Virus record (IMG/VR): IMGVR_UViG_3300045988_138410 | Coordinates: 1-32,784 of that record | DNA from: a virus | Lineage: Duplodnaviria > Heunggongvirae > Uroviricota > Caudoviricetes | DNA length: 32,784 nucleotides | Strand: one strand, 5' to 3' | Shown: positions 1 to 32,784 of the stretch, in pieces | How the letters are laid out: each line of letters opens with the position of its first letter | Numbering within the stretch: the stretch's first letter is position 1 | Made by a program: the position numbers and the translations under genes | Notes under the pieces: model-generated | Databases searched by the model: none | Told to the model about the DNA's origin: nothing | The model's input: the letters and a program-made list of their open reading frames with translations, nothing else

Positions 1-92
1 ACCTCTGTCAGATCGATTTCCCAGAGCACCACGCTGGCCGACTGCTCCGCACGGGTGCATTCATTCAGTGTTTCCTGTCGGATATTCTGCAT
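1..92 (-). CDS. L: Minor tail protein L, N-terminal fragment (rest lies left of window)
   Basis: Reverse translation from 92 gives MQNIRQETLNECTRAEQSASVVLWEIDLTEV, near-identical to recalled lambda gpL N-terminus; ATGA overlap with M stop. Confidence 0.8.
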   Translation of the reverse strand, partial: MQNIRQETLNECTRAEQSASVVLWEIDLTE

Positions 93-421
93 CAGTTCAC
101 CACCTGTTCAAACTCTGCGCTGAACTCAACACGCAACATACTGACCCGCGACGACCATTTTGCGCAGGTCACCTTTATCTGCCGGTAGCCATAAGGCGGC
201 GTCCACAGAAAGGCCTTCCAGCCCCCGTGCTCAGCCAGAAACGATTCCAGTGCCGTGGCCTCCTCGCGGGGAACAGAAAGCGTCACGCTGTACGTTTTCA
301 GGTCAGCGTTCAGCCCGGCAGGCGCACGCTGAGAATAGCCATCACCAAAGCGCACCTTTATTACGGAAGGGGCCGAAGCCACATCCATACCGGGTTTCAC
401 TTTCCAGCGGAAGGTTTTCAT
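92..421 (-). CDS. M: Minor tail protein M
   Basis: 109 aa, MKTFRWKVKPGMDV...LRVEFSAEFEQVVN, collinear with recalled lambda gpM. Confidence 0.9.
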   Translation of the reverse strand: MKTFRWKVKPGMDVASAPSVIKVRFGDGYSQRAPAGLNADLKTYSVTLSVPREEATALESFLAEHGGWKAFLWTPPYGYRQIKVTCAKWSSRVSMLRVEFSAEFEQVVN

Positions 422-3400
422 CGTCCACCTCCGGAGAACAGACCACCATCACGGGACTGCTGTTGCATAAAGTCCGCTGCTGCTTTTTTCCCGAGGTCAT
501 AAACCACCTTCAGGGCAGCCGGACCTATCTGCCCGTTCGTGCCATCGTTATTGATCTCGATGTTGTACTGCGGGGCAAACATCGCCATACCTGAACCACC
601 AATATCCGCCACAACCCCCAGCTTACCGTCAGCACCACGACGCAGAGGCAGAATGGCTTCAGGCCCAGCTTCCCCCATCACACCTGCACCTTTTGCAAAA
701 GCAAAAAACGTCGGACGGTTAACCACCGTGCCACTGTAGCGACTCAAATCAGCAGACTGATAAACACCACCATCAGCATTGGGCGTCACACTGGCAGTTG
801 CTGCACTCCCCCAGCCAAACGCCGAACCAATCCCCTTAACTGCCTGCATCATGGACATCTGAGCCATGATTTTTGCCAGATCAGAAAGGAGCGAGGCGGT
901 AAAAGATTTGAAGTTCAGTTTTCCGGTGGTACAGAATGTTGCCAGTGCATTACCTGCACTGTTAAATGCCGCTGTAAGCATCTGCTCCGCAGTGCCTGCC
1001 GCATTATCCGCATCTGCCGTAAAATTCTGAAACGCCCGCATGGCACCGTTTTTCCAGTTACCCTGAGCAATTTCAAGCTGTTGCCAGTAACGGCGATTCT
1101 CATTCAGTTGCCTGTTCAGGCTCTCCGTCAGCGCCTGCTCGGCCTTTCTGTAGTCATCCGTGTTATATGTCCCTTTCTGCTCACTATCCCGCCTCAACTG
1201 CTCCAGCTGTTGCTGGTATTTCTGGCGAAGGCTCAGTTGTACCTGATATCGCTGCCGCTGCTGATCACCCATACCCACCGTGGCGATATCCAGGTCATGT
1301 TGCTGACGCTGAGCGCGCTCTTCTTCAGCCAGTTGACTGGTCAGCTGAATTGTTTTTTTCTTCAGCTCGTTGAGTGCCGTCTGTTTCTGAAGCTCCTGCT
1401 GTTTTACATCCAGCAGCGTCAGTGCCTGAATCAGTTCATCTTTACGGGCCAGCACACTCTTTTCATCTGCCGTCAGTTTTTTCCCGTCCAGGTCGCTGAT
1501 GCGCTGCTGCAGAGCCAGAAGCTGTTTATGCGCTTCTGTCATCCTGTCAGTGGCAATGCCTGCTGACTGTCTGGCAGCAGCAATCTGCCCTTCCACCTGT
1601 GCCTGTTGCTGGCTGTACTGCAGCAATAACCGGGTGGCCTCATCATTACGGGTTTCGCGTGTTTTTTTCTTACCGGATGCCAGGGCTTTCTCGTAACGTT
1701 CATTTTCACGTTGTATCGCCGCATCCCTGACAGCCTGATCGGCGTACTGCATGGCATTAATACGCGCAATTTCACGCTGATGTCGTGCTGCTTCCGTTTC
1801 ATTCATCCGGTTCAGTGCAGCATTTTCAGCATTACGGCGTTTCTGTTGCTCCTGATAATTCCGCTCTGCCTGCTCTTTTGCATCCTGCAAATCCTTCTGG
1901 CGTTTTTTCTCCTGAAGCTCGTTAAGACGCTGCTGATCGTATTCAACCTGAGAAGATGATGCCGTCCAGGGGAGTCTTTTCGCCCGCGATACTTTCTCCT
2001 GCAAAGTGGCAATCTGCGCATCCAGCGAATCTTCACGACCAATATTCATGGCCGCATCCCAGAACTGCTTCCACCAGTCAGACAAGGTTTGCAGCGTACT
2101 ACCCAGCGCATTGAGGTTATTATCAATATCCGCAGTACGCCGACCGGTTTCCTCTGCCAGTGCAGACATGGCTATCCGTGCCGCATCACTGGACCGCCCC
2201 TGCTCTCCAAGGACGCGTATCTGCTCAAGCTGAGTGGCAGTAAGAAAATGCAGCTCATTGTCCAGAGCCTTCGCGGCATTTACAGGATCATCCTTCAGCC
2301 GCTTAAACTGATTTATGGTATCGCTGACCGACTGGCCAACCGATCGCTCCATCTGTGCGGCAGCTCTCGCCACCATACCGATATCGTTTCCACGAAATGC
2401 ACCACTCCCCACCACCTGAGCCAGCGCACCGGCTGCAGCATGTTGCGTGATACCATTCCCGGAAATAGCACGACTGAGCGTCCACAGCTGCCCGGCAGTG
2501 ACTCCGGCATAATGCCCCGTCAGCGACAGCTGGCGGTTAAATTCTTCCCCCTCCTTCTGACCGTCATACCAGGCTTTACCCAGACCATAGACGGCCGCGG
2601 TAATACCGCCAATAACCGCTCCTGGCATCATGCCTTTCGGTGACATCAGTGTGTCTATCCATCCGGCACGGTTAGCCAGCGTTATCCCGGATCCCCTCAG
2701 CGCCCCTAAATTGCCGCGGACCAGTTCACCTATCAGAACGCCTATCTCCTGGCGGGCCGCTGCACTTTTCAGACTCAGCGAATGCGTGGCTTTTCCTGCC
2801 CGCTCCATTTTGCGGATATACACTTCTGCAGCACTGCTTACCCCCAGCTGGGCAGCCTTAGCACGAAGCAACTCAGAAGAAGAAAGATTCTGGCGGATTG
2901 CCTGCTCTTTAAGCTGACGGATAAACGCCACTTTCTGTCGGGTAGCCTCTTCCTCAGCCTGTGTAAGAACACGGGTTTTCGCCGTAACCTCAGAAATCAG
3001 CGCCAGATAATCCTGCTGACCAATCCCGCCACTGTTTCTGGCCTGTCGGATCTGCTGCTGAATACGCTGTAATTCCTGCAGCCCCGCACTGACCTGTTTC
3101 ACACTGTCAATCTGACGATAAAACGCGGCAGCCGCTTTATCCTGAGCCTCCGCCAGAGCCATGGCCTGCGCCTGTTCCTCGCGCATTTTCTGGCTCAGTA
3201 CCTCCATACGCTGGCGGGTTTGCTCCACCTCGCGGGCCATGCGTTCATGAGCCTGTGCGCTCTTCTCCACCGTCTGCGCATGGACGGATGCGGCTGTTGC
3301 AGCCGAAGAAGCCGCCTGCATTGTCTGCCGGGCGGCCTGAGTCTGACGCTCCATAAAACGCTGCATACGGGCAGAAGACCGTTCTGCATCGCTGGCTGCA

Positions 3401-3492
3401 CCATTCAGAAGGTTTTTGATACGGGGAATTTCATTTTTAAACTCTGCCGCATCAATCCCCAAATCAATGACCAGGTTGGCTATCTGGTCCAT
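418..3492 (-). CDS. H: Tail tape measure protein (about 1024 aa)
   Basis: N-terminus MDQIANLVIDL and C-terminus INNDGTNGQIGPAALK...DGGLFSGGGR match recalled lambda gpH; start chosen at ATG 3492 with GGAGG RBS rather than ORF-track 3522; long Q/E/R/A coiled-coil middle. Confidence 0.9.
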   Translation of the reverse strand: MDQIANLVIDLGIDAAEFKNEIPRIKNLLNGAASDAERSSARMQRFMERQTQAARQTMQAASSAATAASVHAQTVEKSAQAHERMAREVEQTRQRMEVLSQKMREEQAQAMALAEAQDKAAAAFYRQIDSVKQVSAGLQELQRIQQQIRQARNSGGIGQQDYLALISEVTAKTRVLTQAEEEATRQKVAFIRQLKEQAIRQNLSSSELLRAKAAQLGVSSAAEVYIRKMERAGKATHSLSLKSAAARQEIGVLIGELVRGNLGALRGSGITLANRAGWIDTLMSPKGMMPGAVIGGITAAVYGLGKAWYDGQKEGEEFNRQLSLTGHYAGVTAGQLWTLSRAISGNGITQHAAAGALAQVVGSGAFRGNDIGMVARAAAQMERSVGQSVSDTINQFKRLKDDPVNAAKALDNELHFLTATQLEQIRVLGEQGRSSDAARIAMSALAEETGRRTADIDNNLNALGSTLQTLSDWWKQFWDAAMNIGREDSLDAQIATLQEKVSRAKRLPWTASSSQVEYDQQRLNELQEKKRQKDLQDAKEQAERNYQEQQKRRNAENAALNRMNETEAARHQREIARINAMQYADQAVRDAAIQRENERYEKALASGKKKTRETRNDEATRLLLQYSQQQAQVEGQIAAARQSAGIATDRMTEAHKQLLALQQRISDLDGKKLTADEKSVLARKDELIQALTLLDVKQQELQKQTALNELKKKTIQLTSQLAEEERAQRQQHDLDIATVGMGDQQRQRYQVQLSLRQKYQQQLEQLRRDSEQKGTYNTDDYRKAEQALTESLNRQLNENRRYWQQLEIAQGNWKNGAMRAFQNFTADADNAAGTAEQMLTAAFNSAGNALATFCTTGKLNFKSFTASLLSDLAKIMAQMSMMQAVKGIGSAFGWGSAATASVTPNADGGVYQSADLSRYSGTVVNRPTFFAFAKGAGVMGEAGPEAILPLRRGADGKLGVVADIGGSGMAMFAPQYNIEINNDGTNGQIGPAALKVVYDLGKKAAADFMQQQSRDGGLFSGGGR

Positions 3493-3793
3493 AACGCACA
3501 CCTCCGGAAATACTTTCCCCAAGATGCATCAGTTCTTCGTCCGTTCGCTCCGGTATCCCGTTCTCTTCCGGTAAAAGGCTGAAATCAGCCACCGCAGCAT
3601 CACTGCTGCCGGACACCATTCTCACGATCAATGCCTTCAGCGAGGCAAACTGAGCATCCATCCACACATCACTGAAGCTCTGCATCCGGAAATAATCGCC
3701 CCACTCACCAAGCTCAGTGGCCGACATTTCCGACAGCATCCGCCGCCAGTCTGCCCGCCGGAACTCCCGGGCAAGCCGCATGACAAACTGCAT
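3464..3793 (-). CDS. T: Tail assembly protein T segment, expressed as G-T fusion by -1 frameshift
   Basis: ORF in -1 frame relative to G, overlapping G 3' end, in the lambda G/T position between G and H. Confidence 0.75.
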   Translation of the reverse strand: MQFVMRLAREFRRADWRRMLSEMSATELGEWGDYFRMQSFSDVWMDAQFASLKALIVRMVSGSSDAAVADFSLLPEENGIPERTDEELMHLGESISGGVRYGPDSQPGH

Positions 3794-3801
3794 TTCCCGC
3801 G

Positions 3802-4191
3802 TCAGGACTTTTCCGGCGTCAGCACCTCATGCTCCAAATCCCCGGCATTCTCAATGGCTCCCATACCGCTCAGCGACAGAACCATCTCCGCCCCCGCTCC
3901 CAGGGCATCATACGACCATGTTGTAATAACGGATGCGCAAAGCGTCTCAACATCCTGAGACTGTTCCGCATTCCACAGTGAACGGGAAACCAGCCAGGCA
4001 TTGATATCCATCCCCATCCGCAGAAAAGCAATCTGTCGTTCAGCCTCCGGCAGTTCTCCCTCTTCGGCATCAAACTTTGCCGTTCGCTGCTGAAGAAACG
4101 CCAGATATTCAATTCTCTGCAGCCCGGACAGCTCACTGAGCACCACGGACTGCTTTTCATAATTAAACGTGCCCTGTTTCAGAAACATCAT
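3802..4191 (-). CDS. G: Tail assembly chaperone G
   Basis: MMFLKQGTFNYEKQSVVLSELSGLQRIEYLAF resembles recalled lambda gpG N-terminus; start at ATGATG 4191/4188 with GGTGGAG RBS. Confidence 0.85.
   Translation of the reverse strand: MMFLKQGTFNYEKQSVVLSELSGLQRIEYLAFLQQRTAKFDAEEGELPEAERQIAFLRMGMDINAWLVSRSLWNAEQSQDVETLCASVITTWSYDALGAGAEMVLSLSGMGAIENAGDLEHEVLTPEKS
3805..3813 (-). other. Candidate programmed -1 frameshift (slip) site for G to G-T
   Basis: Minus strand reads CCG GAA AAG TCC TGA in G frame; T frame reads GGA AAA GTC...; A-rich heptamer GGAAAAG corresponds to lambda GGGAAAG. Confidence 0.5.
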
Positions 4192-4204
4192 GTTCTCCAC
4201 CTGC

Positions 4205-4228
4205 AAAAAAGCCCCGGATAACCGGGGC
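4205..4228 (-). terminator. Intrinsic terminator-like hairpin between V and G (GCCCCGG-UUAU-CCGGGGC followed by U6)
   Basis: Perfect 7-bp GC stem, 4-nt loop, T-run on minus strand, 15 nt before G RBS. Confidence 0.6.
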
Positions 4229-4248
4229 AAATGATGAGTATCGTCCTG

Positions 4249-4992
4249 TTAACCTGCGGCGCTGACAGCCACCGCAGTCACAGCCACAAAATCGCCGTCA
4301 GAAGTCATGCCCACAATGCTGACACTGCCCTGCTTCACGCCTTTCACCGTGGCCACAAGCCCGTTCAGGGTCACCGTGGCAGTCTGTGGATCTGTCGAAT
4401 GCACACTGATCGCTTTGTCACTGGCTCCGTCAGGTTTTACTGTAAAGGTCAGCGTGGTGGTTGCTCCCACTTTTACACTGGCAGATGCCGGTGCCACCGT
4501 CAGCCCGGTAACGCTCACTGTTTCAGTGCCTTCCTCTGCCAGATACGGACGCCCCACTCCGCTGATTTTCACTGTGCGGGTCATCACGTCTTTTGAGGCA
4601 ATGGTTTTACCCAATGAGCTCAGCCAGCCACGGAAAACATCAACAGTGCCGTTGGGATATTTGATACGAAACGCGCAGACTTCACCGGAGTCGAACAACT
4701 GAACCAGTTTTTTCTGCCCGCTGTCACCCGGACGCCAGGCCAGCGTCGCCGAAGTATCACCAACGGATTTCTGCCCCTGGGTTGTCGTTTTCCAGTCTGC
4801 ATCTTCATCATCGAGATAAGTGTCATCTTCTGCATCAGCGGTCATTTCGCCAGGTTGCAGATCCTTCACCATCGCAAGACGCAGCCAGTCAGTGTCCGAC
4901 AAAGGGTTCGCAAATGCGTCGCCGTTGCCGGTATACATCCAGAACGTCGTCCCCGCACCTTTCGTCTTTGCCAGTGGATTTGGTGTGGTCAT
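4249..4992 (-). CDS. V: Major tail protein V with C-terminal Ig-like domain
   Basis: MTTPNPLAKTKGAGTTFW...YLDDEDADW...NGTVDVFRGW matches recalled lambda gpV; strong AAGGAGG RBS before ATG 4992. Confidence 0.9.
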   Translation of the reverse strand: MTTPNPLAKTKGAGTTFWMYTGNGDAFANPLSDTDWLRLAMVKDLQPGEMTADAEDDTYLDDEDADWKTTTQGQKSVGDTSATLAWRPGDSGQKKLVQLFDSGEVCAFRIKYPNGTVDVFRGWLSSLGKTIASKDVMTRTVKISGVGRPYLAEEGTETVSVTGLTVAPASASVKVGATTTLTFTVKPDGASDKAISVHSTDPQTATVTLNGLVATVKGVKQGSVSIVGMTSDGDFVAVTAVAVSAAG

Positions 4993-5002
4993 TACCACCT
5001 CC

Positions 5003-5404
5003 TTAATTCGTGTACGTGATCTGGTACGTGATTTCCGCCATCGCCCAGGTGGCCATCTCATTATCACGTTGATAGTTAAAACCGAGTGGGATCAGAGTGT
5101 CGATGAGTCCGGAAAGTGCCGGTACATCATTCAGGGCCGGGAAAATGGTGCTCTCCATCCACATATCCAGCTCTGAATCCGGTGCCTGTGCCCGGATGAA
5201 GACGGCAATATGCAGAACAGCCTGCCAGTCATCTTCATCCGTCATTTTTCCGGTGTACTGAGCATCACTCAGCCACACCGCCACGGCAGGCAGTTCCTGC
5301 GCATCAATGAATGCCGGAAGCCCGTCAAAAAACGTGGCGCTGTCTCCACACTGTTCCCGAAGGCGTGCCAGTACGACCTGGCGGATTTGTGTATGTCGGT
5401 TCAT
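5003..5404 (-). CDS. U: Tail terminator protein U
   Basis: ATFFDG..PAVAVWL...PDSELDMWMES pattern as recalled lambda gpU; ATGA overlap with Z. Confidence 0.85.
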   Translation of the reverse strand: MNRHTQIRQVVLARLREQCGDSATFFDGLPAFIDAQELPAVAVWLSDAQYTGKMTDEDDWQAVLHIAVFIRAQAPDSELDMWMESTIFPALNDVPALSGLIDTLIPLGFNYQRDNEMATWAMAEITYQITYTN

Positions 5405-5979
5405 CGGGTCAGCCATAACCTCAGTTGTTGTTTCAGTGCATACCCCAGCTGTTTCGGCATTTCCGCAGCAATGATGCGGTCGCGGGCATCTTCAAATGCC
5501 TGTGTCAGCGGTCCGGACAGCGGGATTTTCACCACATCAATGGGGTAACGATTTTTGCCATCAATACGCCGCATCACATGCCAGCGACCATTCGCCAGTT
5601 GCTGAATAAACGCATCCCGGAAAAGATATTTACCCACCTTCAGCACACTGCCACGGTACTGCAGTTTTCCACCACGCCGGGCCAGTCTGACCCGGGCTGT
5701 CCCCAGCTTAATGGCGGGCAGATTGCCCCGGTTAACGCGGATCCTGGCCGTCATTTTTCCTGACGGACTGGCTTTAAACACCCGGACACGCTGACGTATC
5801 AGTTTCAGGGGGATCCCTTTCACCTGGTTATCTCCCGCAACGGTATTCCCGGCAACCTGCCGGGTGGCAACCGAGACCGCTTTCTGTGCCACACGGTTTA
5901 TCGCCCATGCGCTGGCCTGTGGCACCATACGGGTATCAAGGCTGTTCAGATTGCGGATGGCATTCTCAAGCCCCTTCAT
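5401..5979 (-). CDS. Z: Tail completion protein Z
   Basis: 192 aa, position and size as lambda gpZ. Confidence 0.8.
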   Translation of the reverse strand: MKGLENAIRNLNSLDTRMVPQASAWAINRVAQKAVSVATRQVAGNTVAGDNQVKGIPLKLIRQRVRVFKASPSGKMTARIRVNRGNLPAIKLGTARVRLARRGGKLQYRGSVLKVGKYLFRDAFIQQLANGRWHVMRRIDGKNRYPIDVVKIPLSGPLTQAFEDARDRIIAAEMPKQLGYALKQQLRLWLTR

Positions 5980-5990
5980 CCCACACCTCT

Positions 5991-6266
5991 TTACTCAATA
6001 AAGATCATTGGCTTACCGTTAAAGCGTTCATGCCGTGTGACCGTCCATTGTTGTCCGTCATAAACAACGCGATCCCCGCGCCGTGGGCGGTATCCCGAAG
6101 AAAACACCACCAGAGAGACCGCAGGTCCGGACAGAGCATTCAGCTCTGCCAGTGTTTCTCCCGGGATCACGGTCATATCGACATCATTAATCGAGGCTGT
6201 CTTTCCCATCTTTCTGACCGTGATAGCATCCATACGCGCTGCCAGCCGGGAAAAGGGATCAGACAT
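5991..6266 (-). CDS. Putative head-tail joining / head closure protein (FII-position)
   Basis: 91-aa ORF between head and tail modules; assignment by position, not strong similarity. Confidence 0.55.
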   Translation of the reverse strand: MSDPFSRLAARMDAITVRKMGKTASINDVDMTVIPGETLAELNALSGPAVSLVVFSSGYRPRRGDRVVYDGQQWTVTRHERFNGKPMIFIE

Positions 6267-6582
6267 TGAGTTTTACCGGCACTTCTTCTGCACTGGTTCC
6301 GGCATCTGCCCAGACAACCCCGACCAGCGGATCAGAGCCGCTGTTAGTCAGCTGAACTTTTCCGGACTTCAGATAAACCTTCTTACCCGTTTTCATGTCA
6401 TCCGTTTTCAGCTTAGGCAGCATAAACACACCTTCGGTCATACCGTCGCCTGTTTCACCCTGTGGAATATCGGTCAGCGCCACCGCAAAAACATCACCCA
6501 CCTGCACCAGATCTCCGCTGCTGATGGCTGCACTGGCAACAATCGCCACCGTTTTTCCTTCTTCTACAAAATTCTTTGCCAT
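6259..6582 (-). CDS. Small head protein downstream of capsid, possibly decoration / DUF2190-like
   Basis: Start chosen at MAKNFVEEGK (ATG 6582); Gly/Val-rich beta-type sequence; position after major capsid. Confidence 0.45.
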   Translation of the reverse strand: MAKNFVEEGKTVAIVASAAISSGDLVQVGDVFAVALTDIPQGETGDGMTEGVFMLPKLKTDDMKTGKKVYLKSGKVQLTNSGSDPLVGVVWADAGTSAEEVPVKLNV

Positions 6583-6595
6583 AACTGTCCCCACA

Positions 6596-6644
6596 CAGCC
6601 CCGTTCAGGGGCTGATTTCAGATACAAAAAAAGCCCTTACGGGC
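6596..6644 (-). terminator. Two hairpins immediately after capsid gene, the first followed by U7 (candidate partial terminator)
   Basis: Minus strand GGCCCGUAAGGGC + UUUUUUU, then CAGCCCC-UGAAC-GGGGCUG. Confidence 0.45.
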
Positions 6645-6668
6645 CATCAGAGTTGTTGTCTGCGATGT

Positions 6669-8627
6669 TTACGCCGTACATTTCACCAGACCGCGGTGAT
6701 CAACTGGCGCGACACCGGCGTCAATACGCACTTTCGTTGTCACGCCATCCACACTGAAGCCCTCCATCTGATCAATATATGGCGTATCCACACCGTTGAG
6801 ATAAGCCACTTCAATCGTATCGGAGCCTTTTGACGCAGCCAGGTAGAAGGTGGTCTGGCTGTTATCATCAAGACGAGGCTCTGCAATAACGGTCGCAAAA
6901 TCTTTCACCGGGTTAATAATACCGGCGTTAATGTCAGCCCCCTTGACACTTGAGGAGCGAATGACCTGGTTAGCAACAGACTCCATCGCCGTCGGTACCA
7001 GTACGAACGCAGGACGAATATTCAGATGACGCTCCCCCTCTTTCTGAACACGCATCAACTGGCGGGCTTTATCCAGCGATGCCACGTCCATTGCAGCGCC
7101 CTCCAGTACGTTTGCATGTTTCGCTTTATCGAACAGACTTACATTATCTGTGGAGATTTTCGGGTTAGACGTCAGAATGGCATAAACCAGATCGGCAATA
7201 GTGGATTTCGCCGCACGGCCCAGCTTCATCGGGACATCGGTCAGCATATTCAGATCATCATTGATAATGGCCTGACGGGTGATACTGAACAGCTCGCCAT
7301 AGGTCGCCAGTGCAATAGTGGCCTGTTTATCTCCGGTGGTGACGTATTTATATTCCGCCCCTTCACGCACCTGACGCAGAGCACTGAAGCCCCCCATACC
7401 CACGCGATGGGCAATTTTAAAATCAGACAACTGACCTTTCCGCGTCCACTGTTCATAGGTTTCAGGGGCATCTTCCCAGCCCTGCAGAATGGCTTTGTTC
7501 GCAACATCCAGCAGAATATTACCGAAGTCAGACGTACTGTGTGTGAACGCCGCACCGACCATCTGCATCGGGTTATAACCGGAAACCCCAATACCCCGTT
7601 CAGTCAGTGACATACGGGCATATTCACGCAGGGTCATCCCGTTGTAGACATTATCACGTTCGGTTTTTTCAAATCCGGCACGCGCCATCAGCGCCTGGCG
7701 GATCCCGTCCCCCACAAAATTACCGTTACCGGCATAAATATGAGCCGGGGTATTTTTATTGGATGGCGTGGACTCGCGCCCCATCTCGTTCAACAGCTTT
7801 TCGCGGGCCTGCTCCAGCGAACATTCAGGATCGGCAAGACACTGAGCCTGCAGCGTCTGATAACGCCCGCCAAACATGGCAAACAAATCATTAATACCGT
7901 TTACACGCGCTTTTTGCTCTGCCAGTACCTGCGCACGGATACTGTTTTCATCCACCACGGGTGCTGCTGCCTGCACTGGCGTCCGGGAGGCTACAGGTTC
8001 ATTATCCTGTACGCGTGGAGCACTGTTGCGTGGCGGAGTAATCATGTTTCGAATGGATTCCGGCATCTTTTTAAATTCCTCTGTACGTTTTGACTGAATA
8101 CATGCCATTGCCTTAACGGCTGGCGTTACCTGATCAGCAAATCCATGTGCCAGACATTCGGCACCGGACATCCAGGTCTCATCCGCCAGCATGGCAGCAA
8201 TTTCATCGGTGGTTTTCCCGGTTTTCTGTGCATAAGCGGGTAACAGAACCGCCTCAACCTTATCGAGCAGGTCGGCATAGGTGCGCATGTCTTCCGCATC
8301 ACCGCCCGTAAAGCCAAATGGTTTATGAATCATCATGAAGGTGTTTTCCGGCATAATGACCGGGTTTCCCACCATCGCAATGACCGACGCCATTGACGCC
8401 GCCACACCGTCGACATAAACGGTAATGGACGCACCATGTGTTTTCAGCGCATTAAAAATGGCGATGCCTTCAAAGACATCGCCACCCGGTGAATTAATAT
8501 GGAGATTAATGTGGGTGATATCGCCCAGTGCATTCAGATCACTGATAAACTGCTTCGCTGTAACACCCCAGAAACCAATCTCGTCATAAATATAAATATC
8601 CGCGTCACTCTGGTGACCAGCCTGCAT
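6669..8627 (-). CDS. Prohead protease (ClpP/S49-like) fused to major capsid protein
   Basis: N-terminus ADIYIYDEIGFWGV...INSPGGDVFEG is protease-like; C-terminal ~350 aa capsid-like; start chosen at ATG 8627, 14 nt after portal stop. Confidence 0.8.
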   Translation of the reverse strand: MQAGHQSDADIYIYDEIGFWGVTAKQFISDLNALGDITHINLHINSPGGDVFEGIAIFNALKTHGASITVYVDGVAASMASVIAMVGNPVIMPENTFMMIHKPFGFTGGDAEDMRTYADLLDKVEAVLLPAYAQKTGKTTDEIAAMLADETWMSGAECLAHGFADQVTPAVKAMACIQSKRTEEFKKMPESIRNMITPPRNSAPRVQDNEPVASRTPVQAAAPVVDENSIRAQVLAEQKARVNGINDLFAMFGGRYQTLQAQCLADPECSLEQAREKLLNEMGRESTPSNKNTPAHIYAGNGNFVGDGIRQALMARAGFEKTERDNVYNGMTLREYARMSLTERGIGVSGYNPMQMVGAAFTHSTSDFGNILLDVANKAILQGWEDAPETYEQWTRKGQLSDFKIAHRVGMGGFSALRQVREGAEYKYVTTGDKQATIALATYGELFSITRQAIINDDLNMLTDVPMKLGRAAKSTIADLVYAILTSNPKISTDNVSLFDKAKHANVLEGAAMDVASLDKARQLMRVQKEGERHLNIRPAFVLVPTAMESVANQVIRSSSVKGADINAGIINPVKDFATVIAEPRLDDNSQTTFYLAASKGSDTIEVAYLNGVDTPYIDQMEGFSVDGVTTKVRIDAGVAPVDHRGLVKCTA

Positions 8628-8640
8628 CCTGAACCAGGAA

Positions 8641-10149
8641 TTATTCTTCGGACTGGTCGTCGGTGTGCTGCGGCTCCTGTCGTTTCGTTGCGGCACTGCT
8701 GCCTCCTTTATCACTGGCCGGATCAGTATCAAATACCAGATCCAGCTTGCGGTTTTCATCAATTTCGGCCTTGCGCCGACGTTTGACATCATCCGGATTA
8801 CGACCACCAGCACGTACCCAGTCTGATTCTGTCGCCGCTCCACCACGAATCTGGATTTTCCAGGCCTCAGCCTCCTTAACAGGGTCAATCCACGGCATCA
8901 CTGGTCCGGAATACACCGCGGTATACAGTGAAGAACGGTCAAGATCGCGGGGTAGCCTGATAACACCGGATGCCACAGCCTGTTTCAGCCAGGCACGATA
9001 CATCGGGCGGGTGACGGCACCAATAAACCAGTCCTGCAGGATCAGGTAGCCATCAGTGGATTCAACCAGTTCCTGACGCTGGGCGCTGTAAGTGCCGTTA
9101 TAGTTGCGCGCTGTACTGGAAAAACTCAGACGACTGCCCGCCGCCACGGCACGCAACTGACCATTACGAAAAGTTTCAAGGTTAGGATTGGGACGATCCG
9201 ACTTCACCATTCCGATTTCTTCGCCGGGTTTCAGATCGTCGTAAATAATGCCTGGCTGAATGGTAAGCTCGCGTTCATTCTCCTTGCTGTCATTACCATC
9301 CGTTTCATAGCTCTGTCCGTCGCCTTTGCGGATGTACATCCCCAGAGCAGCGGCGACCCTTGCTGCAGTCAGCTCAGAATCTTCATACTCTTTCAGGGCG
9401 CTGAGGCGGATCAGCACACCGGACAGTAAAGACGTCCCGCGCATCTGGTGCAGACGGCGAACAAATTTAAGATGCAGCATTCGCTCTGCATCCACTTCTT
9501 TGGTTTCCATCTGCCGTCCGGATACAGGACGACTTTTATACACCAGATATTTTTCGGGACGCCCCCAGTCATCAACAAACACGCCCTGATTCAGCCTGTT
9601 GCTCTCATCACTGGTCATGGGAATAAAGTCCGGCTCGAGCGCCTCCAGCCAGAAATGAACACCGGCAGAAGGCGTCAGGCTGTTTATGCGCCCGGAAACC
9701 ATCTGGGCAAACACCTCACCATCGCGCAGCCAGGTACGCAGCATCAGACGTTCCAGCATCGGACGGGTAAACTGCCCGGTGACTTCCGGGCTGACAGACC
9801 ATTCACTCCATCGGGTGCGTATCTCCGCTGCCAGATCACGGGCAATGGCCCCATTGCGTAATACCGGATGTGGCTCGACAATAATCCCGTTTTTCCCCAC
9901 CACCCGTTCTTCCAGCTTGTCAAATACACCAATAACCAGATCGTGGTTGTTATCAAGGTAACGGGCCTGCTCACGTAACGACACGGCCCCGTACTGGCTT
10001 AACTGGTCGGCAGTTCGGTTTTCCCGCCGGGCTTTGTGTGTCCGCGTCGTTTTTACGGCCTCATAAGCCTGGATCACCGCACGGGAACGCAGCCTTGCCG
10101 CTTTCCATCCTGGTGAAAAAACGCCAATCACATCATCAAGAATTGCCAT
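8641..10149 (-). CDS. Portal protein
   Basis: ~500-aa ORF between W-like and protease-capsid; TGATG stop/start overlap with W-like gene at 10149. Confidence 0.8.
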   Translation of the reverse strand: MAILDDVIGVFSPGWKAARLRSRAVIQAYEAVKTTRTHKARRENRTADQLSQYGAVSLREQARYLDNNHDLVIGVFDKLEERVVGKNGIIVEPHPVLRNGAIARDLAAEIRTRWSEWSVSPEVTGQFTRPMLERLMLRTWLRDGEVFAQMVSGRINSLTPSAGVHFWLEALEPDFIPMTSDESNRLNQGVFVDDWGRPEKYLVYKSRPVSGRQMETKEVDAERMLHLKFVRRLHQMRGTSLLSGVLIRLSALKEYEDSELTAARVAAALGMYIRKGDGQSYETDGNDSKENERELTIQPGIIYDDLKPGEEIGMVKSDRPNPNLETFRNGQLRAVAAGSRLSFSSTARNYNGTYSAQRQELVESTDGYLILQDWFIGAVTRPMYRAWLKQAVASGVIRLPRDLDRSSLYTAVYSGPVMPWIDPVKEAEAWKIQIRGGAATESDWVRAGGRNPDDVKRRRKAEIDENRKLDLVFDTDPASDKGGSSAATKRQEPQHTDDQSEE

Positions 10150-10367
10150 CAGAACCTCGCCAGCCGGTACCCGGGATGCCCCCGTCGTCGTGTAATCAGA
10201 GCCGCAAGGCGGCGCTCCCACTCCTGCCGTCCCTGCCGGATCTCAGATAAGTTTTCCATGGTCATCTGCTGACCATTAAAGGTGACGGATTTTCCGTCCA
10301 GCACCGCCATTTCAGCTTCTGTATAACGCTGAATCATGGCTTCGATATCATTCTGGTTCATAACCAT
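10149..10367 (-). CDS. W: Head-tail joining protein, gpW-like
   Basis: 72-aa ORF between large terminase and portal, as lambda W. Confidence 0.65.
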   Translation of the reverse strand: MVMNQNDIEAMIQRYTEAEMAVLDGKSVTFNGQQMTMENLSEIRQGRQEWERRLAALITRRRGHPGYRLARF

Positions 10368-12460
10368 CCTCCGGAAGTCAGCCAGGGGTTAACATCGTCA
10401 GTTACTGTTTTCTTCCGTTTTTGTTTTTTAACAGGCGTGGATACCGGTTCCGGTGAGGGTGACGGTTCGGTACTGTCCGGGACACACTCCAGCCAGGTTT
10501 CCCGGCTCGCCCATTCCGGTGCATCCGGCCAGCGGATCTTTTCGTATCCATGCAGAATGACCAGAGCCTCGGCATACACCATCAGGTCAAAGGCTTCGTT
10601 GGCACCGCGCCCCGGCTTACTCCATTTCCCGTCACTGCTCCGCTCTTCATACGTCAGTTCGTCGTAAAACCAGCTCCCCAGCCAGTCAGGAAAATGCACA
10701 TAGCCGGGACCTGGCGAGTCACGCCATAACGCGTTATTCACCCGGTCTTTCAGGGCATCCGTCTGAAGAAGCCAGAGCGGCACATCACCTGCGGCCTGCG
10801 CCCGTCGGCCCGTTCGTCCGGTGTTATCAGGGAATGTACGGGTGATCAGTTTTGCGCGCCGGATGCTGTCGCCCTTAAACAGGTAAATACGTTTACCAAG
10901 GCCATCACGACGGCAACGACGCCAGAATTTATAGGCATTATCAGTGACCCCGTCTTCACCGCCGGAGTCCACCGCCATTGCCATCAGTCGCATTTGTTGA
11001 GAAGGATCGGAGGCCAGCGGCCAGCTTTTATGAAAAACATCCGTCAGCAGGACATCCCAGTCTTCCGGATAGCTGGCCGGATCAATTCGCTGGCTCTCCC
11101 CGTCGCTGTCACCGCGCAATGACTGCGTGATGTTGTAACGATCAATAATCCAGAGTTCGCCACGGCTGCCATAGCCCGTTACCTGAACCACAAAACGGCG
11201 ATGACGTCCCGCCTGCACATCCACTGTCGCCACAAGGAAATTAACGCCATCCGGCACACTGCGGGAAGGAACTGGCTCTGCCCGCTGCTCAAGCAGTTCA
11301 CTTTTTCGTTGCTCCATGCTGGCGCGGGGAAGATAAGGTAATCCCCAGTCAGTATTGATAACCGTCTTGAGTGTTTCTTCACTTCCGGTTGTCTCGTATT
11401 CCTGTTCTGCAGTAAGCAGTTTGTAAACGAGTTGCGAGAGTGTCTGGTAAGCAGCTGCCGGACCCTCCATCCAGAATGACGCAATACGTGAGCGTCGGGG
11501 ATCACCATAACGACTACCATCCGCATTGATGGATTCACCATCCCGCAACCAGACCCCACGTCCGTTCAGCTCACGTTTTTGTTCAGGCATAATCCGTCCT
11601 GAACAGGAAGGACACTGAATATAAGCCGCCTCACTTGCCAGCACGGGATCGGCAATATCACGGAAACCAGCAACCACATCGCCGCAGGGCTGAAAATACT
11701 CACCACAGTGTGGACAGGGCCAGTACCAGCGACGGCGATCGCCACGGTTATAGAGCGACAGTATCCCCGTGGTTGGTGGAGCCTCATGCGGTGAAGTCCG
11801 TCGCCATTTCACATCCTTCACATCCCTGCCGGGGGAACTCTCCACCAGCGTCATACCACTGGACATAAATGTTGTGGTACGTTTTGAGGCAAGAGAGAAA
11901 GCATCCCCCTCGCCATCAATATCTTCCGGAAAACGGTCATAATCCGTCAGCGCGACGCATTTATAATCTGATGAGGACATGATATTGACTGACGGCCAGC
12001 CGATTTTCAGGTAGTTACCAGCAAGGAATGTTCTGTCATAAACGTTGTTGTCATTTTTGTTCGGACTCAGGCGACTGACCACTTCCGGGCTGACGCGAAA
12101 CGTTCTGGCGAGTCGTTTTTTGGAGTGTTCGCGGGCTTTTTCCTCCGTCATCTGAATGATCAGCATATCAGCAGGATCGCAAATCACGTTGTAAATCACC
12201 CAGCCGTCAATCAGGCCGATAGTCTTGCCGGTTCGTGCCGGGCCAACAAATATAACTGCGTCGTATTCACGCGAGGCCAGGCAGTTCATCGGCTCAATAA
12301 CATACGGTGCCACCAGCGGATCCCACGGGACTGAGTTCCCTGCCCCCATGGGCACCCGCATATACTGAGCAACGGCATCAGCAACCCGCATTCGCCTCGG
12401 TGCGCGAAGGATATAACCTGAATCGGTTCGTGCTGCCTTTGCGGTTTCCTGATTCAGCAT
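10358..12460 (-). CDS. A: Terminase large subunit (lambda gpA family)
   Basis: 700 aa; Walker-A-like VGPARTGKT; CxxC...CxxC motif; size and position as gpA; AGGAGG RBS. Confidence 0.9.
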   Translation of the reverse strand: MLNQETAKAARTDSGYILRAPRRMRVADAVAQYMRVPMGAGNSVPWDPLVAPYVIEPMNCLASREYDAVIFVGPARTGKTIGLIDGWVIYNVICDPADMLIIQMTEEKAREHSKKRLARTFRVSPEVVSRLSPNKNDNNVYDRTFLAGNYLKIGWPSVNIMSSSDYKCVALTDYDRFPEDIDGEGDAFSLASKRTTTFMSSGMTLVESSPGRDVKDVKWRRTSPHEAPPTTGILSLYNRGDRRRWYWPCPHCGEYFQPCGDVVAGFRDIADPVLASEAAYIQCPSCSGRIMPEQKRELNGRGVWLRDGESINADGSRYGDPRRSRIASFWMEGPAAAYQTLSQLVYKLLTAEQEYETTGSEETLKTVINTDWGLPYLPRASMEQRKSELLEQRAEPVPSRSVPDGVNFLVATVDVQAGRHRRFVVQVTGYGSRGELWIIDRYNITQSLRGDSDGESQRIDPASYPEDWDVLLTDVFHKSWPLASDPSQQMRLMAMAVDSGGEDGVTDNAYKFWRRCRRDGLGKRIYLFKGDSIRRAKLITRTFPDNTGRTGRRAQAAGDVPLWLLQTDALKDRVNNALWRDSPGPGYVHFPDWLGSWFYDELTYEERSSDGKWSKPGRGANEAFDLMVYAEALVILHGYEKIRWPDAPEWASRETWLECVPDSTEPSPSPEPVSTPVKKQKRKKTVTDDVNPWLTSGGWL

Positions 12461-12954
12461 TACTCCTCCTGCTGTAATTCCTCCTCATCATCCGCACCTG
12501 CTTCGGTCACCCGCAGGGCTATCTGATCGCGCAGATCATCAATAATGGACTGAACACGGCTCACAGCGGCAGGCTGCAGACCGCAGTCACGTTCCAGAAT
12601 ATCCGGTAATGTCTCCAGTACCTGCACGACCGCTTTTGCCCAGATGGCAAACTCCCGTCTGACATCACTGGCCGGAATGAGTTGCGCCGTTTCCTGTTCG
12701 AACTTAAGACGCTCACGTTCAGACTGATACCAGGCTTTGCGCTCATGCGCGTCCATTTCGCCTTCTGCAACCGGCGGTGGTAATGCCAGAAATGCCGACA
12801 CAATATCAACCACCCGATAAAGCTTGAGGTTGCTTTCATGCCCCCCTGCAACGGGTAGATTTTGCAGCCTTGCCGCAGCAGTCTGGCGATGTACACCTGA
12901 CAGTGCCGCCAGTTGACTGATATTCAGCGTCAGATTTTTTAACTCTCGATCCAT
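12460..12954 (-). CDS. Terminase small subunit (Nu1-like, N-terminal HTH)
   Basis: N-terminus LNISQLAALSGVHRQTAAARLQNLPV resembles Nu1 winged HTH; directly upstream of and overlapping large terminase. Confidence 0.75.
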   Translation of the reverse strand: MDRELKNLTLNISQLAALSGVHRQTAAARLQNLPVAGGHESNLKLYRVVDIVSAFLALPPPVAEGEMDAHERKAWYQSERERLKFEQETAQLIPASDVRREFAIWAKAVVQVLETLPDILERDCGLQPAAVSRVQSIIDDLRDQIALRVTEAGADDEEELQQEE

Positions 12955-13099
12955 ACCCGCTCCAGAATGTTTTAAACATGCATCTTGCGAACAACTTTAG
13001 GCAAACGGTGTTAGTGATGAACAAAAAACAATCAAAATCGACACCATAAAAATAAAACTAATGTAATATCAATGCATTACAGTAGTGGTGATGACGAAT

Positions 13100-13160
13100 G
13101 AAATTTCAAAAACTAGCCTTTTTCCGCGCCGCTCCCGCCCCGTGGCAGGCCACCCCACCG
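13100..13160. other. Candidate cos site (cosN-like GC-rich core flanked by AT-rich cosB-like DNA)
   Basis: Minus strand reads CCACG GGGCGGGAGCGGCGCGG AAAAAGG.., resembling recalled lambda ACG GGGCGGCGACCT CGCGGG TTTTCGC; ~180 bp upstream of Nu1-like start. Confidence 0.4.
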
Positions 13161-13769
13161 GGAGGACCCGTCAGCCTGACAGCCATGACGAACGTCTGAT
13201 ACAGCGCCTTGCATGAATGGCATCGGGATAATCCAGAAAGGAATAGCATCGTGCCCACAAGAATCTGTGTGAGTATCCTGTTTCTTCCACCCCCGCACAG
13301 GACTGGCGAGCATGAGGGACAAACCCGCGAACCATAAACGCGGTAAAAACCCGGTGTGCATCGTTTTTGATTATTCCCGCACACTCTCGCAGAAGGAGTT
13401 CCCCGTCGGGCTACGGTCTCTGTTAATACGGGAATACGGCGACGATACAGCGCATGATGTGTCAGGCTTGAATACCTTTATCCGTTAAAAGGGATATCAG
13501 TTAAGTTATCCCGTGTAGGGTATAAGTCATTATCAAAGCCACTCTGTAGGGAGTGGCTTTTGTAATGGCAATAAAAAGCCCCGCGAATGCGAGGCTAAAT
13601 CCAGGTATTTTTAATGACTGGCTCTTATTTCAACGCAGCCCCTTACCGCGCGCCAGATGCTCAACTTCAAGCATCAGCAATGAGATGTTTAATCTGGATT
13701 CACTCCAGAAGTGATCACCACCCTGTCTACAGAGCCAGATGTGAAGGATGATGAGTAAAATTATCGCTA

Positions 13770-14222
13770 TCATCGAAGGCATTGCGTCCTGATGTATTCC
13801 TGCAGGTAGTTAACCTGCGCGGTTATCCTGTCGATTCCGCTTCGGAGACGGTAATAATTGAGTTCAGCATCTGCTGTAAGTCTTGGGCTTTCTCCATCGC
13901 CCATGCCGCTGGCTCTGGTCGTTGACTTTGCACAGGTGGCGGCGACTTGCAGGCGCTTACGCCCAGCAGAAACATCAGCACGGAGACTTTCGATAGTCGC
14001 GTTAGCATCAGCAAGCTCCTTTGTGTATCTGGCGTCGAGTTCTGCTACATCACGTTGACGCTTCTGCATATCAGCGATGATGGATGTGGCTTTATCACGC
14101 TGTTCTTTGTAGGCGATGGCGTTATCACGGTAATGATTGACCGCCCACGACAGGCAGACGATGATGCAGATAACCAGAGCATAAATAATCGCGGCGACTC
14201 TGCTCACTGATCTATTCCCCAA
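13770..14222 (-). CDS. Rz: Spanin inner-membrane subunit Rz
   Basis: N-terminal [21 protein letters not shown] and YTKELADA motifs match recalled lambda Rz. Confidence 0.9.
13823..14014 (-). CDS. Rz1: Spanin outer-membrane lipoprotein Rz1, embedded in Rz in +1 frame
   Basis: 63 aa with signal peptide, lipobox ending in Cys (LLGVSAC) and Pro-rich stretch; fully inside Rz. Confidence 0.8.
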
Positions 14223-14737
14223 CAGGCTAATGCGCTTTCCTGGTCACGACGAATAACCTGACCGTAACAGTTATTTGAACGAATGCGGCAATCACGGCCA
14301 CCGTCCTTAATCCACCAGCGAATCGCCTCGCATGCACCTTTACGATCACCGGCATTCAGCCGCTTATAAAACGTCGACGGGAAACACTTACCGGGGCCAA
14401 TGTTATAGGGACAGAATGATGCGATACCGGCTTTCTGTGGCTCGGTCAGTGGAACTTTTATATTGCGCTCCACCCATGACAGCGCCTTATCACGTTCAAT
14501 GGCGTTAACCTGGTCGCATTTTTCCTTCGACAGTTTCATGCCGGGAAAAACGGGTTTTCCATCCACCATCGTGGCACCCCGACAGATGGTCCAGATGCCG
14601 GAACCATCGCGGTATGCCGTTGTTTGGTTACCTTCTTTTTCATCCAGAAACTGGTCAAGTATCTGAGGAGCAGATGCTCCTGCTCCAATCAGCGCCAGAA
14701 CTGCAGCTGACAGGCCGTATCTGATTTTTGCGTTCAT
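14204..14737 (-). CDS. R: SAR endolysin (T4-lysozyme-like, phage 21 R type)
   Basis: N-terminal Gly/Ala-rich weak TM (SAR) followed by E...D...T catalytic region, as P21 lysozyme. Confidence 0.9.
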
Positions 14738-14842
14738 GGATATTTATCAGGATTTATCGGTTTCTGAACCCTGGATATGTTTATCTGTCCCGGCCTGTTG
14801 AATCAGGCGGGGAAAAGGTAAAGACAATCAAGAGGATTATTT

Positions 14843-15115
14843 ATGGACAATAACACCATTTCTCTACAGGAGTTGCTCGACTGCATTTCCAGGCTTCGGG
14901 ATGATGTAAATGCCCTCACTGTTGCATTTTCATATCTGGCCTTCTCAATTCCCAGAGAACAAATGCAACCAACACTGGCATCGCTCCTGCTTGAATCACG
15001 CAACCCCAAATGGTCCCAGGAACAACAAAATTCTTTCAAGTGGCTGGCGGCATTACTGGAAGAAAAATATGCTGGTAAAATTACCATTTCGGTGGAGTCT
15101 TCAGAGAACCAGTAA
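14843..15115 (+). CDS. Hypothetical protein on opposite strand inside lysis cassette (possible moron)
   Basis: 90-aa ORF with strong AAGAGGA RBS 6 nt before ATG; fills the 340-bp gap between DUF1327 and endolysin; no recognisable family. Confidence 0.35.
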   Translation: MDNNTISLQELLDCISRLRDDVNALTVAFSYLAFSIPREQMQPTLASLLLESRNPKWSQEQQNSFKWLAALLEEKYAGKITISVESSENQ

Positions 15116-15425
15116 TTCTTCCCGGTAGCTTTCCTTTGTAGGTTATCCACACATTCTGCGCCTCTAAAATTACGGGGCGCTTTTCCGGCGACTGCTCACC
15201 CCCTTCACATAACCCGGCGGCAATCCCCATGAAAAGCTGCTTCGCCTGTTTTTTCGCCTCAGCTTCATAAAACTCCAGCGTGGCCCCTTCAAGTCGCTCA
15301 AGGTTGATGTTCAGATCAAAAATTTCACCGGCAAAACGTTCTTTGTCCTGTAACGTTAAGATTACCGTAACTTTATTCTCAAAATTGCGGGTCCCTTTCA
15401 CAATCAGTTCATAGTTTTGAGTCAT
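15081..15425 (-). CDS. DUF1327-family protein (YdfR-like) between holin and endolysin
   Basis: MTQNYELIVKGTRNFENKVTVILTLQDKERF pattern recalled from prophage proteins at this position. Confidence 0.5.
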   Translation of the reverse strand: MTQNYELIVKGTRNFENKVTVILTLQDKERFAGEIFDLNINLERLEGATLEFYEAEAKKQAKQLFMGIAAGLCEGGEQSPEKRPVILEAQNVWITYKGKLPGRITGSLKTPPKW

Positions 15426-15429
15426 TGAA

Positions 15430-15645
15430 TTACTCTCCCCGTGCAGCCTTACGCTTGTCTTCTTTAATCTTGAAATAAAGGTTTGTCAGATACGTCAGCA
15501 AGCCAAATACCAGACTACCCAGCACACCTATTGCCGCCCACTGTGAGGGCGTGACTTTATCGAGCAACTGTAAAAACCAGTACCCGGCACTACCTGCTGA
15601 GGTGCCATAGGCGACACCCGTTGTTAACTTATCCATGGATTTCAT
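15430..15645 (-). CDS. S: Pinholin (phage 21 S21 type) with dual start M-K-S-M
   Basis: [29 protein letters not shown]...[11 protein letters not shown] nearly matches recalled S21; two in-frame ATGs three codons apart. Confidence 0.85.
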
Positions 15646-15712
15646 AACCCCACCTCGCAGATGCGGGTGCTGTGTAATGGAAATAAAAAGGCCACCTGAC
15701 GTGGCCACCAGA

Positions 15713-16765
15713 TTATTTCCCCACCAGCTCGTTTATCTCTTTCACTGTCTGGTTAAACCGCTCTGACTCAAGCTCAACACCTAAGGCCCGACGCCCCAGC
15801 GCCATTGCTGCTTTTATTGTGGAACCGGATCCCATAAAAAAATCAGCAACCAGATCACCTGGTCGACTACTGGCATTGATTATCTGCCTGAGCATATCCG
15901 CCGGTTTCTCACACGGATGTTTCCCCGGGTAGAACTGAACGGGTTTATGCATCCAGACATCGGTATAAGGCACGGAGACTGATACGGAGAAATAGCGCCG
16001 GAGAGATTTAAACTCATCCAGCAATTCAGAATATTTGCGATTCAGTGAATCATAAGATGCCACCAGCTGGTGGTGTGGTTGTTCCAGTTGTTGTTCCTGA
16101 AACTTCTCTGCCGCTATACGGGAAAACAGTGCCTGTAACTTCCGATAGTCAGCCTCATTCGGCAACTGCCACTGACTGGCACCAAACCAGTGGGAAACCA
16201 TATTTTTCTTACCTGTGGCTTCGGCAATTTGTTTTGCCGTTATACCCAGTTCGGCACGAGCATCCCTGAAATACGAAATCAGCGGTGCCATTATGTGCTG
16301 TTTGAGTTCCCTTTCTTTTGCCGCATAGCCGTCACTTTTGCCGCGATATGGCCCCTGGTAATGTTCAGCAAACAGAACGCGCTCTGTGGCAGGAAAATAT
16401 GCGCGCAGACTTTCTTTATTACACCCATTCCAACGTCCGGACGGCTTCGCCCAGATGATATGGTTAAGCACGTTGAAACGTTCACGCATCATGATCTCAA
16501 TATCAGATGCCAGGCGATGCCCACAGAACAGGTAAAGGCTTCCGGCAGGTTTTAACACCCGCCAGAACTGGGCCAGACAGTGGTCCATCCACTTAAGGTA
16601 ATCTTCGTCCCCTTTCCACTGATTGTCCCAGCCGTTGGGTTTCACCTTGAAGTACGGCGGATCGGTAACAATCAGGTCAATGGAATCATCAGGCAGGGAC
16701 TGAATAAAATGCAGGCAATCAGCGTTGATTAAATCAACACTGTTTATTTTTACAGTATTTTTCAT
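15713..16765 (-). CDS. Orphan DNA methyltransferase, beta-class (DPPY then FxGxG)
   Basis: LIVTDPPYF near N-terminus and DFFMGSGST near C-terminus; no adjacent restriction enzyme gene. Confidence 0.8.
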
Positions 16766-16915
16766 GGATCAGTAAGCGTAACTCTGGTAGGCTCACTCTG
16801 CTTTTGCGCTAAAGCAGTGGGCCGTGGTTCGCTTGTGACCAGTAAGCATGAGCGAATGGCTGGCAGGTGCTACCAACACCCACCAGCCGCCCATTTTCAC
16901 AGCAGGAAACCGCCA

Positions 16916-17119
16916 TTACTGGCAGCGTCTGAATTTATTCCCGTACCCGCCGTTATCCTTCGCCAGCCCCGCCAGAACTAACTGAGTCAGTATTAACTGG
17001 CACCGGGCTTCGCTTACTCCGGTAGTTCTCGTCATCATGCGTGGCGTTACCCACTTGTCAGCAGGTAAGAAATGAAGGACTGCGGCGGCGGTTTCTGTCA
17101 TATCTTGCTGTTTTAGCAT
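16916..17119 (-). CDS. Small hypothetical protein, possible winged-helix DNA binder
   Basis: 67 aa from ATG 17119 with AAGGGA RBS; between tR' and methylase; function unknown. Confidence 0.35.
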   Translation of the reverse strand: MLKQQDMTETAAAVLHFLPADKWVTPRMMTRTTGVSEARCQLILTQLVLAGLAKDNGGYGNKFRRCQ

Positions 17120-17241
17120 GTCTTTTTCCCTTCTGGTTAACATGACATACCAATAACTCTTGTCTAAAAAGCCAGCAAGATAAAAAGTCAGTATTCACGA
17201 CCACCAGCGTGTTTACTGTACTGCACCAAGTTTACAGGTAC

Positions 17242-17266
17242 AAAAAAACCCGCTCAGTGGCGGGTT
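17242..17266 (-). terminator. tR'-like intrinsic terminator downstream of Q
   Basis: Minus strand AACCCGC-loop-GCGGGUU followed by U7. Confidence 0.65.
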
Positions 17267-17312
17267 CTTAAATCTTATCAACGGTAGACATACAAAGCCC
17301 ATCGTTGTGAAA

Positions 17313-17341
17313 ATCTTATCCATATTTTTTGAAAAATGCAA
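17313..17341 (-). promoter_or_regulatory. Candidate late promoter pR' (TTGCAT-17-TAAGAT)
   Basis: Sigma70-like hexamers on minus strand just downstream of Q stop and ~45 nt upstream of the terminator. Confidence 0.45.
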
Positions 17342-17372
17342 GCATCATGTCGTCATCTTCGGCGAAAACCAT

Positions 17373-18125
17373 TTATCTTGTCACCTTTCTCAATTGTATC
17401 TCTGCATATGCTTCTTCCTGCCAGCACTTTGTAACCAGTTTATCAATGACATCTGCATATCCTTTGTACCACTGATAATCCGTCAGGTCTGGTACCAGCT
17501 TCTGGACATGAAGCCGCGCCAGTGTGGTTGGTAAACGGCTAAACCGGTTTCCATTGCAACGCCCACAAACCTTATAAACAGGCGTGCCATGAAGCCGGGT
17601 TCTTTTTTCATCCAGGACAATACCTTTACCCTTACACCCTCTGCACGCTGTGCTGACTTCTCCCTTACCATGACAATGCTGACACAGTTCCTTCACCCAC
17701 TCTTCCTTGATAACAGATTCCCCGCTTCTGGAGTGTTTTACCACCTCGCGCAATACATCATGAAATCCAGTACCAGCACAATGCTCACAGCGAGCCTTAC
17801 TTGCCGCAGACCTGGAATAATCAGCAAAGGCAAAATTCACAAGGTAAGGAATGATCTGTAGCCGGGTTTCTTCACTCAATTTGTTCAATGTCGGGTTATC
17901 CAGTGCCATCGCGTAATTGAACAGACCTTCAATCGCAAACTGAGGATCCTGAACACCAACTTTTGCCAGGAATAAGGCAAACCCAAGCGGTGCTTTCGAC
18001 TGCACCATCCCCTGCGCAGCCATTACATCCGTAATTGTTAAACCACCAGAGCCTGTCGCCGGTGCGTCATCGCTCAATTTTGGAGATTTTGTGGAGTAAT
18101 ATTTCGGTAAGGCTTCAAGGTTCAT
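17373..18125 (-). CDS. Q: Late antiterminator Q (QuuD/QuuQ-type, multiple CxxC motifs)
   Basis: 250 aa with CEHCAGTG, CQHCHGKG, CRGCKGKG, CGRCNG; located immediately upstream of pR'/tR'. Confidence 0.8.
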   Translation of the reverse strand: MNLEALPKYYSTKSPKLSDDAPATGSGGLTITDVMAAQGMVQSKAPLGFALFLAKVGVQDPQFAIEGLFNYAMALDNPTLNKLSEETRLQIIPYLVNFAFADYSRSAASKARCEHCAGTGFHDVLREVVKHSRSGESVIKEEWVKELCQHCHGKGEVSTACRGCKGKGIVLDEKRTRLHGTPVYKVCGRCNGNRFSRLPTTLARLHVQKLVPDLTDYQWYKGYADVIDKLVTKCWQEEAYAEIQLRKVTR

Positions 18126-18138
18126 GCTCGTTCTCCAC

Positions 18139-19134
18139 TTACGCCAGTACGCCTATTGCCAGCGCACGATCGATAAAACGAAATATCAGCTCCAGCTGGG
18201 AGCCATACTTCTCTTCAAATGCCACGGTATCCGCATGCAGCTCGTCGTGATGCTTTCTGCACAAAGGCAACACAAAGAGGTCATGCGCTTTTGTACCCAT
18301 TCCCCCCTGACCGTGGCCTATCAGGTGGTGGGGATCATCAGCAGGCTTTCCACAACATGCACACGGCTGTGTCTTAACCCAGCGCGTGTACTTTTCATTA
18401 ACCCAGCGGCGACGTTTTGGGCGTAACATAAAAGACTCCGGCGACTCCGGATCCACTTTCAGCGCCAGCACCTTTTTCGCCTTATCCTGGATGATGCTGG
18501 TGGCAGGAACCGAAGGCACAAGGTCACTTTCCCGGGTGACAGACGGCACAACAGGCTTCGGTAATCTCAGTGCCTTACGGGCTGCACTTTCCGGTAAGGC
18601 ATCCGCCAGGTCATTACGAATCAGCCACCAGCACAGTTCCGGCATTGTCACAACGTGACTGTCATCAAAACCGAGATCCCGACGCACAACAGACAACACC
18701 CAGCGGGCACAGTTATCCGTTGCCATTGATTCCAGCCGTTCCGTGAACTGATCGCGCAGCTGGTTATCGCAGTGCCAGCACAGACGGATTGCGCCCGGCG
18801 CGTGTCGCATTGTTGTCATGTTCTCGCTGTGCCAGTCGGAATGAGGCCACTGGCAGCCTTTTTCACGAAGTAACCAGCTTTCAAGACATTCCACGCCACC
18901 AGCACGACGGATCACTGCCTCATTGCGGAACACGGCCCGAACGACAGGATCATCCGCCAGCGGTTGTGATGCCGCCGGAACGGCACCACTGGCAAAAGAT
19001 GAATAACGTTCCGGCTCAGGCTCCAGCAGGACACGCCCCTGCATAAACAGGGGCATCAGCTCTGAACCAGGTCTGAACAATACGATCCCCATACGCGGGG
19101 CAATTTCAGGGGTCAGTAGTGCTCTCACAGTCAC
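18139..19134 (-). CDS. DUF968-family protein (YdfU-like)
   Basis: C-terminal CACCGKPADDPHHLIGHGQGGMGTKAHDLFVLPLCRKHHDELH motif recalled from DUF968. Confidence 0.65.
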   Translation of the reverse strand: MTVRALLTPEIAPRMGIVLFRPGSELMPLFMQGRVLLEPEPERYSSFASGAVPAASQPLADDPVVRAVFRNEAVIRRAGGVECLESWLLREKGCQWPHSDWHSENMTTMRHAPGAIRLCWHCDNQLRDQFTERLESMATDNCARWVLSVVRRDLGFDDSHVVTMPELCWWLIRNDLADALPESAARKALRLPKPVVPSVTRESDLVPSVPATSIIQDKAKKVLALKVDPESPESFMLRPKRRRWVNEKYTRWVKTQPCACCGKPADDPHHLIGHGQGGMGTKAHDLFVLPLCRKHHDELHADTVAFEEKYGSQLELIFRFIDRALAIGVLA

Positions 19135-19135
19135 C

Positions 19136-19945
19136 TCAATGAACGGTATCGAGCAGCTTTAACAGCTCAGGGAATCGGGATTCGAAGAAATGCGGCTGCG
19201 TCTCGCGCGGATTTGCGGGACTGGTGATGTTCTTGCCGAACATGCAGCCTTTCGCTGTCAGCGACCAGAATTTTTTGATGTTGTTAATCGCGGTACGGCT
19301 GTATCGTTCGCGCTGCTCGACGATCCCCAGCTTCACCATCTGGTGATATGCCTGATTAGCCGTAAGGCGGATACCATACTGTTTCAGCAGTGCACTCAGC
19401 GACAGCGTGGGGCGACTTGAGCCATCAGGCGCGTCAGCAGGAGCATCAATGGCATAGCGCGGTGCCAGATTCGGTAAGCCAACAGCCTCCTGGAGTTTCT
19501 GACAGGCACCAAGCACTGATGAGTTAGACAGGTTTAACTCCCTGCGCATAAAGTCCAGCAGAATCACACCAGCCTGCATCTTGTCAGCAGCCTGCCCGGA
19601 TAATTTTTCCGGTGCGCTGGTTACCATATCGAAAGTACGGATCACCTTCAGATGGAATGACGGGCTGATCCACATTGCATAGGCATACACCAGTTCCTTG
19701 CAGACATACGTTCCCCGTTCATTTCCCCCATGAATCACACTCACCGGGTCAACACCCAAATTCTGGGTGTTGGTCAATTCATGAACAAGCTCAACAGTTT
19801 GTTGGCTGGAAAGAAACTTTCCTGGCTCCTTGGTTCTGGCATTTGCACCAGATGCTACTGCTGCGCGATGCAGATCGTTCAGGCTGTAACGCCCATAAGC
19901 ATCACGACGAACTTCAATACCATCAATGACCATCAGATTATTCAT
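19136..19945 (-). CDS. KilA-N domain protein
   Basis: N-terminus MNNLMVIDGIEVRRDAYGRYSLNDLHRAA typical of KilA-N; GAGGAG RBS before ATG 19945. Confidence 0.7.
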   Translation of the reverse strand: MNNLMVIDGIEVRRDAYGRYSLNDLHRAAVASGANARTKEPGKFLSSQQTVELVHELTNTQNLGVDPVSVIHGGNERGTYVCKELVYAYAMWISPSFHLKVIRTFDMVTSAPEKLSGQAADKMQAGVILLDFMRRELNLSNSSVLGACQKLQEAVGLPNLAPRYAIDAPADAPDGSSRPTLSLSALLKQYGIRLTANQAYHQMVKLGIVEQRERYSRTAINNIKKFWSLTAKGCMFGKNITSPANPRETQPHFFESRFPELLKLLDTVH

Positions 19946-19964
19946 ACTTCGTTTCTCCTCTTGA

Positions 19965-20354
19965 TCAGGCGGCTGCACCCGCCGTTTTCTCGTACTTACT
20001 GATAGTGATCTCGACCCTCCCTTCCGGGATAACCGGTCCCCACTCCACCAGCATTCTTTTCACCTGACTGTCGTCTTCCCACACACCCGCGTGGGTCAGG
20101 GCGTCAAACAGCGCCTTGTTATAGTTGTCCAGATCGCGGATCCGGTTATCCGGAGGAAACAACACGATCTCCACTGAAGCAGGTGCCGACGTTGGTTTTG
20201 GCAGACGACGTAACTGCTCAACTATTGCTGCACACGCCGCGCTCTGGAATTTGCGCCCCGCCGCGCTTATCAGGCTCTTACCTGCAAACGCCCCTTTGTT
20301 GGGGTGTCGCCAGTACGTGTTCACGCTGGGCGGAAAAGGCAGTATTAGCTTCAT
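19965..20354 (-). CDS. rusA: Holliday junction resolvase RusA
   Basis: PPSVNTYW...RDLDNYNKALFDALTHAGVWEDDSQV matches recalled RusA. Confidence 0.9.
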   Translation of the reverse strand: MKLILPFPPSVNTYWRHPNKGAFAGKSLISAAGRKFQSAACAAIVEQLRRLPKPTSAPASVEIVLFPPDNRIRDLDNYNKALFDALTHAGVWEDDSQVKRMLVEWGPVIPEGRVEITISKYEKTAGAAA

Positions 20355-20677
20355 ACTTTCAGCTCCCTCTCATGTAACCAGTGGGCTGCACGCAGCCTGG
20401 CGTTTTCCTCACCGGCAAGCAGTGCGCGGATAATCCCGACCGCCTCGCTGTCGTCGTCCTTCACCGCGGTATGAAGAGTGATACCCCGGGCCACGCCACG
20501 CTTTATCGTGATGACGCCTTTTTTCTCCAGTGCGCGAAGATGCTCCACCGCTGCATTCACTGAACGGTATCCCAGCATGGTTGCCACCTCCTGATTGGTT
20601 GGCGGGAAGCCACGTTCTTTCTGGTAAGAAATCAGCATATCCAGCACCTGCTGCTGGCATTGAGTTAACGTCGTCAT
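20351..20677 (-). CDS. LexA DNA-binding-domain-only protein (no S24 peptidase domain)
   Basis: LTQCQQQVLDMLISYQKERGFPPTNQEVATMLGYRSVNAAVEHLRALEKKGVI parallels LexA N-terminal domain; only 108 aa. Confidence 0.6.
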   Translation of the reverse strand: MTTLTQCQQQVLDMLISYQKERGFPPTNQEVATMLGYRSVNAAVEHLRALEKKGVITIKRGVARGITLHTAVKDDDSEAVGIIRALLAGEENARLRAAHWLHERELKV

Positions 20678-21327
20678 GCAGCCATCTCCCTGACCAGTTT
20701 TTCCGCCTGCTGGCGAACCTGCGCCAGAAAGGCCTCACCACATGCCTCAAGTTCATCGCGCCCGATGTAGCTGATTGCCGGTCCCTTCCAGGTCTTGTCG
20801 AAAACAGCAATAGCACCAGCTAAGAAAGCGCCTGTCGGCACCTGCTTCTCATCCTTTGGGATAAACCAGGCAGGCAGTTCAAAACCAATACGCCCGCGAA
20901 TAAAAGCAATATGATCTGCATCTTCCGGCCACCACACTTCGCTGGTGGCAGCTTTGATCAGGAAAACATAGCGACCGCCTTTATCACGCATGGCACTGGC
21001 ATGCTTCATGATGTAACGCATGCCGGTGATGTATTGCCCCTCATGCTGACTGGCGCGGCTGTATGGGGGATTACCAAAGGCAGCACCTTTAAGCTCCGCA
21101 AGACGTTCTGACCAGTCATGTGCCAGCGCGTTGTCTTCCGCCGTGTAATACGCGGCACATTTGGCGTTATCACCGTCAGTGAACAGATCCAGAACAAACG
21201 GACCAAACAGGGTGTTAATTCCCCAGAAAATGTTATCCGGCGTGCGCCACTGATCGCCCACTTCCTTCAGTTCATGGGCTGGTTTGTTCCGCAGTTCCAC
21301 CAGCGCCTGGCAATATTTATTACTCAT
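20674..21327 (-). CDS. Phage Dam-family N6-adenine DNA methyltransferase (NPPY)
   Basis: AFGNPPYS motif; start chosen at ATG 21327 (MSNKYCQ) overlapping upstream stop. Confidence 0.8.
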   Translation of the reverse strand: MSNKYCQALVELRNKPAHELKEVGDQWRTPDNIFWGINTLFGPFVLDLFTDGDNAKCAAYYTAEDNALAHDWSERLAELKGAAFGNPPYSRASQHEGQYITGMRYIMKHASAMRDKGGRYVFLIKAATSEVWWPEDADHIAFIRGRIGFELPAWFIPKDEKQVPTGAFLAGAIAVFDKTWKGPAISYIGRDELEACGEAFLAQVRQQAEKLVREMAA

Positions 21328-21821
21328 TAAGCCCCCACGTAATTCCCTGACAGATACCACTCTTCACCTGATGCAGCCCGCTTATTGCTTTTCCGTAAAC
21401 ACCGTTCACGACGCGCCAGAAAATTATTTCGTTCTGGCTGGGAGTGGCTTTCACGGAATGCCGCCATCCACACCGTTGCAGCACGACGGTATAAGCCCCT
21501 AGACTCCAGTTCTTCCGCCTGGCGGGTCAGGCACAAAATCACCCGCGGGTCGTTAGTGCCGACATAGAAATTGCGCACAGGTCTGGTTTCACGAACTGGT
21601 TGTGGTTCCGGCTCCTGCGCTCTCTCAGTCAGGCGTGGGAAATGTCTGCGTGTATCTCCTTCACAACGGTGAGCCACACGCCCACTCTGACGTAACTTGC
21701 TTGCTGACTGCAGAACGCGCTGCCGTGAGTAACCTGCAAAAGCATCCGCAATATCTCCGGAAGTACACCCCGGATGGGCTTCAATGAATTTCTGAACTTC
21801 ATTCAAAAGACTCATGATCAC
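21327..21821 (-). CDS. PerC-family-like transcriptional regulator
   Basis: C-terminal AEELESRGLYRRAATVWMAAF resembles recalled PerC/Pch signature; ATGA coupling to upstream gene. Confidence 0.45.
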   Translation of the reverse strand: MIMSLLNEVQKFIEAHPGCTSGDIADAFAGYSRQRVLQSASKLRQSGRVAHRCEGDTRRHFPRLTERAQEPEPQPVRETRPVRNFYVGTNDPRVILCLTRQAEELESRGLYRRAATVWMAAFRESHSQPERNNFLARRERCLRKSNKRAASGEEWYLSGNYVGA

Positions 21822-22636
21822 CCCCTGAATCCTGCCGGGATCTGGCTGTAGTCCACGTTGTCGTAACTGGCTTTGAAGTACGGGTCCTCACGTCTGGCTG
21901 CAGATACCGCAGGAACTTCCCAGGATTCTTCGAAATGACGATCCGGACCAAAGAACGTGACAGCCTGTTTCACAAATTGTGTGCCGCTGTTACCCATCGC
22001 AGATACCCAGCCCGCATAGCGTTTCACACCTTCCAGCATGGTTTCGGGGTTTACCCCCTCATTCAAACGGGCTTTCCAGGCTTTGAAGGCTGCAGATTTT
22101 GAATTGCCACCAGCACGTTTGGGATATGCCAGCCATGCCTGCTCAAACTCCGGAGAGTATTCCGGTCGGTTTGAACGAACTCGCACAGACTCATCAGCAG
22201 ATGCACCAACAGCTATTGGTTCATTGACTGGTTCTTTGACTGGTTCAAAAGAGTGACTGGTTCTGGGTGAATCTCCTGCACTACCCCCTGGTGCAACTCC
22301 TGCACTACCTGGTGAATTTGTTGCACCAGATAGTGAATTATTTGCACTACCCCCTAGTGAATCTCCTGCACCATCAAGATGAAGAAGATAGATATTACTT
22401 GAGTTACCTTTTTCACCTTTCCGGGTGACTTTTTTTACCAGCCCGGACTCACAGAGGGCCGCAATATGATTCATCACAGAACGTTTGCTAATCTCGCACT
22501 GATCAGCGATATGCTGATAGCTGGGCCAGCACTCGCCCTGATCGCTGGCATTATCAGCCAGCTTGATCAGAACCAGTTTTCGCAATGGATTACCCACTCG
22601 AATTTTCATCGCTTTAACCATCAGCTCCATACTCAT
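21818..22636 (-). CDS. Replication initiation protein (O-like, N-terminal HTH, central low-complexity linker encoded by iterons)
   Basis: N-terminal winged-HTH-like segment; Gly/Ser/Ala linker; C-terminal EFEQAWLAYPKR motif; contains direct repeats. Confidence 0.7.
   Translation of the reverse strand: MSMELMVKAMKIRVGNPLRKLVLIKLADNASDQGECWPSYQHIADQCEISKRSVMNHIAALCESGLVKKVTRKGEKGNSSNIYLLHLDGAGDSLGGSANNSLSGATNSPGSAGVAPGGSAGDSPRTSHSFEPVKEPVNEPIAVGASADESVRVRSNRPEYSPEFEQAWLAYPKRAGGNSKSAAFKAWKARLNEGVNPETMLEGVKRYAGWVSAMGNSGTQFVKQAVTFFGPDRHFEESWEVPAVSAARREDPYFKASYDNVDYSQIPAGFRG
22265..22374. repeat. Iteron array (five ~21-24 bp direct repeats) next to an AT-rich stretch: candidate replication origin
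   Basis: Repeats GGTGAATCTCCTGCACTACCCCCT / GGTGCAACTCCTGCACTACCT / GGTGAATTTGTTGCACCAGATA / GTGAATTATTTGCACTACCCCCT / AGTGAATCTCCTGCACCATC, then AT-rich 22375-22440. Confidence 0.7.
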
Positions 22637-22857
22637 GCTGCACCTCCGAGATGCTTCATGTTTTTTCCGGAGCGAAACGCTATAAGCGGCATACTGACGC
22701 GGTAACTACGGCCCAGCGGTTCACAAATCACCTTCTGACATTCACGGTCAACCAGGCTAACACGTAGAACATGCCCTGCAGGTGTGGTGTACCACTGACC
22801 CGGACGAGGACAACGGAAAGTCTGATTGGTAAACCGTTTGAAAATATTCCGGATCAT
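22633..22857 (-). CDS. Small hypothetical protein, Cys-containing, translationally coupled on both sides
   Basis: ATGA overlaps with both upstream and downstream genes. Confidence 0.45.
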   Translation of the reverse strand: MIRNIFKRFTNQTFRCPRPGQWYTTPAGHVLRVSLVDRECQKVICEPLGRSYRVSMPLIAFRSGKNMKHLGGAA

Positions 22858-24002
22858 TTGCGCCCCCTTACCTCTGAAGGGTTCAGCGACAAATTTATGA
22901 GGCAGGCCAGTGCCGAAGCATCATTAATATAGTCATACAAGCTAACAGCCAGCGGAGATTCGGCTTTTGCCAACATAGGATAAAGCTGCTGCAGCCAGAC
23001 CTGATGAATTGATGAAATGTAGGAATAGAGAACGCTGGCGTTATGTGCAACGTCGCTCAGTACAGAGGGATTTGAAAGCTGTTTCTCCATCTGGTTAAAG
23101 GCATTGATGTATGCCTCTTTGAACTGGGCAGCACGTTTACCCATGAAACCCATAGCAAGAAACGCAAAGCCGTCGCGGGTTATTTGGTAGCAAGGAAGTT
23201 TGCGACCTGTGCAATCAGTGTAATCACTCACCGAAAAATTGCGGGCAGTGAATGATGCTGAGCATTCAAGCGTGCGGATCTTTTTCAGTACATCGCCATG
23301 ACGTTTGGAGAAGAAGTTGGCAACAGCCAGGGATGAAGTAACAGCCTGACCATCAACGATGGCAATTTCAGGTTGAGTGAGGGTTGGGATCGTAGCCATG
23401 ATGGCAGCCTCCGATAACAGTGAATTACCTTCACCACCGGAAACGCCAATTTCGCTGGTGGTGAACTGAACGGGGTTGGCGTAACCGGCGTTATCGGAAA
23501 CCGGCGCACCTTTCGGTGCCCCCGTCCAGCCCACCATAATTTGGGTGTGCACAGACGCAGACGATAAAAAAGACGCTGGCGCGTCATATATCGCCGATAA
23601 CATTTCCAGGACGCCAATCCCGGCACCCGCTTTATAAGGTGCCTGAACAGTGTAACGTCCCGGAATGGCAGAATCAATGTGCTGGTGGTCCTTCACACTC
23701 AACAAAATCACGCCTGAATTTCCACAAAGGACTAAAGCACTCATGCGGGTAGTCTTTGCGAAGATAGATAACGCGCTGTGTTTCTGGCTCCCAACGAATA
23801 ACATGGACATAAAGCCCTCTTCCATCACGAAACCAGCGGTTAAGTTCCTGCACAACTCGCCCCCCACAGTCAGGTAAAGTTCTCTGTGGTTACTTACAGC
23901 CAGGTGATTTGGTAATCTGCATTCATGCCGTAACAACAGGTGTTCAGCGACACTGACCACCAGCTGTTGCGACAAACGGTTATTTGCCGTTAAACTGTTC
24001 AT
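22854..24002 (-). CDS. Rha-domain regulatory protein with ~200-aa N-terminal extension
   Basis: Central QPEIAIVDGQAVTSSLAVANFFSKRHGDVLKKIRTL..YQITRDGFAFLAMGF resembles Rha family; ATGA coupling to upstream gene supports long start. Confidence 0.55.
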   Translation of the reverse strand: MNSLTANNRLSQQLVVSVAEHLLLRHECRLPNHLAVSNHRELYLTVGGELCRNLTAGFVMEEGFMSMLFVGSQKHSALSIFAKTTRMSALVLCGNSGVILLSVKDHQHIDSAIPGRYTVQAPYKAGAGIGVLEMLSAIYDAPASFLSSASVHTQIMVGWTGAPKGAPVSDNAGYANPVQFTTSEIGVSGGEGNSLLSEAAIMATIPTLTQPEIAIVDGQAVTSSLAVANFFSKRHGDVLKKIRTLECSASFTARNFSVSDYTDCTGRKLPCYQITRDGFAFLAMGFMGKRAAQFKEAYINAFNQMEKQLSNPSVLSDVAHNASVLYSYISSIHQVWLQQLYPMLAKAESPLAVSLYDYINDASALACLINLSLNPSEVRGRK

Positions 24003-24562
24003 GCGTTAGTTTCTCCACAGACACAAAACGCCACGACGCCCGGAGCTGCACACTCGCGGGCGTCACTCTTTTCTGGAGCGCAAAAGATTTTGTAGACCAG
24101 TGCTGCATGCTCCTGGAGCTTCGAAATTGACAGATACAACTCATCATTAATTGCTGTCTGCTCGTGTGGCTCCACTACCCCATCTTCGATTGCCGAACGA
24201 ATCTGCTTTGAGTAACTCCCGATCTGTTCGATGACTTCCAGCAGGCGCTGGTTTATATCGGCGTTCTCTACTTCCTCAATTTCAGGAAGCGATACAAACA
24301 CCCCACCAGCAGACTGTGCGACAGCATCCGCAATGTAGTGAGTGCCAGCCGCGCGCTGTAAAATCATTGCCCATCCCAGCGGGAAAATCTGATCGCCATC
24401 TGCACGAAGGCGGTTGAATAAAGCGTTCTCTGTTACATCCAGCCACTCAGCAGCTTCAGCGTACCCCCCCGGCAACGCCGCGATAGTTTTTCTGACAGCT
24501 TTCACGTACCACTCAGGCTGTTTTTCTACTTTCCAGTGATGCTTACCCACGGTTAGCCTCAT
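23999..24562 (-). CDS. CII-like / YdaT-like early regulatory protein
   Basis: Position immediately after cro-like gene; TIAALPGGYAEAAEWLDVTENALFNRL segment; family assignment tentative. Confidence 0.45.
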   Translation of the reverse strand: MRLTVGKHHWKVEKQPEWYVKAVRKTIAALPGGYAEAAEWLDVTENALFNRLRADGDQIFPLGWAMILQRAAGTHYIADAVAQSAGGVFVSLPEIEEVENADINQRLLEVIEQIGSYSKQIRSAIEDGVVEPHEQTAINDELYLSISKLQEHAALVYKIFCAPEKSDARECAAPGVVAFCVCGETNA

Positions 24563-24593
24563 CGTTCTGTGGTTAAAAATTGAAGGTGTTCTG

Positions 24594-24794
24594 TTAATCT
24601 TTCGGATAGATATCCGGTCTTAAGTCAGATTTCGTAATTGCACCTGACGTGCATTGCTCAAGTTTTTTAGCCAGCACAAAACTGGCTTTTTTATAACCAT
24701 TGAAAACCAGCCGTAAGTAGCCTGGTGTTGAGCCAACTTTTCCGGCCAACTCGCCCTGCTGTTCTTTGGTTAAAGAGTCCCAATACGCTTTCAT
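24594..24794 (-). CDS. cro: Cro-like repressor (YdaS-type HTH)
   Basis: 66 aa from ATG 24794 (ORF track extends upstream); divergent from CI; GGAGG RBS. Confidence 0.7.
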   Translation of the reverse strand: MKAYWDSLTKEQQGELAGKVGSTPGYLRLVFNGYKKASFVLAKKLEQCTSGAITKSDLRPDIYPKD

Positions 24795-24884
24795 ACAATA
24801 TGTACCTCCGATATACATATTACATGATTGAGATGAACCTTCAAGATACTTGTACCCTATCGGTACAAAGGTTTTAATTTCGTT
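24795..24884. promoter_or_regulatory. Immunity control region: divergent pR (TTGAAG-16-TAATAT toward cro) and pRM-like promoter with inverted repeat TTGTACC-N5-GGTACAA (24850-24868)
   Basis: Hexamers and palindrome read directly; cI ATG has no obvious SD, suggesting a leaderless transcript. Confidence 0.55.
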
Positions 24885-25559
24885 ATGAAAACAGTCCATG
24901 ACATCCGGCGGTCTAACGCCAGAAAACTGAGAGATGGTGTTGGCGGGAATTCTTCCTTTGCCACCATGATTGATCGCGAGCCAACCCAGACCAGCAGGTT
25001 TATGGGAGATGGTGCTACTAAAAATATCGGTGACAGCATGGCACGGCACATCGAAAAATGTTTCGACCTGCCTGTCGGATGGCTTGATCAAGAACACCAG
25101 ACAACAAACATCACAAAAAAACCTGATGTTTCAATTACTAACAAACAAATAACGTTAGTCCCTGTCATATCATGGGTACAGGCCGGAGCATGGAAAGAAG
25201 TTGGCTATTCTGAGGTTGATTTGAGCACAGCAGAAACTTATCCCTGCCCTGTACCCTGTGGCGAAATGACTTATATCTTGCGGGTGATTGGTGATTCAAT
25301 GATTGATGAGTACCGCCCAGGAGACATGATTTTTGTAGATCCTGAAGTCCCTGCCTGCCACGGTGACGACGTTATTGCATTGATGCACGATACGGGCGAA
25401 ACCACCTTTAAGCGGTTGATAGAAGATGGAACACAGCGTTACCTCAAAGCATTAAACCCAAACTGGCCTGAACCTTACATTAAGATCAACGGTAATTGCT
25501 CTATAATTGGTACAGTAATTTTCTCAGGAAAACCAAGAAGATACAAAATAAAGGCCTAA
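24885..25559 (+). CDS. cI: CI-type prophage repressor with LexA-like S24 autopeptidase domain
   Basis: C-terminal VQAGAW (Ala-Gly cleavage site) ...VIGDSM...K Ser-Lys dyad pattern; divergent from cro-like gene. Confidence 0.85.
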   Translation: MKTVHDIRRSNARKLRDGVGGNSSFATMIDREPTQTSRFMGDGATKNIGDSMARHIEKCFDLPVGWLDQEHQTTNITKKPDVSITNKQITLVPVISWVQAGAWKEVGYSEVDLSTAETYPCPVPCGEMTYILRVIGDSMIDEYRPGDMIFVDPEVPACHGDDVIALMHDTGETTFKRLIEDGTQRYLKALNPNWPEPYIKINGNCSIIGTVIFSGKPRRYKIKA

Positions 25560-25572
25560 TCAATATTTATAA

Positions 25573-25593
25573 CCTGCTTCGGCAGGTTTTTTT
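25573..25593 (+). terminator. Intrinsic terminator after cI (CCTGCTTCGGCAGG + T7)
   Basis: GC stem with TTCG loop followed by T-run. Confidence 0.75.
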
Positions 25594-25597
25594 ATAC

Positions 25598-25630
25598 TTG
25601 ACAATGTACCCTTGAGATACATAATGTATC
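25598..25630 (+). promoter_or_regulatory. pL-like early-left promoter (TTGACA-17-ATAATG) with overlapping palindrome GATACATAATGTATC
   Basis: Consensus -35, 17-bp spacer, near-consensus -10; 15-bp perfect palindrome over -10; shares ATGTACC motif with oR region. Confidence 0.65.
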
Positions 25631-26063
25631 TAAAAGAAACATGCCACAGGCAAGATTAAACAAAATTTGGTTGTAACACGGCGTATGGCACATGCGTCGT
25701 TAGCGGTCTGGGGACGTTAAAGGGGACAATCCACTCCTTGCTCGGGCAAACAAACCAGGTAGCCGGAATGTGCAAGTCAATGAGGATGCTGATAAGACGC
25801 CTAACCAGCGTGGCGATTCGGTTTGACGCCTGGGAAGAGACCAGGGTGCAACGATGAGGGCATTTATGGAACCGCGACAAAGTGTGGTGCCGTAACAGGC
25901 TAAGTGCTCTCAGCGTTGTGGTGAATGCGCAGGCTGATGCGCGAAAGACATTGCAGCTATTGCGGAAAAGAGCTGTTCGGCGGGGCAATTAAACGCCCGT
26001 GAGAGTCTGAAATAACCGCAAGCCGGAGATCAGCACCGGTCACCACAACAGCCACTGCTTTGG

Positions 26064-26197
26064 CGGTACCAGTTTGTACACTTACTTCCGGCTGGTACCG
26101 CTCTTTTTACAAAACAGAGAAGAGCATCACCGGACGACGGGCTCATAACCCAATCCATCCGTGCGGCAGTCACCGCAGGTGTTCTTCTCTGTTTTGT
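26064..26197 (+). promoter_or_regulatory. Structured leader element: boxA-like CGCTCTTTTTA flanked by two long stem-loops
   Basis: Inverted repeats CGGTACCAG/CTGGTACCG (26064-26100) and ACAAAACAGAGAAGA/TCTTCTCTGTTTTGT (26109-26197) with inner hairpin; function inferred only. Confidence 0.35.
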
Positions 26198-26245
26198 GGA
26201 GAAACCAACCGACCTTGCAGGGTCGATATGATGAGGAGCAGCAAA

Positions 26246-26608
26246 ATGGCTAGCGAACGCAGTACTGATGTGCAGGCATTTATCGGGGAGCTGGACGGCG
26301 GCGTATTTGAAACCAAAATCGGCGCAGTTCTCAGTGAAGTCGCTTCCGGTGTGATGAACACGAAAACCAAAGGTAAGGTCTCGCTCAACCTAGAAATCGA
26401 ACCGTTTGATGAGAACCGTGTGAAAATCAAACACAAACTCTCATATGTTCGCCCGACTAACCGCGGGAAAATTTCCGAAGAAGACACCACCGAAACGCCG
26501 ATGTATGTCAATCGCGGTGGTCGCCTGACTATTCTGCAGGAAGACCAGGGACAATTACTGACTCTTGCCGGTGAACCTGACGGAAAACTCCGCGCAGCAG
26601 GTCATTAA
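26246..26608 (+). CDS. Hypothetical protein, first gene of early-left operon
   Basis: 120 aa from ATG 26246 with GAGGAG RBS; no family recognised. Confidence 0.55.
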   Translation: MASERSTDVQAFIGELDGGVFETKIGAVLSEVASGVMNTKTKGKVSLNLEIEPFDENRVKIKHKLSYVRPTNRGKISEEDTTETPMYVNRGGRLTILQEDQGQLLTLAGEPDGKLRAAGH

Positions 26609-26673
26609 TATCGTTCTTAATTAACTGATTATTTATCTCATCACTGAATATCTTTATATAGTGAGGACTTATT

Positions 26674-27498
26674 ATGTCTCAGAACTTAGACGCAACCGCA
26701 ATTAATCAAATCCATGCCCTTATTTCTGCTCAGGGTGTTAATGAAATTATCAGTAAGATTGGTGCCGATGCTGTGGCATTGCCTGAGAATTTCCGCATTC
26801 ATGATCTGGAAAAATTTAATTTAAATCGCTTCCGTTTCCGTGGTGCGCTTTCCACTGCCAGCATCGATGACTTTACCCGTTATTCTAAAGATCTTGCAGA
26901 TGAAGGCACCCGCTGCTTTATCGATGCCGATAATATGCGTGCCGTCAGTGTGCTTAACCTGGGTACTATTGATGAACCAGGTCACGCAGATAACACTGCC
27001 ACTCTCAAACTGAAAAAGACAGCACCGTTCTCTGCTCTGTTGTCTGTTAATGGCGAGCGTAACTCCCAGAAGTCACTGGCAGAATGGATCGAAGACTGGG
27101 CCGACTACCTTGTAGGCTTTGATGCTAATGGTGACACCATTCAGGCAACAAAAGCGGCTGCGGCAGTCCGTAAAATCACGATTGAAGCAAACCAGACCGC
27201 TGATTTTGAAGATAATGACTTCAGCGGCAAACGCTCCCTGATGGAGTCTGTCGAAGCGAAGACCAAAGACATTATGCCAGTGGCATTTGAATTTAAATGC
27301 GTTCCGTTTGAAGGCCTGAAAGAACGTCCGTTTAAATTACGCCTCAGCATTATCACTGGCGATCGTCCTGTACTGGTTCTGCGCATTATTCAGCTGGAAG
27401 CAGTCCAGGAAGAAATGGCTAACGAATTTCGTGATCTGCTTGTTGAGAAATTCAAGGACAGCAAAGTAGAAACCTTTATTGGTACTTTCACCGCCTGA
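26674..27498 (+). CDS. DUF2303-family protein (YfdQ-like)
   Basis: 274 aa; size and sequence character recalled from CPS-53 YfdQ; tentative. Confidence 0.5.
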
Positions 27499-27625
27499 TT
27501 TCATTACTGCAAATGCCCCTGCGGGGGCATTTATGGAAACGTAATTGACTCAATAATCGCCGGATGGTGAGGGCTTCCTTTTACCCGAGCTCAGCGCAGT
27601 GCAGCGCATATACGTGGAGAACAAA

Positions 27626-28162
27626 ATGTCATTTATTAAAACTTTTTCCGGGAAGCATTTTTATTATGACAGGATAAATAAAGACAACATCGATATTAAC
27701 GATATCGCAGTTTCCCTTTCAAATATCTGTCGCTTTGCAGGACATCTTTCACACTTCTACAGTGTCGCCCAGCATGCGGTGCTTTGCAGCCAGCTGGTGC
27801 CGCAAGAATTTGCTTTTGAAGCGTTAATGCATGATGCAACAGAAGCATATTGCCAGGACATCCCCGCGCCACTGAAACGACTTCTTCCTGACTATAAACG
27901 GATGGAAGAAAAAATAGACGCCGTAATCCGTGAGAAATACGGGTTACCTCCTGTTATGAGCACGCCAGTGAAATATGCCGATCTCATTATGCTGGCAACC
28001 GAACGCCGTGATCTCGGGCTTGATGATGGCTCTTTCTGGCCTGTTCTGGAAGGTATCCCGGCAACAGAGATGTTCAAAGTTATTCCACTGTCGCCAGGCC
28101 ATGCCTACGGGATGTTTATGGAACGTTTTAACGAGTTATCGGAGTTACGCAAATGCGCATGA
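27626..28162 (+). CDS. HD-domain phosphohydrolase (YfdR-like 5'-deoxynucleotidase)
   Basis: HD signature H..L.HDA.EA; start chosen at ATG 27626 (ORF-track start is GTG); GGAG RBS. Confidence 0.65.
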   Translation: MSFIKTFSGKHFYYDRINKDNIDINDIAVSLSNICRFAGHLSHFYSVAQHAVLCSQLVPQEFAFEALMHDATEAYCQDIPAPLKRLLPDYKRMEEKIDAVIREKYGLPPVMSTPVKYADLIMLATERRDLGLDDGSFWPVLEGIPATEMFKVIPLSPGHAYGMFMERFNELSELRKCA

Positions 28163-28515
28163 ATGTTTTCGAAATGGAAGGGTTTCTTCGCGGGAAATGT
28201 GTACCGCGAGATCTGAAAGTGAATGAAACAAATGCTGAGTACCTGGTACGTAAATTCGATGCGCTTGAAGCTAAATGTGCGGCACTGGAAAACAAAATAA
28301 TACCAGTGTCAGCTGAACTGCCGCCAGCAAATGAAAGTGTTCTGTTATTTGATGCTAACGGAGAAGGCTGGCTAATTGGCTGGCGTTCTCTCTGGTACAC
28401 CTGGGGACAAAAAGAAACCGGAGAATGGCAGTGGACATTTCAGGTCGGGGACCTTGAAAACGTCAATATCACTCACTGGGCAGTAATGCCGAAAGCACCG
28501 GAGAATAAGAAATGA
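28153..28515 (+). CDS. DUF551-family phage protein (YfdS-like)
   Basis: C-terminal HWAVMPKAPE as in DUF551; GGAG RBS. Confidence 0.55.
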   Translation: MRMNVFEMEGFLRGKCVPRDLKVNETNAEYLVRKFDALEAKCAALENKIIPVSAELPPANESVLLFDANGEGWLIGWRSLWYTWGQKETGEWQWTFQVGDLENVNITHWAVMPKAPENKK

Positions 28516-28715
28516 GCGTGATAAAAACTCATACGGGAATTGTTATCACCCGAGACGGTCCGCAGGTAAAAAAACTGCACCAGACAAAGCGGATGTGGGT
28601 CGTCGGAAAAAACGAGTTTTACCACAAAGAAAACGGACGCCGCCACTTTGCAGAAAATACTCGCCGCCGACTGCTGATCGATACCATCAAGCCTATCGAG
28701 GTGAAGCATATTTAA
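28512..28715 (+). CDS. Small basic hypothetical protein
   Basis: 67 aa; ATGA overlap with upstream stop; GGAG RBS. Confidence 0.4.
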   Translation: MSVIKTHTGIVITRDGPQVKKLHQTKRMWVVGKNEFYHKENGRRHFAENTRRRLLIDTIKPIEVKHI

Positions 28716-29082
28716 ACAGAACGAAAAATCTATCGCTCAAATCGCTGAGTATATCCCGCGTGCGTGCCGGGGTATGCAGTTGCAGGAAGCCAAAGCACGC
28801 CTGGAGAAAAAAATTGCGCTCTATATCGATGACGGCTGTGATACTGCCGTTCTTAACGCGGCGTTCGCGCCAGCTCTTAACAGTCATACGCGAGAGTCTT
28901 TTTTTTCGTGCATCGCAGCGCAGATCCGCAAAGGAGGCAGCCAGTGAGTAGGTTCGTAAGGTTACAGATACGTATATCTGAATAATTAAATTCAGTTCTG
29001 TAAATAAAATTTAATCCTTAACCGGAGGGATTCCTGCACCCTCAGAACATCAGGAGACCGCCCGAAAGGGCGGTAATGAAAA

Positions 29083-29550
29083 ATGGCTGAATTAACCAAA
29101 TGGCTACAAAACACGATTACCGGAATTGAAACGGTAGTAGACGATAAATCGTTTGTATGTGATGAAATAGTATTCAAAATCGATGTGGTTAAAAACGTAC
29201 TTACCGCATTTAAAGTCGCGCTGGCATCGCTGGAAGCCGAACCGGTGACATGGCGATATCGCTACGTGAGAAAAGGCGTTACGAACTTTCAGGAGAAGCC
29301 GTGGGTTGGTGACTGGAAATATGTACCGACAAAAGAGGATTGCAACGACAGGCCGAACTATGAAATTCAGGCGTTATTCACGGCCCAGCCTGTGCCACTG
29401 ACACCCGAAGGATTGATTAAAGCGGTGCGCTTCTATGAACAGGTTAAGAGTGAAAATCCGCCAGTCGAAACCGGAGCATGGAAAGACGCTGTTGACTGGG
29501 TGCTCAAAGAGGCTTGTCAGGCTGTAAACATTGGCATCAAAGGAGAGTGA
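29083..29550 (+). CDS. Hypothetical protein with N-terminal module paralogous to 29746 gene
   Basis: N-terminus LTKWLQNTITGIE...LTAFKVALASLEA parallels LTKEWLQNTITSIE...LTALKIALASLAA. Confidence 0.5.
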   Translation: MAELTKWLQNTITGIETVVDDKSFVCDEIVFKIDVVKNVLTAFKVALASLEAEPVTWRYRYVRKGVTNFQEKPWVGDWKYVPTKEDCNDRPNYEIQALFTAQPVPLTPEGLIKAVRFYEQVKSENPPVETGAWKDAVDWVLKEACQAVNIGIKGE

Positions 29551-29551
29551 G

Positions 29552-29743
29552 ATGAACGGACAAATATCAATTGTTCGACCGGGAGCATGTGACGATCGCG
29601 AGATACGAATGATTATTCGTCTGGCGATGGGGAAAACAATAACAGCTCTCATTACTCCTGAAAATCTCGCATTAGCATTAACAGGAAAGTCAGACTTGCC
29701 AGTAGAGCTAAAGCTGCGAAATGTTGAGATTAAGGTGAAATAG
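29552..29743 (+). CDS. Small hypothetical protein
   Basis: 63 aa from ATG 29552 with AAAGGAGAG RBS. Confidence 0.4.
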   Translation: MNGQISIVRPGACDDREIRMIIRLAMGKTITALITPENLALALTGKSDLPVELKLRNVEIKVK

Positions 29744-29745
29744 TT

Positions 29746-30645
29746 ATGAATACTCTTACCAAAGAATGGTTACAGAACACGATTACCAGCATTGAGTCAG
29801 CACGGGATGAAATACCGTTCGGACTCGATGAAGATCAAAACAACATGCTTACCGCATTAAAAATTGCACTGGCATCACTGGCAGCAGTATCGGATGAACG
29901 AGCAGCCTATGAATTATTTATGGAGAAGCGTTTCGGGGAATCTGTAGATCGCCGTAGGGCAAAAAATGGCGATAGAGAATACATGGCATGGGATATGGCG
30001 CTTGGCTGGATTATCTGGTGTCACCGCGCCTCCATGCTTCAGGGTAGCCAACCTGTAAGCCAAACTTACAACTTGCCAGAATTAATCGAAGGCATGGAAG
30101 TTTCCATTGATGTAAGCACTTGTGATGCTGATTTAGGTAATCGCTATTTCGGCACCGTCACCGAGGCGTTAGAACTTGATACTGCCAAGAATGGTTACAT
30201 CCTCCTGGTTCAGGACGCAGAGCCAAACTTCGATATAAATGGCAACTCTCCGGTAATTCCGGATGGTTTATCCACGGTATGCGCTGAGGCTTATCAGGTT
30301 GTAGGAGTTATGGCAGATGCGCTTGGTGTATTCGGTGATGCAGCAGTACAGAAAGTTCTGGATAACCTGTCACAGCAAAAACTTGTTCACAGAGATGTGC
30401 TGCCGTTCTCGCTTCCGGTAACTCCGGATGGTTGGATAAGCTGTAGTGAGCGAATGCCGGAAAAGGGCCAGAACGTGCTCATTTCGGTGAATTTCGATAG
30501 CTCTCTGGTTGAACCGCTAATATGCTCCGCACGCTATACCGGAAGCACTTTTCGGCGCGGAGATGCAACGATTAAGCCGGGTAATGGTATTGAGCAAGCA
30601 ACTCACTGGATGCCGCTACCGGAACCGCCGCAGGAGGTGAAGTGA
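29746..30645 (+). CDS. Hypothetical protein, shared N-terminal module plus C-terminal DUF551-like region
   Basis: C-terminal HWMPLPEPP; AAGGTGA RBS. Confidence 0.55.
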   Translation: MNTLTKEWLQNTITSIESARDEIPFGLDEDQNNMLTALKIALASLAAVSDERAAYELFMEKRFGESVDRRRAKNGDREYMAWDMALGWIIWCHRASMLQGSQPVSQTYNLPELIEGMEVSIDVSTCDADLGNRYFGTVTEALELDTAKNGYILLVQDAEPNFDINGNSPVIPDGLSTVCAEAYQVVGVMADALGVFGDAAVQKVLDNLSQQKLVHRDVLPFSLPVTPDGWISCSERMPEKGQNVLISVNFDSSLVEPLICSARYTGSTFRRGDATIKPGNGIEQATHWMPLPEPPQEVK

Positions 30646-31217
30646 TGAACAACTTAATGATCGACCTTGAGACGATGGGGAAAAATAAGGATGCACCGAT
30701 CGTTTCCATTGGCGCGGTGTTCTTCACTCCAGAAACCGGAGACATCGGACAAGAATTTTATGCGGTTGTCAGCCTGGACAGTGCTATGGAGCAAGGGGCC
30801 ACACCTGACGGCGATACCATCCTGTGGTGGTTGAAACAAAGCCCTGAAGCACGAGCTGCAATCTGTATTGATGATACTTTGTCGATCAGCGATGCACTCT
30901 CTGAACTGAGCCATTTCATTAATCGGCACGCAGACAATACGAAATATTTAAAAGTTTGGGGTAACGGGGCCACCTTCGACAACGTAATTTTACGCGGAGC
31001 TTATGAACGAGCAGGACAAATCTGCCCATGGGCGTACTGGAATGATCACGATGTACGCACGATCGTTACGCTTGGGCGTTCCATCGGATTCGACCCCAAA
31101 ATGGACATGCCTTTCGATGGCGAACGGCACAACGCCCTGGCTGATGCTCGTCATCAGGCAAAATATGTTTCAGCTATCTGGCAGAAATTAATTCCTGCCA
31201 CCAGCACAGAATTATGA
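30645..31217 (+). CDS. DnaQ-like 3'-5' exonuclease (DEDDh)
   Basis: MIDLETMG (Exo I), WGNGATFD (Exo II), H...ALADA (Exo III); AGGAGGTGA RBS. Confidence 0.7.
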   Translation: MNNLMIDLETMGKNKDAPIVSIGAVFFTPETGDIGQEFYAVVSLDSAMEQGATPDGDTILWWLKQSPEARAAICIDDTLSISDALSELSHFINRHADNTKYLKVWGNGATFDNVILRGAYERAGQICPWAYWNDHDVRTIVTLGRSIGFDPKMDMPFDGERHNALADARHQAKYVSAIWQKLIPATSTEL

Positions 31218-31253
31218 TTTTCCCGGGTGCAGCCGGTTTTGATGGAGAAAATT

Positions 31254-31535
31254 ATGAACACCTTGTTTTTACTGATGGCTGAATTCAATACCCCAAATAT
31301 TGAACTCTCAGCAGTTAGCCAAAAGTACTTTGGTATGAGTCCAGCCACGGCAGAAGCAAAAGCAAACGCTTGTAAGTTGCCCGTTCCAACATATCGCATC
31401 GGCACATCACAAAAAGCAAAACGTTGCATCAATATTCAAGATCTTGCGGAATACATAGACAAAAGGCGAGAAGAAGGACGTATCGAGTGGGAACAGGTCA
31501 GAACAGTCAAACAGAAGGGCAAAGAACATCACTAA
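31254..31535 (+). CDS. Excisionase-like / PrtN-family small DNA-binding protein
   Basis: FNTPNIELSAVSQKYFGMS...AEYIDKRREEG pattern recalled from PrtN/Xis-like family; last gene before terminator. Confidence 0.5.
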   Translation: MNTLFLLMAEFNTPNIELSAVSQKYFGMSPATAEAKANACKLPVPTYRIGTSQKAKRCINIQDLAEYIDKRREEGRIEWEQVRTVKQKGKEHH

Positions 31536-31537
31536 AG

Positions 31538-31565
31538 AAAAAACCCGCCTGAAGGCGGGTTTTCA
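31538..31565. terminator. Bidirectional intrinsic terminator (ACCCGCC-TGAA-GGCGGGT, A-run upstream, T-run downstream)
   Basis: Hairpin flanked by AAAGAAAAAA and TTTTC; sits between convergent operons. Confidence 0.75.
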
Positions 31566-31582
31566 AAAAGCACCAGCTATGA

Positions 31583-31756
31583 TCATGCTGCTTTGCGACG
31601 ACGAAGCTTACCCTGCTGCTCTTTACCAGAGACAGTAGCGTGAGTGAACGCATTAGGAGCAGCCTTCATCAGAACTTCAACAGCAGCACCCATACCTGCG
31701 AATGCTTTCATTGTGTCGAACTTAACCTGTGGCTTGGTTGCTTTTTGATCTTCCAT
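31583..31756 (-). CDS. Small 57-aa protein with basic C-terminal tail (below ORF-track cutoff)
   Basis: MEDQKATKPQVKFDTMKAFAGMGAAVEVLMKAAPNAFTHATVSGKEQQGKLRRRKAA; GGAG RBS 7 nt upstream. Confidence 0.45.
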   Translation of the reverse strand: MEDQKATKPQVKFDTMKAFAGMGAAVEVLMKAAPNAFTHATVSGKEQQGKLRRRKAA

Positions 31757-31795
31757 AGAAAACTCCAGAAGTTATACCGAAACAATTCCTGTTGT

Positions 31796-32215
31796 TTACT
31801 CATCATCAATAGATGATACGCAATATTTATTTTTAAATTTAAGGTTCTTTGGCGTAACTTCATCAGATATATCAAAACCGTCCAGAATTCTATTGAATGT
31901 AGCTTCTGGCATATCATCATGAACAGAAATCTCACCCGATTGCTGCTTTCTAACCATGTTATCCACTCGCCAAATTATAGCTTCAGCGTAAACAACATAA
32001 CTTGGATGCTTGATAAAGCGATGATCACCTGAATTCAAGACGCAAGACGGATCGTGGGGAACCCCATCCTTGATACTAGAAATATTAACAACTAAAACAC
32101 AATAACAATCGTTAACGGGGTAATAAACAGGATCATTACAAATCACATGAAGATGATTGCATGGCCCAGTTGGGGCAAGCACAGTTCCTTTCCTGTATGG
32201 CTGATAATCCGTCAT
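31796..32215 (-). CDS. Uncharacterised 139-aa protein, candidate toxin/effector partner of the Panacea-like gene
   Basis: 4-bp ATGA overlap with upstream gene; AT-rich codon usage; no family recognised. Confidence 0.55.
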   Translation of the reverse strand: MTDYQPYRKGTVLAPTGPCNHLHVICNDPVYYPVNDCYCVLVVNISSIKDGVPHDPSCVLNSGDHRFIKHPSYVVYAEAIIWRVDNMVRKQQSGEISVHDDMPEATFNRILDGFDISDEVTPKNLKFKNKYCVSSIDDE

Positions 32216-32784
32216 GATAATTGCAAAGAAAATTCCTTAAGTTTCTGAGATTCTTCCATTTTGCCAATTATGCGATTAGCCTCATCCTCGCTTTTACCCT
32301 CACTGATCAGCATTTCTTTCAGGTCTATAGGCTTACGAGAATTGCCAGGATTGTGCCACTCTGGACAAACGCTTTCTAAATGCGTCATGTTTGCGAGATC
32401 AAATCGGTTCATATGCCCATACAGAGAATAGATTTCATCTAAAATCCGGATATCTGCACGGCTCAACTCATCAAAGACCTCGTCTGCATCCATTTCCCTC
32501 GGATCTGAACGCAACAACACATCATGCCCGTTCGTCTCTATCAAGTTGTACCAGTAGTCACCAATGCCTTCAGCCTTACCACGAATCAAGTTCAGCGTAT
32601 TCGACATGACTGGACCAAATTTCATAGAGTAAAGGCTATCTTCGCCGATCATCCTGCCATGCTTCAAAATCGACTTGCGGTTAGACAGATAGAGCAGCTT
32701 CATCAATTTCAGATATGCCATGCGCCCACCTCGCTTAAGAAGTAGGTATGCAGCCATTTGAGCTACTTTTTCTTCGCAAAACAT
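32212..32784 (-). CDS. Panacea-domain (DUF4065, SocA/PanA-like) antitoxin-type protein; ATG at window edge
   Basis: N-terminus VAQMAAYLLLKRGGRMAYLKLMKLLYLSNRKSILKHGRMIGEDSLYSMKFGPV follows the A-Y-L...KLQKLLY...GPV pattern recalled for DUF4065. Confidence 0.6.
   Translation of the reverse strand: MFCEEKVAQMAAYLLLKRGGRMAYLKLMKLLYLSNRKSILKHGRMIGEDSLYSMKFGPVMSNTLNLIRGKAEGIGDYWYNLIETNGHDVLLRSDPREMDADEVFDELSRADIRILDEIYSLYGHMNRFDLANMTHLESVCPEWHNPGNSRKPIDLKEMLISEGKSEDEANRIIGKMEESQKLKEFSLQLS

Follow-up and report, generated by a model that had tools for sequence, protein, structure and literature searches.

In Stx phages, the interval between the antitermination gene Q and the holin gene is where toxin genes are carried, and an earlier note on the DNA studied here drew attention to a DNA methyltransferase gene in the same place. 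The DNA is a viral stretch of 32,784 nucleotides (IMGVR_UViG_3300045988_138410:1-32784), referred to below as the window. The locus raises the questions of which bases the enzyme modifies, when in the life of the phage it is made, and what purpose it serves there. Our analysis suggests that the gene encodes a Q-dependent late enzyme of the M.EcoGII type that would place N6-methyladenine (m6A) on progeny DNA without regard to sequence, and that would thereby give broad protection against restriction. For this explanation as a whole we estimate a probability of about 0.72.

Genomic context of the methylase gene

The window has the context of a prophage, with terminase, Q, holin and a cI-like S24 repressor all present. 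An early Dam-family methylase is also encoded by the same phage, and the window includes no tRNA genes and no toxin genes. Q, which is annotated as such in the phages mEp460, Ayreon and SfV, lies upstream of the methylase gene. The S21-type holin lies downstream on the same strand and is the first lysis gene 3' of the methylase, with GAGGTGGGG upstream of its start codon. The Q-to-holin location given in the earlier note is therefore correct. The genes near the methylase (Q, a winged-helix ORF, the holin, DUF1327 and lysozyme) include no nuclease. Thus, the adjacent cognate endonuclease that would mark a Type II restriction-modification system is missing, and the description of the gene as an orphan methylase with no restriction partner holds.

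Beyond Q is a gene for a DUF968/HNH protein. This common lambdoid gene was found by tblastn upstream and on the same strand in 40 of the 80 related loci described below, regardless of what else those loci contain.

Features around the methylase gene, listed by descending coordinate
Feature	Coordinates	Strand	Basis
DUF968/HNH protein	18139-19134	-	PF06147
Antitermination protein Q, 250 aa, QuuQ/SfV-Q type	17373..18125	-	PF03589, E 1.5e-52
PR'-like late promoter	17301..17341	-	Sequence reading and 15-locus alignment
tR'-like intrinsic terminator AAGAACCCGCCACTGAGCGGGTTTTTTT	17242..17269	-	Fold energy -14.9 kcal/mol, z -2.5
Small ORF, stand-alone winged-helix protein, phrog_331	16916..17143	-	Homologues and AlphaFold2 model
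Conserved structured leader RNA, ~135 nt, abutting the methylase ATG	16766..16900	-	Conservation, covariance model
M.EcoGII-family beta-class N6-adenine DNA methyltransferase (predicted), 350 aa	15713..16765	-	ORF, PF01555, identity to M.EcoGII
Intrinsic terminator, GGCCACGTCAGGTGGCC then TTTTTATTT	15681..15706	-	Fold energy -19.8 kcal/mol, z -4.85
S21-type holin, 71 aa, MKSM dual-start motif	15430..15645	-	PF04971, E 3.6e-35
DUF1327 protein	15081-15425	-	PF07041
Lysozyme	14204-14737	-	PF00959
Rz	13770-14222	-	Match to annotated Rz of mEp460

Class and fold of the methylase

Beta-class DNA methyltransferases are recognized by a motif IV (D/S-P-P-Y/F) that is N-terminal to the SAM-binding motif I (FxGxG) and is separated from it by the target-recognition domain. 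The methylase ORF is intact, encodes exactly 350 amino acids, and has DPPY at residues 35-38 and FMGSG at residues 310-314, which is the beta-class order. Its match to the Pfam family N6_N4_Mtase (PF01555; E 1.4e-42; 146.6 bits against a cut-off of 26.7) runs end to end, such that residues 29-341 correspond to profile positions 1-220 of 221. ORF, profile match and motif order all agree with the earlier reading of a 350-aa DPPY...FxGxG enzyme of the beta class. Disruption of the catalytic motifs on alignment had been named as an observation that would count against this reading. In an alignment of 35 homologues, the DPPY and FMGSG columns are invariant, and all catalytic and SAM-binding columns of the full-length window protein are intact. 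NCBIfam yielded only sub-threshold matches to the methylase (YhdJ-like and CcrM models) and no family-specific model.

Among solved structures, the closest relatives are the beta-class N6-adenine enzymes M.BceJIV, RsrI, MboIIA and CcrM, with phmmer E values of 3e-24 for M.BceJIV and 8e-22 for M.RsrI. Residues 9-115 and 282-334 of the methylase align to M.BceJIV, and the segment between them comprises ~166 residues (116-281), compared with ~73 in M.BceJIV. The insertion between motifs had been put at ~120 aa, which is about right. An AlphaFold2 model built with 35 close homologues is mediocre (pLDDT 66, and below 50 for residues 98-149 and 252-285) and was consulted only to establish the class of fold and that the central domain is helical. 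With this model of pLDDT 66 as the query, Foldseek gave a probability of 1.0 to M.BceJIV, MboIIA and CcrM. The central domain, at approximately residues 146-255, is predicted by the model to be helical. The suggestion that the insertion is the target-recognition domain agrees with this prediction and with the published architecture, which consists of a Rossmann core and a four-helix-bundle domain with a helix-turn-helix (residues 160-237; PMC11551740).

Membership in the M.EcoGII family

Judged by its sequence, the methylase is almost certainly a member of the M.EcoGII family. It is identical at 280 of 349 positions (80%; residues 1-348, two one-residue gaps) to the M.EcoGII reference (GenBank EGT69837.1), which was taken from Supplementary Table S1 of PMC11551740 as a machine-read PDF, and in which a few residues are possibly wrong. 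[quoted passage not shown] Against the reconstructed ancestor Anc291 the methylase shows 88-89% identity, and against SUPREM 70%.

On DNA, M.EcoGII methylates adenines whatever the sequence around them (PMC5778455). M.EcoGII, Anc291 and SUPREM are all active on DNA and have no discernible motif on RNA, and the ancestral variants retained DNA activity and methylated RNA without a sequence motif (PMC11551740). By its identities, the window methylase appears to fall inside the range of tested variants that have no sequence motif, and it is very probably non-specific for sequence context. In principle, its divergence from M.EcoGII (20% overall, 23% across the target-recognition domain) might have shifted its specificity. 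Given the 80% identity to M.EcoGII, the answer to the question of a sequence motif is very probably that there is none. In the choice between N6A and N4C methylation that the earlier note had left for checking, the same identity points to N6-adenine. The enzyme most likely transfers a methyl group from SAM to adenine N6, with little or no sequence preference.

Late promoter and terminators

A PR'-like promoter is located directly past the Q stop codon, with a -35 element TTGCAT (17341-17336) and a -10 element TAAGAT (17318-17313) at a spacing of 17 nt. The promoter is followed by a lambda-like promoter-proximal element, AACGAT(GGG), at 17306-17301, with AACGATGGG seven bases past the -10 element. 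AACGAT followed by GGG is the sigma70-dependent pause element of lambda PR', which AACGATGGG resembles. Because of this resemblance, we read the promoter, the pause-like element and the terminator together as a genuine PR'/qut/tR' unit. A PR' transcript that ends at tR' would be ~65 nt long.

This arrangement is not peculiar to the window. In an alignment of the region from the Q stop codon to the terminator at 15 loci that carry a homologous Q (36-72% identity, other genera included), the -35 element, the -10 element, AACGATGG and the terminator are all conserved. SfV and Ayreon are both annotated with a terminator at the tR' position, and 66 of 77 loci have one at most 450 nt upstream of the cassette, versus a background of 17% in control windows. 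The other intrinsic terminator follows the methylase stop codon and precedes the holin, and is likewise annotated in SfV and Ayreon. Of 80 related loci, only 27 have a terminator at this post-methylase position, compared with a background of 6.6%.

A promoter scan of 3.6 kb, based on consensus only, returned two promoter-like sites, whereas 4.4 are expected from shuffled sequences. The sole site between tR' and the methylase ATG is weak (CTGACA-16-CATGAT, 17061-17034) and is inside the small ORF; it might permit some Q-independent transcription of the methylase. In loci that lack the small ORF (for example, L019 and L020), tR' abuts the leader, as it does in many relatives, and there is no room for a promoter. 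Because no convincing promoter is present between tR' and the ATG, and because tR' abuts the leader in such loci, the methylase should be transcribed by Q-modified polymerase alone.

The earlier note had placed the gene in a moron slot and described it as expressed with the late genes. Morons are autonomous cargo genes that are expressed from the prophage and carry a promoter and a terminator of their own. The methylase has its own downstream terminator (15681-15706), but no promoter of its own is evident, and the gene is a conserved late-operon resident across Enterobacterales. Thus, it does not fit the description of a classical moron. The expectation of late expression fares better, since the order of PR'-like promoter, tR', cassette, terminator and holin supports late, Q-dependent transcription, the timing being deduced from this order.

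With a terminator standing between it and the late promoter, the gene is predicted to be silent in the lysogen. The position of the gene behind tR' would therefore offer a structural explanation for the published silence of this family in lysogens. M.EcoGI and M.EcoGII are unexpressed in the lysogen, and clones that express them constitutively are slow-growing and unstable (PMC5778455). Similarly, the prophage-borne M.EcoMV of the ST131 strain EC958, which is 99% identical to M.EcoGI, was predicted to be inactive from RT-PCR (PMC4659465).

A conserved leader RNA

The ~150-nt spacer from the small ORF to the methylase ATG is more conserved across genera than is the protein encoded by the small ORF (38-69% amino acid identity). 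The spacer contains the leader RNA, for which a covariance model, termed R1, was built from 33 sequences with a hand-drawn structure and was then subjected to model-guided realignment. A search of 86 sources (886 kb, both strands) with R1 found exactly one copy in 62 of the 86, each ending at the methylase ATG, and no copies elsewhere. Loci without a detectable small ORF account for 21 of these 62 copies. As judged by blastn, the leader is present in 2689 of 5426 complete E. coli genomes, or about half, and many other Enterobacterales have it as well. Among 12 sampled blastn matches, the feature 3' of the leader was a DNA methyltransferase in all but the weakest, a partial 36% match.

The predicted pairing is well conserved. 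In 61 distinct sequences, aligned in a manner that leans toward the structure, 87% of cells are paired, versus 32-49% when partners are slid. Double changes are observed in 16 of 29 pairs (9 of 12 in P2 and 4 of 6 in P3), compared with a shuffle mean of 7.0, and 0 of 500 shuffles reach 16, although the significance is overstated because the sequences are related. A plain MAFFT alignment gives 9 pairs with double changes, a value that is also reached by 0 of 500 shuffles. The RNAalifold consensus from the plain MAFFT alignment was poor, the inner P2 columns being displaced by a one-base bulge, and it was replaced. The leaders of Yersinia, Ewingella, Lonsdalea, Chania and Symbiopectobacterium have wholly different P2 sequences, yet the pairing is kept. 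U-G pairs are frequent; therefore, the structure is on the methylase sense strand.

Two folds can be drawn. In Fold A, P1 (UGGGC/GCCCA) encloses P2 and P3 (UUCGCU/AGCGAA) to form a three-way junction, P4 is a separate hairpin, and the AUG is free. Fold B excludes P1 and P3, and instead pairs GGUCA.CAAGCG with CGCUU..UGAUC, the latter corresponding to nucleotides -2 to -13 before the AUG. The Fold B helix is 89% paired and has double changes in 4 of 10 pairs, and its extension of P4 (GGC.CAC/GUG.GCC) is 93% paired. Fold A is better supported by covariation than Fold B. Placement of the CAC/GUG extension of P4 within Fold A was rejected because it conflicts with P1, and the extension was assigned to the alternative fold. 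The two folds are near-isoenergetic, with family means of -52.6 and -52.6 kcal/mol for Folds A and B, and values of -61.5 and -61.2 kcal/mol for the copy in the window. No Shine-Dalgarno sequence precedes the methylase ATG.

A cmscan of positions 14700-18200 against Rfam 15 (E<=1) produced no match at 16766-16900. Two sub-threshold matches to Leu/Trp leader peptides at 17240-17310 reflect only the tR' hairpin and were set aside. A 33-codon ATG-initiated ORF inside the leader of the window was also rejected, since a TAG occurs in the P2 loop of most relatives. The searchable literature contained no match to the leader sequence, and a paper on small RNAs of EHEC prophages does not mention methylases.

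The leader, which is the only element here that may be new, probably limits or times translation of a harmful methylase. More specifically, it may be an undescribed cis-regulatory RNA that gates methylase translation by switching between the two conserved folds, a proposal that we advance tentatively and at slightly below even odds. If such a switch operates, its trigger could be the kinetics of co-transcriptional folding, the neighbouring winged-helix protein, or a ligand such as SAM/SAH.

A small winged-helix protein beside the leader

The small ORF encodes 75 aa from its first ATG, or 67 aa from the ninth codon at 17119, where most homologues begin. The alignment of starts makes the 67-aa product the more likely one. 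Homologues have in common an invariant RCQLILTQL helix, and some are named by their sources as TrmB-family or DprA-like winged-helix proteins. The AlphaFold2 model (pLDDT 84) has an H-H-H-beta-beta winged-helix topology, and Foldseek relates it to Zalpha, IclR, MarR and TrmB winged helices at TM scores of 0.75 or lower and at weak E values of ~3e-3. A homologue occupies the same place beside the methylase in 53 of 80 loci. The protein could bind DNA or the leader RNA.

Distribution and history of the interval

The Q-to-holin DNA of the window is 98.9% identical to that of mEp460 and 98.8% identical to that of Ayreon. It matches SfV at 96.4% over 84% of the stretch, phage cdtI at 98.8% over 65%, and a set of Stx2c phages at ~93%. 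The orthologous genes are gp53 of mEp460, 0053 of Ayreon, orf48 of SfV and the methylase of phage cdtI. A methylase annotation is present in mEp460, Ayreon, cdtI and the RefSeq entry for SfV, whereas orf48 is given as unknown in the original SfV record. Thus, the gene is of a kind that is already known and already annotated, and is one more M.EcoGII-family orthologue. mEp460, Ayreon and SfV are plaque-forming phages that carry the same gene. By megablast, the gene is present in at least 1265 of 5426 complete E. coli genomes, a prevalence that is consistent with selection for a function, and protein clusters across Enterobacterales have thousands of members.

To survey the surroundings of the gene, 80 loci were used, with one genome per species, at 62-93% protein identity and ranging from Escherichia to Xenorhabdus, Photorhabdus, Providencia, Morganella and Yersinia. 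On the same strand as the methylase, tblastn detected the window-type Q upstream in 15 of the 80 loci, and lysozyme, Rz and the S21-type holin downstream in 41, 28 and 18, respectively. Lysis genes are 3' of the methylase on the same strand in most of the 80 loci. The flanks of the gene are mosaic, and its position is conserved.

The statement that Stx phages carry their toxin between Q and the holin is borne out by Stx2a_WGPS2, which has the methylase, tRNAs and stx2AB there. The order in this phage is Q, two reverse ORFs, the small ORF, the methylase, three tRNAs, stx2A, stx2B, further genes, the holin, YdfR and lysozyme. In 933W-like Stx2a phages (for example, Stx2-86), all that is left of the methylase gene between Q and the tRNAs is a 153-nt 3' stump (~50 codons). 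Thus, stx sits 3' of the methylase gene or has taken over part of its place. Of the two, the methylase gene seems to have been in the Q-to-holin interval longer, with stx a later arrival.

Proposed function and alternative explanations

We propose that, of the long genes in the Q-dependent late operon of a lambdoid prophage, the methylase gene comes first. In the lysogen, PR'-like transcripts would stop at tR', ~65 nt downstream, and no methylase would be made, which fits the published toxicity of the family and its silence in lysogens. Upon induction, Q-modified RNA polymerase would pass both tR' and the post-methylase terminator, and the methylase would appear alongside the lysis and morphogenesis proteins. 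Replicated phage DNA would presumably be methylated at many adenines ahead of packaging, and progeny would reach the next host already shielded from many restriction systems of Types I, II and III that are sensitive to m6A.

The published view of the family is that it protects progeny DNA (PMC5778455; review PMC12707154). We consider an anti-restriction role, which is an assumption in that literature and is extended here to the window enzyme, to be probable. Our literature search found no study of hypermethylated virions, or of better plating on restricting hosts, for phages that carry the gene. Heavy m6A would have a cost, in that it exposes DNA to m6A-dependent Type IV nucleases. Also, given the early Dam-family methylase, the need for a second methylase is not self-evident.

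The earlier note had allowed that the enzyme might act epigenetically. An orphan methylase that is sequence specific, active in the lysogen, and directed at host or prophage genes would not be without precedent, as regulatory orphan prophage methylases exist (for example, the one described in PMC12435837). The helix-turn-helix in the target-recognition domain (PMC11551740) and the weak promoter-like site downstream of tR' would suit such an enzyme. However, the window methylase shares 80-89% identity, target-recognition domain included, with enzymes that have no sequence specificity. Moreover, close homologues are unexpressed in lysogens or predicted from RT-PCR to be inactive, their constitutive expression is harmful, and a strong terminator separates the sole good promoter from the gene. 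With a family reported to be both lysogen-silent and non-specific, we regard an epigenetic role in the lysogen as very unlikely. The same properties bear on the proposal in the earlier note to compare the methylomes of a lysogen and a cured strain. Such a comparison would probably reveal no methylation motif specific to the lysogen, and the absence of a prophage-dependent motif would wrongly refute the methylase assignment, because these enzymes are reported to be silent in lysogens and non-specific (PMC5778455; PMC4659465).

A late, non-specific enzyme might nonetheless have a main target other than progeny DNA, such as RNA or host DNA during late takeover, or it might mark phage DNA for the control of packaging or replication. 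M.EcoGII acts in vitro on ssDNA, DNA:RNA hybrids and RNA as well (PMC5778455). Phage P1 packaging needs methylation (review PMC12707154), and the presence of a Dam-family methylase in the phage also favours a target unrelated to restriction. However, the activity of M.EcoGII on RNA is ~100-fold lower than that on DNA (V0 0.12 versus 11.1; Supplementary Table S3, PMC11551740). In addition, 933W-like Stx2a phages are viable with a methylase stump of ~50 codons; therefore, the methylase is accessory and is not required for packaging or growth. These facts make a main target other than progeny DNA unlikely. The truncated remnants in many Stx2a phages can also be taken as a sign that the methylase is a decaying, non-functional passenger of a defective prophage, as can the described residence of M.EcoGII itself on a cryptic prophage (PMC5778455). 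Decay of this kind is extremely unlikely for a gene whose ORF is full length, whose catalytic and SAM columns are intact, and whose product retains 62-93% identity across ~80 species. Its leader and position are also conserved, and the gene is carried by the plaque-forming phages mEp460, Ayreon and SfV.

Implications and comparison with known systems

If the preferred reading of a late, non-specific enzyme that protects progeny DNA is correct, little changes for the methylase itself, as the M.EcoGII family has already been catalogued in REBASE-based studies and is sold as a reagent. The operon anatomy provides a concrete and conserved reason for the "silent in lysogens" behaviour, and mEp460, Ayreon and SfV are tractable systems for the role of M.EcoGII-family enzymes in phages, namely hypermethylated virions that evade restriction. 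Should the leader act as a translational switch, it would account for the way in which phages cope with a harmful enzyme, and it would constitute a new RNA regulator in thousands of sequenced E. coli genomes.

The closest characterized system is M.EcoGII, which, together with its twin M.EcoGI, is likewise prophage-borne (E. coli O104:H4 C227-11; Murray et al. 2018, PMC5778455). The two proteins are alike in length (349 versus 350 aa), in beta-class motif order, and in having a central helical domain. Unlike M.EcoGII, the window methylase belongs to a distinct clade that is nearer to Anc291 (88-89%) than to M.EcoGII. For comparison of the genomic slot, the native O104:H4 locus is represented by the orthologue in Stx2a_WGPS2, which is 93% identical to M.EcoGII and has the same post-Q position and the same leader as the window gene. 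At that locus, tRNA and stx genes intervene, whereas the window methylase directly precedes the S21-type holin with neither between. M.EcoGIX was ruled out as a counterpart, because its gene is carried on plasmid pESBL and its substrate is single-stranded DNA.

Among sequenced phages, mEp460, Ayreon, SfV and cdtI have the gene order of the window, and the terminators are annotated alike in SfV and Ayreon. mEp460 and Ayreon have ~0.7 kb between Q and the small ORF that is absent from the window. The late region of Stx phages, in which PR' and tR' are followed by stx and the small RNA StxS, has the same layout, with Q-dependent read-through into cargo that precedes the holin; there, PR' is constantly active and is terminated immediately downstream in lysogeny (PMC7547250). 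The cargo in Stx phages is a toxin, in contrast to the methylase in the window. In Stx2a phages, the methylase gene or its stump is located after tR' and before the tRNA-stx block.

The alpha-class phage adenine methylases of relaxed specificity (M.HaeV, cited in PMC5778455) and the Mom protein of phage Mu follow the same logic of broad adenine modification. The alpha-class enzymes differ in that FxGxG comes before DPPY, and neither M.HaeV-type enzymes nor Mom are homologous to the window methylase in the target-recognition region. Mom also differs in its chemistry and is not known to produce N6-methyladenine. [quoted passage not shown]

A structured RNA leads the methylase gene

The DNA immediately before the M.EcoGII-family methylase gene specifies a leader RNA whose conserved structure shows strong covariation. 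Two alternative folds of nearly equal energy are available to this leader, and in one of them the start region of the methylase gene is paired. No Shine-Dalgarno sequence is present in the leader at the methylase start, and the element at 16766-16900 has no match in Rfam. The leader was found in 62 of the 86 sources examined, every time at the methylase gene. The 5426 complete E. coli genomes searched include 2689 that carry it.

A shortened leader is carried by loci from Xenorhabdus and Photorhabdus (L058, L060-L063, L066-L071 and L074-L084), where it lies ~85-100 nt upstream of the methylase gene. It retains the P2 hairpin of the three-way junction and lacks P1, most of P3 and the separate hairpin P4. 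The covariance model built from leader sequences does not detect this version at E<=0.01.

Features of the late region, the early (nin-like) region and related loci (coordinates are those of the window unless a locus is named)
Feature	Position	Strand	Remarks
90-aa ORF	14843-15115	+	phrog_2411, E 9.6e-58
DUF1327/YdfR protein	15081-15425	-	
Strong intrinsic terminator	15681-15706	-	within late operon, between methylase and holin genes
Structured leader RNA	16766-16900	-	conservation, covariation; adjoins methylase ATG
Small stand-alone winged-helix protein	16916-17143 (likely start 17119)	-	phrog_331; just upstream of methylase
PR'-like promoter, lambda-like AACGATGGG element and tR' terminator	17242-17341	-	
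Second adenine methylase, Dam-family, 228 aa	20674-21360	-	Pfam PF05869, E 3.5e-45
Methylase remnant, Stx2-converting phage 86	L005:4962-5114		

Surroundings and fate of the methylase gene

The small winged-helix ORF has a homologue at the same position in 53 of the 80 loci compared (one genome per species), with a distribution that spans the Enterobacterales; the helix RCQLILTQL is invariant among these homologues. On the other side of the methylase gene, the terminator is annotated in phages SfV and Ayreon, and only about one third of related loci have one. It may be a relic of cassette acquisition, or may set how much methylase transcript is made relative to transcripts of the lysis genes. 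Further along, the holin-endolysin interval (14843-15425) holds two additional genes on opposite strands, the phrog_2411 ORF overlapping the end of the DUF1327/YdfR gene.

In 933W-like Stx2a phages, including phage 86 and many others, a stump of the M.EcoGII-type gene lies with Q on one side and the tRNA-stx2 block on the other. Because only the last ~34-50 codons remain there, the arrangement suggests that most of the gene was displaced by the tRNA-stx cassette or by the cassette's neighbours.

Comparison with related phages

The Dam-family methylase gene resides in the early (nin-like) region; therefore, this phage carries two unrelated methylases whose timing of expression is predicted to differ. 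The counterpart of the Dam-family protein in phage mEp460 is annotated as 'phosphoadenosine phosphosulfate reductase'.

The PR'-like promoter, the AACGATGGG element and the tR' terminator are conserved in other genera as well. Together, these sequence elements predict that lysogens would produce a constitutive short RNA of ~65 nt, analogous to lambda 6S RNA and to StxS.

Follow-up and report, generated by a model that had tools for sequence, protein, structure and literature searches.

Gene content of the locus

The stretch of DNA analysed here (the window, 32,784 nucleotides; IMG/VR virus record IMGVR_UViG_3300045988_138410, Caudoviricetes) is a lambdoid prophage. On its minus strand, an ORF with an ATG start (20351..20677, stop codon included) encodes a LexA-type DNA-binding protein of 108 amino acids that belongs to PHROG 362, as indicated by Pfam, NCBIfam, PHROG, and PDB matches and by its pN/pS. 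Directly upstream lies the gene for a Dam-type N6-adenine methyltransferase (20674..21360, minus strand; PF05869, E 3.5e-45), the TGA of which overlaps the ATG of the LexA-type gene (ATGA). Directly downstream, the ATG of the gene for a RusA Holliday-junction resolvase (19965..20354, minus strand; PF05866) overlaps the stop codon of the LexA-type gene in the same manner (ATGA). A promoter-like site was not found on the minus strand near the LexA-type gene. Together with the two overlaps, this assigns the gene to the early-right operon, and the overlaps themselves suggest that it is translationally coupled to both dam and rusA.

The early-right operon, all genes of which are located on the minus strand, starts with a Cro-like gene, followed by a CII/YmfL-like gene (23999-24562), Rha/Ash (22854-24002), a gene for an HTH_36/DnaD_N replication-type protein (21818-22636), PerC/YfdN (21327-21821), the Dam-type methyltransferase gene, the LexA-type gene, rusA, KilA-N (19136-19978), DUF968 (18139-19134), and, in the same direction, the gene for the Q antiterminator (17373..18125; Pfam Antiterm, E 1.5e-52). 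Divergent from this operon, on the plus strand, lies the gene for a CI-type repressor (24885..25559), as identified from the annotation of an identical prophage and from a Peptidase_S24 domain (E 1.5e-26). The latter domain agrees with an earlier note on this DNA, made from the sequence alone, which had described the CI of the prophage as an S24-cleavable repressor; it is presumably cleavable. Judged by its overlaps with both neighbours and the lack of a nearby promoter-like site, the LexA-type protein would be produced solely while this operon is active, i.e. during lytic development. The ORF of the replication-type protein contains nested inverted and repeated elements at 22288-22347 (arms 22291-22314/22324-22347 and 22288-22297/22320-22329), which resemble an iteron-type origin within an O-like gene.

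Identity of the encoded protein

[quoted passage not shown] The runner-up helix-turn-helix family was HTH_Crp_2 (E 0.0019, under its own cutoff), and all other helix-turn-helix families in Pfam were weaker than E 0.001, each under its own cutoff. As LexA_DNA_bind was that far ahead of HTH_Crp_2, the similarity is not of a generic winged-helix kind. Similarly, the top matches by sequence among the solved structures in the PDB were all LexA proteins (1lea, residues 2-70, E 6e-16). An AlphaFold model (AF2), for which an 18-member family alignment served as input, had a pLDDT of 83 and consisted of three helices and a two-strand wing. It matched the DNA-binding domain of E. coli LexA (1lea/3jso) with an rmsd of 1.0-1.3 Å and 50-51% identity (Foldseek). 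According to Pfam, AF2, and Foldseek, the winged helix-turn-helix, which is homologous to residues 1-70 of LexA, is encoded by codons 1-70 (20468..20677, minus strand), with helices 6-22, 28-35, and 40-52 and strands 56-58 and 66-68 in the model. [quoted passage not shown] The full-length profile match and the about 50% identity to E. coli LexA bear out the assignment to LexA; the rival families all remained below their cutoffs, and the structure matches were LexA throughout. In addition, a weak, sub-threshold similarity to DnaD_N and to replication-initiator PHROGs was seen.

The LexA-type gene is real and under purifying selection. Indeed, its pN/pS, calculated over 48 distinct alleles, was 0.10 overall, 0.03 in the part encoding the DNA-binding domain, and 0.18 in the part encoding the C-terminal tail. 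The possibility of a pseudogene or a truncated host lexA was ruled out by this overall pN/pS, the conserved tail, the stable length (104-135 amino acids over relatives of about 40% identity), and the rusA gene directly after it.

Missing peptidase domain and C-terminal tail

No match to Peptidase_S24 was found in the 108 amino acids of the protein (Pfam), and the NCBIfam model of full-length LexA (TIGR00498) was matched over its positions 1-91 of 203 only, with a score of 70.6 against a cutoff of 110.95. Because the protein ends at residue 108 and its stop codon overlaps the rusA start, there is neither an S24 domain nor a frameshifted remnant of it downstream. Thus, as had been claimed earlier, the similarity to LexA ends before the S24 autocleavage domain; RusA is encoded immediately next to it.

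In place of these parts of LexA, codons 71-108 and the stop codon (20351..20467, minus strand) encode a linker and two predicted amphipathic helices (residues 74-88 and 93-103), as derived from the AF2 model, the alignment, and the PHROG 362 profile. The residues A97 and L101 of this tail are invariant in the family alignment, and the PHROG 362 profile spans the tail to the profile end. The two modelled helices probably stand in for the hinge and S24 domain of LexA, replacing the lost dimerisation domain, and the tail is a candidate self-association module. The C terminus of the window protein is -LKV. One subgroup of the family (P0126 and P0129) ends in -GSAA, which resembles the Ala-Ala degrons that ClpX recognizes at the C terminus of proteins with an ssrA tag and of the N-terminal LexA fragment. 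Judged by these C termini, turnover may differ between family subgroups.

Residues A88-G89 of the window protein (LLAGEE) resemble the LexA cleavage site; the relatives possess AN, VG, ER, TR, DD, and other pairs at these positions. A trans-cleavable substrate or pseudo-substrate, as the likeness between RALLAGEE and the GRVAAGEP of LexA might suggest, was considered and rejected, as the Ala-Gly pair is conserved neither in close nor in distant relatives and as the region is predicted to be helical. Given the absence of both an S24 domain and a conserved cleavage site, self-cleavage stimulated by RecA* is impossible, and the phage protein is thus insensitive to activated RecA. This agrees with the earlier description of a truncated LexA that is not cleavable, in that a LexA-like response to RecA* is precluded. 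The heterodimer with LexA that had been suggested as well found no support, since LexA dimerises via its C-terminal domain (PMC10584840, PMC3091678), and this domain, with the dimer interface, is missing from the phage protein. The proteins P0130, P0132, P0156, and P0160 (141-222 amino acids) lack a peptidase domain and contain LexA_DNA_bind twice, one copy behind the other; they look like a covalent pseudo-dimer answer to the lost LexA dimerisation domain.

DNA read-out residues

The recognition helix SVNAAVEHLRALEK (codons 39-52; 20522..20563, minus strand) was delimited by alignment to E. coli LexA and by family alignments. Residues S39, N41, A42, and E45 of LexA are kept in the window protein, whereas E44 is replaced by Val and R28, ahead of this helix, by Asn. 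In E. coli LexA, the former four residues reportedly read the CTGT motif (PMC11442139), and E44 is counted among the DNA-contacting residues of LexA (PMC3091678). The wing residues R64-G65 are kept too. Throughout the family, S39, N41, and A42 are essentially invariant, and E45 occurs in all subclades but one, which has Leu instead. Among nine sampled cellular LexA proteins, R28 was conserved in all nine and E44 in eight; the phage family never has Arg at position 28 or Glu at position 44. Hence, the family has the appearance of a LexA head in which CTGT reading has been kept, secondary contacts have changed systematically, and another C-terminal module has taken the place of the dimerisation domain. 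The four retained residues make the occupancy of SOS boxes by the phage protein plausible, and the two lost ones speak against it.

Compared with E. coli LexA (1lea/3jso), the phage protein thus shares the winged helix-turn-helix over residues 1-70 as well as S39, N41, A42, E45, and R64-G65, but it lacks the S24/dimerisation domain and the conserved Ala-Gly, has both R28 and E44 replaced, and adds a two-helix tail that is specific to its family. Furthermore, E. coli LexA is SOS-autoregulated, whereas the phage gene sits in an early lytic operon.

LexA-type operators in the window

Candidate operators were scored with a matrix (PSSM) made from E. coli SOS boxes known from the literature, which themselves score 13-27 bits. 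Upstream of the LexA-type gene, no SOS box of at least 10 bits was present in the window, so that SOS-box autoregulation was not seen. Only one strong operator of the LexA type is present in the window, namely TACTGTAAAAATAAACAGTG on the minus strand (16738..16757). It matches CTGT-N8-ACAG exactly and scores 22.6 bits, a value that was reached by none of 200 shuffles. This box occupies codons 3-9 of a gene for an N6/N4 methyltransferase (15713-16765, minus strand); both Q and a terminator-like hairpin, taken to be tR', lie upstream of it. The next-best site (17158, 10.3 bits) is likewise located downstream of Q, and no other site of at least 10 bits occurs in the window. When at most one mismatch was allowed, CTGT-N8-ACAG was found 17 times in the window, with 11.4 occurrences expected and 7 of 100 shuffles reaching 17, which is not a significant excess. 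Immediately downstream of the SOS box, within the 5' end of the methyltransferase gene, lies the palindrome TTGATT-T-AATCAA (16717-16745, inverted repeat I3). An inverted-repeat scan of 15500-26700 revealed nothing compelling as a non-SOS operator or as a palindrome like that of GIL01 gp6, a phage protein discussed below.

The arms of the box at 16738-16757 are conserved in diverged phages, and its spacer and the encoded amino acids vary. The same late-methylase SOS box is present in L133 and L134 (position 9009 in both). Of 68 viral contigs that have a near-identical methylase locus and enough upstream sequence, 63 carry both the box and the LexA-type gene; with flanking modules being near-identical, this co-occurrence may be plain linkage. 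The methylase box is further present in phiP27 and Stx2_95, both of which are missing from the phage records listed as carriers of the LexA-type gene (60 of 61 listed). In view of these two phages and of the near-identical flanks, the box was rejected as a specific partner of the LexA-type gene; it is a candidate cis target, but probably a site of host LexA. In phiP27 and the Stx2a phage Stx2_95, the methylase gene and its box are located directly upstream of tRNA genes and stx2, which places a LexA operator between Q and the toxin/lysis genes.

Distribution and relatives of the LexA-type gene

The LexA-type gene was found in 2233 of 5426 complete E. coli genomes, with 95-100% nucleotide identity. 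Its carriers include SfV (orf42), SfII, SfIV, mEp460, the cdtI phage, 15 Stx2c-converting phages, and some Stx2a phages. The sequence has already been catalogued. Indeed, RefSeq names the protein 'lexA DNA-binding domain protein', 'LexA family protein', or 'LexA family transcriptional regulator', and phrog_362 is matched over its full length (residues 1-108 on profile positions 1-106 of 106; E 6.8e-59); the proteins of PHROG 362 and the NCBI 'LexA family transcriptional regulator' proteins are the same family as the window protein, without any difference. These names are based on homology, and literature searches retrieved no published characterisation of the lambdoid LexA-type protein. What is added here is the signature of the read-out residues and the repeated wiring of the relatives with SOS boxes, DinI, and RecA.

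Distant relatives were retrieved with an exhaustive HMMER scan; they are 106-135 amino acids long and display 40-53% identity, the tail being aligned too. The PHROG 362 profile was also matched by the distant members P0123, P0129, and P0133 and by the protein of contig L029. The PHROG 362 members of the window, the phage records, and the viral contigs are encoded in early or nin-type regions of temperate phages, and many other phages encode LexA-like proteins that consist of a DNA-binding domain only. A prophage of E. coli C311 (L001) with an identical LexA-type gene possesses a cluster of three SOS-like boxes of 17-20 bits (L001 6384-6507), directly followed by a Panacea-domain gene that lies at the end of the prophage; its insertion is only ~3 kb from the host lexA-dinF locus.

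Two contexts of the gene were distinguished. The first one, type A, comprises the window, mEp390, and the viral contigs L002-L016 and L044-L049, and has the order methyltransferase, LexA-type gene, rusA, one further gene in some cases, DUF968, and Q. Its methyltransferase slot is filled by three non-homologous families, namely PF05869 (window, 20674-21360), PF02086 (L003, 5119-5991), and PF00145 (L047, 4124-6010). This fixed slot represents non-orthologous replacement, through either functional coupling or a mosaic hot spot. In SfIV and 2H10, PerC is found in place of the upstream methylase.

The second context, type B, comprises 28 viral contigs (L017-L043 and L050) and the Klebsiella phage ST846-OXA48phi9.1 (L132, 1-2557). 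Here, the gene is always located between two small ORFs, phrog_1813 and phrog_1212, followed by DUF968 and Q; there is no adjoining methylase and mostly no adjoining RusA. The proteins encoded in this context share about 40% identity with the window protein. A strong SOS box (17.6-30 bits) lies 440-1470 bp upstream of the LexA-type gene in 27 of the 28 type B contigs. This box overlaps the -10 hexamer in L029 (promoter region 5290-5360) and lies right behind the -10 hexamer in L017, in both cases just past a terminator. The lead gene of the type B operon encodes a DinI homologue (PF06183, E 8e-22) or a phage RecA (PF00154, E 2.6e-130), or is absent. For example, the operon of L029 (5320-7558) can be read as a terminator, an SOS-box promoter, the variable position of DinI, RecA, or nothing, the phrog_1813 ORF, the LexA-type gene, the phrog_1212 ORF, DUF968, and a Q-like antiterminator. 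This arrangement suggests that a LexA-controlled promoter could feed into Q in the type B relatives. As DinI and RecA are components of the SOS response, the family has repeatedly been wired into the SOS circuit. Moreover, this wiring recurs over diverged subclades with different lead genes, indicating that the job of the family is tied to the SOS response beyond its mere descent from LexA. These neighbourhoods support an SOS-linked role of the family. The subclade with Leu instead of E45 also sits behind canonical SOS boxes; hence, those boxes fit host LexA and are no proof of binding by the phage protein.

Possible function of the LexA-type protein

The closest functional analogy is the N-terminal fragment of LexA (residues 1-84), which is a LexA species with a DNA-binding domain only as well. 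After cleavage, this fragment retains some SOS-box binding and repression, and its removal by ClpXP is needed for full SOS induction (PMC10584840). As the isolated N-terminal domain of LexA represses, a stable protein consisting of such a DNA-binding domain could in principle repress too. However, the LexA fragment is a transient proteolysis product whose newly formed C terminus carries a ClpX degron, whereas the phage protein is encoded by a gene of its own and has another, conserved C-terminal extension.

The explanation favoured here, tentatively, is that of a RecA-insensitive and damage-insensitive repressor at LexA-type operators. Once CI repression is lifted, the LexA-type protein would be made from the early-right (pR) operon and would bind CTGT-containing LexA-type operators at a time when host LexA is destroyed, thereby re-occupying SOS-type sites. 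Possible sites would be those of the host SOS regulon, those of LexA-controlled functions of rival elements, and the phage's own box before the late methylase and lysis genes. In this way, the protein would represent a stable version of the LexA N-terminal fragment, with a putative self-association tail of its own, and would be non-inducible in lytic growth. This reading is favoured by the specific match to the LexA DNA-binding domain, the four retained read-out residues, the precedent of the LexA fragment, the early-right operon position, the low pN/pS, the SOS wiring of the type B relatives, and the strong SOS box in the late region of the window. Several observations argue against such a repressor. 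First, no member of the family has kept R28 or E44. Second, the half-site spacing of LexA is set by the C-terminal dimer, which is absent from the phage protein. Third, the window gene lacks an SOS box of its own, and the methylase box is not specific to the carriers of the gene. Lastly, the sole characterised analogue, GIL01 gp6, is an activator that acts at a different site (PMC6182141).

The latter analogue leads to an explanation that is nearly as likely as the LexA-operator repressor, since the loss of R28 and E44 and the unfixed half-site spacing leave room for it. The protein gp6 of GIL01, a tectivirus of Bacillus thuringiensis, is a truncated LexA homologue that recognizes a palindrome of its own (GaCACA..TGTGaC) overlapping a -35 element and that activates the late promoter (PMC6182141). 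By description, it has in common with the window protein that it is a phage-encoded LexA homologue with a DNA-binding domain only, expressed from an early promoter and part of a phage switch tied to the SOS response (PMC6182141); it differs in being shorter and lacking the two-helix tail, and in belonging to a Gram-positive tectivirus without CI or Q. Accordingly retuned by the replacement of R28 and E44 and by a new dimerisation tail with a half-site spacing of its own, the domain of the LexA-type protein may recognize an operator of the phage itself and activate or repress phage genes, e.g. those of the late region or DUF968-Q, in which case the host SOS regulon would not be affected directly. 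This possible role is in line with the GIL01 precedent, with the systematic replacement of R28 and E44 throughout the family, with DUF968 and Q following the gene at a distance of one to three genes in every context examined, and with the many phages that carry LexA-like proteins of this truncated type. It is at odds with the conservation of the four main CTGT read-out residues in the window protein, with the regulatory regions of the window, in which no conserved non-SOS palindrome was found, and with the fact that Q already accounts for lambdoid late expression.

It is improbable that the protein acts by displacing LexA, its weak occupancy of CTGT half-sites or SOS boxes derepressing genes in undamaged cells, including those behind the late-region box of the phage. 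In favour of such a competitor, its read-out residues are the same as those of LexA, its expression from the early operon is ahead of the late genes, and the phage has to pass the SOS box between Q and the methylase/lysis genes even when it infects cells with undamaged DNA. However, the DNA-binding domain, once bound, would be an obstacle to RNA polymerase or at the promoter, and the conserved tail speaks for stable binding as an oligomer instead of weak binding as a monomer. Moreover, the gene of the relatives is switched on only after LexA cleavage, when nothing is left to displace. There is similarly little chance of an accessory role in DNA metabolism, in which the winged helix would target or modulate the neighbouring methyltransferase, RusA, or the HNH-like nuclease DUF968: the order methyltransferase, LexA-type gene, rusA persists across the non-homologous methyltransferases (PF05869, PF02086, and PF00145) and a weak, sub-threshold similarity to DnaD_N and replication initiators exists, but the upstream methylase is absent in SfIV and 2H10, with PerC there, type B lacks a neighbouring methylase and mostly RusA, and the fold is that of a sequence-specific repressor with conserved read-out residues.

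Implications for E. coli and its prophages

Mutagenesis, persistence, the induction of prophages and of Shiga toxin, and the release of colicins are all under the control of the SOS response. If the LexA-type protein binds SOS boxes in an uncleavable manner, SOS output would vary with the prophage content among otherwise similar E. coli strains, and induced prophages could silence SOS-controlled functions of the host and of competitors. As the gene occurs in Stx2c-converting and some Stx2a-converting phages, it may influence when toxin phages are induced. If, instead, the protein recognizes an operator of its own, it would be the second case, after GIL01 gp6, of a phage that has recruited the LexA fold for its own regulation.

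In its most far-reaching form, which we consider rather unlikely, the LexA-operator repressor would mean that about 40% of the E. coli genomes contain a prophage gene for a LexA paralogue that is insensitive to RecA and silences SOS boxes again in the lytic phase. Host SOS functions would then be silenced, as would colicins, SOS-inducible toxin/defence modules, and the antirepressors that rival prophages keep under LexA control. In the Klebsiella-type relatives, where it accompanies DinI or RecA, the gene would act as an SOS-inducible negative-feedback brake. The family would thus represent a hidden, strain-variable modifier of SOS mutagenesis, antibiotic responses, and Stx-phage induction.

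What the first reader, a model, noticed from the sequence alone, without database searches (positions are those of the whole stretch)
22265..22440. Iteron-type origin embedded in the replication initiator gene
Five tandem ~21-24 bp direct repeats with core TGCAC(T/C)A(C)C lie in the middle of the O-like gene, where they encode the Gly/Ser/Ala-rich linker, and are immediately flanked by an AT-rich stretch. This mirrors lambda ori inside gene O. The repeats are direct, not spacer-separated, so this is not CRISPR.
Basis: partly seen in the sequence, partly recalled or inferred. Interest (0 to 1): 0.45.

Follow-up and report, generated by a model that had tools for sequence, protein, structure and literature searches.

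The report
Replication origin inside phage initiator gene
Five phased, near-palindromic DNA repeats in the middle of a prophage replication-initiator gene are almost certainly the sites where that protein binds to start phage DNA replication, and they sit next to a roughly 40-base DNA element that is kept letter-for-letter in related prophages across many bacterial orders.

Summary
Five in-frame repeats lie at 22263-22373, spaced 24/21/21/24 bp, in the linker-coding part of a 272-aa initiator gene (21818-22636, minus strand). Each holds the core GTGCA-N5-TKCAC (5 exact copies; 0.18 expected per window).

Comparative data show the DNA is selected, not the peptide. Half-sites are conserved more than spacers. 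In 34 of 398 cores from relatives the core is read in another frame. Core sequence changes with the recognition-helix type of the winged-helix N-domain. Copy number runs from 1 to 9 among near-identical proteins, and the encoded peptide is predicted disordered. This is the lambda ori/O and pSK41 Rep layout, in a different initiator family (Pfam HTH_36, not Phage_rep_O). Origin activity is inferred; no experiment exists.

The conserved partner lies on the other side: repeats of GAAYCAGTCA at 22217-22266. In 69 genes from different species its codons show 6 synonymous against 152 non-synonymous changes. It accompanies this N-domain family, not the C-domain. Its function is unknown, and I found no description of it.

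The window has no phage helicase, loader or primase gene between the repressor and Q.

The parts
21818..22636 (-). Replication initiator gene (272 aa). It has a winged-helix N-domain (aa 1-85), a disordered linker (aa ~90-155), a helical C-domain (aa ~157-230) and a C-terminal tail SQIPAGFRG.
   Evidence: ORF. Pfam HTH_36 E=1.8e-11, 44 bits against a cut-off of 25. PHROG 270 'replication initiation protein' E=6.7e-89. 98% identical to SfV orf39, cdtI orf46 and the Stx2a_WGPS2 'Eru6' HTH protein; 88% to ST64B sb42. AlphaFold2 pLDDT is 78-90 for aa 1-70 and below 50 for aa 90-155.
22382..22636 (-). Coding region of the winged-helix DNA-binding N-domain. The presumed recognition helix lies around ISKRSVMNHI.
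   Evidence: Secondary structure H16-28, H39-46, H50-62, E66-72, E78-84. Foldseek finds only winged-helix folds, including DnaD-N 2v79 and staphylococcal Rep-DNA 5kbj.
22374..22440 (.). It encodes the wing, KKVTRKGEKGNSSNIYLLHL.
   Evidence: In 179 relatives the GC content of this stretch tracks the gene (0.30 in AT-rich genes, 0.54 in GC-rich ones), so it is mostly compositional.
22357..22371 (-). Iteron 1 core GTGCAGGAGATTCAC
22333..22347 (-). Iteron 2 core GTGCAAATAATTCAC
22312..22326 (-). Iteron 3 core GTGCAACAAATTCAC
22291..22305 (-). Iteron 4 core GTGCAGGAGTTGCAC (perfect GTGCA/TGCAC palindrome)
22267..22281 (-). Iteron 5 core GTGCAGGAGATTCAC. It abuts the conserved element at a fixed distance (CAC-CC-AGAACC).
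22217..22266 (-). Conserved DNA element CCAGAACCAGTCACTCTTTTGAACCAGTCAAAGAACCAGTCAATGAACCA. It holds three exact GAACCAGTCA 10-mers (22254-22263, 22237-22246, 22225-22234) plus a partial fourth, and encodes RTSHSFEPVKEPVNEP.
   Evidence: Three 10-mer matches against 0.17 expected per window. Identical in phages of E. coli, Salmonella, Klebsiella, Aeromonas, Vibrio and Aggregatibacter. Found in at least 120 viral contigs, always in this type of gene. Present in 69 of 80 loci selected by the N-domain alone. 6 synonymous against 152 non-synonymous changes.
21818..21844 (-). C-terminal tail SQIPAGFRG, 8 of 9 residues identical to the extreme C-terminus of E. coli DnaT

Best explanation
The five repeats are iterons: binding sites for dimers of the winged-helix N-domain of the protein whose gene contains them. 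With the adjacent conserved GAAYCAGTCA element they form the replication origin of this SfV/ST64B/'Eru6'-type lambdoid prophage.

Proposed sequence of events:
1. After induction the early rightward transcript produces the initiator.
2. Its N-domain dimers occupy the five GTGMA-N5-TKCAC sites, which lie about two helical turns apart, and assemble an O-some-like nucleoprotein complex.
3. This complex, directly or through strand opening, engages the flanking 10-mer element, which starts at a fixed distance from the last iteron.
4. The C-terminal domain and tail recruit the host DnaB-DnaC (and primase), because the phage encodes no helicase, loader or primase of its own.

Shown here: the repeat anatomy, dyad symmetry, nucleotide-level selection, correspondence with helix type, the modular exchange point and the absence of phage helicase or loader genes. 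Inferred: binding by this protein, origin firing, the role of the 10-mer element and the route of helicase recruitment.
For: 1. Anatomy. There are five same-orientation quasi-palindromes at 21-24 bp spacing. In 398 cores from 83 distinct genes with the same helix type, half-sites are more conserved than the central N5 and the flanks.

2. DNA, not peptide, is conserved.
- 34 of the 398 cores lie in a different reading frame (peptide VVQEIHQ instead of GSAGDSP), with 22 or 23 bp spacings that restore the frame.
- Copy number runs from 1 to 9 among proteins at least 88% identical.
- The encoded stretch is predicted disordered.

3. Specificity. Each recognition-helix class has its own palindromic core:
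- ISKRSVMN: GTGCA-N5, 59 of 60 genes
- xxRSTVK: GGGCA-N5-TGCCC
- CSKSAVR: TRTGC-N9-GCAYA
- MSRKTAIG: GTGTA-N5-TACAC
- CDKRTAMR: GTGAC-N5-GTCAC

4. The gene is a phage replication initiator by family.

5. Established precedents for the layout.
- Lambda O, P22 gene 18 and phage L carry their iterons in mid-gene (PMC8022706; PMC7466680).
- pSK41 Rep binds four Rep boxes located centrally in rep, and the linker they encode is dispensable.
- The pPR9 initiator has a PF13730 N-domain and supports autonomous replication (PMC5703833).

6. The array is flanked by a DNA element under strict nucleotide-level selection. This parallels the common region next to the lambda iterons.

7. Between the cI-like gene and Q there is no helicase, loader or primase gene.

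8. Phage-sized circular 'plasmids' and Arsenophonus phage-plasmids carry this module.
Against: - No experiment on this family was found: no binding assay, no ori cloning, no mapped replication start.
- The match between helix class and core could partly reflect physical linkage, because the two lie only about 100 nt apart.
- There is no conserved AT-rich unwinding tract. The local AT-rich patch is compositional, and the conserved element is about 46% GC.
- There are no DnaA boxes nearby.
- Some near-identical prophage genes have only one or two cores, or lack the element (P0042, P0028, P0039). They may be defective, or few sites may be enough.
- Binding inside its own gene could serve autoregulation as well as, or instead of, initiation.
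Confidence: 0.75

Rival explanations
1. The repeats are initiator-binding (or other regulator-binding) sites that act as operators. They would autoregulate or block transcription and translation of the initiator operon, while replication starts elsewhere.
For: Quasi-palindromic sites for a dimeric winged-helix protein are typical operators. The sites lie inside the transcribed gene. No conserved AT-rich tract or DnaA box accompanies them.
Against: Five phased sites in the linker-coding part of an initiator gene is the lambda, P22 and pSK41 origin layout. No other repeat array of comparable score exists in the window. The array is always coupled at a fixed distance to a strongly conserved DNA element, which an operator would not need. 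No promoter-like site lies in the region.
Confidence: 0.12
2. The repeats are just a slippage-generated low-complexity Gly/Ser/Ala linker. The DNA periodicity is a by-product of a repeated peptide.
For: The units are in-frame, encode a disordered Gly/Ser/Ala-rich peptide and vary in copy number, as slippage-prone linkers do.
Against: The same 15-nt core is kept in a second reading frame that encodes a different peptide (34 of 398 cores). Cores are palindromic. Synonymous positions within the cores are invariant among copies while non-synonymous positions in the N5 spacer vary. Different N-domain types carry different palindromes, not different amino-acid compositions.
Confidence: 0.03
3. The array and the conserved element are mainly a recombination joint. 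Short conserved DNA at a module boundary would promote exchange of N-domain and C-domain modules between phages, with no direct role in initiation.
For: Chimeric initiators join different N-domain-plus-iteron modules to the window's C-domain exactly at the element (P0063, P0072). The C-domain occurs with unrelated N-domains (phiP27, Tritos, D96a).
Against: Genes with the same C-domain but another N-domain family lack the element, so it is not a general boundary sequence. Letter-for-letter conservation from Pasteurellaceae to Pseudomonas, in genes whose other synonymous sites are saturated and whose GC3 ranges from 0.28 to 0.80, requires purifying selection on function. A crossover point could be a consequence of that conservation.
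Confidence: 0.05
4. The sites are bound by a different protein, such as another phage regulator (the Rha/Ash protein, the 74-aa protein, the PerC-like or LexA-like proteins) or a host factor, rather than by the initiator.
For: Binding was not tested. Several DNA-binding proteins are encoded next door.
Against: Those neighbours are absent from many homologous loci (Vibrio, Pseudomonas, Aggregatibacter), yet these loci keep an array next to the N-domain. Core type follows the initiator's helix type.
Confidence: 0.05

Closest known systems
Phage lambda ori within gene O, and the ori regions of P22 gene 18, phage L gene 18 and Stx-phage O genes
   Same: - Iterons lie in the middle of the initiator gene and encode the linker between a DNA-binding N-domain and a C-domain that recruits the helicase.
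- The sites have dyad symmetry and lie about two helical turns apart.
- Iteron number varies between relatives, which changes protein length (4 against 6 in lambda and Stx phages).
- Iteron sequence differs with initiator type.
- A common region lies on the C-terminal side of the iterons.
(PMC7466680; PMC8022706.)
   Different: - The initiator belongs to Pfam HTH_36, not Phage_rep_O.
- No P, DnaC-like or DnaB-like partner gene follows.
- The neighbouring conserved region is a sequence-specific GAAYCAGTCA repeat of about 46% GC, not an AT-rich tract.
- No experiments exist.
pSK41-type RepA_N plasmid initiators and the chimeric pPR9 Rep (Staphylococcus)
   Same: - A winged-helix N-domain binds semi-palindromic repeats located centrally within its own gene.
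- The central peptide is a dispensable linker.
- The C-domain is exchangeable and specific to the host or partner.
- pPR9 carries a PF13730 N-domain of phage origin, with its own internal origin region, and replicates autonomously.
(PMC5703833; PMC7145576.)
   Different: - Those are Gram-positive plasmids, and the RepA_N Pfam family (PF06970) is not matched here.
- The C-domains are unrelated (DnaG-binding in pSK41).
- No counterpart of the GAAYCAGTCA element is described.
'Eru6' replication region of Shiga-toxin phages (Stx2a_WGPS2), SfV orf39, ST64B sb42
   Same: It is the same gene, 98% and 88% identical in nucleotides. The genes are annotated as replication protein or HTH_36 protein.
   Different: Those descriptions stop at the protein. 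The two Eru papers contain no occurrence of 'iteron' and do not describe an origin. No rep_origin feature is annotated in the SfV or Ayreon records. I could not read the original SfV and ST64B papers or the 2006 review of phage replication modules.
Iteron-type theta plasmids (RK2, F, R6K, pPS10)
   Same: They have multiple phased initiator sites next to a region with short direct repeats, where Rep can also contact single-stranded DNA (PMC4081077, listed).
   Different: Plasmid iterons are mostly direct repeats bound by Rep monomers and lie outside rep, with DnaA boxes and an AT-rich unwinding element. Here the sites are quasi-palindromes inside the gene and there are no DnaA boxes.

Membership tests
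Lambda-type ori/O module | Initiator belongs to the Phage_rep_O family (PF04492) | tested here: not met
   The Pfam scan gives HTH_36 (E=1.8e-11) and a sub-threshold DnaD_N match, with no Phage_rep_O. PHROG labels such as 'O-like' are functional names.
Lambda-type ori/O module | Four or more dyad-symmetric iterons in the middle of the initiator gene, coding for an interdomain linker | tested here: met
   Five GTGCA-N5-TKCAC cores at 22267-22371 encode aa 88-124, between the winged helix and the C-domain.
Lambda-type ori/O module | AT-rich unwinding tract next to the iterons, conserved among relatives | tested here: not met
   The AT-rich patch at 22374-22440 lies on the N-terminal side and follows gene GC in relatives. 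On the C-terminal side is a sequence-conserved element of about 46% GC.
Lambda-type ori/O module | Partner gene for a helicase loader (P) or helicase immediately downstream | tested here: not met
   Downstream genes are PerC-like, Dam, LexA DNA-binding domain, RusA, KilA-N, DUF968 and Q.
Lambda-type ori/O module | Fragment replicates only when the cognate initiator is supplied; the initiator footprints the iterons | not testable with these tools
   Needs cloning, EMSA or footprinting.
Pfam HTH_36 (PF13730) phage/plasmid initiator N-domains | Match above the curated cut-off | tested here: met
   44.1 bits against a cut-off of 25, over aa 17-67. The precomputed PF13730 annotation appears on all 120 listed homologues.
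pSK41/RepA_N-type modular initiators with a central origin | RepA_N domain (PF06970) | tested here: not met
   No Pfam match. Only fold-level resemblance to 5kbj and DnaD-N 2v79, at non-significant Foldseek E-values of 0.03-0.04.
pSK41/RepA_N-type modular initiators with a central origin | Binding sites central in the gene, dispensable linker peptide, exchangeable C-domain | tested here: met
   Disordered linker. 1-9 copies among near-identical proteins, and chimeras joined at the element. Several C-domain types follow one N-domain family. Dispensability is inferred, not assayed.
Iteron-type theta origins in general | DnaA boxes in or beside the origin | tested here: not met
   The only TTWTNCACA matches in the window are at 8227 and 15143.
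CRISPR array | Identical repeats separated by unique spacers of similar length, non-coding | tested here: not met
   The units are contiguous, in-frame, coding and only 67-81% alike.
Structured RNA families (Rfam) | Match reaching a family gathering score | tested here: not met
   Only mir-875 at 22.9 bits against a gathering score of 84, a chance match on the palindromes.

The most novel reading that the evidence does not exclude
The roughly 40-bp run of GAAYCAGTCA repeats beside the iterons would be a previously undescribed, sequence-specific core of a replication origin. It is shared by thousands of prophages and phage-plasmids across Gammaproteobacteria (Enterobacterales, Pseudomonas, Vibrionaceae, Aeromonas, Shewanella, Pasteurellaceae, Halomonadaceae).

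It would be a fixed 'loading pad', read either by the invariant part of this N-domain family or by a conserved host replication protein. Interchangeable specificity iterons would sit on one side and interchangeable helicase-recruiting domains on the other.

The element is kept even when the reading frame across it changes. In one lineage both copies changed in the same way.
Probability: 0.3. Interest if true: 0.7.

Novelty: new variant of a known kind. Interest (0 to 1): 0.55.

Why it matters
This initiator module is very common.
- The gene is at least 80% covered in 897 of 5,426 complete E. coli genomes.
- It has 5,428 protein clusters at E<=1e-5.
- It is the 'Eru6' replication type of Shiga-toxin phages, whose replication drives toxin production, yet no origin has been described for it.

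Uses of a defined origin:
- The core motif, phasing and helix-to-site correspondence allow direct tests of replication control in Stx2c, SfV and ST64B-type phages.
- It provides a marker for replicon typing and incompatibility prediction of prophages and phage-plasmids.
- The set of natural helix-to-site pairs can be used to study winged-helix DNA recognition.

The ultra-conserved 10-mer element is a clean case of a protein-coding stretch whose nucleotides, not amino acids, are under selection (6 synonymous against 152 non-synonymous changes). It may point to the step at which a phage initiator with no helicase or loader of its own hands over to the host helicase machinery.

Tried and rejected
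- **AT-rich flank as a conserved unwinding element.** Rejected: its GC content follows gene GC in 179 relatives.
- **DnaA boxes.** None lie near the array.
- **Promoters and terminators.** No sigma-70-like promoter in 21700-22900. One antisense terminator-like hairpin at 22413-22428, at chance frequency.
- **Rfam.** Only a chance mir-875 match.
- **PDB sequence search.** Nothing meaningful. Foldseek finds only generic winged helices at E>=0.007, and nothing informative for the C-domain.
- **NCBIfam.** No family for the initiator.
- **Literature.**
  - The two Eru papers do not discuss an origin.
  - Full-text searches for the core, the 10-mer and the RTSHSFEPV peptide found only unrelated primer hits.
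  - A search combining 'iterons' with ST64B, cdtI, mEp460, phiP27 and Stx2c found nothing relevant.
  - The SfV genome paper (PMC134923) and the RepA_N review (PMC2652615) are not held.
- **Other readings of the element.**
  - Antisense promoter (TTGACT on the opposite strand): there is no acceptable -10 hexamer.
  - Frameshift site: there is no slippery heptamer, and the TTT codon varies.
  - IHF site: it does not fit the consensus.
  - All three were judged by eye, not by a tool.
- **DnaT tail.** The idea that the DnaT-like tail explains helicase recruitment could not be taken further. The restart review held here says nothing about the DnaT C-terminus.

Full report

Yes. The window's highest-scoring tandem arrays lie at 22267-22371 (period 24, score 70), 22301-22351 (period 21, score 60) and 22217-22247 (period 12, score 55). 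All three are inside one gene. A gap-free repeat search gives five copies at 22263-22373 with spacing 24, 21, 21, 24. Self-alignment peaks at lags 21, 24, 45 and 66 and exceeds all 2000 shuffles.

On the minus strand, which is the gene strand, each copy contains GTGCA-N5-TKCAC. This is an imperfect inverted repeat of the half-site GTGMA. Five exact copies lie in 105 bp, against 0.18 expected in the whole 32.8-kb window. The flank at 22360-22439 has GC 0.35.

**2. Context**

The repeats lie in ORF 21818-22636 (minus strand, 272 aa).
- The N-terminus matches Pfam HTH_36 above its cut-off, plus DnaD_N below its cut-off. There is no match to lambda's Phage_rep_O.
- PHROGs place the protein in 'replication initiation protein' families.
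- The gene is 98% identical to SfV orf39, cdtI orf46, the Stx2c phages and Stx2a_WGPS2, and 88% identical to ST64B sb42.
- Stx2a_WGPS2 is the type phage of the 'Eru6' replication region (PMC8951638).

The gene order from the cI-like repressor (24885-25559) to Q (17373-18125) is: CII-like, Rha/Ash, a 74-aa protein, the initiator, PerC-like, Dam, LexA DNA-binding domain, RusA, KilA-N, DUF968. There is no helicase, loader or primase. This is an 'initiator-solo' module (my term).

AlphaFold2 gives a confident winged helix for aa 1-85. Residues 90-155, which are encoded by the repeats and what follows them, are disordered. A small helical C-domain follows. Foldseek finds only generic winged helices, including DnaD-N and a staphylococcal Rep-DNA complex.

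**3. DNA sites or just a repeated peptide?**

Four lines of evidence point to DNA.

- *Symmetry.* In 398 cores from 83 distinct genes with the same recognition-helix type, the two half-sites are the most conserved positions. The central N5 and the flanks are less conserved. Spacings are 21-24 bp.
- *Frame independence.* 34 of those cores are read in another frame, giving the peptide VVQEIHQ instead of GSAGDSP. Spacings of 22 and 23 bp then restore the frame.
- *Copy number.* Among proteins at least 88% identical, the number of units runs from 1 to 9. cdtI has eight. The peptide length is therefore not constrained.
- *Correspondence with helix type.* Every relative has its own array at the same place, and the core changes with the presumed recognition helix:
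  - ISKRSVMN: GTGCA-N5-TKCAC (59 of 60 genes)
  - VSRSTVKS and IGRSTVK: GGGCA-N5-TGCCC
  - CSKSAVR: TRTGC-N9-GCAYA
  - MSRKTAIG: GTGTA-N5-TACAC
  - IDRSTVRK: TGTAGGC-N5-GCCTACA
  - Vibrio CDKRTAMR: GTGAC-N5-GTCAC

One caveat applies to the last point. The helix and the array lie only about 100 nt apart, so part of this correspondence could be linkage.

**4. A second, unexpected component**

Immediately after the last core, in the direction of the gene, lies CC-AGAACCAGTCAC-TCTTTT-GAACCAGTCAA-A-GAACCAGTCAA-T-GAACCA (22217-22266). It holds three exact GAACCAGTCA 10-mers, against 0.17 expected per window.

*Distribution.*
- It is identical, synonymous sites included, in all ten phage homologues found by protein similarity. 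These infect E. coli, Salmonella, Klebsiella, Aeromonas, Vibrio and Aggregatibacter.
- A pattern scan found it in at least 120 viral contigs, always in this type of gene. Locus GC ranged from 0.38 to 0.62 and gene GC3 from 0.28 to 0.80.

*An unbiased sample.* I searched one genome per species using peptide patterns from the N-domain only.
- 69 of 80 loci carry the 29-nt core with at most 6 mismatches.
- The remaining intact genes carry variants of it.
- 68 of 76 intact genes have at least two exact 10-mers.

*Selection on nucleotides.* Over 11 codons of the element in the 69 genes, departures from the consensus are 6 synonymous and 152 non-synonymous. In the strongly conserved N-domain of the same genes, synonymous codons are fully scrambled. 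Third positions are 0.9-1.0 conserved, and conservation stops abruptly at +35.

*Variants.*
- In Shewanella a 2-nt shorter spacer puts the first 10-mer in another frame (HPEPVT...), yet the DNA is kept.
- In S. profunda both copies changed in the same way, to GAATCTATCA.
- A distant Pseudomonas phage keeps only GAACC every 12 nt or so, at the same offset from the last core.

*Composition and association.*
- The element's GC stays at 0.45-0.48 while gene GC goes from 0.40 to 0.60. It is conserved as a sequence, not as an easily melted tract.
- It is absent from initiators with the same C-domain but a different N-domain family (D96a, phiP27, Tritos). It therefore belongs with this N-domain family.
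- Natural chimeras join at it.

**5. The AT-rich flank**

It is real in this window. In relatives its GC tracks the gene (0.30 to 0.54), and it encodes the Lys/Asn-rich wing of the winged helix. It may still help melting in this phage, but nothing marks it as a selected DNA feature.

**6. Most likely mechanism**

N-domain dimers bind the five phased cores and build an O-some-like complex. The adjacent 10-mer element is the conserved part of the origin. It could be a second recognition site for the initiator, in duplex or single-stranded form, or a site for a conserved host factor, and helicase loading would begin there. The C-domain and tail bring in the host DnaB-DnaC.

The last nine residues, SQIPAGFRG, match the extreme C-terminus of E. 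coli DnaT in 8 of 9 positions. This hints at mimicry of the primosome adaptor. That step is speculative.

**7. Comparison with known systems**

The layout is that of lambda O/ori, P22 gene 18 and phage L (PMC8022706; PMC7466680). It is also that of pSK41 Rep, where four Rep boxes lie centrally in rep and the peptide they encode is a dispensable linker. pPR9 Rep even has a PF13730 N-domain and replicates autonomously (PMC5703833).

Membership in the lambda O family fails on the protein family, the partner gene and the AT-rich tract. Membership in PF13730 is met. The system works like lambda ori/O but is not a member of that family.

**8. Novelty**

The sequence-specific, frame-independent 10-mer element is a feature I could not find described. 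The Eru papers do not mention an origin, full-text searches for the motifs gave nothing relevant, and database records carry no rep_origin feature.

I could not read the SfV and ST64B genome papers, nor the 2006 review of phage replication modules. Prior description therefore cannot be excluded.

**9. Prevalence**

The gene is at least 80% covered in 897 of 5,426 complete E. coli genomes, and parts of it occur in 2,718. It has 5,428 protein clusters at E<=1e-5. It also occurs on phage-sized circular 'plasmids' with no typed replicon and on Arsenophonus phage-plasmids.

**Verdict**

It needs correction on the protein family and on which flank matters.
- The adjacent conserved element is the most interesting result and deserves an experiment.

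Noticed in passing
window 21818-21844 (-): The initiator ends in SQIPAGFRG. E. coli DnaT ends in SQIPPGFRG, so 8 of 9 residues match and both lie at the extreme C-terminus. Phage Tritos' unrelated-N-domain initiator ends in EIPPGFRG. This may be a DnaT-mimicking tail for recruiting the host helicase in a module that has no loader gene.
   Followed up: partly
window 20351-20677 (-): A 108-aa protein consists of a LexA DNA-binding domain only (PF01726, E=2.9e-19), with no S24 peptidase domain. It is conserved downstream of the initiator in SfV, cdtI and Ayreon. It could be a non-cleavable LexA-like repressor.
   Followed up: no
window 945-959 and 23420-23434: An exact iteron-type palindrome, GTGCATTACCTGCAC, lies far from the array, and a one-mismatch copy, GTGAATTACCTTCAC, lies inside the Rha/Ash gene. 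Both are at chance level (0.18 exact matches expected per window) but could be extra initiator sites.
   Followed up: no
L197 (Shewanella profunda), gene positions ~400-440: Both 10-mers of the conserved element carry the same change (GAATCTATCA twice). This concerted change suggests that both copies are read by one co-evolving factor.
   Followed up: partly
P0063, P0072, P0042, P0028, P0039 (relatives of window 21818-22636): Natural chimeras join other N-domain-plus-iteron modules to the window's C-domain exactly at the conserved element. Near-identical genes carry 1 to 9 iterons, and one has lost the element. These are useful natural variants for testing how many sites are needed.
   Followed up: partly
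L219 (NZ_CP148393.1) and L220 (Arsenophonus pArsFIN11): A 44.6-kb circular E. coli 'plasmid' with no typed replicon is an SfV/e14-like phage genome carrying this module. More than ten Arsenophonus nasoniae extrachromosomal elements (28-104 kb) carry the same N-domain family, their own GTGACA-type repeats, GAAYCAGTCA 10-mers and a DnaC-like ATPase gene.
   Followed up: partly
window 22413-22428 (+): A terminator-like hairpin followed by a T-run (TCACCTTTCCGGGTGA CTTTTTTTAC) lies on the strand antisense to the initiator gene, inside the AT-rich patch. Its frequency is no higher than in shuffled sequence.
   Followed up: no
window 21327-21821 (-): The gene directly after the initiator encodes a PerC/ANR-like regulator (a YfdN homologue), where lambdoid phages usually have a helicase loader. 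In E. coli RefSeq annotation this gene is labelled yfdN.
   Followed up: no

What the first reader, a model, noticed from the sequence alone, without database searches (positions are those of the whole stretch)
25630..26245. About 600-nt untranslated structured leader after the pL-like promoter, with boxA-like motif and long stem-loops, in a phage lacking N
A near-consensus promoter is followed by ~615 nt with no convincing ORF in either strand before the first early-left gene. The segment is not AT-rich. It contains CGCTCTTTTTA (boxA-like, ~26099-26109) bracketed by a 9-bp inverted repeat (26064-26100) and a 15-bp perfect inverted repeat (26109-26197) enclosing an inner hairpin. No N-like protein is encoded anywhere in the window. 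Possibilities are a cis-acting antitermination RNA (HK022 put-like), a nut-like site for a host factor, a processed small RNA, or a decayed gene: one frame is open for ~66 codons without an ATG.
Basis: partly seen in the sequence, partly recalled or inferred. Interest (0 to 1): 0.6.

Follow-up and report, generated by a model that had tools for sequence, protein, structure and literature searches.

The report
Phage leader packed with RNA genes
The 615 "empty" bases after this prophage's early-left promoter are a chain of conserved, swappable structured-RNA modules rather than a boxA/antitermination leader, and one module is a small-RNA gene of the PasD/STnc100 kind whose 22-base core is identical in phages of three classes of Proteobacteria.

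Summary
A near-consensus promoter (25598-25625) is followed by about 615 nt with no conserved ORF, and both inverted repeats are real.

Most of the interpretation does not hold. The "boxA-like" CGCTCTTTTTA is the 3' stem end plus U-tract of a conserved intrinsic terminator. I found no boxA consensus, no N protein, and no similarity to HK022 put.

The region is a chain of modules that recur independently in unrelated phages:
- module A (25676-25849), also in P1 and epsilon15-like phages
- a long "S-stem" hairpin (25848-25919)
- a tRNA-shaped domain (25916-26048): closing helix, AAU, two near-invariant hairpins with complementary loops, and a variable insert
- a terminator (26062-26108)
- a second S-stem hairpin (26103-26202) holding a copy of the initiator-tRNA anticodon arm

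Domain, spacer and terminator together have the same plan as the Hfq-dependent prophage sRNAs STnc100 and PasD. SfV and ST64B carry sub-threshold STnc100 matches in the same slot. The window's version is a distinct sister family that is absent from Rfam. Its 22-nt core is identical in at least 120 viral contigs and 111 species genomes.

Best reading: ncRNA gene cassettes driven by pL, with attenuated read-through into yfdP. Function is untested.

The parts
25571..25595 (+). Intrinsic terminator ending the repressor (ymfK-like) transcript
   Evidence: A 7-bp GC-rich stem (AACCTGC/GCAGGTT) followed by T7.
25598..25631 (+). pL-like promoter: -35 at 25598-25603, -10 at 25620-25625, with a palindromic operator-like site GATACATAATGTATC at 25616-25630. 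The start point is inferred at about 25632.
   Evidence: The consensus scan gives 11 of 12 matches. The palindrome is read from the sequence. Repressor control is inferred, not tested.
25676..25849 (+). Module A: a conserved structured RNA of about 175 nt with unknown function
   Evidence: It is shared with P1 (directly after trnI and before ban), with phiV10/epsilon15-like podophages (upstream of tRNA-Arg), and with Kp4866-6. nhmmer finds 140 copies in 18 sequence clusters among the loci held. The consensus has 27 pairs, 98.3% paired, 7 with compensatory changes; 0 of 500 shuffles reach the covariation score, and slid controls pair at 25-40%. P1-type copies have stops in all six frames. There is no Rfam match.
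25848..25919 (+). S-stem hairpin L: a stem of about 18 bp (GCAACGATGAGGGCATTT with AAGTGCTCTCAGCGTTGT) enclosing a variable insert. Its 3' strand is the 'linker' that precedes the next module.
   Evidence: MFE is -33.9 kcal/mol with z = -3.8. The same stem with different inserts occurs in O157 typing phage 10, Tyrion and Kp4866-6. Of 205 unique linker contexts, 82 have an upstream partner matching at least 15 of 17 positions, against 4 in shuffles. The two strands covary. Its last 4 nt overlap the outer pairs of P1 of the next domain.
25916..26048 (+). Domain B (type-1 'GGUGAAU' domain). P1 is 25916-25923 with 26041-26048. AAU is 25924-25926. H1 (GCGCA-GGCUGA-UGCGC) is 25927-25942. The variable insert is 25943-26021. 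H2 (GCCGG-AGAUCAGCA-CCGGU) is 26022-26040 and abuts the P1 3' strand.
   Evidence: Covariance model R1 scores 69 bits, E = 1e-16, and finds only one copy in the window. It gives 104 matches in 100 sources. Pairing is 98.4%, 12 of 17 pairs have compensatory changes, and 0 of 500 shuffles reach this. When copies are sampled by their 3' half, the H1 stem covaries. The loops are complementary (GCUGA with UCAGC): 97% compatible, with only G-C to G-U changes. The single-sequence MFE recovers P1, H1 and H2.
26049..26061 (+). Single-stranded spacer (CAGCCACTGCTTT) between the domain and the terminator. In PasD1 the seed lies in the equivalent position.
   Evidence: Comparison with the PasD1 sequence and its published seed. 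That this spacer is a seed is inferred only.
26062..26109 (+). Intrinsic terminator: stem 26062-26072 with 26092-26102 and U-tract 26102-26108.
   Evidence: MFE is -21.2 kcal/mol. The stem is kept by compensatory changes in SfV, ST64B, Flotzy and Kp4866-6. It aligns with the terminator of the Rfam STnc100 model in SfV.
26103..26202 (+). S-stem hairpin D: a stem of about 25 bp (including the 15-bp arms 26109-26123 with 26183-26197, and U-tract 26103-26107 pairing with GGAGA 26198-26202) closing a three-way junction
   Evidence: MFE is -48.3 kcal/mol. The alifold on five phages gives 50 pairs (terminator plus hairpin D), 13 of them compensatory. In L493 the 3' strand of the D-type stem is the linker consensus itself.
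26135..26153 (+). Inner arm of hairpin D that copies the anticodon stem-loop of initiator tRNA-fMet (CGACGGGCTCATAACCCAA)
   Evidence: It is 17 of 19 identical to E. coli metY, including the three G-C pairs and the CAU anticodon. It is kept in ST64B, and in Pantoea phage PA-1 in a different context.
26162..26177 (+). Second inner hairpin of D (TGCGG-CAGTCA-CCGCA)
   Evidence: ST64B has a hairpin of different sequence at the same place (GCTG-TTA-CAGC).
26210..26248 (+). Small hairpin (26210-26225), Shine-Dalgarno GAGGAG (26233-26238) and the ATG of yfdP (26246)
   Evidence: From the fold and the sequence. PGAP places the yfdP start at this position.

Best explanation
The "leader" is a cassette of non-coding RNA genes inserted between the repressor-controlled early-left promoter and the first early-left gene, yfdP.

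Proposed sequence of events:
1. When the repressor is inactivated, pL transcribes module A, a structured RNA of unknown role.
2. It then transcribes S-stem hairpin L and the type-1 GGUGAAU domain.
3. Most polymerases stop at the intrinsic terminator (26062-26108).
4. The domain, a short single-stranded spacer, and the terminator hairpin with its U-tail together form a small RNA of about 195 nt (25916 to about 26108). It is built on the same plan as the Hfq-dependent prophage sRNAs STnc100 and PasD/EcOnc13.
5. By analogy, this RNA acts in trans by base pairing with host or phage mRNAs.
6. The polymerases that read through make the yfdP-yfdQ-yfdR mRNA. In those transcripts the U-tract is drawn into the roughly 25-bp stem of hairpin D.
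7. The two long S-stems (L and D) bracket the sRNA unit and are the likely sites where the transcript is cut into its parts. RNase III is the obvious candidate enzyme.

Shown by computation: the region is non-coding; each module is conserved with covariation; the modules move independently among phages; the architecture matches STnc100/PasD; the terminator is conserved.

Inferred: expression from pL, the 3' end at the terminator, Hfq binding, trans action, RNase III processing, and attenuation of the downstream genes.
For: Modularity:
- blastn shows the leader breaks into blocks that occur separately in P1, P7, SJ46, phiV10/epsilon15-like phages, HK633, phiEt88, SfV/SfII/SfIV, ST64B and Klebsiella phages.
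- cdtI/Ayreon-type phages carry a different GUGGUAAU-type RNA in the same slot.
- L125-type phages have domain B directly behind the promoter, with no module A.

Domain B is a real RNA family:
- 69 bits in the window.
- 104 matches in 100 sources, with 12 of 17 pairs compensatory.
- The H1 stem covaries when copies are sampled by the 3' half.

Same plan as STnc100 and PasD:
- The Rfam STnc100 consensus is gcaUGGUG-AAU-hairpin-inserts-CCGGGAGGCACCCGG-CACCAugC, then a spacer, then a terminator.
- SfV, ST64B, P1 and L100 copies in equivalent positions score 30-39.5 bits against RF02076.
- The SfV terminator that aligns with the STnc100 terminator is the homologue of window 26062-26109.
- PasD1 (173 nt) was verified by Northern blot and RIL-seq and is Hfq-dependent (PMC8550237). 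Its sequence reads GCAUGGUGAAU-CCUCCUUGGAGGGG...CGCCAUGC, then a spacer holding the seed, then a terminator.
- Zhu, Shabalina and Storz link PasD and STnc100 structurally (bioRxiv 10.64898/2026.05.13.724894).

Other support:
- The terminator is conserved by covariation.
- A strict scan finds terminators after 66 of 188 type-1 copies, against 29 of 188 upstream and 17 of 188 antisense.
- S-stems covary.
- There is no other promoter-like site inside the leader.
Against: - The window's domain is not recognised by RF02076 even at E up to 10. PasD1 scores only 10 bits with my model. Homology to STnc100/PasD therefore rests on shared architecture, shared ends (UGGUGAAU and CACCA) and shared genomic slot, not on a significant sequence or model score.
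- Only about a third of type-1 copies have an obvious terminator nearby. Many copies lie in tandem (L120, L040, L031, L030) or next to tRNA genes on the same strand. That is unusual for Hfq sRNAs.
- A 22-nt core identical across Alpha-, Beta- and Gammaproteobacteria is far more conserved than base-pairing sRNAs usually are. It points to a conserved partner other than an mRNA seed target.
- The spacer that would hold the seed is only about 13 nt here.
- I found no expression, Hfq-binding or processing data for this locus.
- Module A has no assigned role in this model.
Confidence: 0.6

Rival explanations
1. tRNA mimic or scaffold. Domain B folds like a tRNA whose anticodon arm is replaced by a variable insert. 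P1 (7-9 bp) would stack on H2 (5 bp) like the acceptor and T arms. H1 would take the D-arm position, and the H1-H2 loop pairing would replace the D-loop/T-loop elbow. The RNA would be handled by tRNA enzymes, or would act as a decoy or display frame for host or defence proteins that bind tRNA or rRNA.
For: - Topology and helix lengths fit: P1 is 7-9 bp in 94 of 101 copies, H2 abuts the P1 3' strand, and AAU lies between P1 and H1.
- The loops are complementary.
- In O157 typing phage 10 and SPN1S the same linker is followed by tRNA-Arg exactly where domain B starts in the window.
- All 17 tRNA genes within 1 kb of a copy are on the same strand.
- Some inserts copy host RNA pieces: 16S rRNA nt 254-282 in L093, L103 and L123, and tRNA D and T arms in L084.
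- Hairpin D carries the initiator-tRNA anticodon arm.
- The extreme cross-class conservation of the core suggests a universal partner.
Against: - ARAGORN and the Rfam tRNA model do not call it a tRNA.
- Only 15 of 140 loci have a canonical tRNA within 1 kb.
- No CCA is encoded after P1, and the first unpaired base varies.
- The STnc100 model starts about 30 nt upstream of P1, and PasD1 starts at a promoter, so RNase P is not needed for their 5' ends.
- The outer P1 pairs compete with hairpin L in the window.
- The loop-loop pairing has no compensatory changes to prove it.
Confidence: 0.15
2. Cis-acting processive antitermination RNA, working like put or EAR. Module A and/or domain B would modify RNA polymerase as they emerge, so that it reads through the terminator at 26062-26108 and later ones. 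This would replace N in this phage.
For: - The elements lie right after a strong early promoter and just before a conserved terminator that must be passed to express the early-left operon.
- No N-like protein was found.
- mEp460, whose leader is 98.8% identical from window 25659 on, comes from a collection described as Nus-dependent phages (PMC11893012).
- Module A is always near the start of a transcription unit or upstream of further RNA genes.
Against: - There is no similarity to the HK022 put region.
- The architecture differs: a closing helix with two internal hairpins and an insert, rather than two side-by-side stem-loops (PMC9378689).
- The same elements sit downstream of Q-controlled late promoters (HK633, phiEt88) and in lytic phages.
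- Sister phages lack module A, or carry another RNA type in the slot, with the same terminator and genes downstream.
- There is no boxA consensus.
Confidence: 0.1
3. The type-1 core is a small self-cleaving ribozyme, or a ligand- or protein-binding aptamer, that processes or controls the transcripts in which it sits.
For: - The core is about 55 nt, with near-invariant nucleotides, a covarying closing helix and an optional variable domain.
- Its minimal version is 66 nt (L127).
- It shows prophage association, tandem copies and a very wide taxonomic spread.
- These are the features usually seen in small ribozyme classes; that comparison comes from my own knowledge.
Against: - No known ribozyme or riboswitch family matches.
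- No expression platform overlaps P1.
- There is no biochemical evidence.
- The shared plan with Hfq sRNAs offers a simpler reading.
Confidence: 0.06
4. A remnant of a protein-coding gene, or real small ORFs as annotated in mEp460, Ayreon and cdtI. Alternatively, a DNA-level recombination cassette site in which the inverted CAAC...GTTG repeats flank variable inserts.
For: - Depositors annotated hypothetical CDSs across the region.
- There is a 110-aa ORF on the minus strand.
- The same linker borders very different neighbours, as at cassette junctions.
Against: - The ORF has no Pfam match.
- PGAP calls no CDS there.
- P1-type module A copies have stops in all frames.
- Indels between homologues are not in multiples of three, and substitutions are compensatory in helices on one strand.
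- All neighbouring tRNA genes share the strand, which fits an RNA-level function.
Confidence: 0.04

Closest known systems
STnc100 (Rfam RF02076) and PasD1/PasD2 (EcOnc13): Hfq-dependent sRNAs of lambdoid prophages in Salmonella, EPEC and EHEC
   Same: They share the overall plan. A closing helix begins ...UGGUG and is followed by AAU. A first hairpin follows, then inserted hairpins, then a second hairpin abutting the CACCA 3' strand, then a short single-stranded spacer, then an intrinsic terminator with a U-tail. They also share the prophage location near Q/lysis genes, tRNAs and TerB. Related phages (SfV, ST64B) have STnc100-like copies in the very slot that domain B fills here, and the terminators are homologous.
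   Different: The H1 and H2 sequences and loops are different: GCGCAGGCUGAUGCGC and GCCGGAGAUCAGCACCGGC here, against CCCCC...GGGG and CCGGGAGGCACCCGG in STnc100. RF02076 does not detect the window copy, and my model does not detect PasD1. The type-1 core is spread across three proteobacterial classes, whereas the Pas sRNAs are described as largely restricted to Escherichia and Shigella (bioRxiv 10.64898/2026.05.13.724894). Here the RNA lies in the pL leader rather than the late region.
HK022 putL/putR antiterminator RNAs
   Same: Both are structured RNA immediately downstream of an early promoter in a phage without N, followed by terminators.
   Different: put is about 70 nt with two adjacent stem-loops in a V shape that bind the beta' zinc-binding domain (PMC9378689). 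There is no sequence or model similarity here. The elements here also occur outside early operons.
lambda nut sites and rrn boxA (NusB/NusE site, consensus GYTCTTTAANA)
   Same: GCTCTTT-like strings occur at 26100 and in the common form of the linker (GUGCUCUUUCCGUU).
   Different: Both strings are strands of covarying helices or a terminator U-tract. They match only 7 of the 10 specified positions. The string at 26100 is not conserved in homologues. There is no boxB and no N.
tRNA and tRNA-like domains (the tmRNA tRNA-like domain, YrlA; engineered 'tRNA scaffolds')
   Same: Domain B has a four-way layout with a 7-9 bp closing helix stacked on a 5-bp hairpin, a 3-nt connector, a second hairpin, and the variable part where the anticodon arm would be. 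It occupies tRNA positions in phage RNA gene arrays.
   Different: It has no T-loop or D-loop consensus, no anticodon arm and no CCA. tRNA detectors do not call it.
RNase III processing stems in phage early transcripts (lambda N leader, T7 early region) and around rRNA; this comparison is from my own knowledge
   Same: Long stems of about 18-25 bp, nearly perfect, bracket functional RNAs in an early transcript. One of them lies just upstream of the first gene's ribosome-binding site.
   Different: Cleavage has not been tested. The stems belong to one conserved sequence family (GAGAGCAY with RUGCUCUC) with variable inserts, which I do not know from the classical sites.
GOLLD and ROOL, large ncRNAs that are often phage-borne and adjacent to tRNA genes
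   Same: They are phage-borne structured RNAs of unknown function that are found beside tRNA genes.
   Different: They have no Rfam match here, are of a different size, and occur in different host groups.

Membership tests
STnc100 (RF02076) / PasD | Match to the Rfam covariance model at or above the gathering score (47 bits) | tested here: not met
   There is no RF02076 match in window 25500-26400 even at E up to 10. Relatives in the same slot (SfV 39.5, ST64B 35.1, P1 33.4, L100 30.1 bits) are also sub-threshold.
STnc100 (RF02076) / PasD | Architecture: UGGUG-AAU-hairpin-inserts-hairpin-CACCA closing helix, then a spacer, then an intrinsic terminator with a U-tail | tested here: met
   The window has P1 25916-25923 with 26041-26048, AAU, H1, insert, H2, spacer, and terminator 26062-26108. 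This compares directly with the model consensus and with the PasD1 sequence.
STnc100 (RF02076) / PasD | Expressed as a discrete Hfq-bound, Hfq-stabilised RNA with mRNA partners | not testable with these tools
   This has been shown for PasD1/PasD2 (PMC8550237). I found no data for this locus.
HK022 put RNA | Sequence or structure similarity to putL/putR (two adjacent stem-loops, about 70 nt) | tested here: not met
   Model R1 scores at best 11 bits on HK022 27600-32000. blastn with word size 7 gives only chance hits. The structure is described in PMC9378689.
HK022 put RNA | Promotes terminator read-through in cis through the RNAP beta' zinc-binding domain | not testable with these tools
   This needs reporter fusions and rpoC mutants.
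nut site / boxA | boxA consensus GYTCTTTAANA in single-stranded RNA | tested here: not met
   No match with one mismatch or fewer in the leader. The four matches elsewhere in the window are at the chance level. The string at 26100 matches 7 of 10 positions and is the terminator stem plus U-tract. The linker is one strand of an 18-bp helix.
nut site / boxA | boxB hairpin together with an N-type protein | tested here: not met
   No N-like family was found among ORFs of at least 75 aa. No boxB-like GNRA-type hairpin lies next to the GCTCT strings. Smaller ORFs were not scanned.
tRNA | Cloverleaf with anticodon arm and T/D loop consensus, as recognised by ARAGORN or Rfam RF00005 | tested here: not met
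   ARAGORN finds no tRNA in the window. There is no RF00005 match in the leader.
Intrinsic (Rho-independent) terminator | GC-rich hairpin directly followed by a U-tract, conserved in relatives | tested here: met
   The stem is 11-13 bp at -21.2 kcal/mol, followed by UCUUUUU. The stem is kept by compensatory changes in five phages.
Protein-coding gene | An open frame conserved among homologues, or a family match | tested here: not met
   There are stops in all frames of the leader and of P1-type module A. The minus-strand ORF has no Pfam match. PGAP calls no CDS there.

The most novel reading that the evidence does not exclude
The type-1 GGUGAAU domain may be more than another enterobacterial sRNA. 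It could be a widespread phage RNA scaffold shaped like a tRNA, with its elbow made by Watson-Crick loop-loop pairing. Its near-invariant core would then dock on a universally conserved host machine, or on a defence nuclease that targets tRNA, or would itself be catalytic. The position of the anticodon arm would display interchangeable inserts, some of which copy host RNA pieces (16S rRNA helix 11, tRNA arms). STnc100 and PasD would be derived members of this superfamily. The S-stem hairpins, one of which carries an initiator-tRNA anticodon-arm copy, would be a second class of display or processing cassettes in the same arrays.
Probability: 0.2. Interest if true: 0.85.

Novelty: new variant of a known kind. 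Interest (0 to 1): 0.6.

Why it matters
- **Scale of the gap in annotation.** Parts of this leader occur in 2849 of 5426 complete E. coli genomes, and at least 80% of it in 798. RefSeq annotates nothing there, while phage depositors annotate doubtful ORFs across it, including P1 upl/plp.
- **A wider family for known sRNAs.** Recognising the region as RNA genes links the experimentally known but functionally unexplained prophage sRNAs PasD, EcOnc13 and STnc100 to a much larger and far more conserved family. That family extends into Beta- and Alphaproteobacteria.
- **A hint at the partner.** A 22-nt core that stays identical across such distances suggests a conserved molecular partner is still to be found.
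- **New elements to test.** Module A and the S-stem cassettes add further building blocks of phage non-coding RNA arrays that can now be tested directly.
- **Consequence for phage regulation.** In this widespread SfV/mEp460/cdtI-type group, the early-left operon lies behind a conserved terminator with no recognisable N, nut or put system.

Tried and rejected
- **Rfam.** The gathering-threshold scan of the whole window finds only C4 and isrK, and both lie elsewhere. Permissive scans of the leader and of 21 related loci find nothing for module A, type-1 domain B, or hairpins L and D.
- **tRNA.** ARAGORN finds none.
- **put.** Rejected.
- **boxA.** I first took the conserved linker GUGCUCUUUCCGUU for an rrn-like boxA, because GCTCT is enriched upstream of domain B (38 of 101 copies against 3.2 expected). 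I rejected this after finding that the linker is the 3' strand of a covarying 17-19 bp stem and does not fit GYTCTTTAANA.
- **Coding.** Rejected.
- **Inserts as copies of rRNA.** Of 93 insert types compared with the E. coli rrnB operon, only one type resembles 16S. The window's own insert resembles nothing I could test.
- **Terminator scan.** My first scan, based on RNAfold energy, was too permissive (controls 65 and 117 of 188). I replaced it with an explicit stem search.
- **Literature.** String searches for the core sequences in papers and supplements gave no hit. The P1 genome paper was not available. The mEp021 Gp17/nut system concerns a different phage group.
- **PasB.** The PasB probe is not present in the window.
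- **RNase P.** Processing at the start of P1 is weakened as an idea because STnc100 and PasD have their own 5' ends.
Full report
**Setting.** The window is a prophage of the SfV/mEp460/cdtI type. An S24/LexA-family repressor gene (24885-25559, plus strand) ends at a terminator (25571-25588). It is followed by TTGACA-16 nt-CATAAT (25598-25625, 11 of 12 matches) with a 15-bp palindrome over the -10 hexamer. The first early-left gene, yfdP, starts at 26246 and is followed by yfdQ (DUF2303) and yfdR (HD 5'-deoxynucleotidase). The rightward operon on the minus strand encodes a CII-like protein, a Rha/Ash antirepressor, replication functions and a Q antiterminator at 17373-18125. No N-like family was found among ORFs of at least 75 aa.

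**The observation.** The 615 nt fold much better than shuffled sequence (z = -4.65). They have stops in all six frames. In a 99.5% identical E. coli chromosome, PGAP leaves the gap between ymfK and yfdP empty. Depositors of mEp460 and Ayreon placed short hypothetical CDSs there on both strands. The largest of these ORFs in the window (110 aa, minus strand) has no Pfam match.

**The leader is modular.** blastn against 50,697 phage records splits the leader into blocks:
- The whole leader is present at about 89% identity in cdtI, Ayreon and Stx2c phages.
- Window 25659-26250 is 98.8% identical in mEp460.
- Window 25912-26250 alone is present in other Stx phages.
- Window 25665-25921 is present in P1, P7, SJ46 and the phiV10/epsilon15-like podophages.
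- A piece of about 40 nt (25903-25944) occurs in very many unrelated phages of Klebsiella, Erwinia, Edwardsiella and Cronobacter, and in HK633.
- Window 26097-26209 is present in ST64B, SfII, SfIV and a Klebsiella phage.

In P1 the first block lies directly after trnI and before ban. In O157 typing phage 10 it lies upstream of tRNA-Arg. In HK633 and phiEt88 the 40-nt piece lies between Q/pR' and the lysis genes. The blocks are therefore independent units, not parts of one dedicated leader.

**Domain B (25916-26048).** It also occurs in 111 species-representative genomes. These include Enterobacterales, Aeromonas, Pseudomonas, Halomonadaceae, Xanthomonadales and many Betaproteobacteria (Janthinobacterium, Achromobacter, Pandoraea, Comamonas, Thauera). 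A few are Alphaproteobacteria.

All copies share one plan:
- a closing helix P1 whose outer pairs covary (UGU/ACA, GUU/AAC, GAU/AUC, UGG/CCA, GAG/CUC and others)
- the connector AAU
- hairpin H1 (GCGCA-GGCUGA-UGCGC)
- an insert of 12 to more than 300 nt
- hairpin H2 (GCCGG-AGAUCAGCA-CCGGC), which abuts the P1 3' strand

A covariance model built from 26 copies finds the window copy at 69 bits and nothing else in the window. Over 100 sources it finds 104 matches. On that alignment 98.4% of cells pair, 12 of 17 pairs show compensatory changes, no shuffle out of 500 reaches this, and slid controls pair at 30-60%. The alignment is fitted to the model, but the P1 covariation is visible in the raw sequences.

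Because the first sample fixed the 5' half, I sampled again by the 3' half. Of 122 unique contexts, 87 still carry the exact 22-mer. The remainder show H1 stem covariation (GCGUA/UACGC, GCGAA/UUCGC, GCCCG/CGGGC, GUGCA/UGCAC) with the loop GGCUGA kept.

The two loops are complementary (GCUGA with UCAGC). They are 97% compatible, and the only variation is G-C to G-U. A kissing contact is therefore consistent with the data but not proven. No Rfam family matches, even for the 66-nt minimal copy in L127.

**What domain B resembles.** Two comparisons matter.

First, tRNA. P1 is 7-9 bp in 94 of 101 copies and stacks on the 5-bp H2. H1 sits where the D arm would be, and the insert sits where the anticodon arm would be. 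In O157 typing phage 10 and SPN1S the identical upstream sequence AGTGCTCTCAGCGTT is followed by tRNA-Arg exactly where domain B begins in the window. All 17 canonical tRNA genes within 1 kb of a copy are on the same strand, although only 15 of 140 loci have one.

Second, and more concretely, the prophage sRNAs STnc100 and PasD. In SfV, ST64B, P1 and L100 the same slot holds a variant (GUGGUGAAU-GCGGCU..CGC ... CCGGG-AGGCA-CCCGG-CACCAC). That variant matches Rfam STnc100 at 30-39.5 bits, below the gathering score of 47. The model consensus printed shows the same plan: gcaUGGUG, AAU, a hairpin, inserted hairpins, CCGGGAGGCACCCGG, CACCAugC, a spacer of about 25 nt, and an intrinsic terminator. 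In SfV that terminator aligns with GGCGGTACCA...GGTACCGTCCTTTTT, which is the homologue of window 26062-26109.

PasD1 of EPEC E2348/69 is 173 nt, was confirmed by Northern blot and RIL-seq, is Hfq-dependent, and corresponds to EcOnc13 in EHEC (PMC8550237). Its sequence reads GCAUGGUGAAU-CCUCCUUGGAGGGG ... CGCCAUGC, then a single-stranded stretch holding its seed UGUGAG, then a terminator. Zhu, Shabalina and Storz recently reported that PasD and STnc100 are structural homologues (bioRxiv 10.64898/2026.05.13.724894).

The window's unit 25916-26108 therefore has the build of this sRNA class but with different H1 and H2 sequences. RF02076 does not detect it, and my model gives PasD1 only 10 bits. 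I file it as a sister family, not as a member.

**The terminator and the "boxA".** Stem 26062-26072 with 26092-26102 (-21 kcal/mol) is followed by UCUUUUU. In ST64B, Kp4866-6 and Flotzy the corresponding sequences are ...GACGCCGACCTTTTTACAC...ACCGCCCTTTTTACAC and ...GGGCACCTTTTTTACAC. The stem changes by compensatory substitutions, and only the U-tract and the following ACAC are constant. The published boxA consensus GYTCTTTAANA (PMC5725501) has no match with one mismatch or fewer in the leader. A strict scan finds terminators within 200 nt after 66 of 188 unique type-1 copies, against 29 upstream and 17 antisense. The link is enriched but not universal.

**S-stem hairpins.** The conserved linker in front of domain B puzzled me until folding showed what it is. 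It is the 3' strand of an 18-bp stem whose 5' strand is the conserved CAACGATGAGRGCATT at the end of module A (hairpin L, 25848-25919; z = -3.8).
- The same stem encloses different inserts in Tyrion and in Kp4866-6. In Kp4866-6 the insert holds two T-arm-like hairpins.
- Across 205 unique linker contexts, 82 have an upstream partner matching at least 15 of 17 positions, against 4 in shuffles and 10 in a downstream control.
- The two strands covary: CAACGGAAAGAGCACTG pairs with CAGTGCTCTTTCCGTTG, and CAACGTTGAGAACACTG pairs with CAGTGTTCTCAACGTTG.
Its stem reaches about 25 bp because the terminator U-tract pairs with a conserved GGAGA. It covaries among five phages.
- In L493 the 3' strand of the D-type stem is the linker consensus itself.
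- The same linker precedes 29 type-1 domains, 17 other GUGGUGAAU-type RNAs, one tRNA-Arg and 56 other sequences. That is the pattern expected at cassette borders.

Stems of this length are plausible RNase III sites; that is inference from general knowledge. The last four bases of hairpin L overlap the outer pairs of P1.

**Hairpin D contents.** One inner arm (26135-26153, CGACGGGCTCATAACCCAA) is 17 of 19 identical to the anticodon stem-loop of E. coli initiator tRNA (metY). The match includes the three G-C pairs and the CAU anticodon. The arm is kept in ST64B, and in Pantoea phage PA-1 in a late-region context. I cannot say what reads it.

**Module A (25676-25849).** There are 140 copies in 18 sequence clusters among the loci held. 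The consensus has 27 pairs at 98.3% pairing, and 7 pairs have compensatory changes, in three of six helices. The long-range GCACAU/AUGUGC helix is invariant and so is untested. No shuffle out of 500 reaches the covariation score, and slid controls pair at 25-40%. An alternative local hairpin at its 5' end also has one compensatory pair. Module A has no terminator of its own. It always lies near the start of a transcription unit, or directly after a tRNA gene as in P1. Its function is unknown.

**How it most likely works.** I judge the region to be an ncRNA gene cassette under pL control. The transcript largely ends at 26108. It yields a PasD/STnc100-type sRNA that acts in trans, and it is processed at the S-stems. 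A fraction reads through into yfdP. My confidence is 0.6 for the sRNA-cassette reading as a whole and lower for each inferred step. Three things do not fit a plain Hfq sRNA: the cross-class identity of the core, the tandem and tRNA-linked copies, and the inserts that copy host RNAs. Those inserts are 16S nt 254-282 in L093, L103 and L123, and tRNA D and T arms in L084. For that reason the tRNA-mimic/scaffold reading (0.15), a put-like cis function (0.10) and a ribozyme or aptamer (0.06) are kept as rivals.

**Novelty.** PasD, EcOnc13 and STnc100 are known. The type-1 family, module A and the S-stem cassettes are not in Rfam 15, and I found no paper describing them. They may be among the unnamed candidates of large phage RNA catalogues (PMC10690425), which I could not check. 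I rate the finding as a new variant of a known kind.

Noticed in passing
window 23454-23642 (minus strand): A C4 antisense RNA (82.8 bits) and an isrK RNA (63.7 bits) lie side by side. Both fall inside the long ORF 22854-24002, which encodes the Ash/Rha antirepressor domains. This looks like a P1-type immI (c4-ant) control module. The annotated 382-aa ORF probably starts downstream of these RNAs. SfV and Ayreon have the same pair.
   Followed up: partly
L005 (phage P1 AF234172) 809-908 and 1070-1191, i.e. record 69818-69917 and 70079-70200: P1 carries a type-1 domain (64.6 bits) and an STnc100-like domain (23.5 bits with R1; 33.4 bits with RF02076) on the plus strand, between tRNA-Thr and tciA. 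They overlap the annotated minus-strand CDSs plp/upl and the predicted upl promoters. Those annotations may need revision.
   Followed up: partly
L093 4600-4646, L123 1953-1999, L103 (inserts of type-1 domains): The variable insert copies E. coli 16S rRNA nt 254-282 (the helix 11 region), in the sense orientation. Rfam SSU E-values are 1.7e-5 and 8e-7. Local blast gives 86-90% identity over 29 nt.
   Followed up: partly
L084 3978-4026; L120 399-743: In L084 the insert is a tRNA D arm plus T arm with no anticodon arm (Rfam tRNA 34 bits). L120 has three or four type-1 copies in tandem within 350 nt, and ARAGORN calls a tRNA-Pro inside one of them. L040, L031 and L030 have two copies each.
   Followed up: no
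L247 (Klebsiella phage Kp4866-6) 600-690; L241 (SPN1S) about 880-925: The inserts inside S-stem hairpins contain hairpins with a perfect T-loop sequence (GGTTCGATTCC, GTCCGTTCGATTCGGAC). They look like the 3' halves of tRNAs without the 5' halves.
   Followed up: no
L001 (Ayreon), L158 (cdtI type): the slot equivalent to window 25916-26048: A different RNA fills the slot: GUGGU-AAU-CCGCG-AAAUGG-CGCGG ... UUGUCA..GACCAUAC..UGACAA-CCCC-ACCAC. Its first hairpin loop (AUGG) is complementary to CCAU in the last hairpin loop. This parallels GCUGA/UCAGC in type 1 and may be a case of loop-loop covariation between types.
   Followed up: partly
window 30642-31217 and 27599-28162: The early-left operon behind this RNA cassette encodes an Rv2179c-like 3'-5' exoribonuclease (E = 1.9e-75) and the HD-domain 5'-deoxynucleotidase YfdR. 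An RNase gene sharing an operon with RNA genes may be worth a look.
   Followed up: no
L002 (mEp460) 2462-2830 and 2872-3015; L001 (Ayreon) 2679-2798 and 2900-3094: Hypothetical CDSs deposited across module A, domain B and the terminator, on both strands, are probably not genes.
   Followed up: partly
window 20351-20677 and 21327-21821 (minus strand): A stand-alone LexA DNA-binding-domain protein (108 aa) and a PerC-like activator domain are encoded in the rightward operon.
   Followed up: no
L003 (SfV) 2673-3152: In place of module A, SfV has orf33 (99 aa, unknown function) followed by its own terminator, and then the STnc100-like unit. The leader of this phage group is thus a hot spot for insertions.
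   Followed up: no

Follow-up and report, generated by a model that had tools for sequence, protein, structure and literature searches.

Judging by their sequences, three genes in the early-left operon of this virus, whose products belong to DUF2303, the HD-domain group and DUF551, are near-identical copies of yfdQ, yfdR and yfdS, respectively, E. coli prophage genes that are already known and have been studied. Together with yfdP they would make up the yfdP-yfdQ-yfdR-yfdS block of a lambdoid prophage of the CPS-53/SfV/mEp460 type, an assignment that the protein alignments make near certain. The best-documented activity of this block is shut-down of host chromosome initiation. We give roughly even chances to the explanation as a whole, in which gene identity and host-initiation shut-off are taken together, and somewhat less than even chances to shut-off as the natural role of the block. 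The first-pass annotation of the window (the whole stretch of DNA analysed, 32,784 nucleotides) had presented the cluster as an open question, but the genes are known and experimental literature on them exists (PMC4776307). It had also passed over yfdP (26246-26608), a member of the conserved block. The early-left operon and the elements in front of it are laid out as follows.

25571-25588, terminator-like hairpin after cI
25598..25625, + strand, candidate pL promoter, TTGACA-16-CATAAT, 11 of 12 consensus matches
25632..26245, + strand, leader of about 614 nt, strongly structured RNA
26246..26608, + strand, yfdP, 120 aa, phrog_204 (unknown function), constant upstream partner of yfdQ
26674..27498, + strand, yfdQ, 274 aa, Pfam DUF2303 (PF10065), E 2.3e-92
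27626..28162, + strand, yfdR, 178 aa from ATG, predicted HD-domain 5'-deoxynucleotidase and DnaA-binding protein
28153..28515, + strand, yfdS, 120 aa, DUF551, phrog_583
28512-28715 (67 aa) and about 28708/28774-28947, + strand, two small ORFs, phrog_1226 and phrog_1344 (unknown function)
29083..29743, + strand, 155-aa protein and an ORF of 63-70 aa, phrog_660, phrog_60 and phrog_1222
29746..30645, + strand, 299-aa protein with a C-terminal DUF551 domain, phrog_60
30642..31217, + strand, DEDD 3'-5' exonuclease, Rv2179c-like, Pfam PF16473, E 1.9e-75, phrog_255
31254..31535, + strand, excisionase/PrtN-family gene at the operon end, Pfam PyocinActivator, E 4.2e-23, phrog_1300

Compared with their K-12 counterparts, YfdP is identical at 119 of 120 residues, YfdQ at 271 of 274 (99%), YfdR at 172 of 178 (97%) and YfdS at all 117 aligned residues (of 120). 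The same genes are named by PGAP in FG31-1, whose genome is 99.9% identical. The yfdR reading frame extends upstream to a GTG at 27599; the ATG at 27626 is the PGAP start in both FG31-1 and K-12. The DUF2303 match of YfdQ is full-length (309.5 bits against a cut-off of 26.6, residues 7-272 of 274), and the earlier description of this protein as YfdQ-like was correct. The DUF551 (PF04448) score of YfdS is marginal (22.2 bits against a cut-off of 22), and the 299-aa protein carries the domain at residues 229-296 with E 5.2e-22 and 78.9 bits. Where several DUF551 proteins had been placed in the cluster, there is one within 26674-28515, and the second lies outside it, at 29746-30645. In relatives, the equivalent of the 299-aa gene is annotated as encoding an "ead/Ea22-like family protein", and there is a published description of an Ea22 variant whose C-terminal domain is DUF551 (PMC10834534). 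The 155-aa protein and this next large ORF have a common N-terminal segment (MAELTKWLQNTITGIE and MNTLTKEWLQNTITSIE), and the small ORFs of 28512..28947 are hypothetical proteins in the FG31-1 annotation.

The cluster had been assigned to a lambda-like slot, and its layout bears this out: the DUF2303, HD and DUF551 ORFs are present on the + strand of the early-left operon at their annotated positions, downstream of a near-consensus promoter and upstream of the PrtN/excisionase gene. An operator-like sequence, ATGTACCCTTGAGATACATA (25604-25623), sits in the spacer of the candidate pL; this 20-mer is 80% identical to positions 24800-24819 and related to 24851-24867, both in the cro-cI intergenic region. 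The leader RNA has a predicted folding energy of -227.8 kcal/mol, compared with -197.4 +/- 6.0 for shuffled sequences (z = -5.0). It matches no Rfam family, and the ORF list shows neither a + strand ORF of at least 40 aa nor an N-like gene within it. We propose that the block is transcribed, as part of the early-left operon, from a pL under repressor control.

What is known of the activity of these genes comes from published work, which reports both DnaA binding and an overexpression-dependent inhibition of initiation. [quoted passage not shown] The YfdR-DnaA interaction has been taken up in the later DnaA literature. In the mechanism that we favour, YfdR would bind the Phe46 patch of DnaA domain I in competition with DiaA and the DnaB helicase, and its action in vivo would require YfdQ and one DUF551-type partner, YfdS or YfdT. 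We infer that on induction or infection the block stalls firing of oriC, which may free the host replication machinery for a phage whose only initiator is O/DnaD-like and which lacks a helicase loader of the P type; YfdP and YfdQ would contribute to this shut-off.

Several published observations speak against this mechanism (PMC4776307). The initiation block appeared with multicopy or overexpressed genes only, initiation was unchanged when yfdQRST was deleted, and an overexpression artefact is allowed for by the authors themselves. YfdQ, YfdS and YfdT, though required, showed no detectable binding to DnaA or YfdR. A role in host takeover, suggested in the first-pass annotation, is thus supported (PMC4776307), but by way of DnaA, while the route through nucleotide pools that had been envisaged there is without direct support.

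Of the two domain models that were to be confirmed by HMM search, DUF2303 was (E 2.3e-92), whereas the Pfam HD models stayed below the gathering cut-off (YfbR-like, 24.3 against 25.9 bits; HD_3, 16.9 against 22.5 bits). YfdR can nevertheless be assigned to the HD superfamily because of its motif, its match to phrog_318, "deoxyribonucleoside 5' monophosphate phosphatase" (E 4.9e-111), its match to PDB 2gz4 (Atu1052; E 2e-13), in which VAQH, HDA.E and K.AD are aligned, and its 97% identity to K-12 YfdR. The HD residues, whose absence had been named in advance as grounds for rejecting the assignment, are present on alignment: the predicted metal ligands are H50 (VAQH), H69-D70 (MHDATE) and D119 (VKYAD). 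They line up with Atu1052, and with YfbR at the HD pair. All four are intact in 57 of 58 homologue loci (56 of 57 once the locus with an interrupted gene is set aside) and, together with E73 and D78, they are near-invariant across YfdR homologues down to 40% identity.

Such strict conservation indicates that catalysis matters, which argues against a pure DnaA-binding model, as the latter has no need of it. YfdR may be mainly catalytic, dephosphorylating dNMPs or another phosphorylated nucleotide early in infection, with DnaA binding secondary; we consider this possible but rather unlikely. Besides the conserved ligands, E73 and D78, the phrog_318 label points in this direction, as does the annotation of K-12 YfdR as a 5'-deoxynucleotidase (EC 3.1.3.89), a weak one going by Zimmerman et al. 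2008 as that work is cited in PMC4776307. The comparisons with characterised enzymes pull the other way. YfdR is not a YfbR equivalog (NCBIfam NF003009, 19.9 bits against a cut-off of 122; 21% identity), and from its sequence, equal length and equal neighbours it appears to be the orthologue of K-12 YfdR and not of YfbR. A MAFFT alignment of three sequences that included YfbR put the first His and the last Asp in the wrong columns, and the motifs and the HMMER-2gz4 alignment were used instead. The dNMPase Dmp of phage T5 is an HD protein. As a phage prototype of the "dNMP phosphatase" label it was rejected, for BLASTP found no similarity between it and YfdR (E 3.7). By orthology, dNMP phosphatase activity and Phe46-dependent DnaA binding would both extend from the K-12 protein, the one for which they are known, to the protein considered here.

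The distribution of the genes among phages bears on all of these readings. In 76 of 78 species loci yfdQ is immediately preceded by yfdP, and the pair ranges from Enterobacterales to Hahella, Pseudomonas, Limnohabitans and Alcanivorax; phages of Vibrio and Xanthomonas and phage ArgO145 show the same order. At 58 of the 78 yfdP-yfdQ loci the pair is accompanied by the HD gene, which is thus a frequent accessory. The other 20 loci and distant phages lack it, so that the core of the module must have an activity for which YfdR is not needed, a point against the shut-off reading. In one phage record the YfdP-like gene bears a DUF2303 label. It is conceivable, though not probable, that the true unit is an old two-gene module, yfdP-yfdQ, shared by enterobacterial lambdoid prophages and by phages of Vibrio, Xanthomonas, Thalassomonas and Acinetobacter. 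YfdR, as an HD enzyme, and the DUF551 proteins would be exchangeable add-ons that point the module towards DnaA in the lineage of E. coli. YfdQ could form a large homo-oligomer, and the module might have a novel early phage function, for instance as a scaffold for capturing or remodelling proteins of host replication or repair.

The two core proteins were examined at the level of sequence and structure. Members of the YfdQ family are uniformly about 265-282 aa long and single-domain, and their near-invariant residues include several Arg, one His and one Glu-Asp pair. YfdQ matches PDB 9o7m, "YfdQ Protein" (E 1.5e-44), an entry with 36 chains of one sequence. The AF2 model of YfdQ (pLDDT 78.8) gave no informative fold match, the best Foldseek hit having E about 0.1 against a PDB library of entries released up to 2026-04-08, 9o7m not among them. 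YfdP had no match in Pfam or NCBIfam profile searches of local copies. The possibility that YfdQ or YfdP is a hidden SSAP or SSB was discarded, as no SSAP, SSB or recombinase fold was found among the model matches, and so was the idea that YfdP is a duplicated piece of YfdQ (hhalign probability 0.1).

The conservation of the yfdP-yfdQ pair as a core in 76 of the 78 loci would also suit an accessory module for DNA transactions, in which YfdP and YfdQ serve phage replication, recombination or repair as an oligomeric DNA- or protein-handling complex and do not inhibit host replication. Genes of this kind are often close by: the pair adjoins Gam-RecT-Exo-SSB in ArgO145, a DnaQ-like nuclease and an SSB stand beside it in Vibrio phage 34E29.1, a recombinase, an exonuclease and an SSB lie at most 4 kb away in Xanthomonas phage Olaya, and a DEDD exonuclease is found within 5 kb in 26 of the 78 loci. 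Such adjacency is weak evidence, however, because phage early regions are rich in these functions. The 36 chains of a YfdQ homologue in 9o7m and the near-invariant Arg, His and Glu-Asp residues would fit, as would the weak sensitivity of a yfdQ deletion to MMS and H2O2 (PMC4776307). On the other hand, YfdQRST showed no stable binding to oriC DNA (PMC4776307), and co-occurrence with full Rec modules makes it unlikely that yfd-type genes are hidden recombinases (PMC12315714). On balance, we regard a DNA-transaction role as improbable.

Less probable still, to the point of being a long shot, is a counter-defence or superinfection-exclusion module that neutralises a host immune system or excludes competing phages. 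Both ideas had been raised in the first-pass annotation and have no direct support. The block does occupy an accessory early region, is very widespread and contains proteins of unknown fold, and plasmid-made YfdQ triggered plaques of the resident phage SW1 in BW25113 (bioRxiv 10.1101/413146), indicating an effect on the development of another phage. Yet the reading is based on position only, the literature searched contained no published anti-defence phenotype, and the PADLOC defence-protein models did not match the YfdP/Q/R/S-type proteins of the block; the DEDD exonuclease alone gave a weak match, to a CRISPR-associated DEDDh model.

Host-initiation shut-off, which remains our preferred reading, is separate from another property of this phage, the absence of a recombination module. 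From cI to xis (24885-31535), Pfam and PHROGs searches of the early-left operon revealed no SSAP, 5'-3' exonuclease, SSB or Gam/Abc2. The DEDD exonuclease at 30642..31217 is not a recombination exonuclease of the Red/RecE type, and DnaQ-type nucleases near int are not counted among Rec module genes (PMC12315714). In the early-right operon RusA (nin region) is the only recombination-related gene, and the replication module encodes an O/DnaD-like initiator only, with no P-type helicase loader. The reported lack of exo/bet/gam, recE/recT and erf genes therefore extends to both early operons. The window contains 21 Chi sites, compared with 1.3 expected by shuffling; 16 are on the late-gene strand (active orientation), 12 of them in the cro-to-lysis arm, and 5 are on the other strand. 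The published "no Rec module, high Chi" class is defined by the lack of a Rec module, at least 8 Chi sites in active orientation and at most 6 in inactive orientation (PMC12315714), and the window, which is part of the prophage, has 16 and 5, respectively. From its sequence, the phage fits this class and would use host RecBCD-RecA. This strategy accounts for the lack of a Rec module better than replacement by the yfd cluster does. The suggestion that the cluster stands in place of a Rec module is further weakened by phage ArgO145, where the same genes lie beside a complete Gam-RecT-Exo-SSB module (PMC12315714).

As a discovery the block carries little weight, its genes being named, annotated by a standard pipeline and partly characterised; yfdP together with yfdQRS is covered to at least 80% in 2446 of 5426 complete E. 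coli genomes (about 45%). What the present analysis adds is yfdP as the constant partner, the accessory nature of the HD gene, the conservation of its ligands and the lack of an informative fold for YfdQ and YfdP. Its lasting value is to draw attention to yfdP-yfdQ, an early module that is very common in phages, whether or not the HD enzyme accompanies it. Mechanistic data so far come from overexpression of the genes of a cryptic prophage. Should the block prove to silence host oriC in lytic growth, two published strands would be joined, and a role of YfdP and YfdQ in a phage that has neither helicase loader nor recombination module would be demonstrated.

The closest known system is the K-12 cryptic prophage CPS-53 (KpLE1), in which yfdP-yfdQ-yfdR-yfdS(-yfdT) has equal order and spacing and encodes proteins that are 99%, 99%, 97% and 100% identical. 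Unlike in CPS-53, the block is here part of an apparently intact lambdoid prophage with a repressor, pL, late and lysis genes; in FG31-1, a near-identical genome, the prophage lies beside a partial gene for a tRNA-dihydrouridine synthase, whereas CPS-53 is located at argW, and the position of yfdT is taken by small ORFs, Ea22-like/DUF551 genes and the DEDD exonuclease. Phages mEp460 and SfV (orf29-31), Stx-converting phages and phiSTEC1575-Stx2k are 96-98% identical over 72-87% of positions 26000-31600, with a mosaic that differs downstream of yfdS. The orf31 product of SfV is YfdQ at 99.6%, and SfV homologues are mentioned in PMC4776307. Phages of the LLS type (LLS, ST64B and phiNP; Zheng, Casjens, Davidson, Amundsen and Smith 2025, PMC12315714) likewise lack an SSAP, exonuclease, SSB and anti-RecBCD function. 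They and the window have in common an early-left yfdP/yfdQ/HD trio, an O-like initiator with no P-type loader, and many Chi sites in late orientation, concentrated towards the right arm.

At the protein level, YfdR shares the motifs H...HD...D and HDA.E...D.P.P.K with E. coli YfbR (a dCMP phosphohydrolase) and Agrobacterium Atu1052 (2gz4). It is about 20 residues shorter than YfbR, its first His stands closer to the HD pair, and DnaA binding has been reported for YfdR only, not for YfbR or Atu1052. In acting on the host initiator DnaA it resembles lambda P, B. subtilis SirA and DiaA/HobA, and the patch of domain I to which YfdR binds (Phe46/Phe49) is also the one used by SirA and DiaA (PMC4776307). 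Lambda P serves phage replication and at the same time inhibits DnaA (PMC4776307), but it is a binder of DnaA domain III and a helicase loader, whereas YfdR is an HD-fold enzyme, and the likeness is one of target, with no kinship of sequence or fold claimed.

The window is part of a lambdoid prophage, which in E. coli FG31-1 (a genome 99.9% identical to the window prophage) adjoins a partial tRNA-dihydrouridine synthase gene.

Early-left operon and flanking genes
24885-25559, S24-peptidase (cI/LexA-type) repressor gene, ahead of a tight run of plus-strand ORFs
26246-26608, +, yfdP-like gene
26674-27498, +, DUF2303 protein, unambiguous
27599/27626-28162, +, HD protein
28153-28515, +, DUF551 protein of 120 aa, marginal (22.2 bits against a cut-off of 22)
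between this gene and the second DUF551 gene, +, several small ORFs
29746-30645, +, second DUF551 protein
30642-31217, +, DEDD 3'-5' exonuclease
~31254-31535, +, PrtN/excisionase gene
within 31796-32784, -, Panacea/SocA-domain protein of 190 aa, whose ORF runs to the window end
within 31796-32784, -, 139-aa protein without a Pfam match

The DUF2303 - HD - DUF551 cluster that the first-pass annotation placed at 26674-28515 was found there; its three genes were called correctly but yfdP was left out, and of the DUF551 proteins assigned to the cluster the second lies outside those coordinates. The DUF2303 domain was confirmed by HMM search (E 2.3e-92). Pfam HD-type models scored under their cut-offs against the HD protein, which is nevertheless assigned as such because it matches PHROG 318 (E 4.9e-111), aligns with PDB 2gz4 (E 2e-13) over the VAQH, HDA.E and K.AD motifs, so that the HD motif residues are present, and is 97% identical to a characterised HD protein. 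The adjacent genes at 29083-29550 and 29746-30645 (+) share an N-terminal segment (MAELTKWLQNTITGIE / MNTLTKEWLQNTITSIE) and differ in their C-termini, one of them terminating in DUF551, a mosaic Ea22-like architecture; the second is annotated in two pieces in FG31-1. The convergent minus-strand genes past the excisionase gene resemble a toxin-antitoxin pair, placed where the prophage ends.

Comparison with cryptic prophage CPS-53 of E. coli K-12 makes the identity of the block as yfdPQRS near certain: 119/120 residues are identical in YfdP, 271/274 in YfdQ, 172/178 in YfdR and 117/117 aligned residues in YfdS (a 120-aa protein). Of 5426 complete E. coli genomes, 2446 cover at least 80% of the 2.27-kb block, and among the phages that carry it are mEp460, SfV and many Stx-converting phages; the genes already receive these names from the standard annotation pipeline. 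The flagged feature is known and very common, and the YfdP-YfdQ pair is widely conserved.

Directly 3' of cI lies a terminator-like hairpin, followed by a near-consensus promoter at 25598-25625 with ATGTACCCTTGAGATACATA in its spacer. Since ATGTACCCTTGAGATACATA is related to two sequences between cro and cI, as expected of OL and OR, the sequence gives good support to expression of the yfd block from a putative pL under repressor control. The candidate promoter is separated from yfdP by a leader of ~614 nt (25632-26245, +), in which we found neither a plus-strand ORF of at least 40 aa, nor an N-like gene, nor a match to an Rfam family. Its predicted fold (-227.8 kcal/mol against -197.4 +/- 6.0 for shuffles, z = -5.0) includes a long hairpin at ~26105-26205, and the leader may act in cis as an antitermination or regulatory RNA.

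Linkage was examined at 78 loci with a YfdQ relative, from as many genome records. In 76 of them yfdQ is directly preceded, on its own strand, by a gene for a YfdP homologue, including relatives of 40-47% identity from Hahella, Limnohabitans, Pseudomonas, Hydrogenophaga, Methylibium and Alcanivorax; in the other two yfdQ is only partial. YfdR follows in 58/78, a DEDD exonuclease lies within 5 kb in 26/78, and DUF551 genes are sporadic (YfdS-type in 5, other DUF551 in 13). HMM searches (E 1e-30 to 5e-49) retrieved the pair in Vibrio phage 34E29.1, Xanthomonas phage Olaya and phage ArgO145, from all three of which the HD gene is absent. Judging by annotation or gene size, phages of Thalassomonas, Halomonas and Acinetobacter and further Vibrio phages would have this pair as well. 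In ArgO145 (L085 3991-7822) the pair directly follows Gam-RecT-Exo-SSB, and in the Vibrio podophage 34E29.1 (L083 2979-5419) it is flanked by a DnaQ-like nuclease and SSB. A less likely rival to the DnaA model given below is that YfdP-YfdQ acts in DNA transactions.

Of the 58 loci with a YfdR homologue, 57 keep all of the metal ligands H50, H69, D70 and D119 (the gene being split in two in one of the 57), which argues for selection on YfdR catalysis. A primarily catalytic role for YfdR is a further rival, also less likely than the DnaA model. The only degenerate homologue, at 6723-7325 of an Atlantibacter MAG locus (L017), has F for H69 and E for D119 and perhaps lacks catalytic activity.

DUF2303 comprises 1787 clusters at 50% identity (E up to 0.001); the 150 members listed are all single-domain, at ~265-282 aa apart from a few fragments, and nearly invariant residues include R52, R56, H104, E140, D141, R166, R223, R237 and E242. 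The AF2 model of YfdQ (pLDDT 78.8) gave no significant Foldseek match in PDB, and the model of YfdP (pLDDT 68), one long helix with three long strands, returned nothing informative. PDB 9o7m, entitled 'YfdQ Protein', matches window YfdQ (E 1.5e-44) and neither YfdP nor YfdR; it is missing from the fold library (releases up to 2026-04-08), and a literature search turned up no paper on it. Its 36 chains of one sequence imply that the YfdQ homologue forms a large homo-oligomer. Homology between YfdP and YfdQ was considered and rejected, none being detectable.

The absence of exo/bet/gam genes was correctly noted, and the window fits a known pattern: ~22% of lambdoid phages have no Rec module and carry many active-orientation Chi sites, denser towards the right end (Zheng, Casjens, Davidson, Amundsen and Smith 2025, PMC12315714). 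That study set this class at no fewer than 8 active and no more than 6 inactive sites and did not count DnaQ-type nucleases near int as Rec module genes. The window has 21 Chi sites (GCTGGTGG; 1.3 expected from shuffles), at 8804-24310, plus 31198; 16 are on the late-gene (–) strand, 12 of them between cro and the lysis genes, and 5 are in the opposite orientation, which places it within that class. The early-left operon has none apart from one within the exonuclease gene. The yfdP/yfdQ/HD trio is frequent in early-left operons with and without Rec modules (PMC12315714). For the missing genes, the high-Chi strategy is a better explanation than replacement of the Rec module by the cluster. The first-pass observation is correct and its interpretation partly supported.

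Noguchi and Katayama 2016 (PMC4776307; Zimmerman et al. is among the works it cites) isolated the yfd cluster by its ability, in multicopy, to suppress the over-initiation of hda-185. [quoted passage not shown] Deletion of yfd genes left initiation unchanged, and the authors themselves allow an overexpression artefact; yfdQ and yfdS deletions gave weak MMS and H2O2 sensitivity (PMC4776307). Later papers on DnaA present YfdR as a prophage protein that competes with DnaB for domain I of DnaA. Production of YfdQ led to plaques by a resident phage (Song et al., bioRxiv 10.1101/413146). In another rival reading, an unlikely one, the block would serve in counter-defence or exclusion.

The working model adopts the published activity: early after derepression, YfdR would bind DnaA domain I and lower initiation at oriC with the help of YfdQ and a DUF551 protein. 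We hold only tentatively that this published activity is the natural role of the block; as a model it is incomplete, because the HD ligands are conserved, yfdR is dispensable in many loci and yfdP-yfdQ linkage is tight.

Remaining prophage genes (all -), in transcription order, by descending coordinates
Cro
cII-like protein and Rha-like regulator
21818-22636 and neighbours, O/DnaD-like initiator (HTH_36, DnaD_N)
PerC-like protein
methyltransferase
RusA
KilA-N and DUF968/HNH proteins
Q
lysis genes
terminase, portal, head protease/capsid
tape measure

The replication module has no P-, DnaC- or DnaB-type gene and seems to be made up of one O-like/DnaD-like initiator. We infer that the DnaA model would suit a phage with only such an initiator, which must take DnaB from its host; phage LLS is likewise described with an O-like initiator and without a P-, DnaC- or DnaB-type gene.

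Follow-up and report, generated by a model that had tools for sequence, protein, structure and literature searches.

The right-hand end of a 32,784-nucleotide stretch of Caudoviricetes virus DNA (IMG/VR record IMGVR_UViG_3300045988_138410; here called the window) carries two overlapping genes and a third small open reading frame (ORF), and the question arises whether the overlapping genes form a toxin-antitoxin (TA) module, whether the candidate toxin is new, and whether the third ORF belongs to the same system. The initial annotation, made from the letters alone, had described three minus-strand ORFs of 190, 139 and 57 amino acids (aa), here called panA, panT and ORF57; all three are present, and the ATGA overlap described for the first two was found in the sequence (Table 1). 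The region had also been called AT-rich on sight. Its computed GC content (positions 31583 to 32784) was 42.0% compared to 51.0% for bases 1 to 31582, so the composition is not uniform. Equal-sized windows elsewhere had a mean of 51.0% (sd, 3.3%) and a minimum of 42.5%, and none was as low. The GC content of panT (38.1%, with a GC3 of 30.7%) was below that of every 420-nt window elsewhere, and ORF57 (48.3%) was near the backbone value. As had been proposed, the three genes converge on the phage early-left operon: plus-strand 3'-5' exonuclease and PrtN/excisionase-like genes run toward them and meet them at a terminator hairpin. This hairpin had been read as a bidirectional terminator. Its minus-strand function fits the hairpin and its T-run, whereas a terminator scan made no call on the plus strand, so that the bidirectional reading holds only in part. 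An Rfam search of the region returned only subthreshold matches, all of them on this hairpin.

Table 1. Features at the right-hand end of the window
Feature	Position	Strand	Description
panA	32212..32784	-	190 aa; stand-alone Panacea-domain protein, putative antitoxin; ATG is the final three bases of the window
panT	31796..32215	-	139-aa toxin candidate; predicted MazF/PemK/Kid fold; assigned to PanT cluster T6
ATGA overlap of panA stop and panT start	32212..32215	-	4 nt; direct sequence reading (...tcATGAcgg...)
PanAT cargo cassette, part inside the window	31770..32784	-	delimited by the break in mEp460 homology and a four-way alignment
57-aa ORF (ORF57)	31583..31756	-	phrog_2741 (E=8e-36); phage-backbone gene outside the PanAT module
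Intrinsic terminator hairpin	31539..31564	-	11-bp stem with 6 GC pairs and a T-run; closes the minus-strand unit
PrtN/excisionase-like gene	31227-31535	+	PF11112 (E=4e-23)

By its sequence, the 190-aa protein is clearly a member of the Panacea/PanA antitoxin family (PF13274, DUF4065), as the initial annotation had suspected from its N terminus. The match to PF13274 (SocA_Panacea) reached 67.9 bits, far over the cut-off of 25.7 (E=1.8e-18), and covered residues 27 to 137 and model positions 1 to 109 of 113. PanA also matched phrog_1281 (E=3.5e-26), and its RefSeq name is "Panacea domain-containing protein" (WP_000458583.1). It has no extra N-terminal domain and continues at the C terminus for about 50 aa past the Pfam domain. 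Assignment as an equivalog of SocA was tried and rejected, since the NCBIfam model gave 13.5 bits against a cut-off of 190. SocA, the founding Panacea protein, has the same Pfam domain as PanA and is the antitoxin of SocAB, a type VI TA system of Caulobacter; its partner SocB, a toxin that binds DnaN, has no relationship to MazF, and SocA acts as a ClpXP adaptor and not as an inhibitor. The 90%-identity protein cluster that includes the window proteins (541 members) mixed PanA (190 aa) with PanT (139 or 128 aa). Gene calls that overlap or are fused, for example one of 232 aa in which PanA is extended at its N terminus, presumably account for this mixture.

The 139-aa protein gave no match in Pfam, NCBIfam, PADLOC and PDB-sequence (phmmer) searches, and phrog_19071, of which it is a member, is annotated without a function. 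The PanT family is large and has no Pfam model. A word-indexed search returned 63 close relatives in Gammaproteobacteria, and an exhaustive profile search returned 2710 family representatives (E<=1e-3; at 50% identity). Across 89 diverse members, H21 was invariant, and L22, D55, C58, G63, H65, F67, S72, Y76, G113 and S117 were conserved in at least 90%; PanT of the window keeps every one of these residues. RefSeq (PGAP) starts panT at an internal GTG, giving a 128-aa "hypothetical protein" (WP_133253836.1; L001, 8297-8683). This start drops the 11 N-terminal residues and hides the potential ATGA coupling with panA. Because residues 1 to 11 are conserved among 39 PanT homologues (M1 and P6 in at least 90%, G10 invariant), the 128-aa model is probably too short, and the ATG that gives 139 aa is probably the true start.

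The pair had been regarded as a TA-like module, and its conservation agrees with this reading. In each of the 30 related loci where a judgement was possible, which range from Enterobacterales to Alphaproteobacteria and include five phages, a Panacea gene lies immediately upstream of the PanT homologue. All upstream proteins scanned (28/28) matched PF13274, and the upstream genes of two more loci were recognized as Panacea by inspection. The arrangement agrees with a two-gene locus defined by a gap of at most 100 nt and conservation across species. The Panacea gene precedes the PanT homologue in five unrelated phage or prophage types (Yersinia YeP1, a 14.5-kb Vibrio element, the P2-like Pseudomonas phage Sirocco, a Klebsiella phage and a Helicobacter prophage), and the flanking genes differ among them. 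Sequence identity to the respective window protein covaries between PanA and PanT (Spearman 0.84, n=27). Comparison of the Pluralibacter and Kosakonia orthologues with the window gave a pN of about 0.07 to 0.11 and a pS of about 0.76 to 0.80, corresponding to a pN/pS of about 0.1 in both genes, and comparison with phage Lys8385Vzw gave an omega of 0.18 for PanA and 0.05 for PanT. Both genes are under purifying selection. The -4 overlap seen in the window recurs in 15 of the 30 related loci for which spacing was measured, with 2 more showing a -1 overlap; the ATGA overlap suggests translational coupling of panA and panT. The same-family pair on the 14.5-kb Vibrio phage 10N.239.311.H11_PE001 sits at the extreme left end of the genome (L004, 1-958). 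Filed under Vinavirales, this phage has genes for a P2 A-like replication protein, a LexA-like repressor and an excisionase, and it resembles a satellite or integrative element.

Pairs of this kind have been described. Kurata et al. (2022, PNAS) gave DUF4065 the name "Panacea" and listed 88 clusters of the toxins that partner it (PMC8832971), among them cluster T6, annotated by HHpred as "EndoA/PemK/MazF-family RNAses." The T6 entries listed in their Dataset S1 are mostly in antitoxin-toxin (A|T) order with a spacing of -4 or -1 (PMC8832971). For the T6 pair of Pseudomonas moraviensis, the toxin was toxic, PanA neutralized it and formed a complex with it in pull-downs, and 35S-Met incorporation was specifically inhibited (PMC8832971). 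A species-genome scan with the PanT family alignment yielded 26 loci, one of which ties the family to this cluster. The toxin of Chimaeribacter coloradensis 2016-Iso4 (L013) is exactly WP_101821906.1, which Dataset S1 lists under T6 for "Yersiniaceae bacterium 2016Iso4," giving the -1 spacing also seen at this locus (PMC8832971), and PanT of the window is 56% identical to it (E about 1e-49). Pantoea septica LMG 5345, likewise listed under T6 there, carries a PanT family member at the listed -4 spacing (PMC8832971). Furthermore, PanA of Pseudomonas phage Sirocco starts with MIFSEQKVAQ, the N terminus given for the P. moraviensis PanA (PMC8832971), and its partner, the closest Pseudomonas relative compared, is 49% identical to PanT of the window. 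Judged by these sequence relationships, PanT of the window is a member of cluster T6.

The T6 pair of P. moraviensis and the window pair are alike in several respects. In both, a stand-alone Panacea antitoxin or its homologue comes first, followed by an overlapping or abutting (-4 or -1) toxin gene for about 130 to 140 aa, and the toxin has no CDD or Pfam match yet a MazF/PemK-like (predicted) fold. The PanA proteins have the N-terminal pattern MF.E.KVAQMAAYLL in common. They differ in setting: the window pair occupies a cargo slot of a lambdoid prophage in E. coli, and the pair from P. moraviensis is scored "NotPhage" (PMC8832971). The window E. coli pair itself was not found in the part of Dataset S1 that was searched (PMC8832971). 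Membership of PanT in cluster T1, that of E. coli MOD1 and Salmonella phage Emek, was considered and rejected; when the family profile was compared with the Emek toxin by hhalign, the probability was 0.15%, and the two are unrelated. Because PanT is homologous to a T6-listed protein and the cluster has a validated toxin, it is no undescribed effector. The 139-aa partner, which the initial annotation had called unrecognisable, thus belongs to a described PanT cluster with one validated member, and it has the predicted fold described below. Of the broader proposal, a plausible TA or abortive-infection module with a possibly undescribed effector, the Panacea gene, the TA-like pair and the cargo setting stood, and the novelty of the effector fell.

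An alignment-based AlphaFold2 model of PanT (pLDDT, 91.4; pTM, 0.85) has an SH3-like beta-barrel with a C-terminal helix, the arrangement that defines the CcdB/MazF fold. In a Foldseek search of the PDB, the best 46 matches were all MazF or Kid (probability, 0.93-1.00; TM, 0.39-0.66), and the top matches in BFVD were named "PemK-like protein" and "Endoribonuclease." Across three structure libraries, only MazF, Kid, PemK, CcdB and CptN were among the top matches. The model thus places PanT in the CcdB/MazF fold, nearest to the RNase branch. Membership in the PF02452 sequence profile was rejected, and the resemblance to MazF is one of fold. PF02452 was not matched by PanT of the window in the Pfam search, and among 89 family members searched at E<=10 it matched 1 only (PemK_toxin, E=0.11). 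With hhalign, the PanT family gave a probability below 1% against both a 3-sequence MazF/Kid/EndoA alignment and a 44-sequence MazF alignment, and both of these runs aligned just the C-terminal helix, nonsignificantly. The MazF and Kid query sequences were exact matches to PDB entries. A PanT profile search of PDB sequences returned nothing. Since a sequence-level link to PF02452 was not reproduced, the RNase assignment is based on the fold and on the published homologue.

PanT also departs from MazF, Kid (PemK) and EndoA in detail. Its identity to these PF02452 proteins is only 9 to 17%, it is longer (139 aa), with extra predicted helices at residues 84 to 93 and 122 to 131, and where MazF has its long S1-S2 loop, strands 1 and 2 of PanT are joined by a tight hairpin. 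PanT is paired with a Panacea protein instead of MazE, Kis or PemI. The active site of E. coli MazF contains the catalytic arginine R29 and the threonine T52; the conserved set in PanT comprises His21, Asp55, Cys58 and His65 instead. Judged by strand register alone, H21 would correspond to the start of strand 2 of MazF (H28/R29), and S46/S47 would correspond to the end of strand 3 (T52/T53). It is conceivable, though rather unlikely in our estimate, that T6 PanT represents a mechanistically distinct MazF-fold branch in which a His21/Asp55/His65 center, with or without Cys58, replaces Arg/Thr, and that the module in this prophage slot is an abortive-infection defence in which the Panacea domain senses an incoming phage. 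If such a distinct center were real, the RNA target or the chemistry could differ from those of MazF.

The genomic setting of the pair was resolved beyond the end of the window. Several E. coli chromosomes match the window sequence at 100% identity over 1285 bp, and phages Lys8385Vzw and SKA5 match it at about 98%. The carrier of the pair is a mEp460-like lambdoid E. coli prophage, and the slot lies between the excisionase end of its early-left operon and the attachment site. In the three lysogens inspected, the prophage is integrated in dusA and ends about 250 bp past the panA start at a 5' dusA fragment; in the free phage, the integrase follows instead. A four-way alignment showed that the stretch of about 195 bp preceding the panA ATG is specific to PanAT carriers; beyond it, all elements return to the common backbone beside attP. 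This stretch (in L001) contains a sigma-70-like TTGACC-17-TAAACT and a GAGG Shine-Dalgarno sequence, and no inverted repeat that could serve as an operator was found in the panA upstream region. Because of these alignment boundaries and the promoter-like sequence, we regard PanAT as a roughly 1.2-kb cassette that brings its own predicted promoter region and occupies a swappable slot near the attachment site. The operon promoter had been expected beyond position 32784, and the sequence there indeed supplied a promoter-like element together with the integrase, dusA and att junction; the description of the region as AT-rich prophage cargo also agrees with its low GC content and clean swap boundaries. 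In the lysogens, an orphaned 5' dusA fragment of 35 codons lies directly upstream of the cargo in the same orientation (L001, 9539-9643; L036, 4094-4198; L037, 4475-4579). The fragment presumably keeps its native promoter, and transcription from host dusA could run on into panAT. In the free phage, a dusA-5'-like segment of its own lies beside attP.

Taken together, the locus is most probably a type II TA module of the PanA-PanT class, cluster T6, borne on a self-contained prophage cargo cassette. For the window copy, toxicity, RNase activity and neutralization are inferred from the validated P. moraviensis homologue and the MazF-fold toxins. In the proposed mechanism, panA and panT would be transcribed from the cassette-borne promoter just beyond the window, and translation of PanT would be coupled to that of PanA via the ATGA overlap. 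Given its homology to the validated P. moraviensis T6 toxin and its predicted MazF/Kid-like fold, PanT would most likely shut down protein synthesis, probably as an endoribonuclease, and PanA, as a stand-alone Panacea protein, would bind PanT directly and hold it inactive. Loss or displacement of PanA, possibly triggered by prophage loss or by infection with another phage, would then let PanT arrest the cell. The role of the module could be prophage addiction or abortive-infection defence. A search of PADLOC-DB v2 gave no family at E<=1 for PanA, PanT or ORF57, and a literature search found no published anti-phage test of a T6 PanAT pair. The setting resembles the moron and defence hotspots of temperate phages near int/att, which are likewise AT-rich, carry their own promoters and have conserved flanks with unrelated genes in sister phages; the cargo here differs in having no PADLOC match and no known defence phenotype.

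TA-like architecture alone does not guarantee toxicity, as the T1 pairs of E. coli MOD1 and Salmonella phage Emek illustrate: both are enterobacterial and phage borne, and both were "not toxic" (PMC8832971). The window pair might by the same token be no growth-arresting TA system in E. coli, with PanT a nontoxic or only conditionally active nucleic acid-binding protein and PanA acting mainly for the phage, for instance as an anti-toxin, an anti-defence factor or a sensor. These two tested pairs, which are of another cluster (PMC8832971), and the proposal that Panacea is primarily a sensor (Ernits et al. 2023) speak for such a reading. We nevertheless consider it improbable, given the strict co-inheritance and covariation of panA and panT, the strong purifying selection on PanT (the omega of 0.05 relative to Lys8385Vzw), the conservation of the candidate catalytic His, Asp and His residues, and the toxicity of the T6 relative from P. 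moraviensis (PMC8832971). A different objection concerns the target. MazF and CcdB have one fold in common, and PanT could accordingly be a CcdB-like gyrase poison or another DNA-directed toxin and not a translation-inhibiting RNase. We rate such a DNA-directed toxin as very unlikely.

The third ORF had been suggested as a possible third component, and its layout makes a three-component system with ORF57 as a functional partner imaginable. It is on the same strand, 39 nt downstream of panT, with its own GGAG ribosome-binding site, no terminator between and a terminator in common with the pair; it is probably cotranscribed with PanAT. Its distribution argues strongly against a partnership. Homology between the window and mEp460 spans the excisionase end, the terminator and ORF57 and stops 13 nt upstream of the ORF57 ATG, at window position 31769 (query position 270), so that it ends in the gap separating the panT stop from the start of ORF57. 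ORF57 is found at 98% identity in mEp460 and in O157:H7 PV15-279, in both beside an unrelated 177-aa gene. Its segment occurs in 562 of 5426 complete E. coli genomes, compared to 208 for the PanAT segment, which leaves 354 further genomes with ORF57 but no PanAT, and no ORF57 homologue was found at any of the 30 PanAT loci outside the mEp460-like backbone. Together with its backbone-like GC content, these results make a three-component system hardly credible. The sequence comparisons indicate that ORF57 is part of the phage backbone and lies outside the PanAT module. About 10% of complete E. coli genomes conserve this protein, whose center is hydrophobic or amphipathic and whose C-terminal tail is basic (KLRRRKAA).

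The two-gene T6 reading provides a functional assignment for two genes that about 4% of complete E. coli genomes carry together, that of ETEC H10407 among them. RefSeq labels the toxin of this pair just as a "hypothetical protein" and gives it a start that is probably 11 codons late. It is no new kind of system: the pairing of Panacea with a MazF-fold toxin and toxin cluster T6 were described and validated in 2022 (PMC8832971), and the window copy is a real but ordinary new addition to the known PanAT family. The attachment-site slot of mEp460-like prophages (dusA proximal in the lysogens inspected) is a swappable cargo position worth screening for defence and addiction genes. A 177-aa gene without a Pfam match occupies the slot of PanAT, between ORF57 and dusA/att, in mEp460 (gp23; L035, 2954-3487) and in O157:H7 PV15-279 (L036, 3414-3947); this alternative cargo could be another defence or TA-type gene. 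In ETEC H10407, a 344-aa "competence protein CoiA" gene (L037, 1847-2881) lies between ORF57 and the PrtN/excisionase gene in an otherwise collinear prophage end, and this CoiA-like insertion marks a second variable insertion point there.
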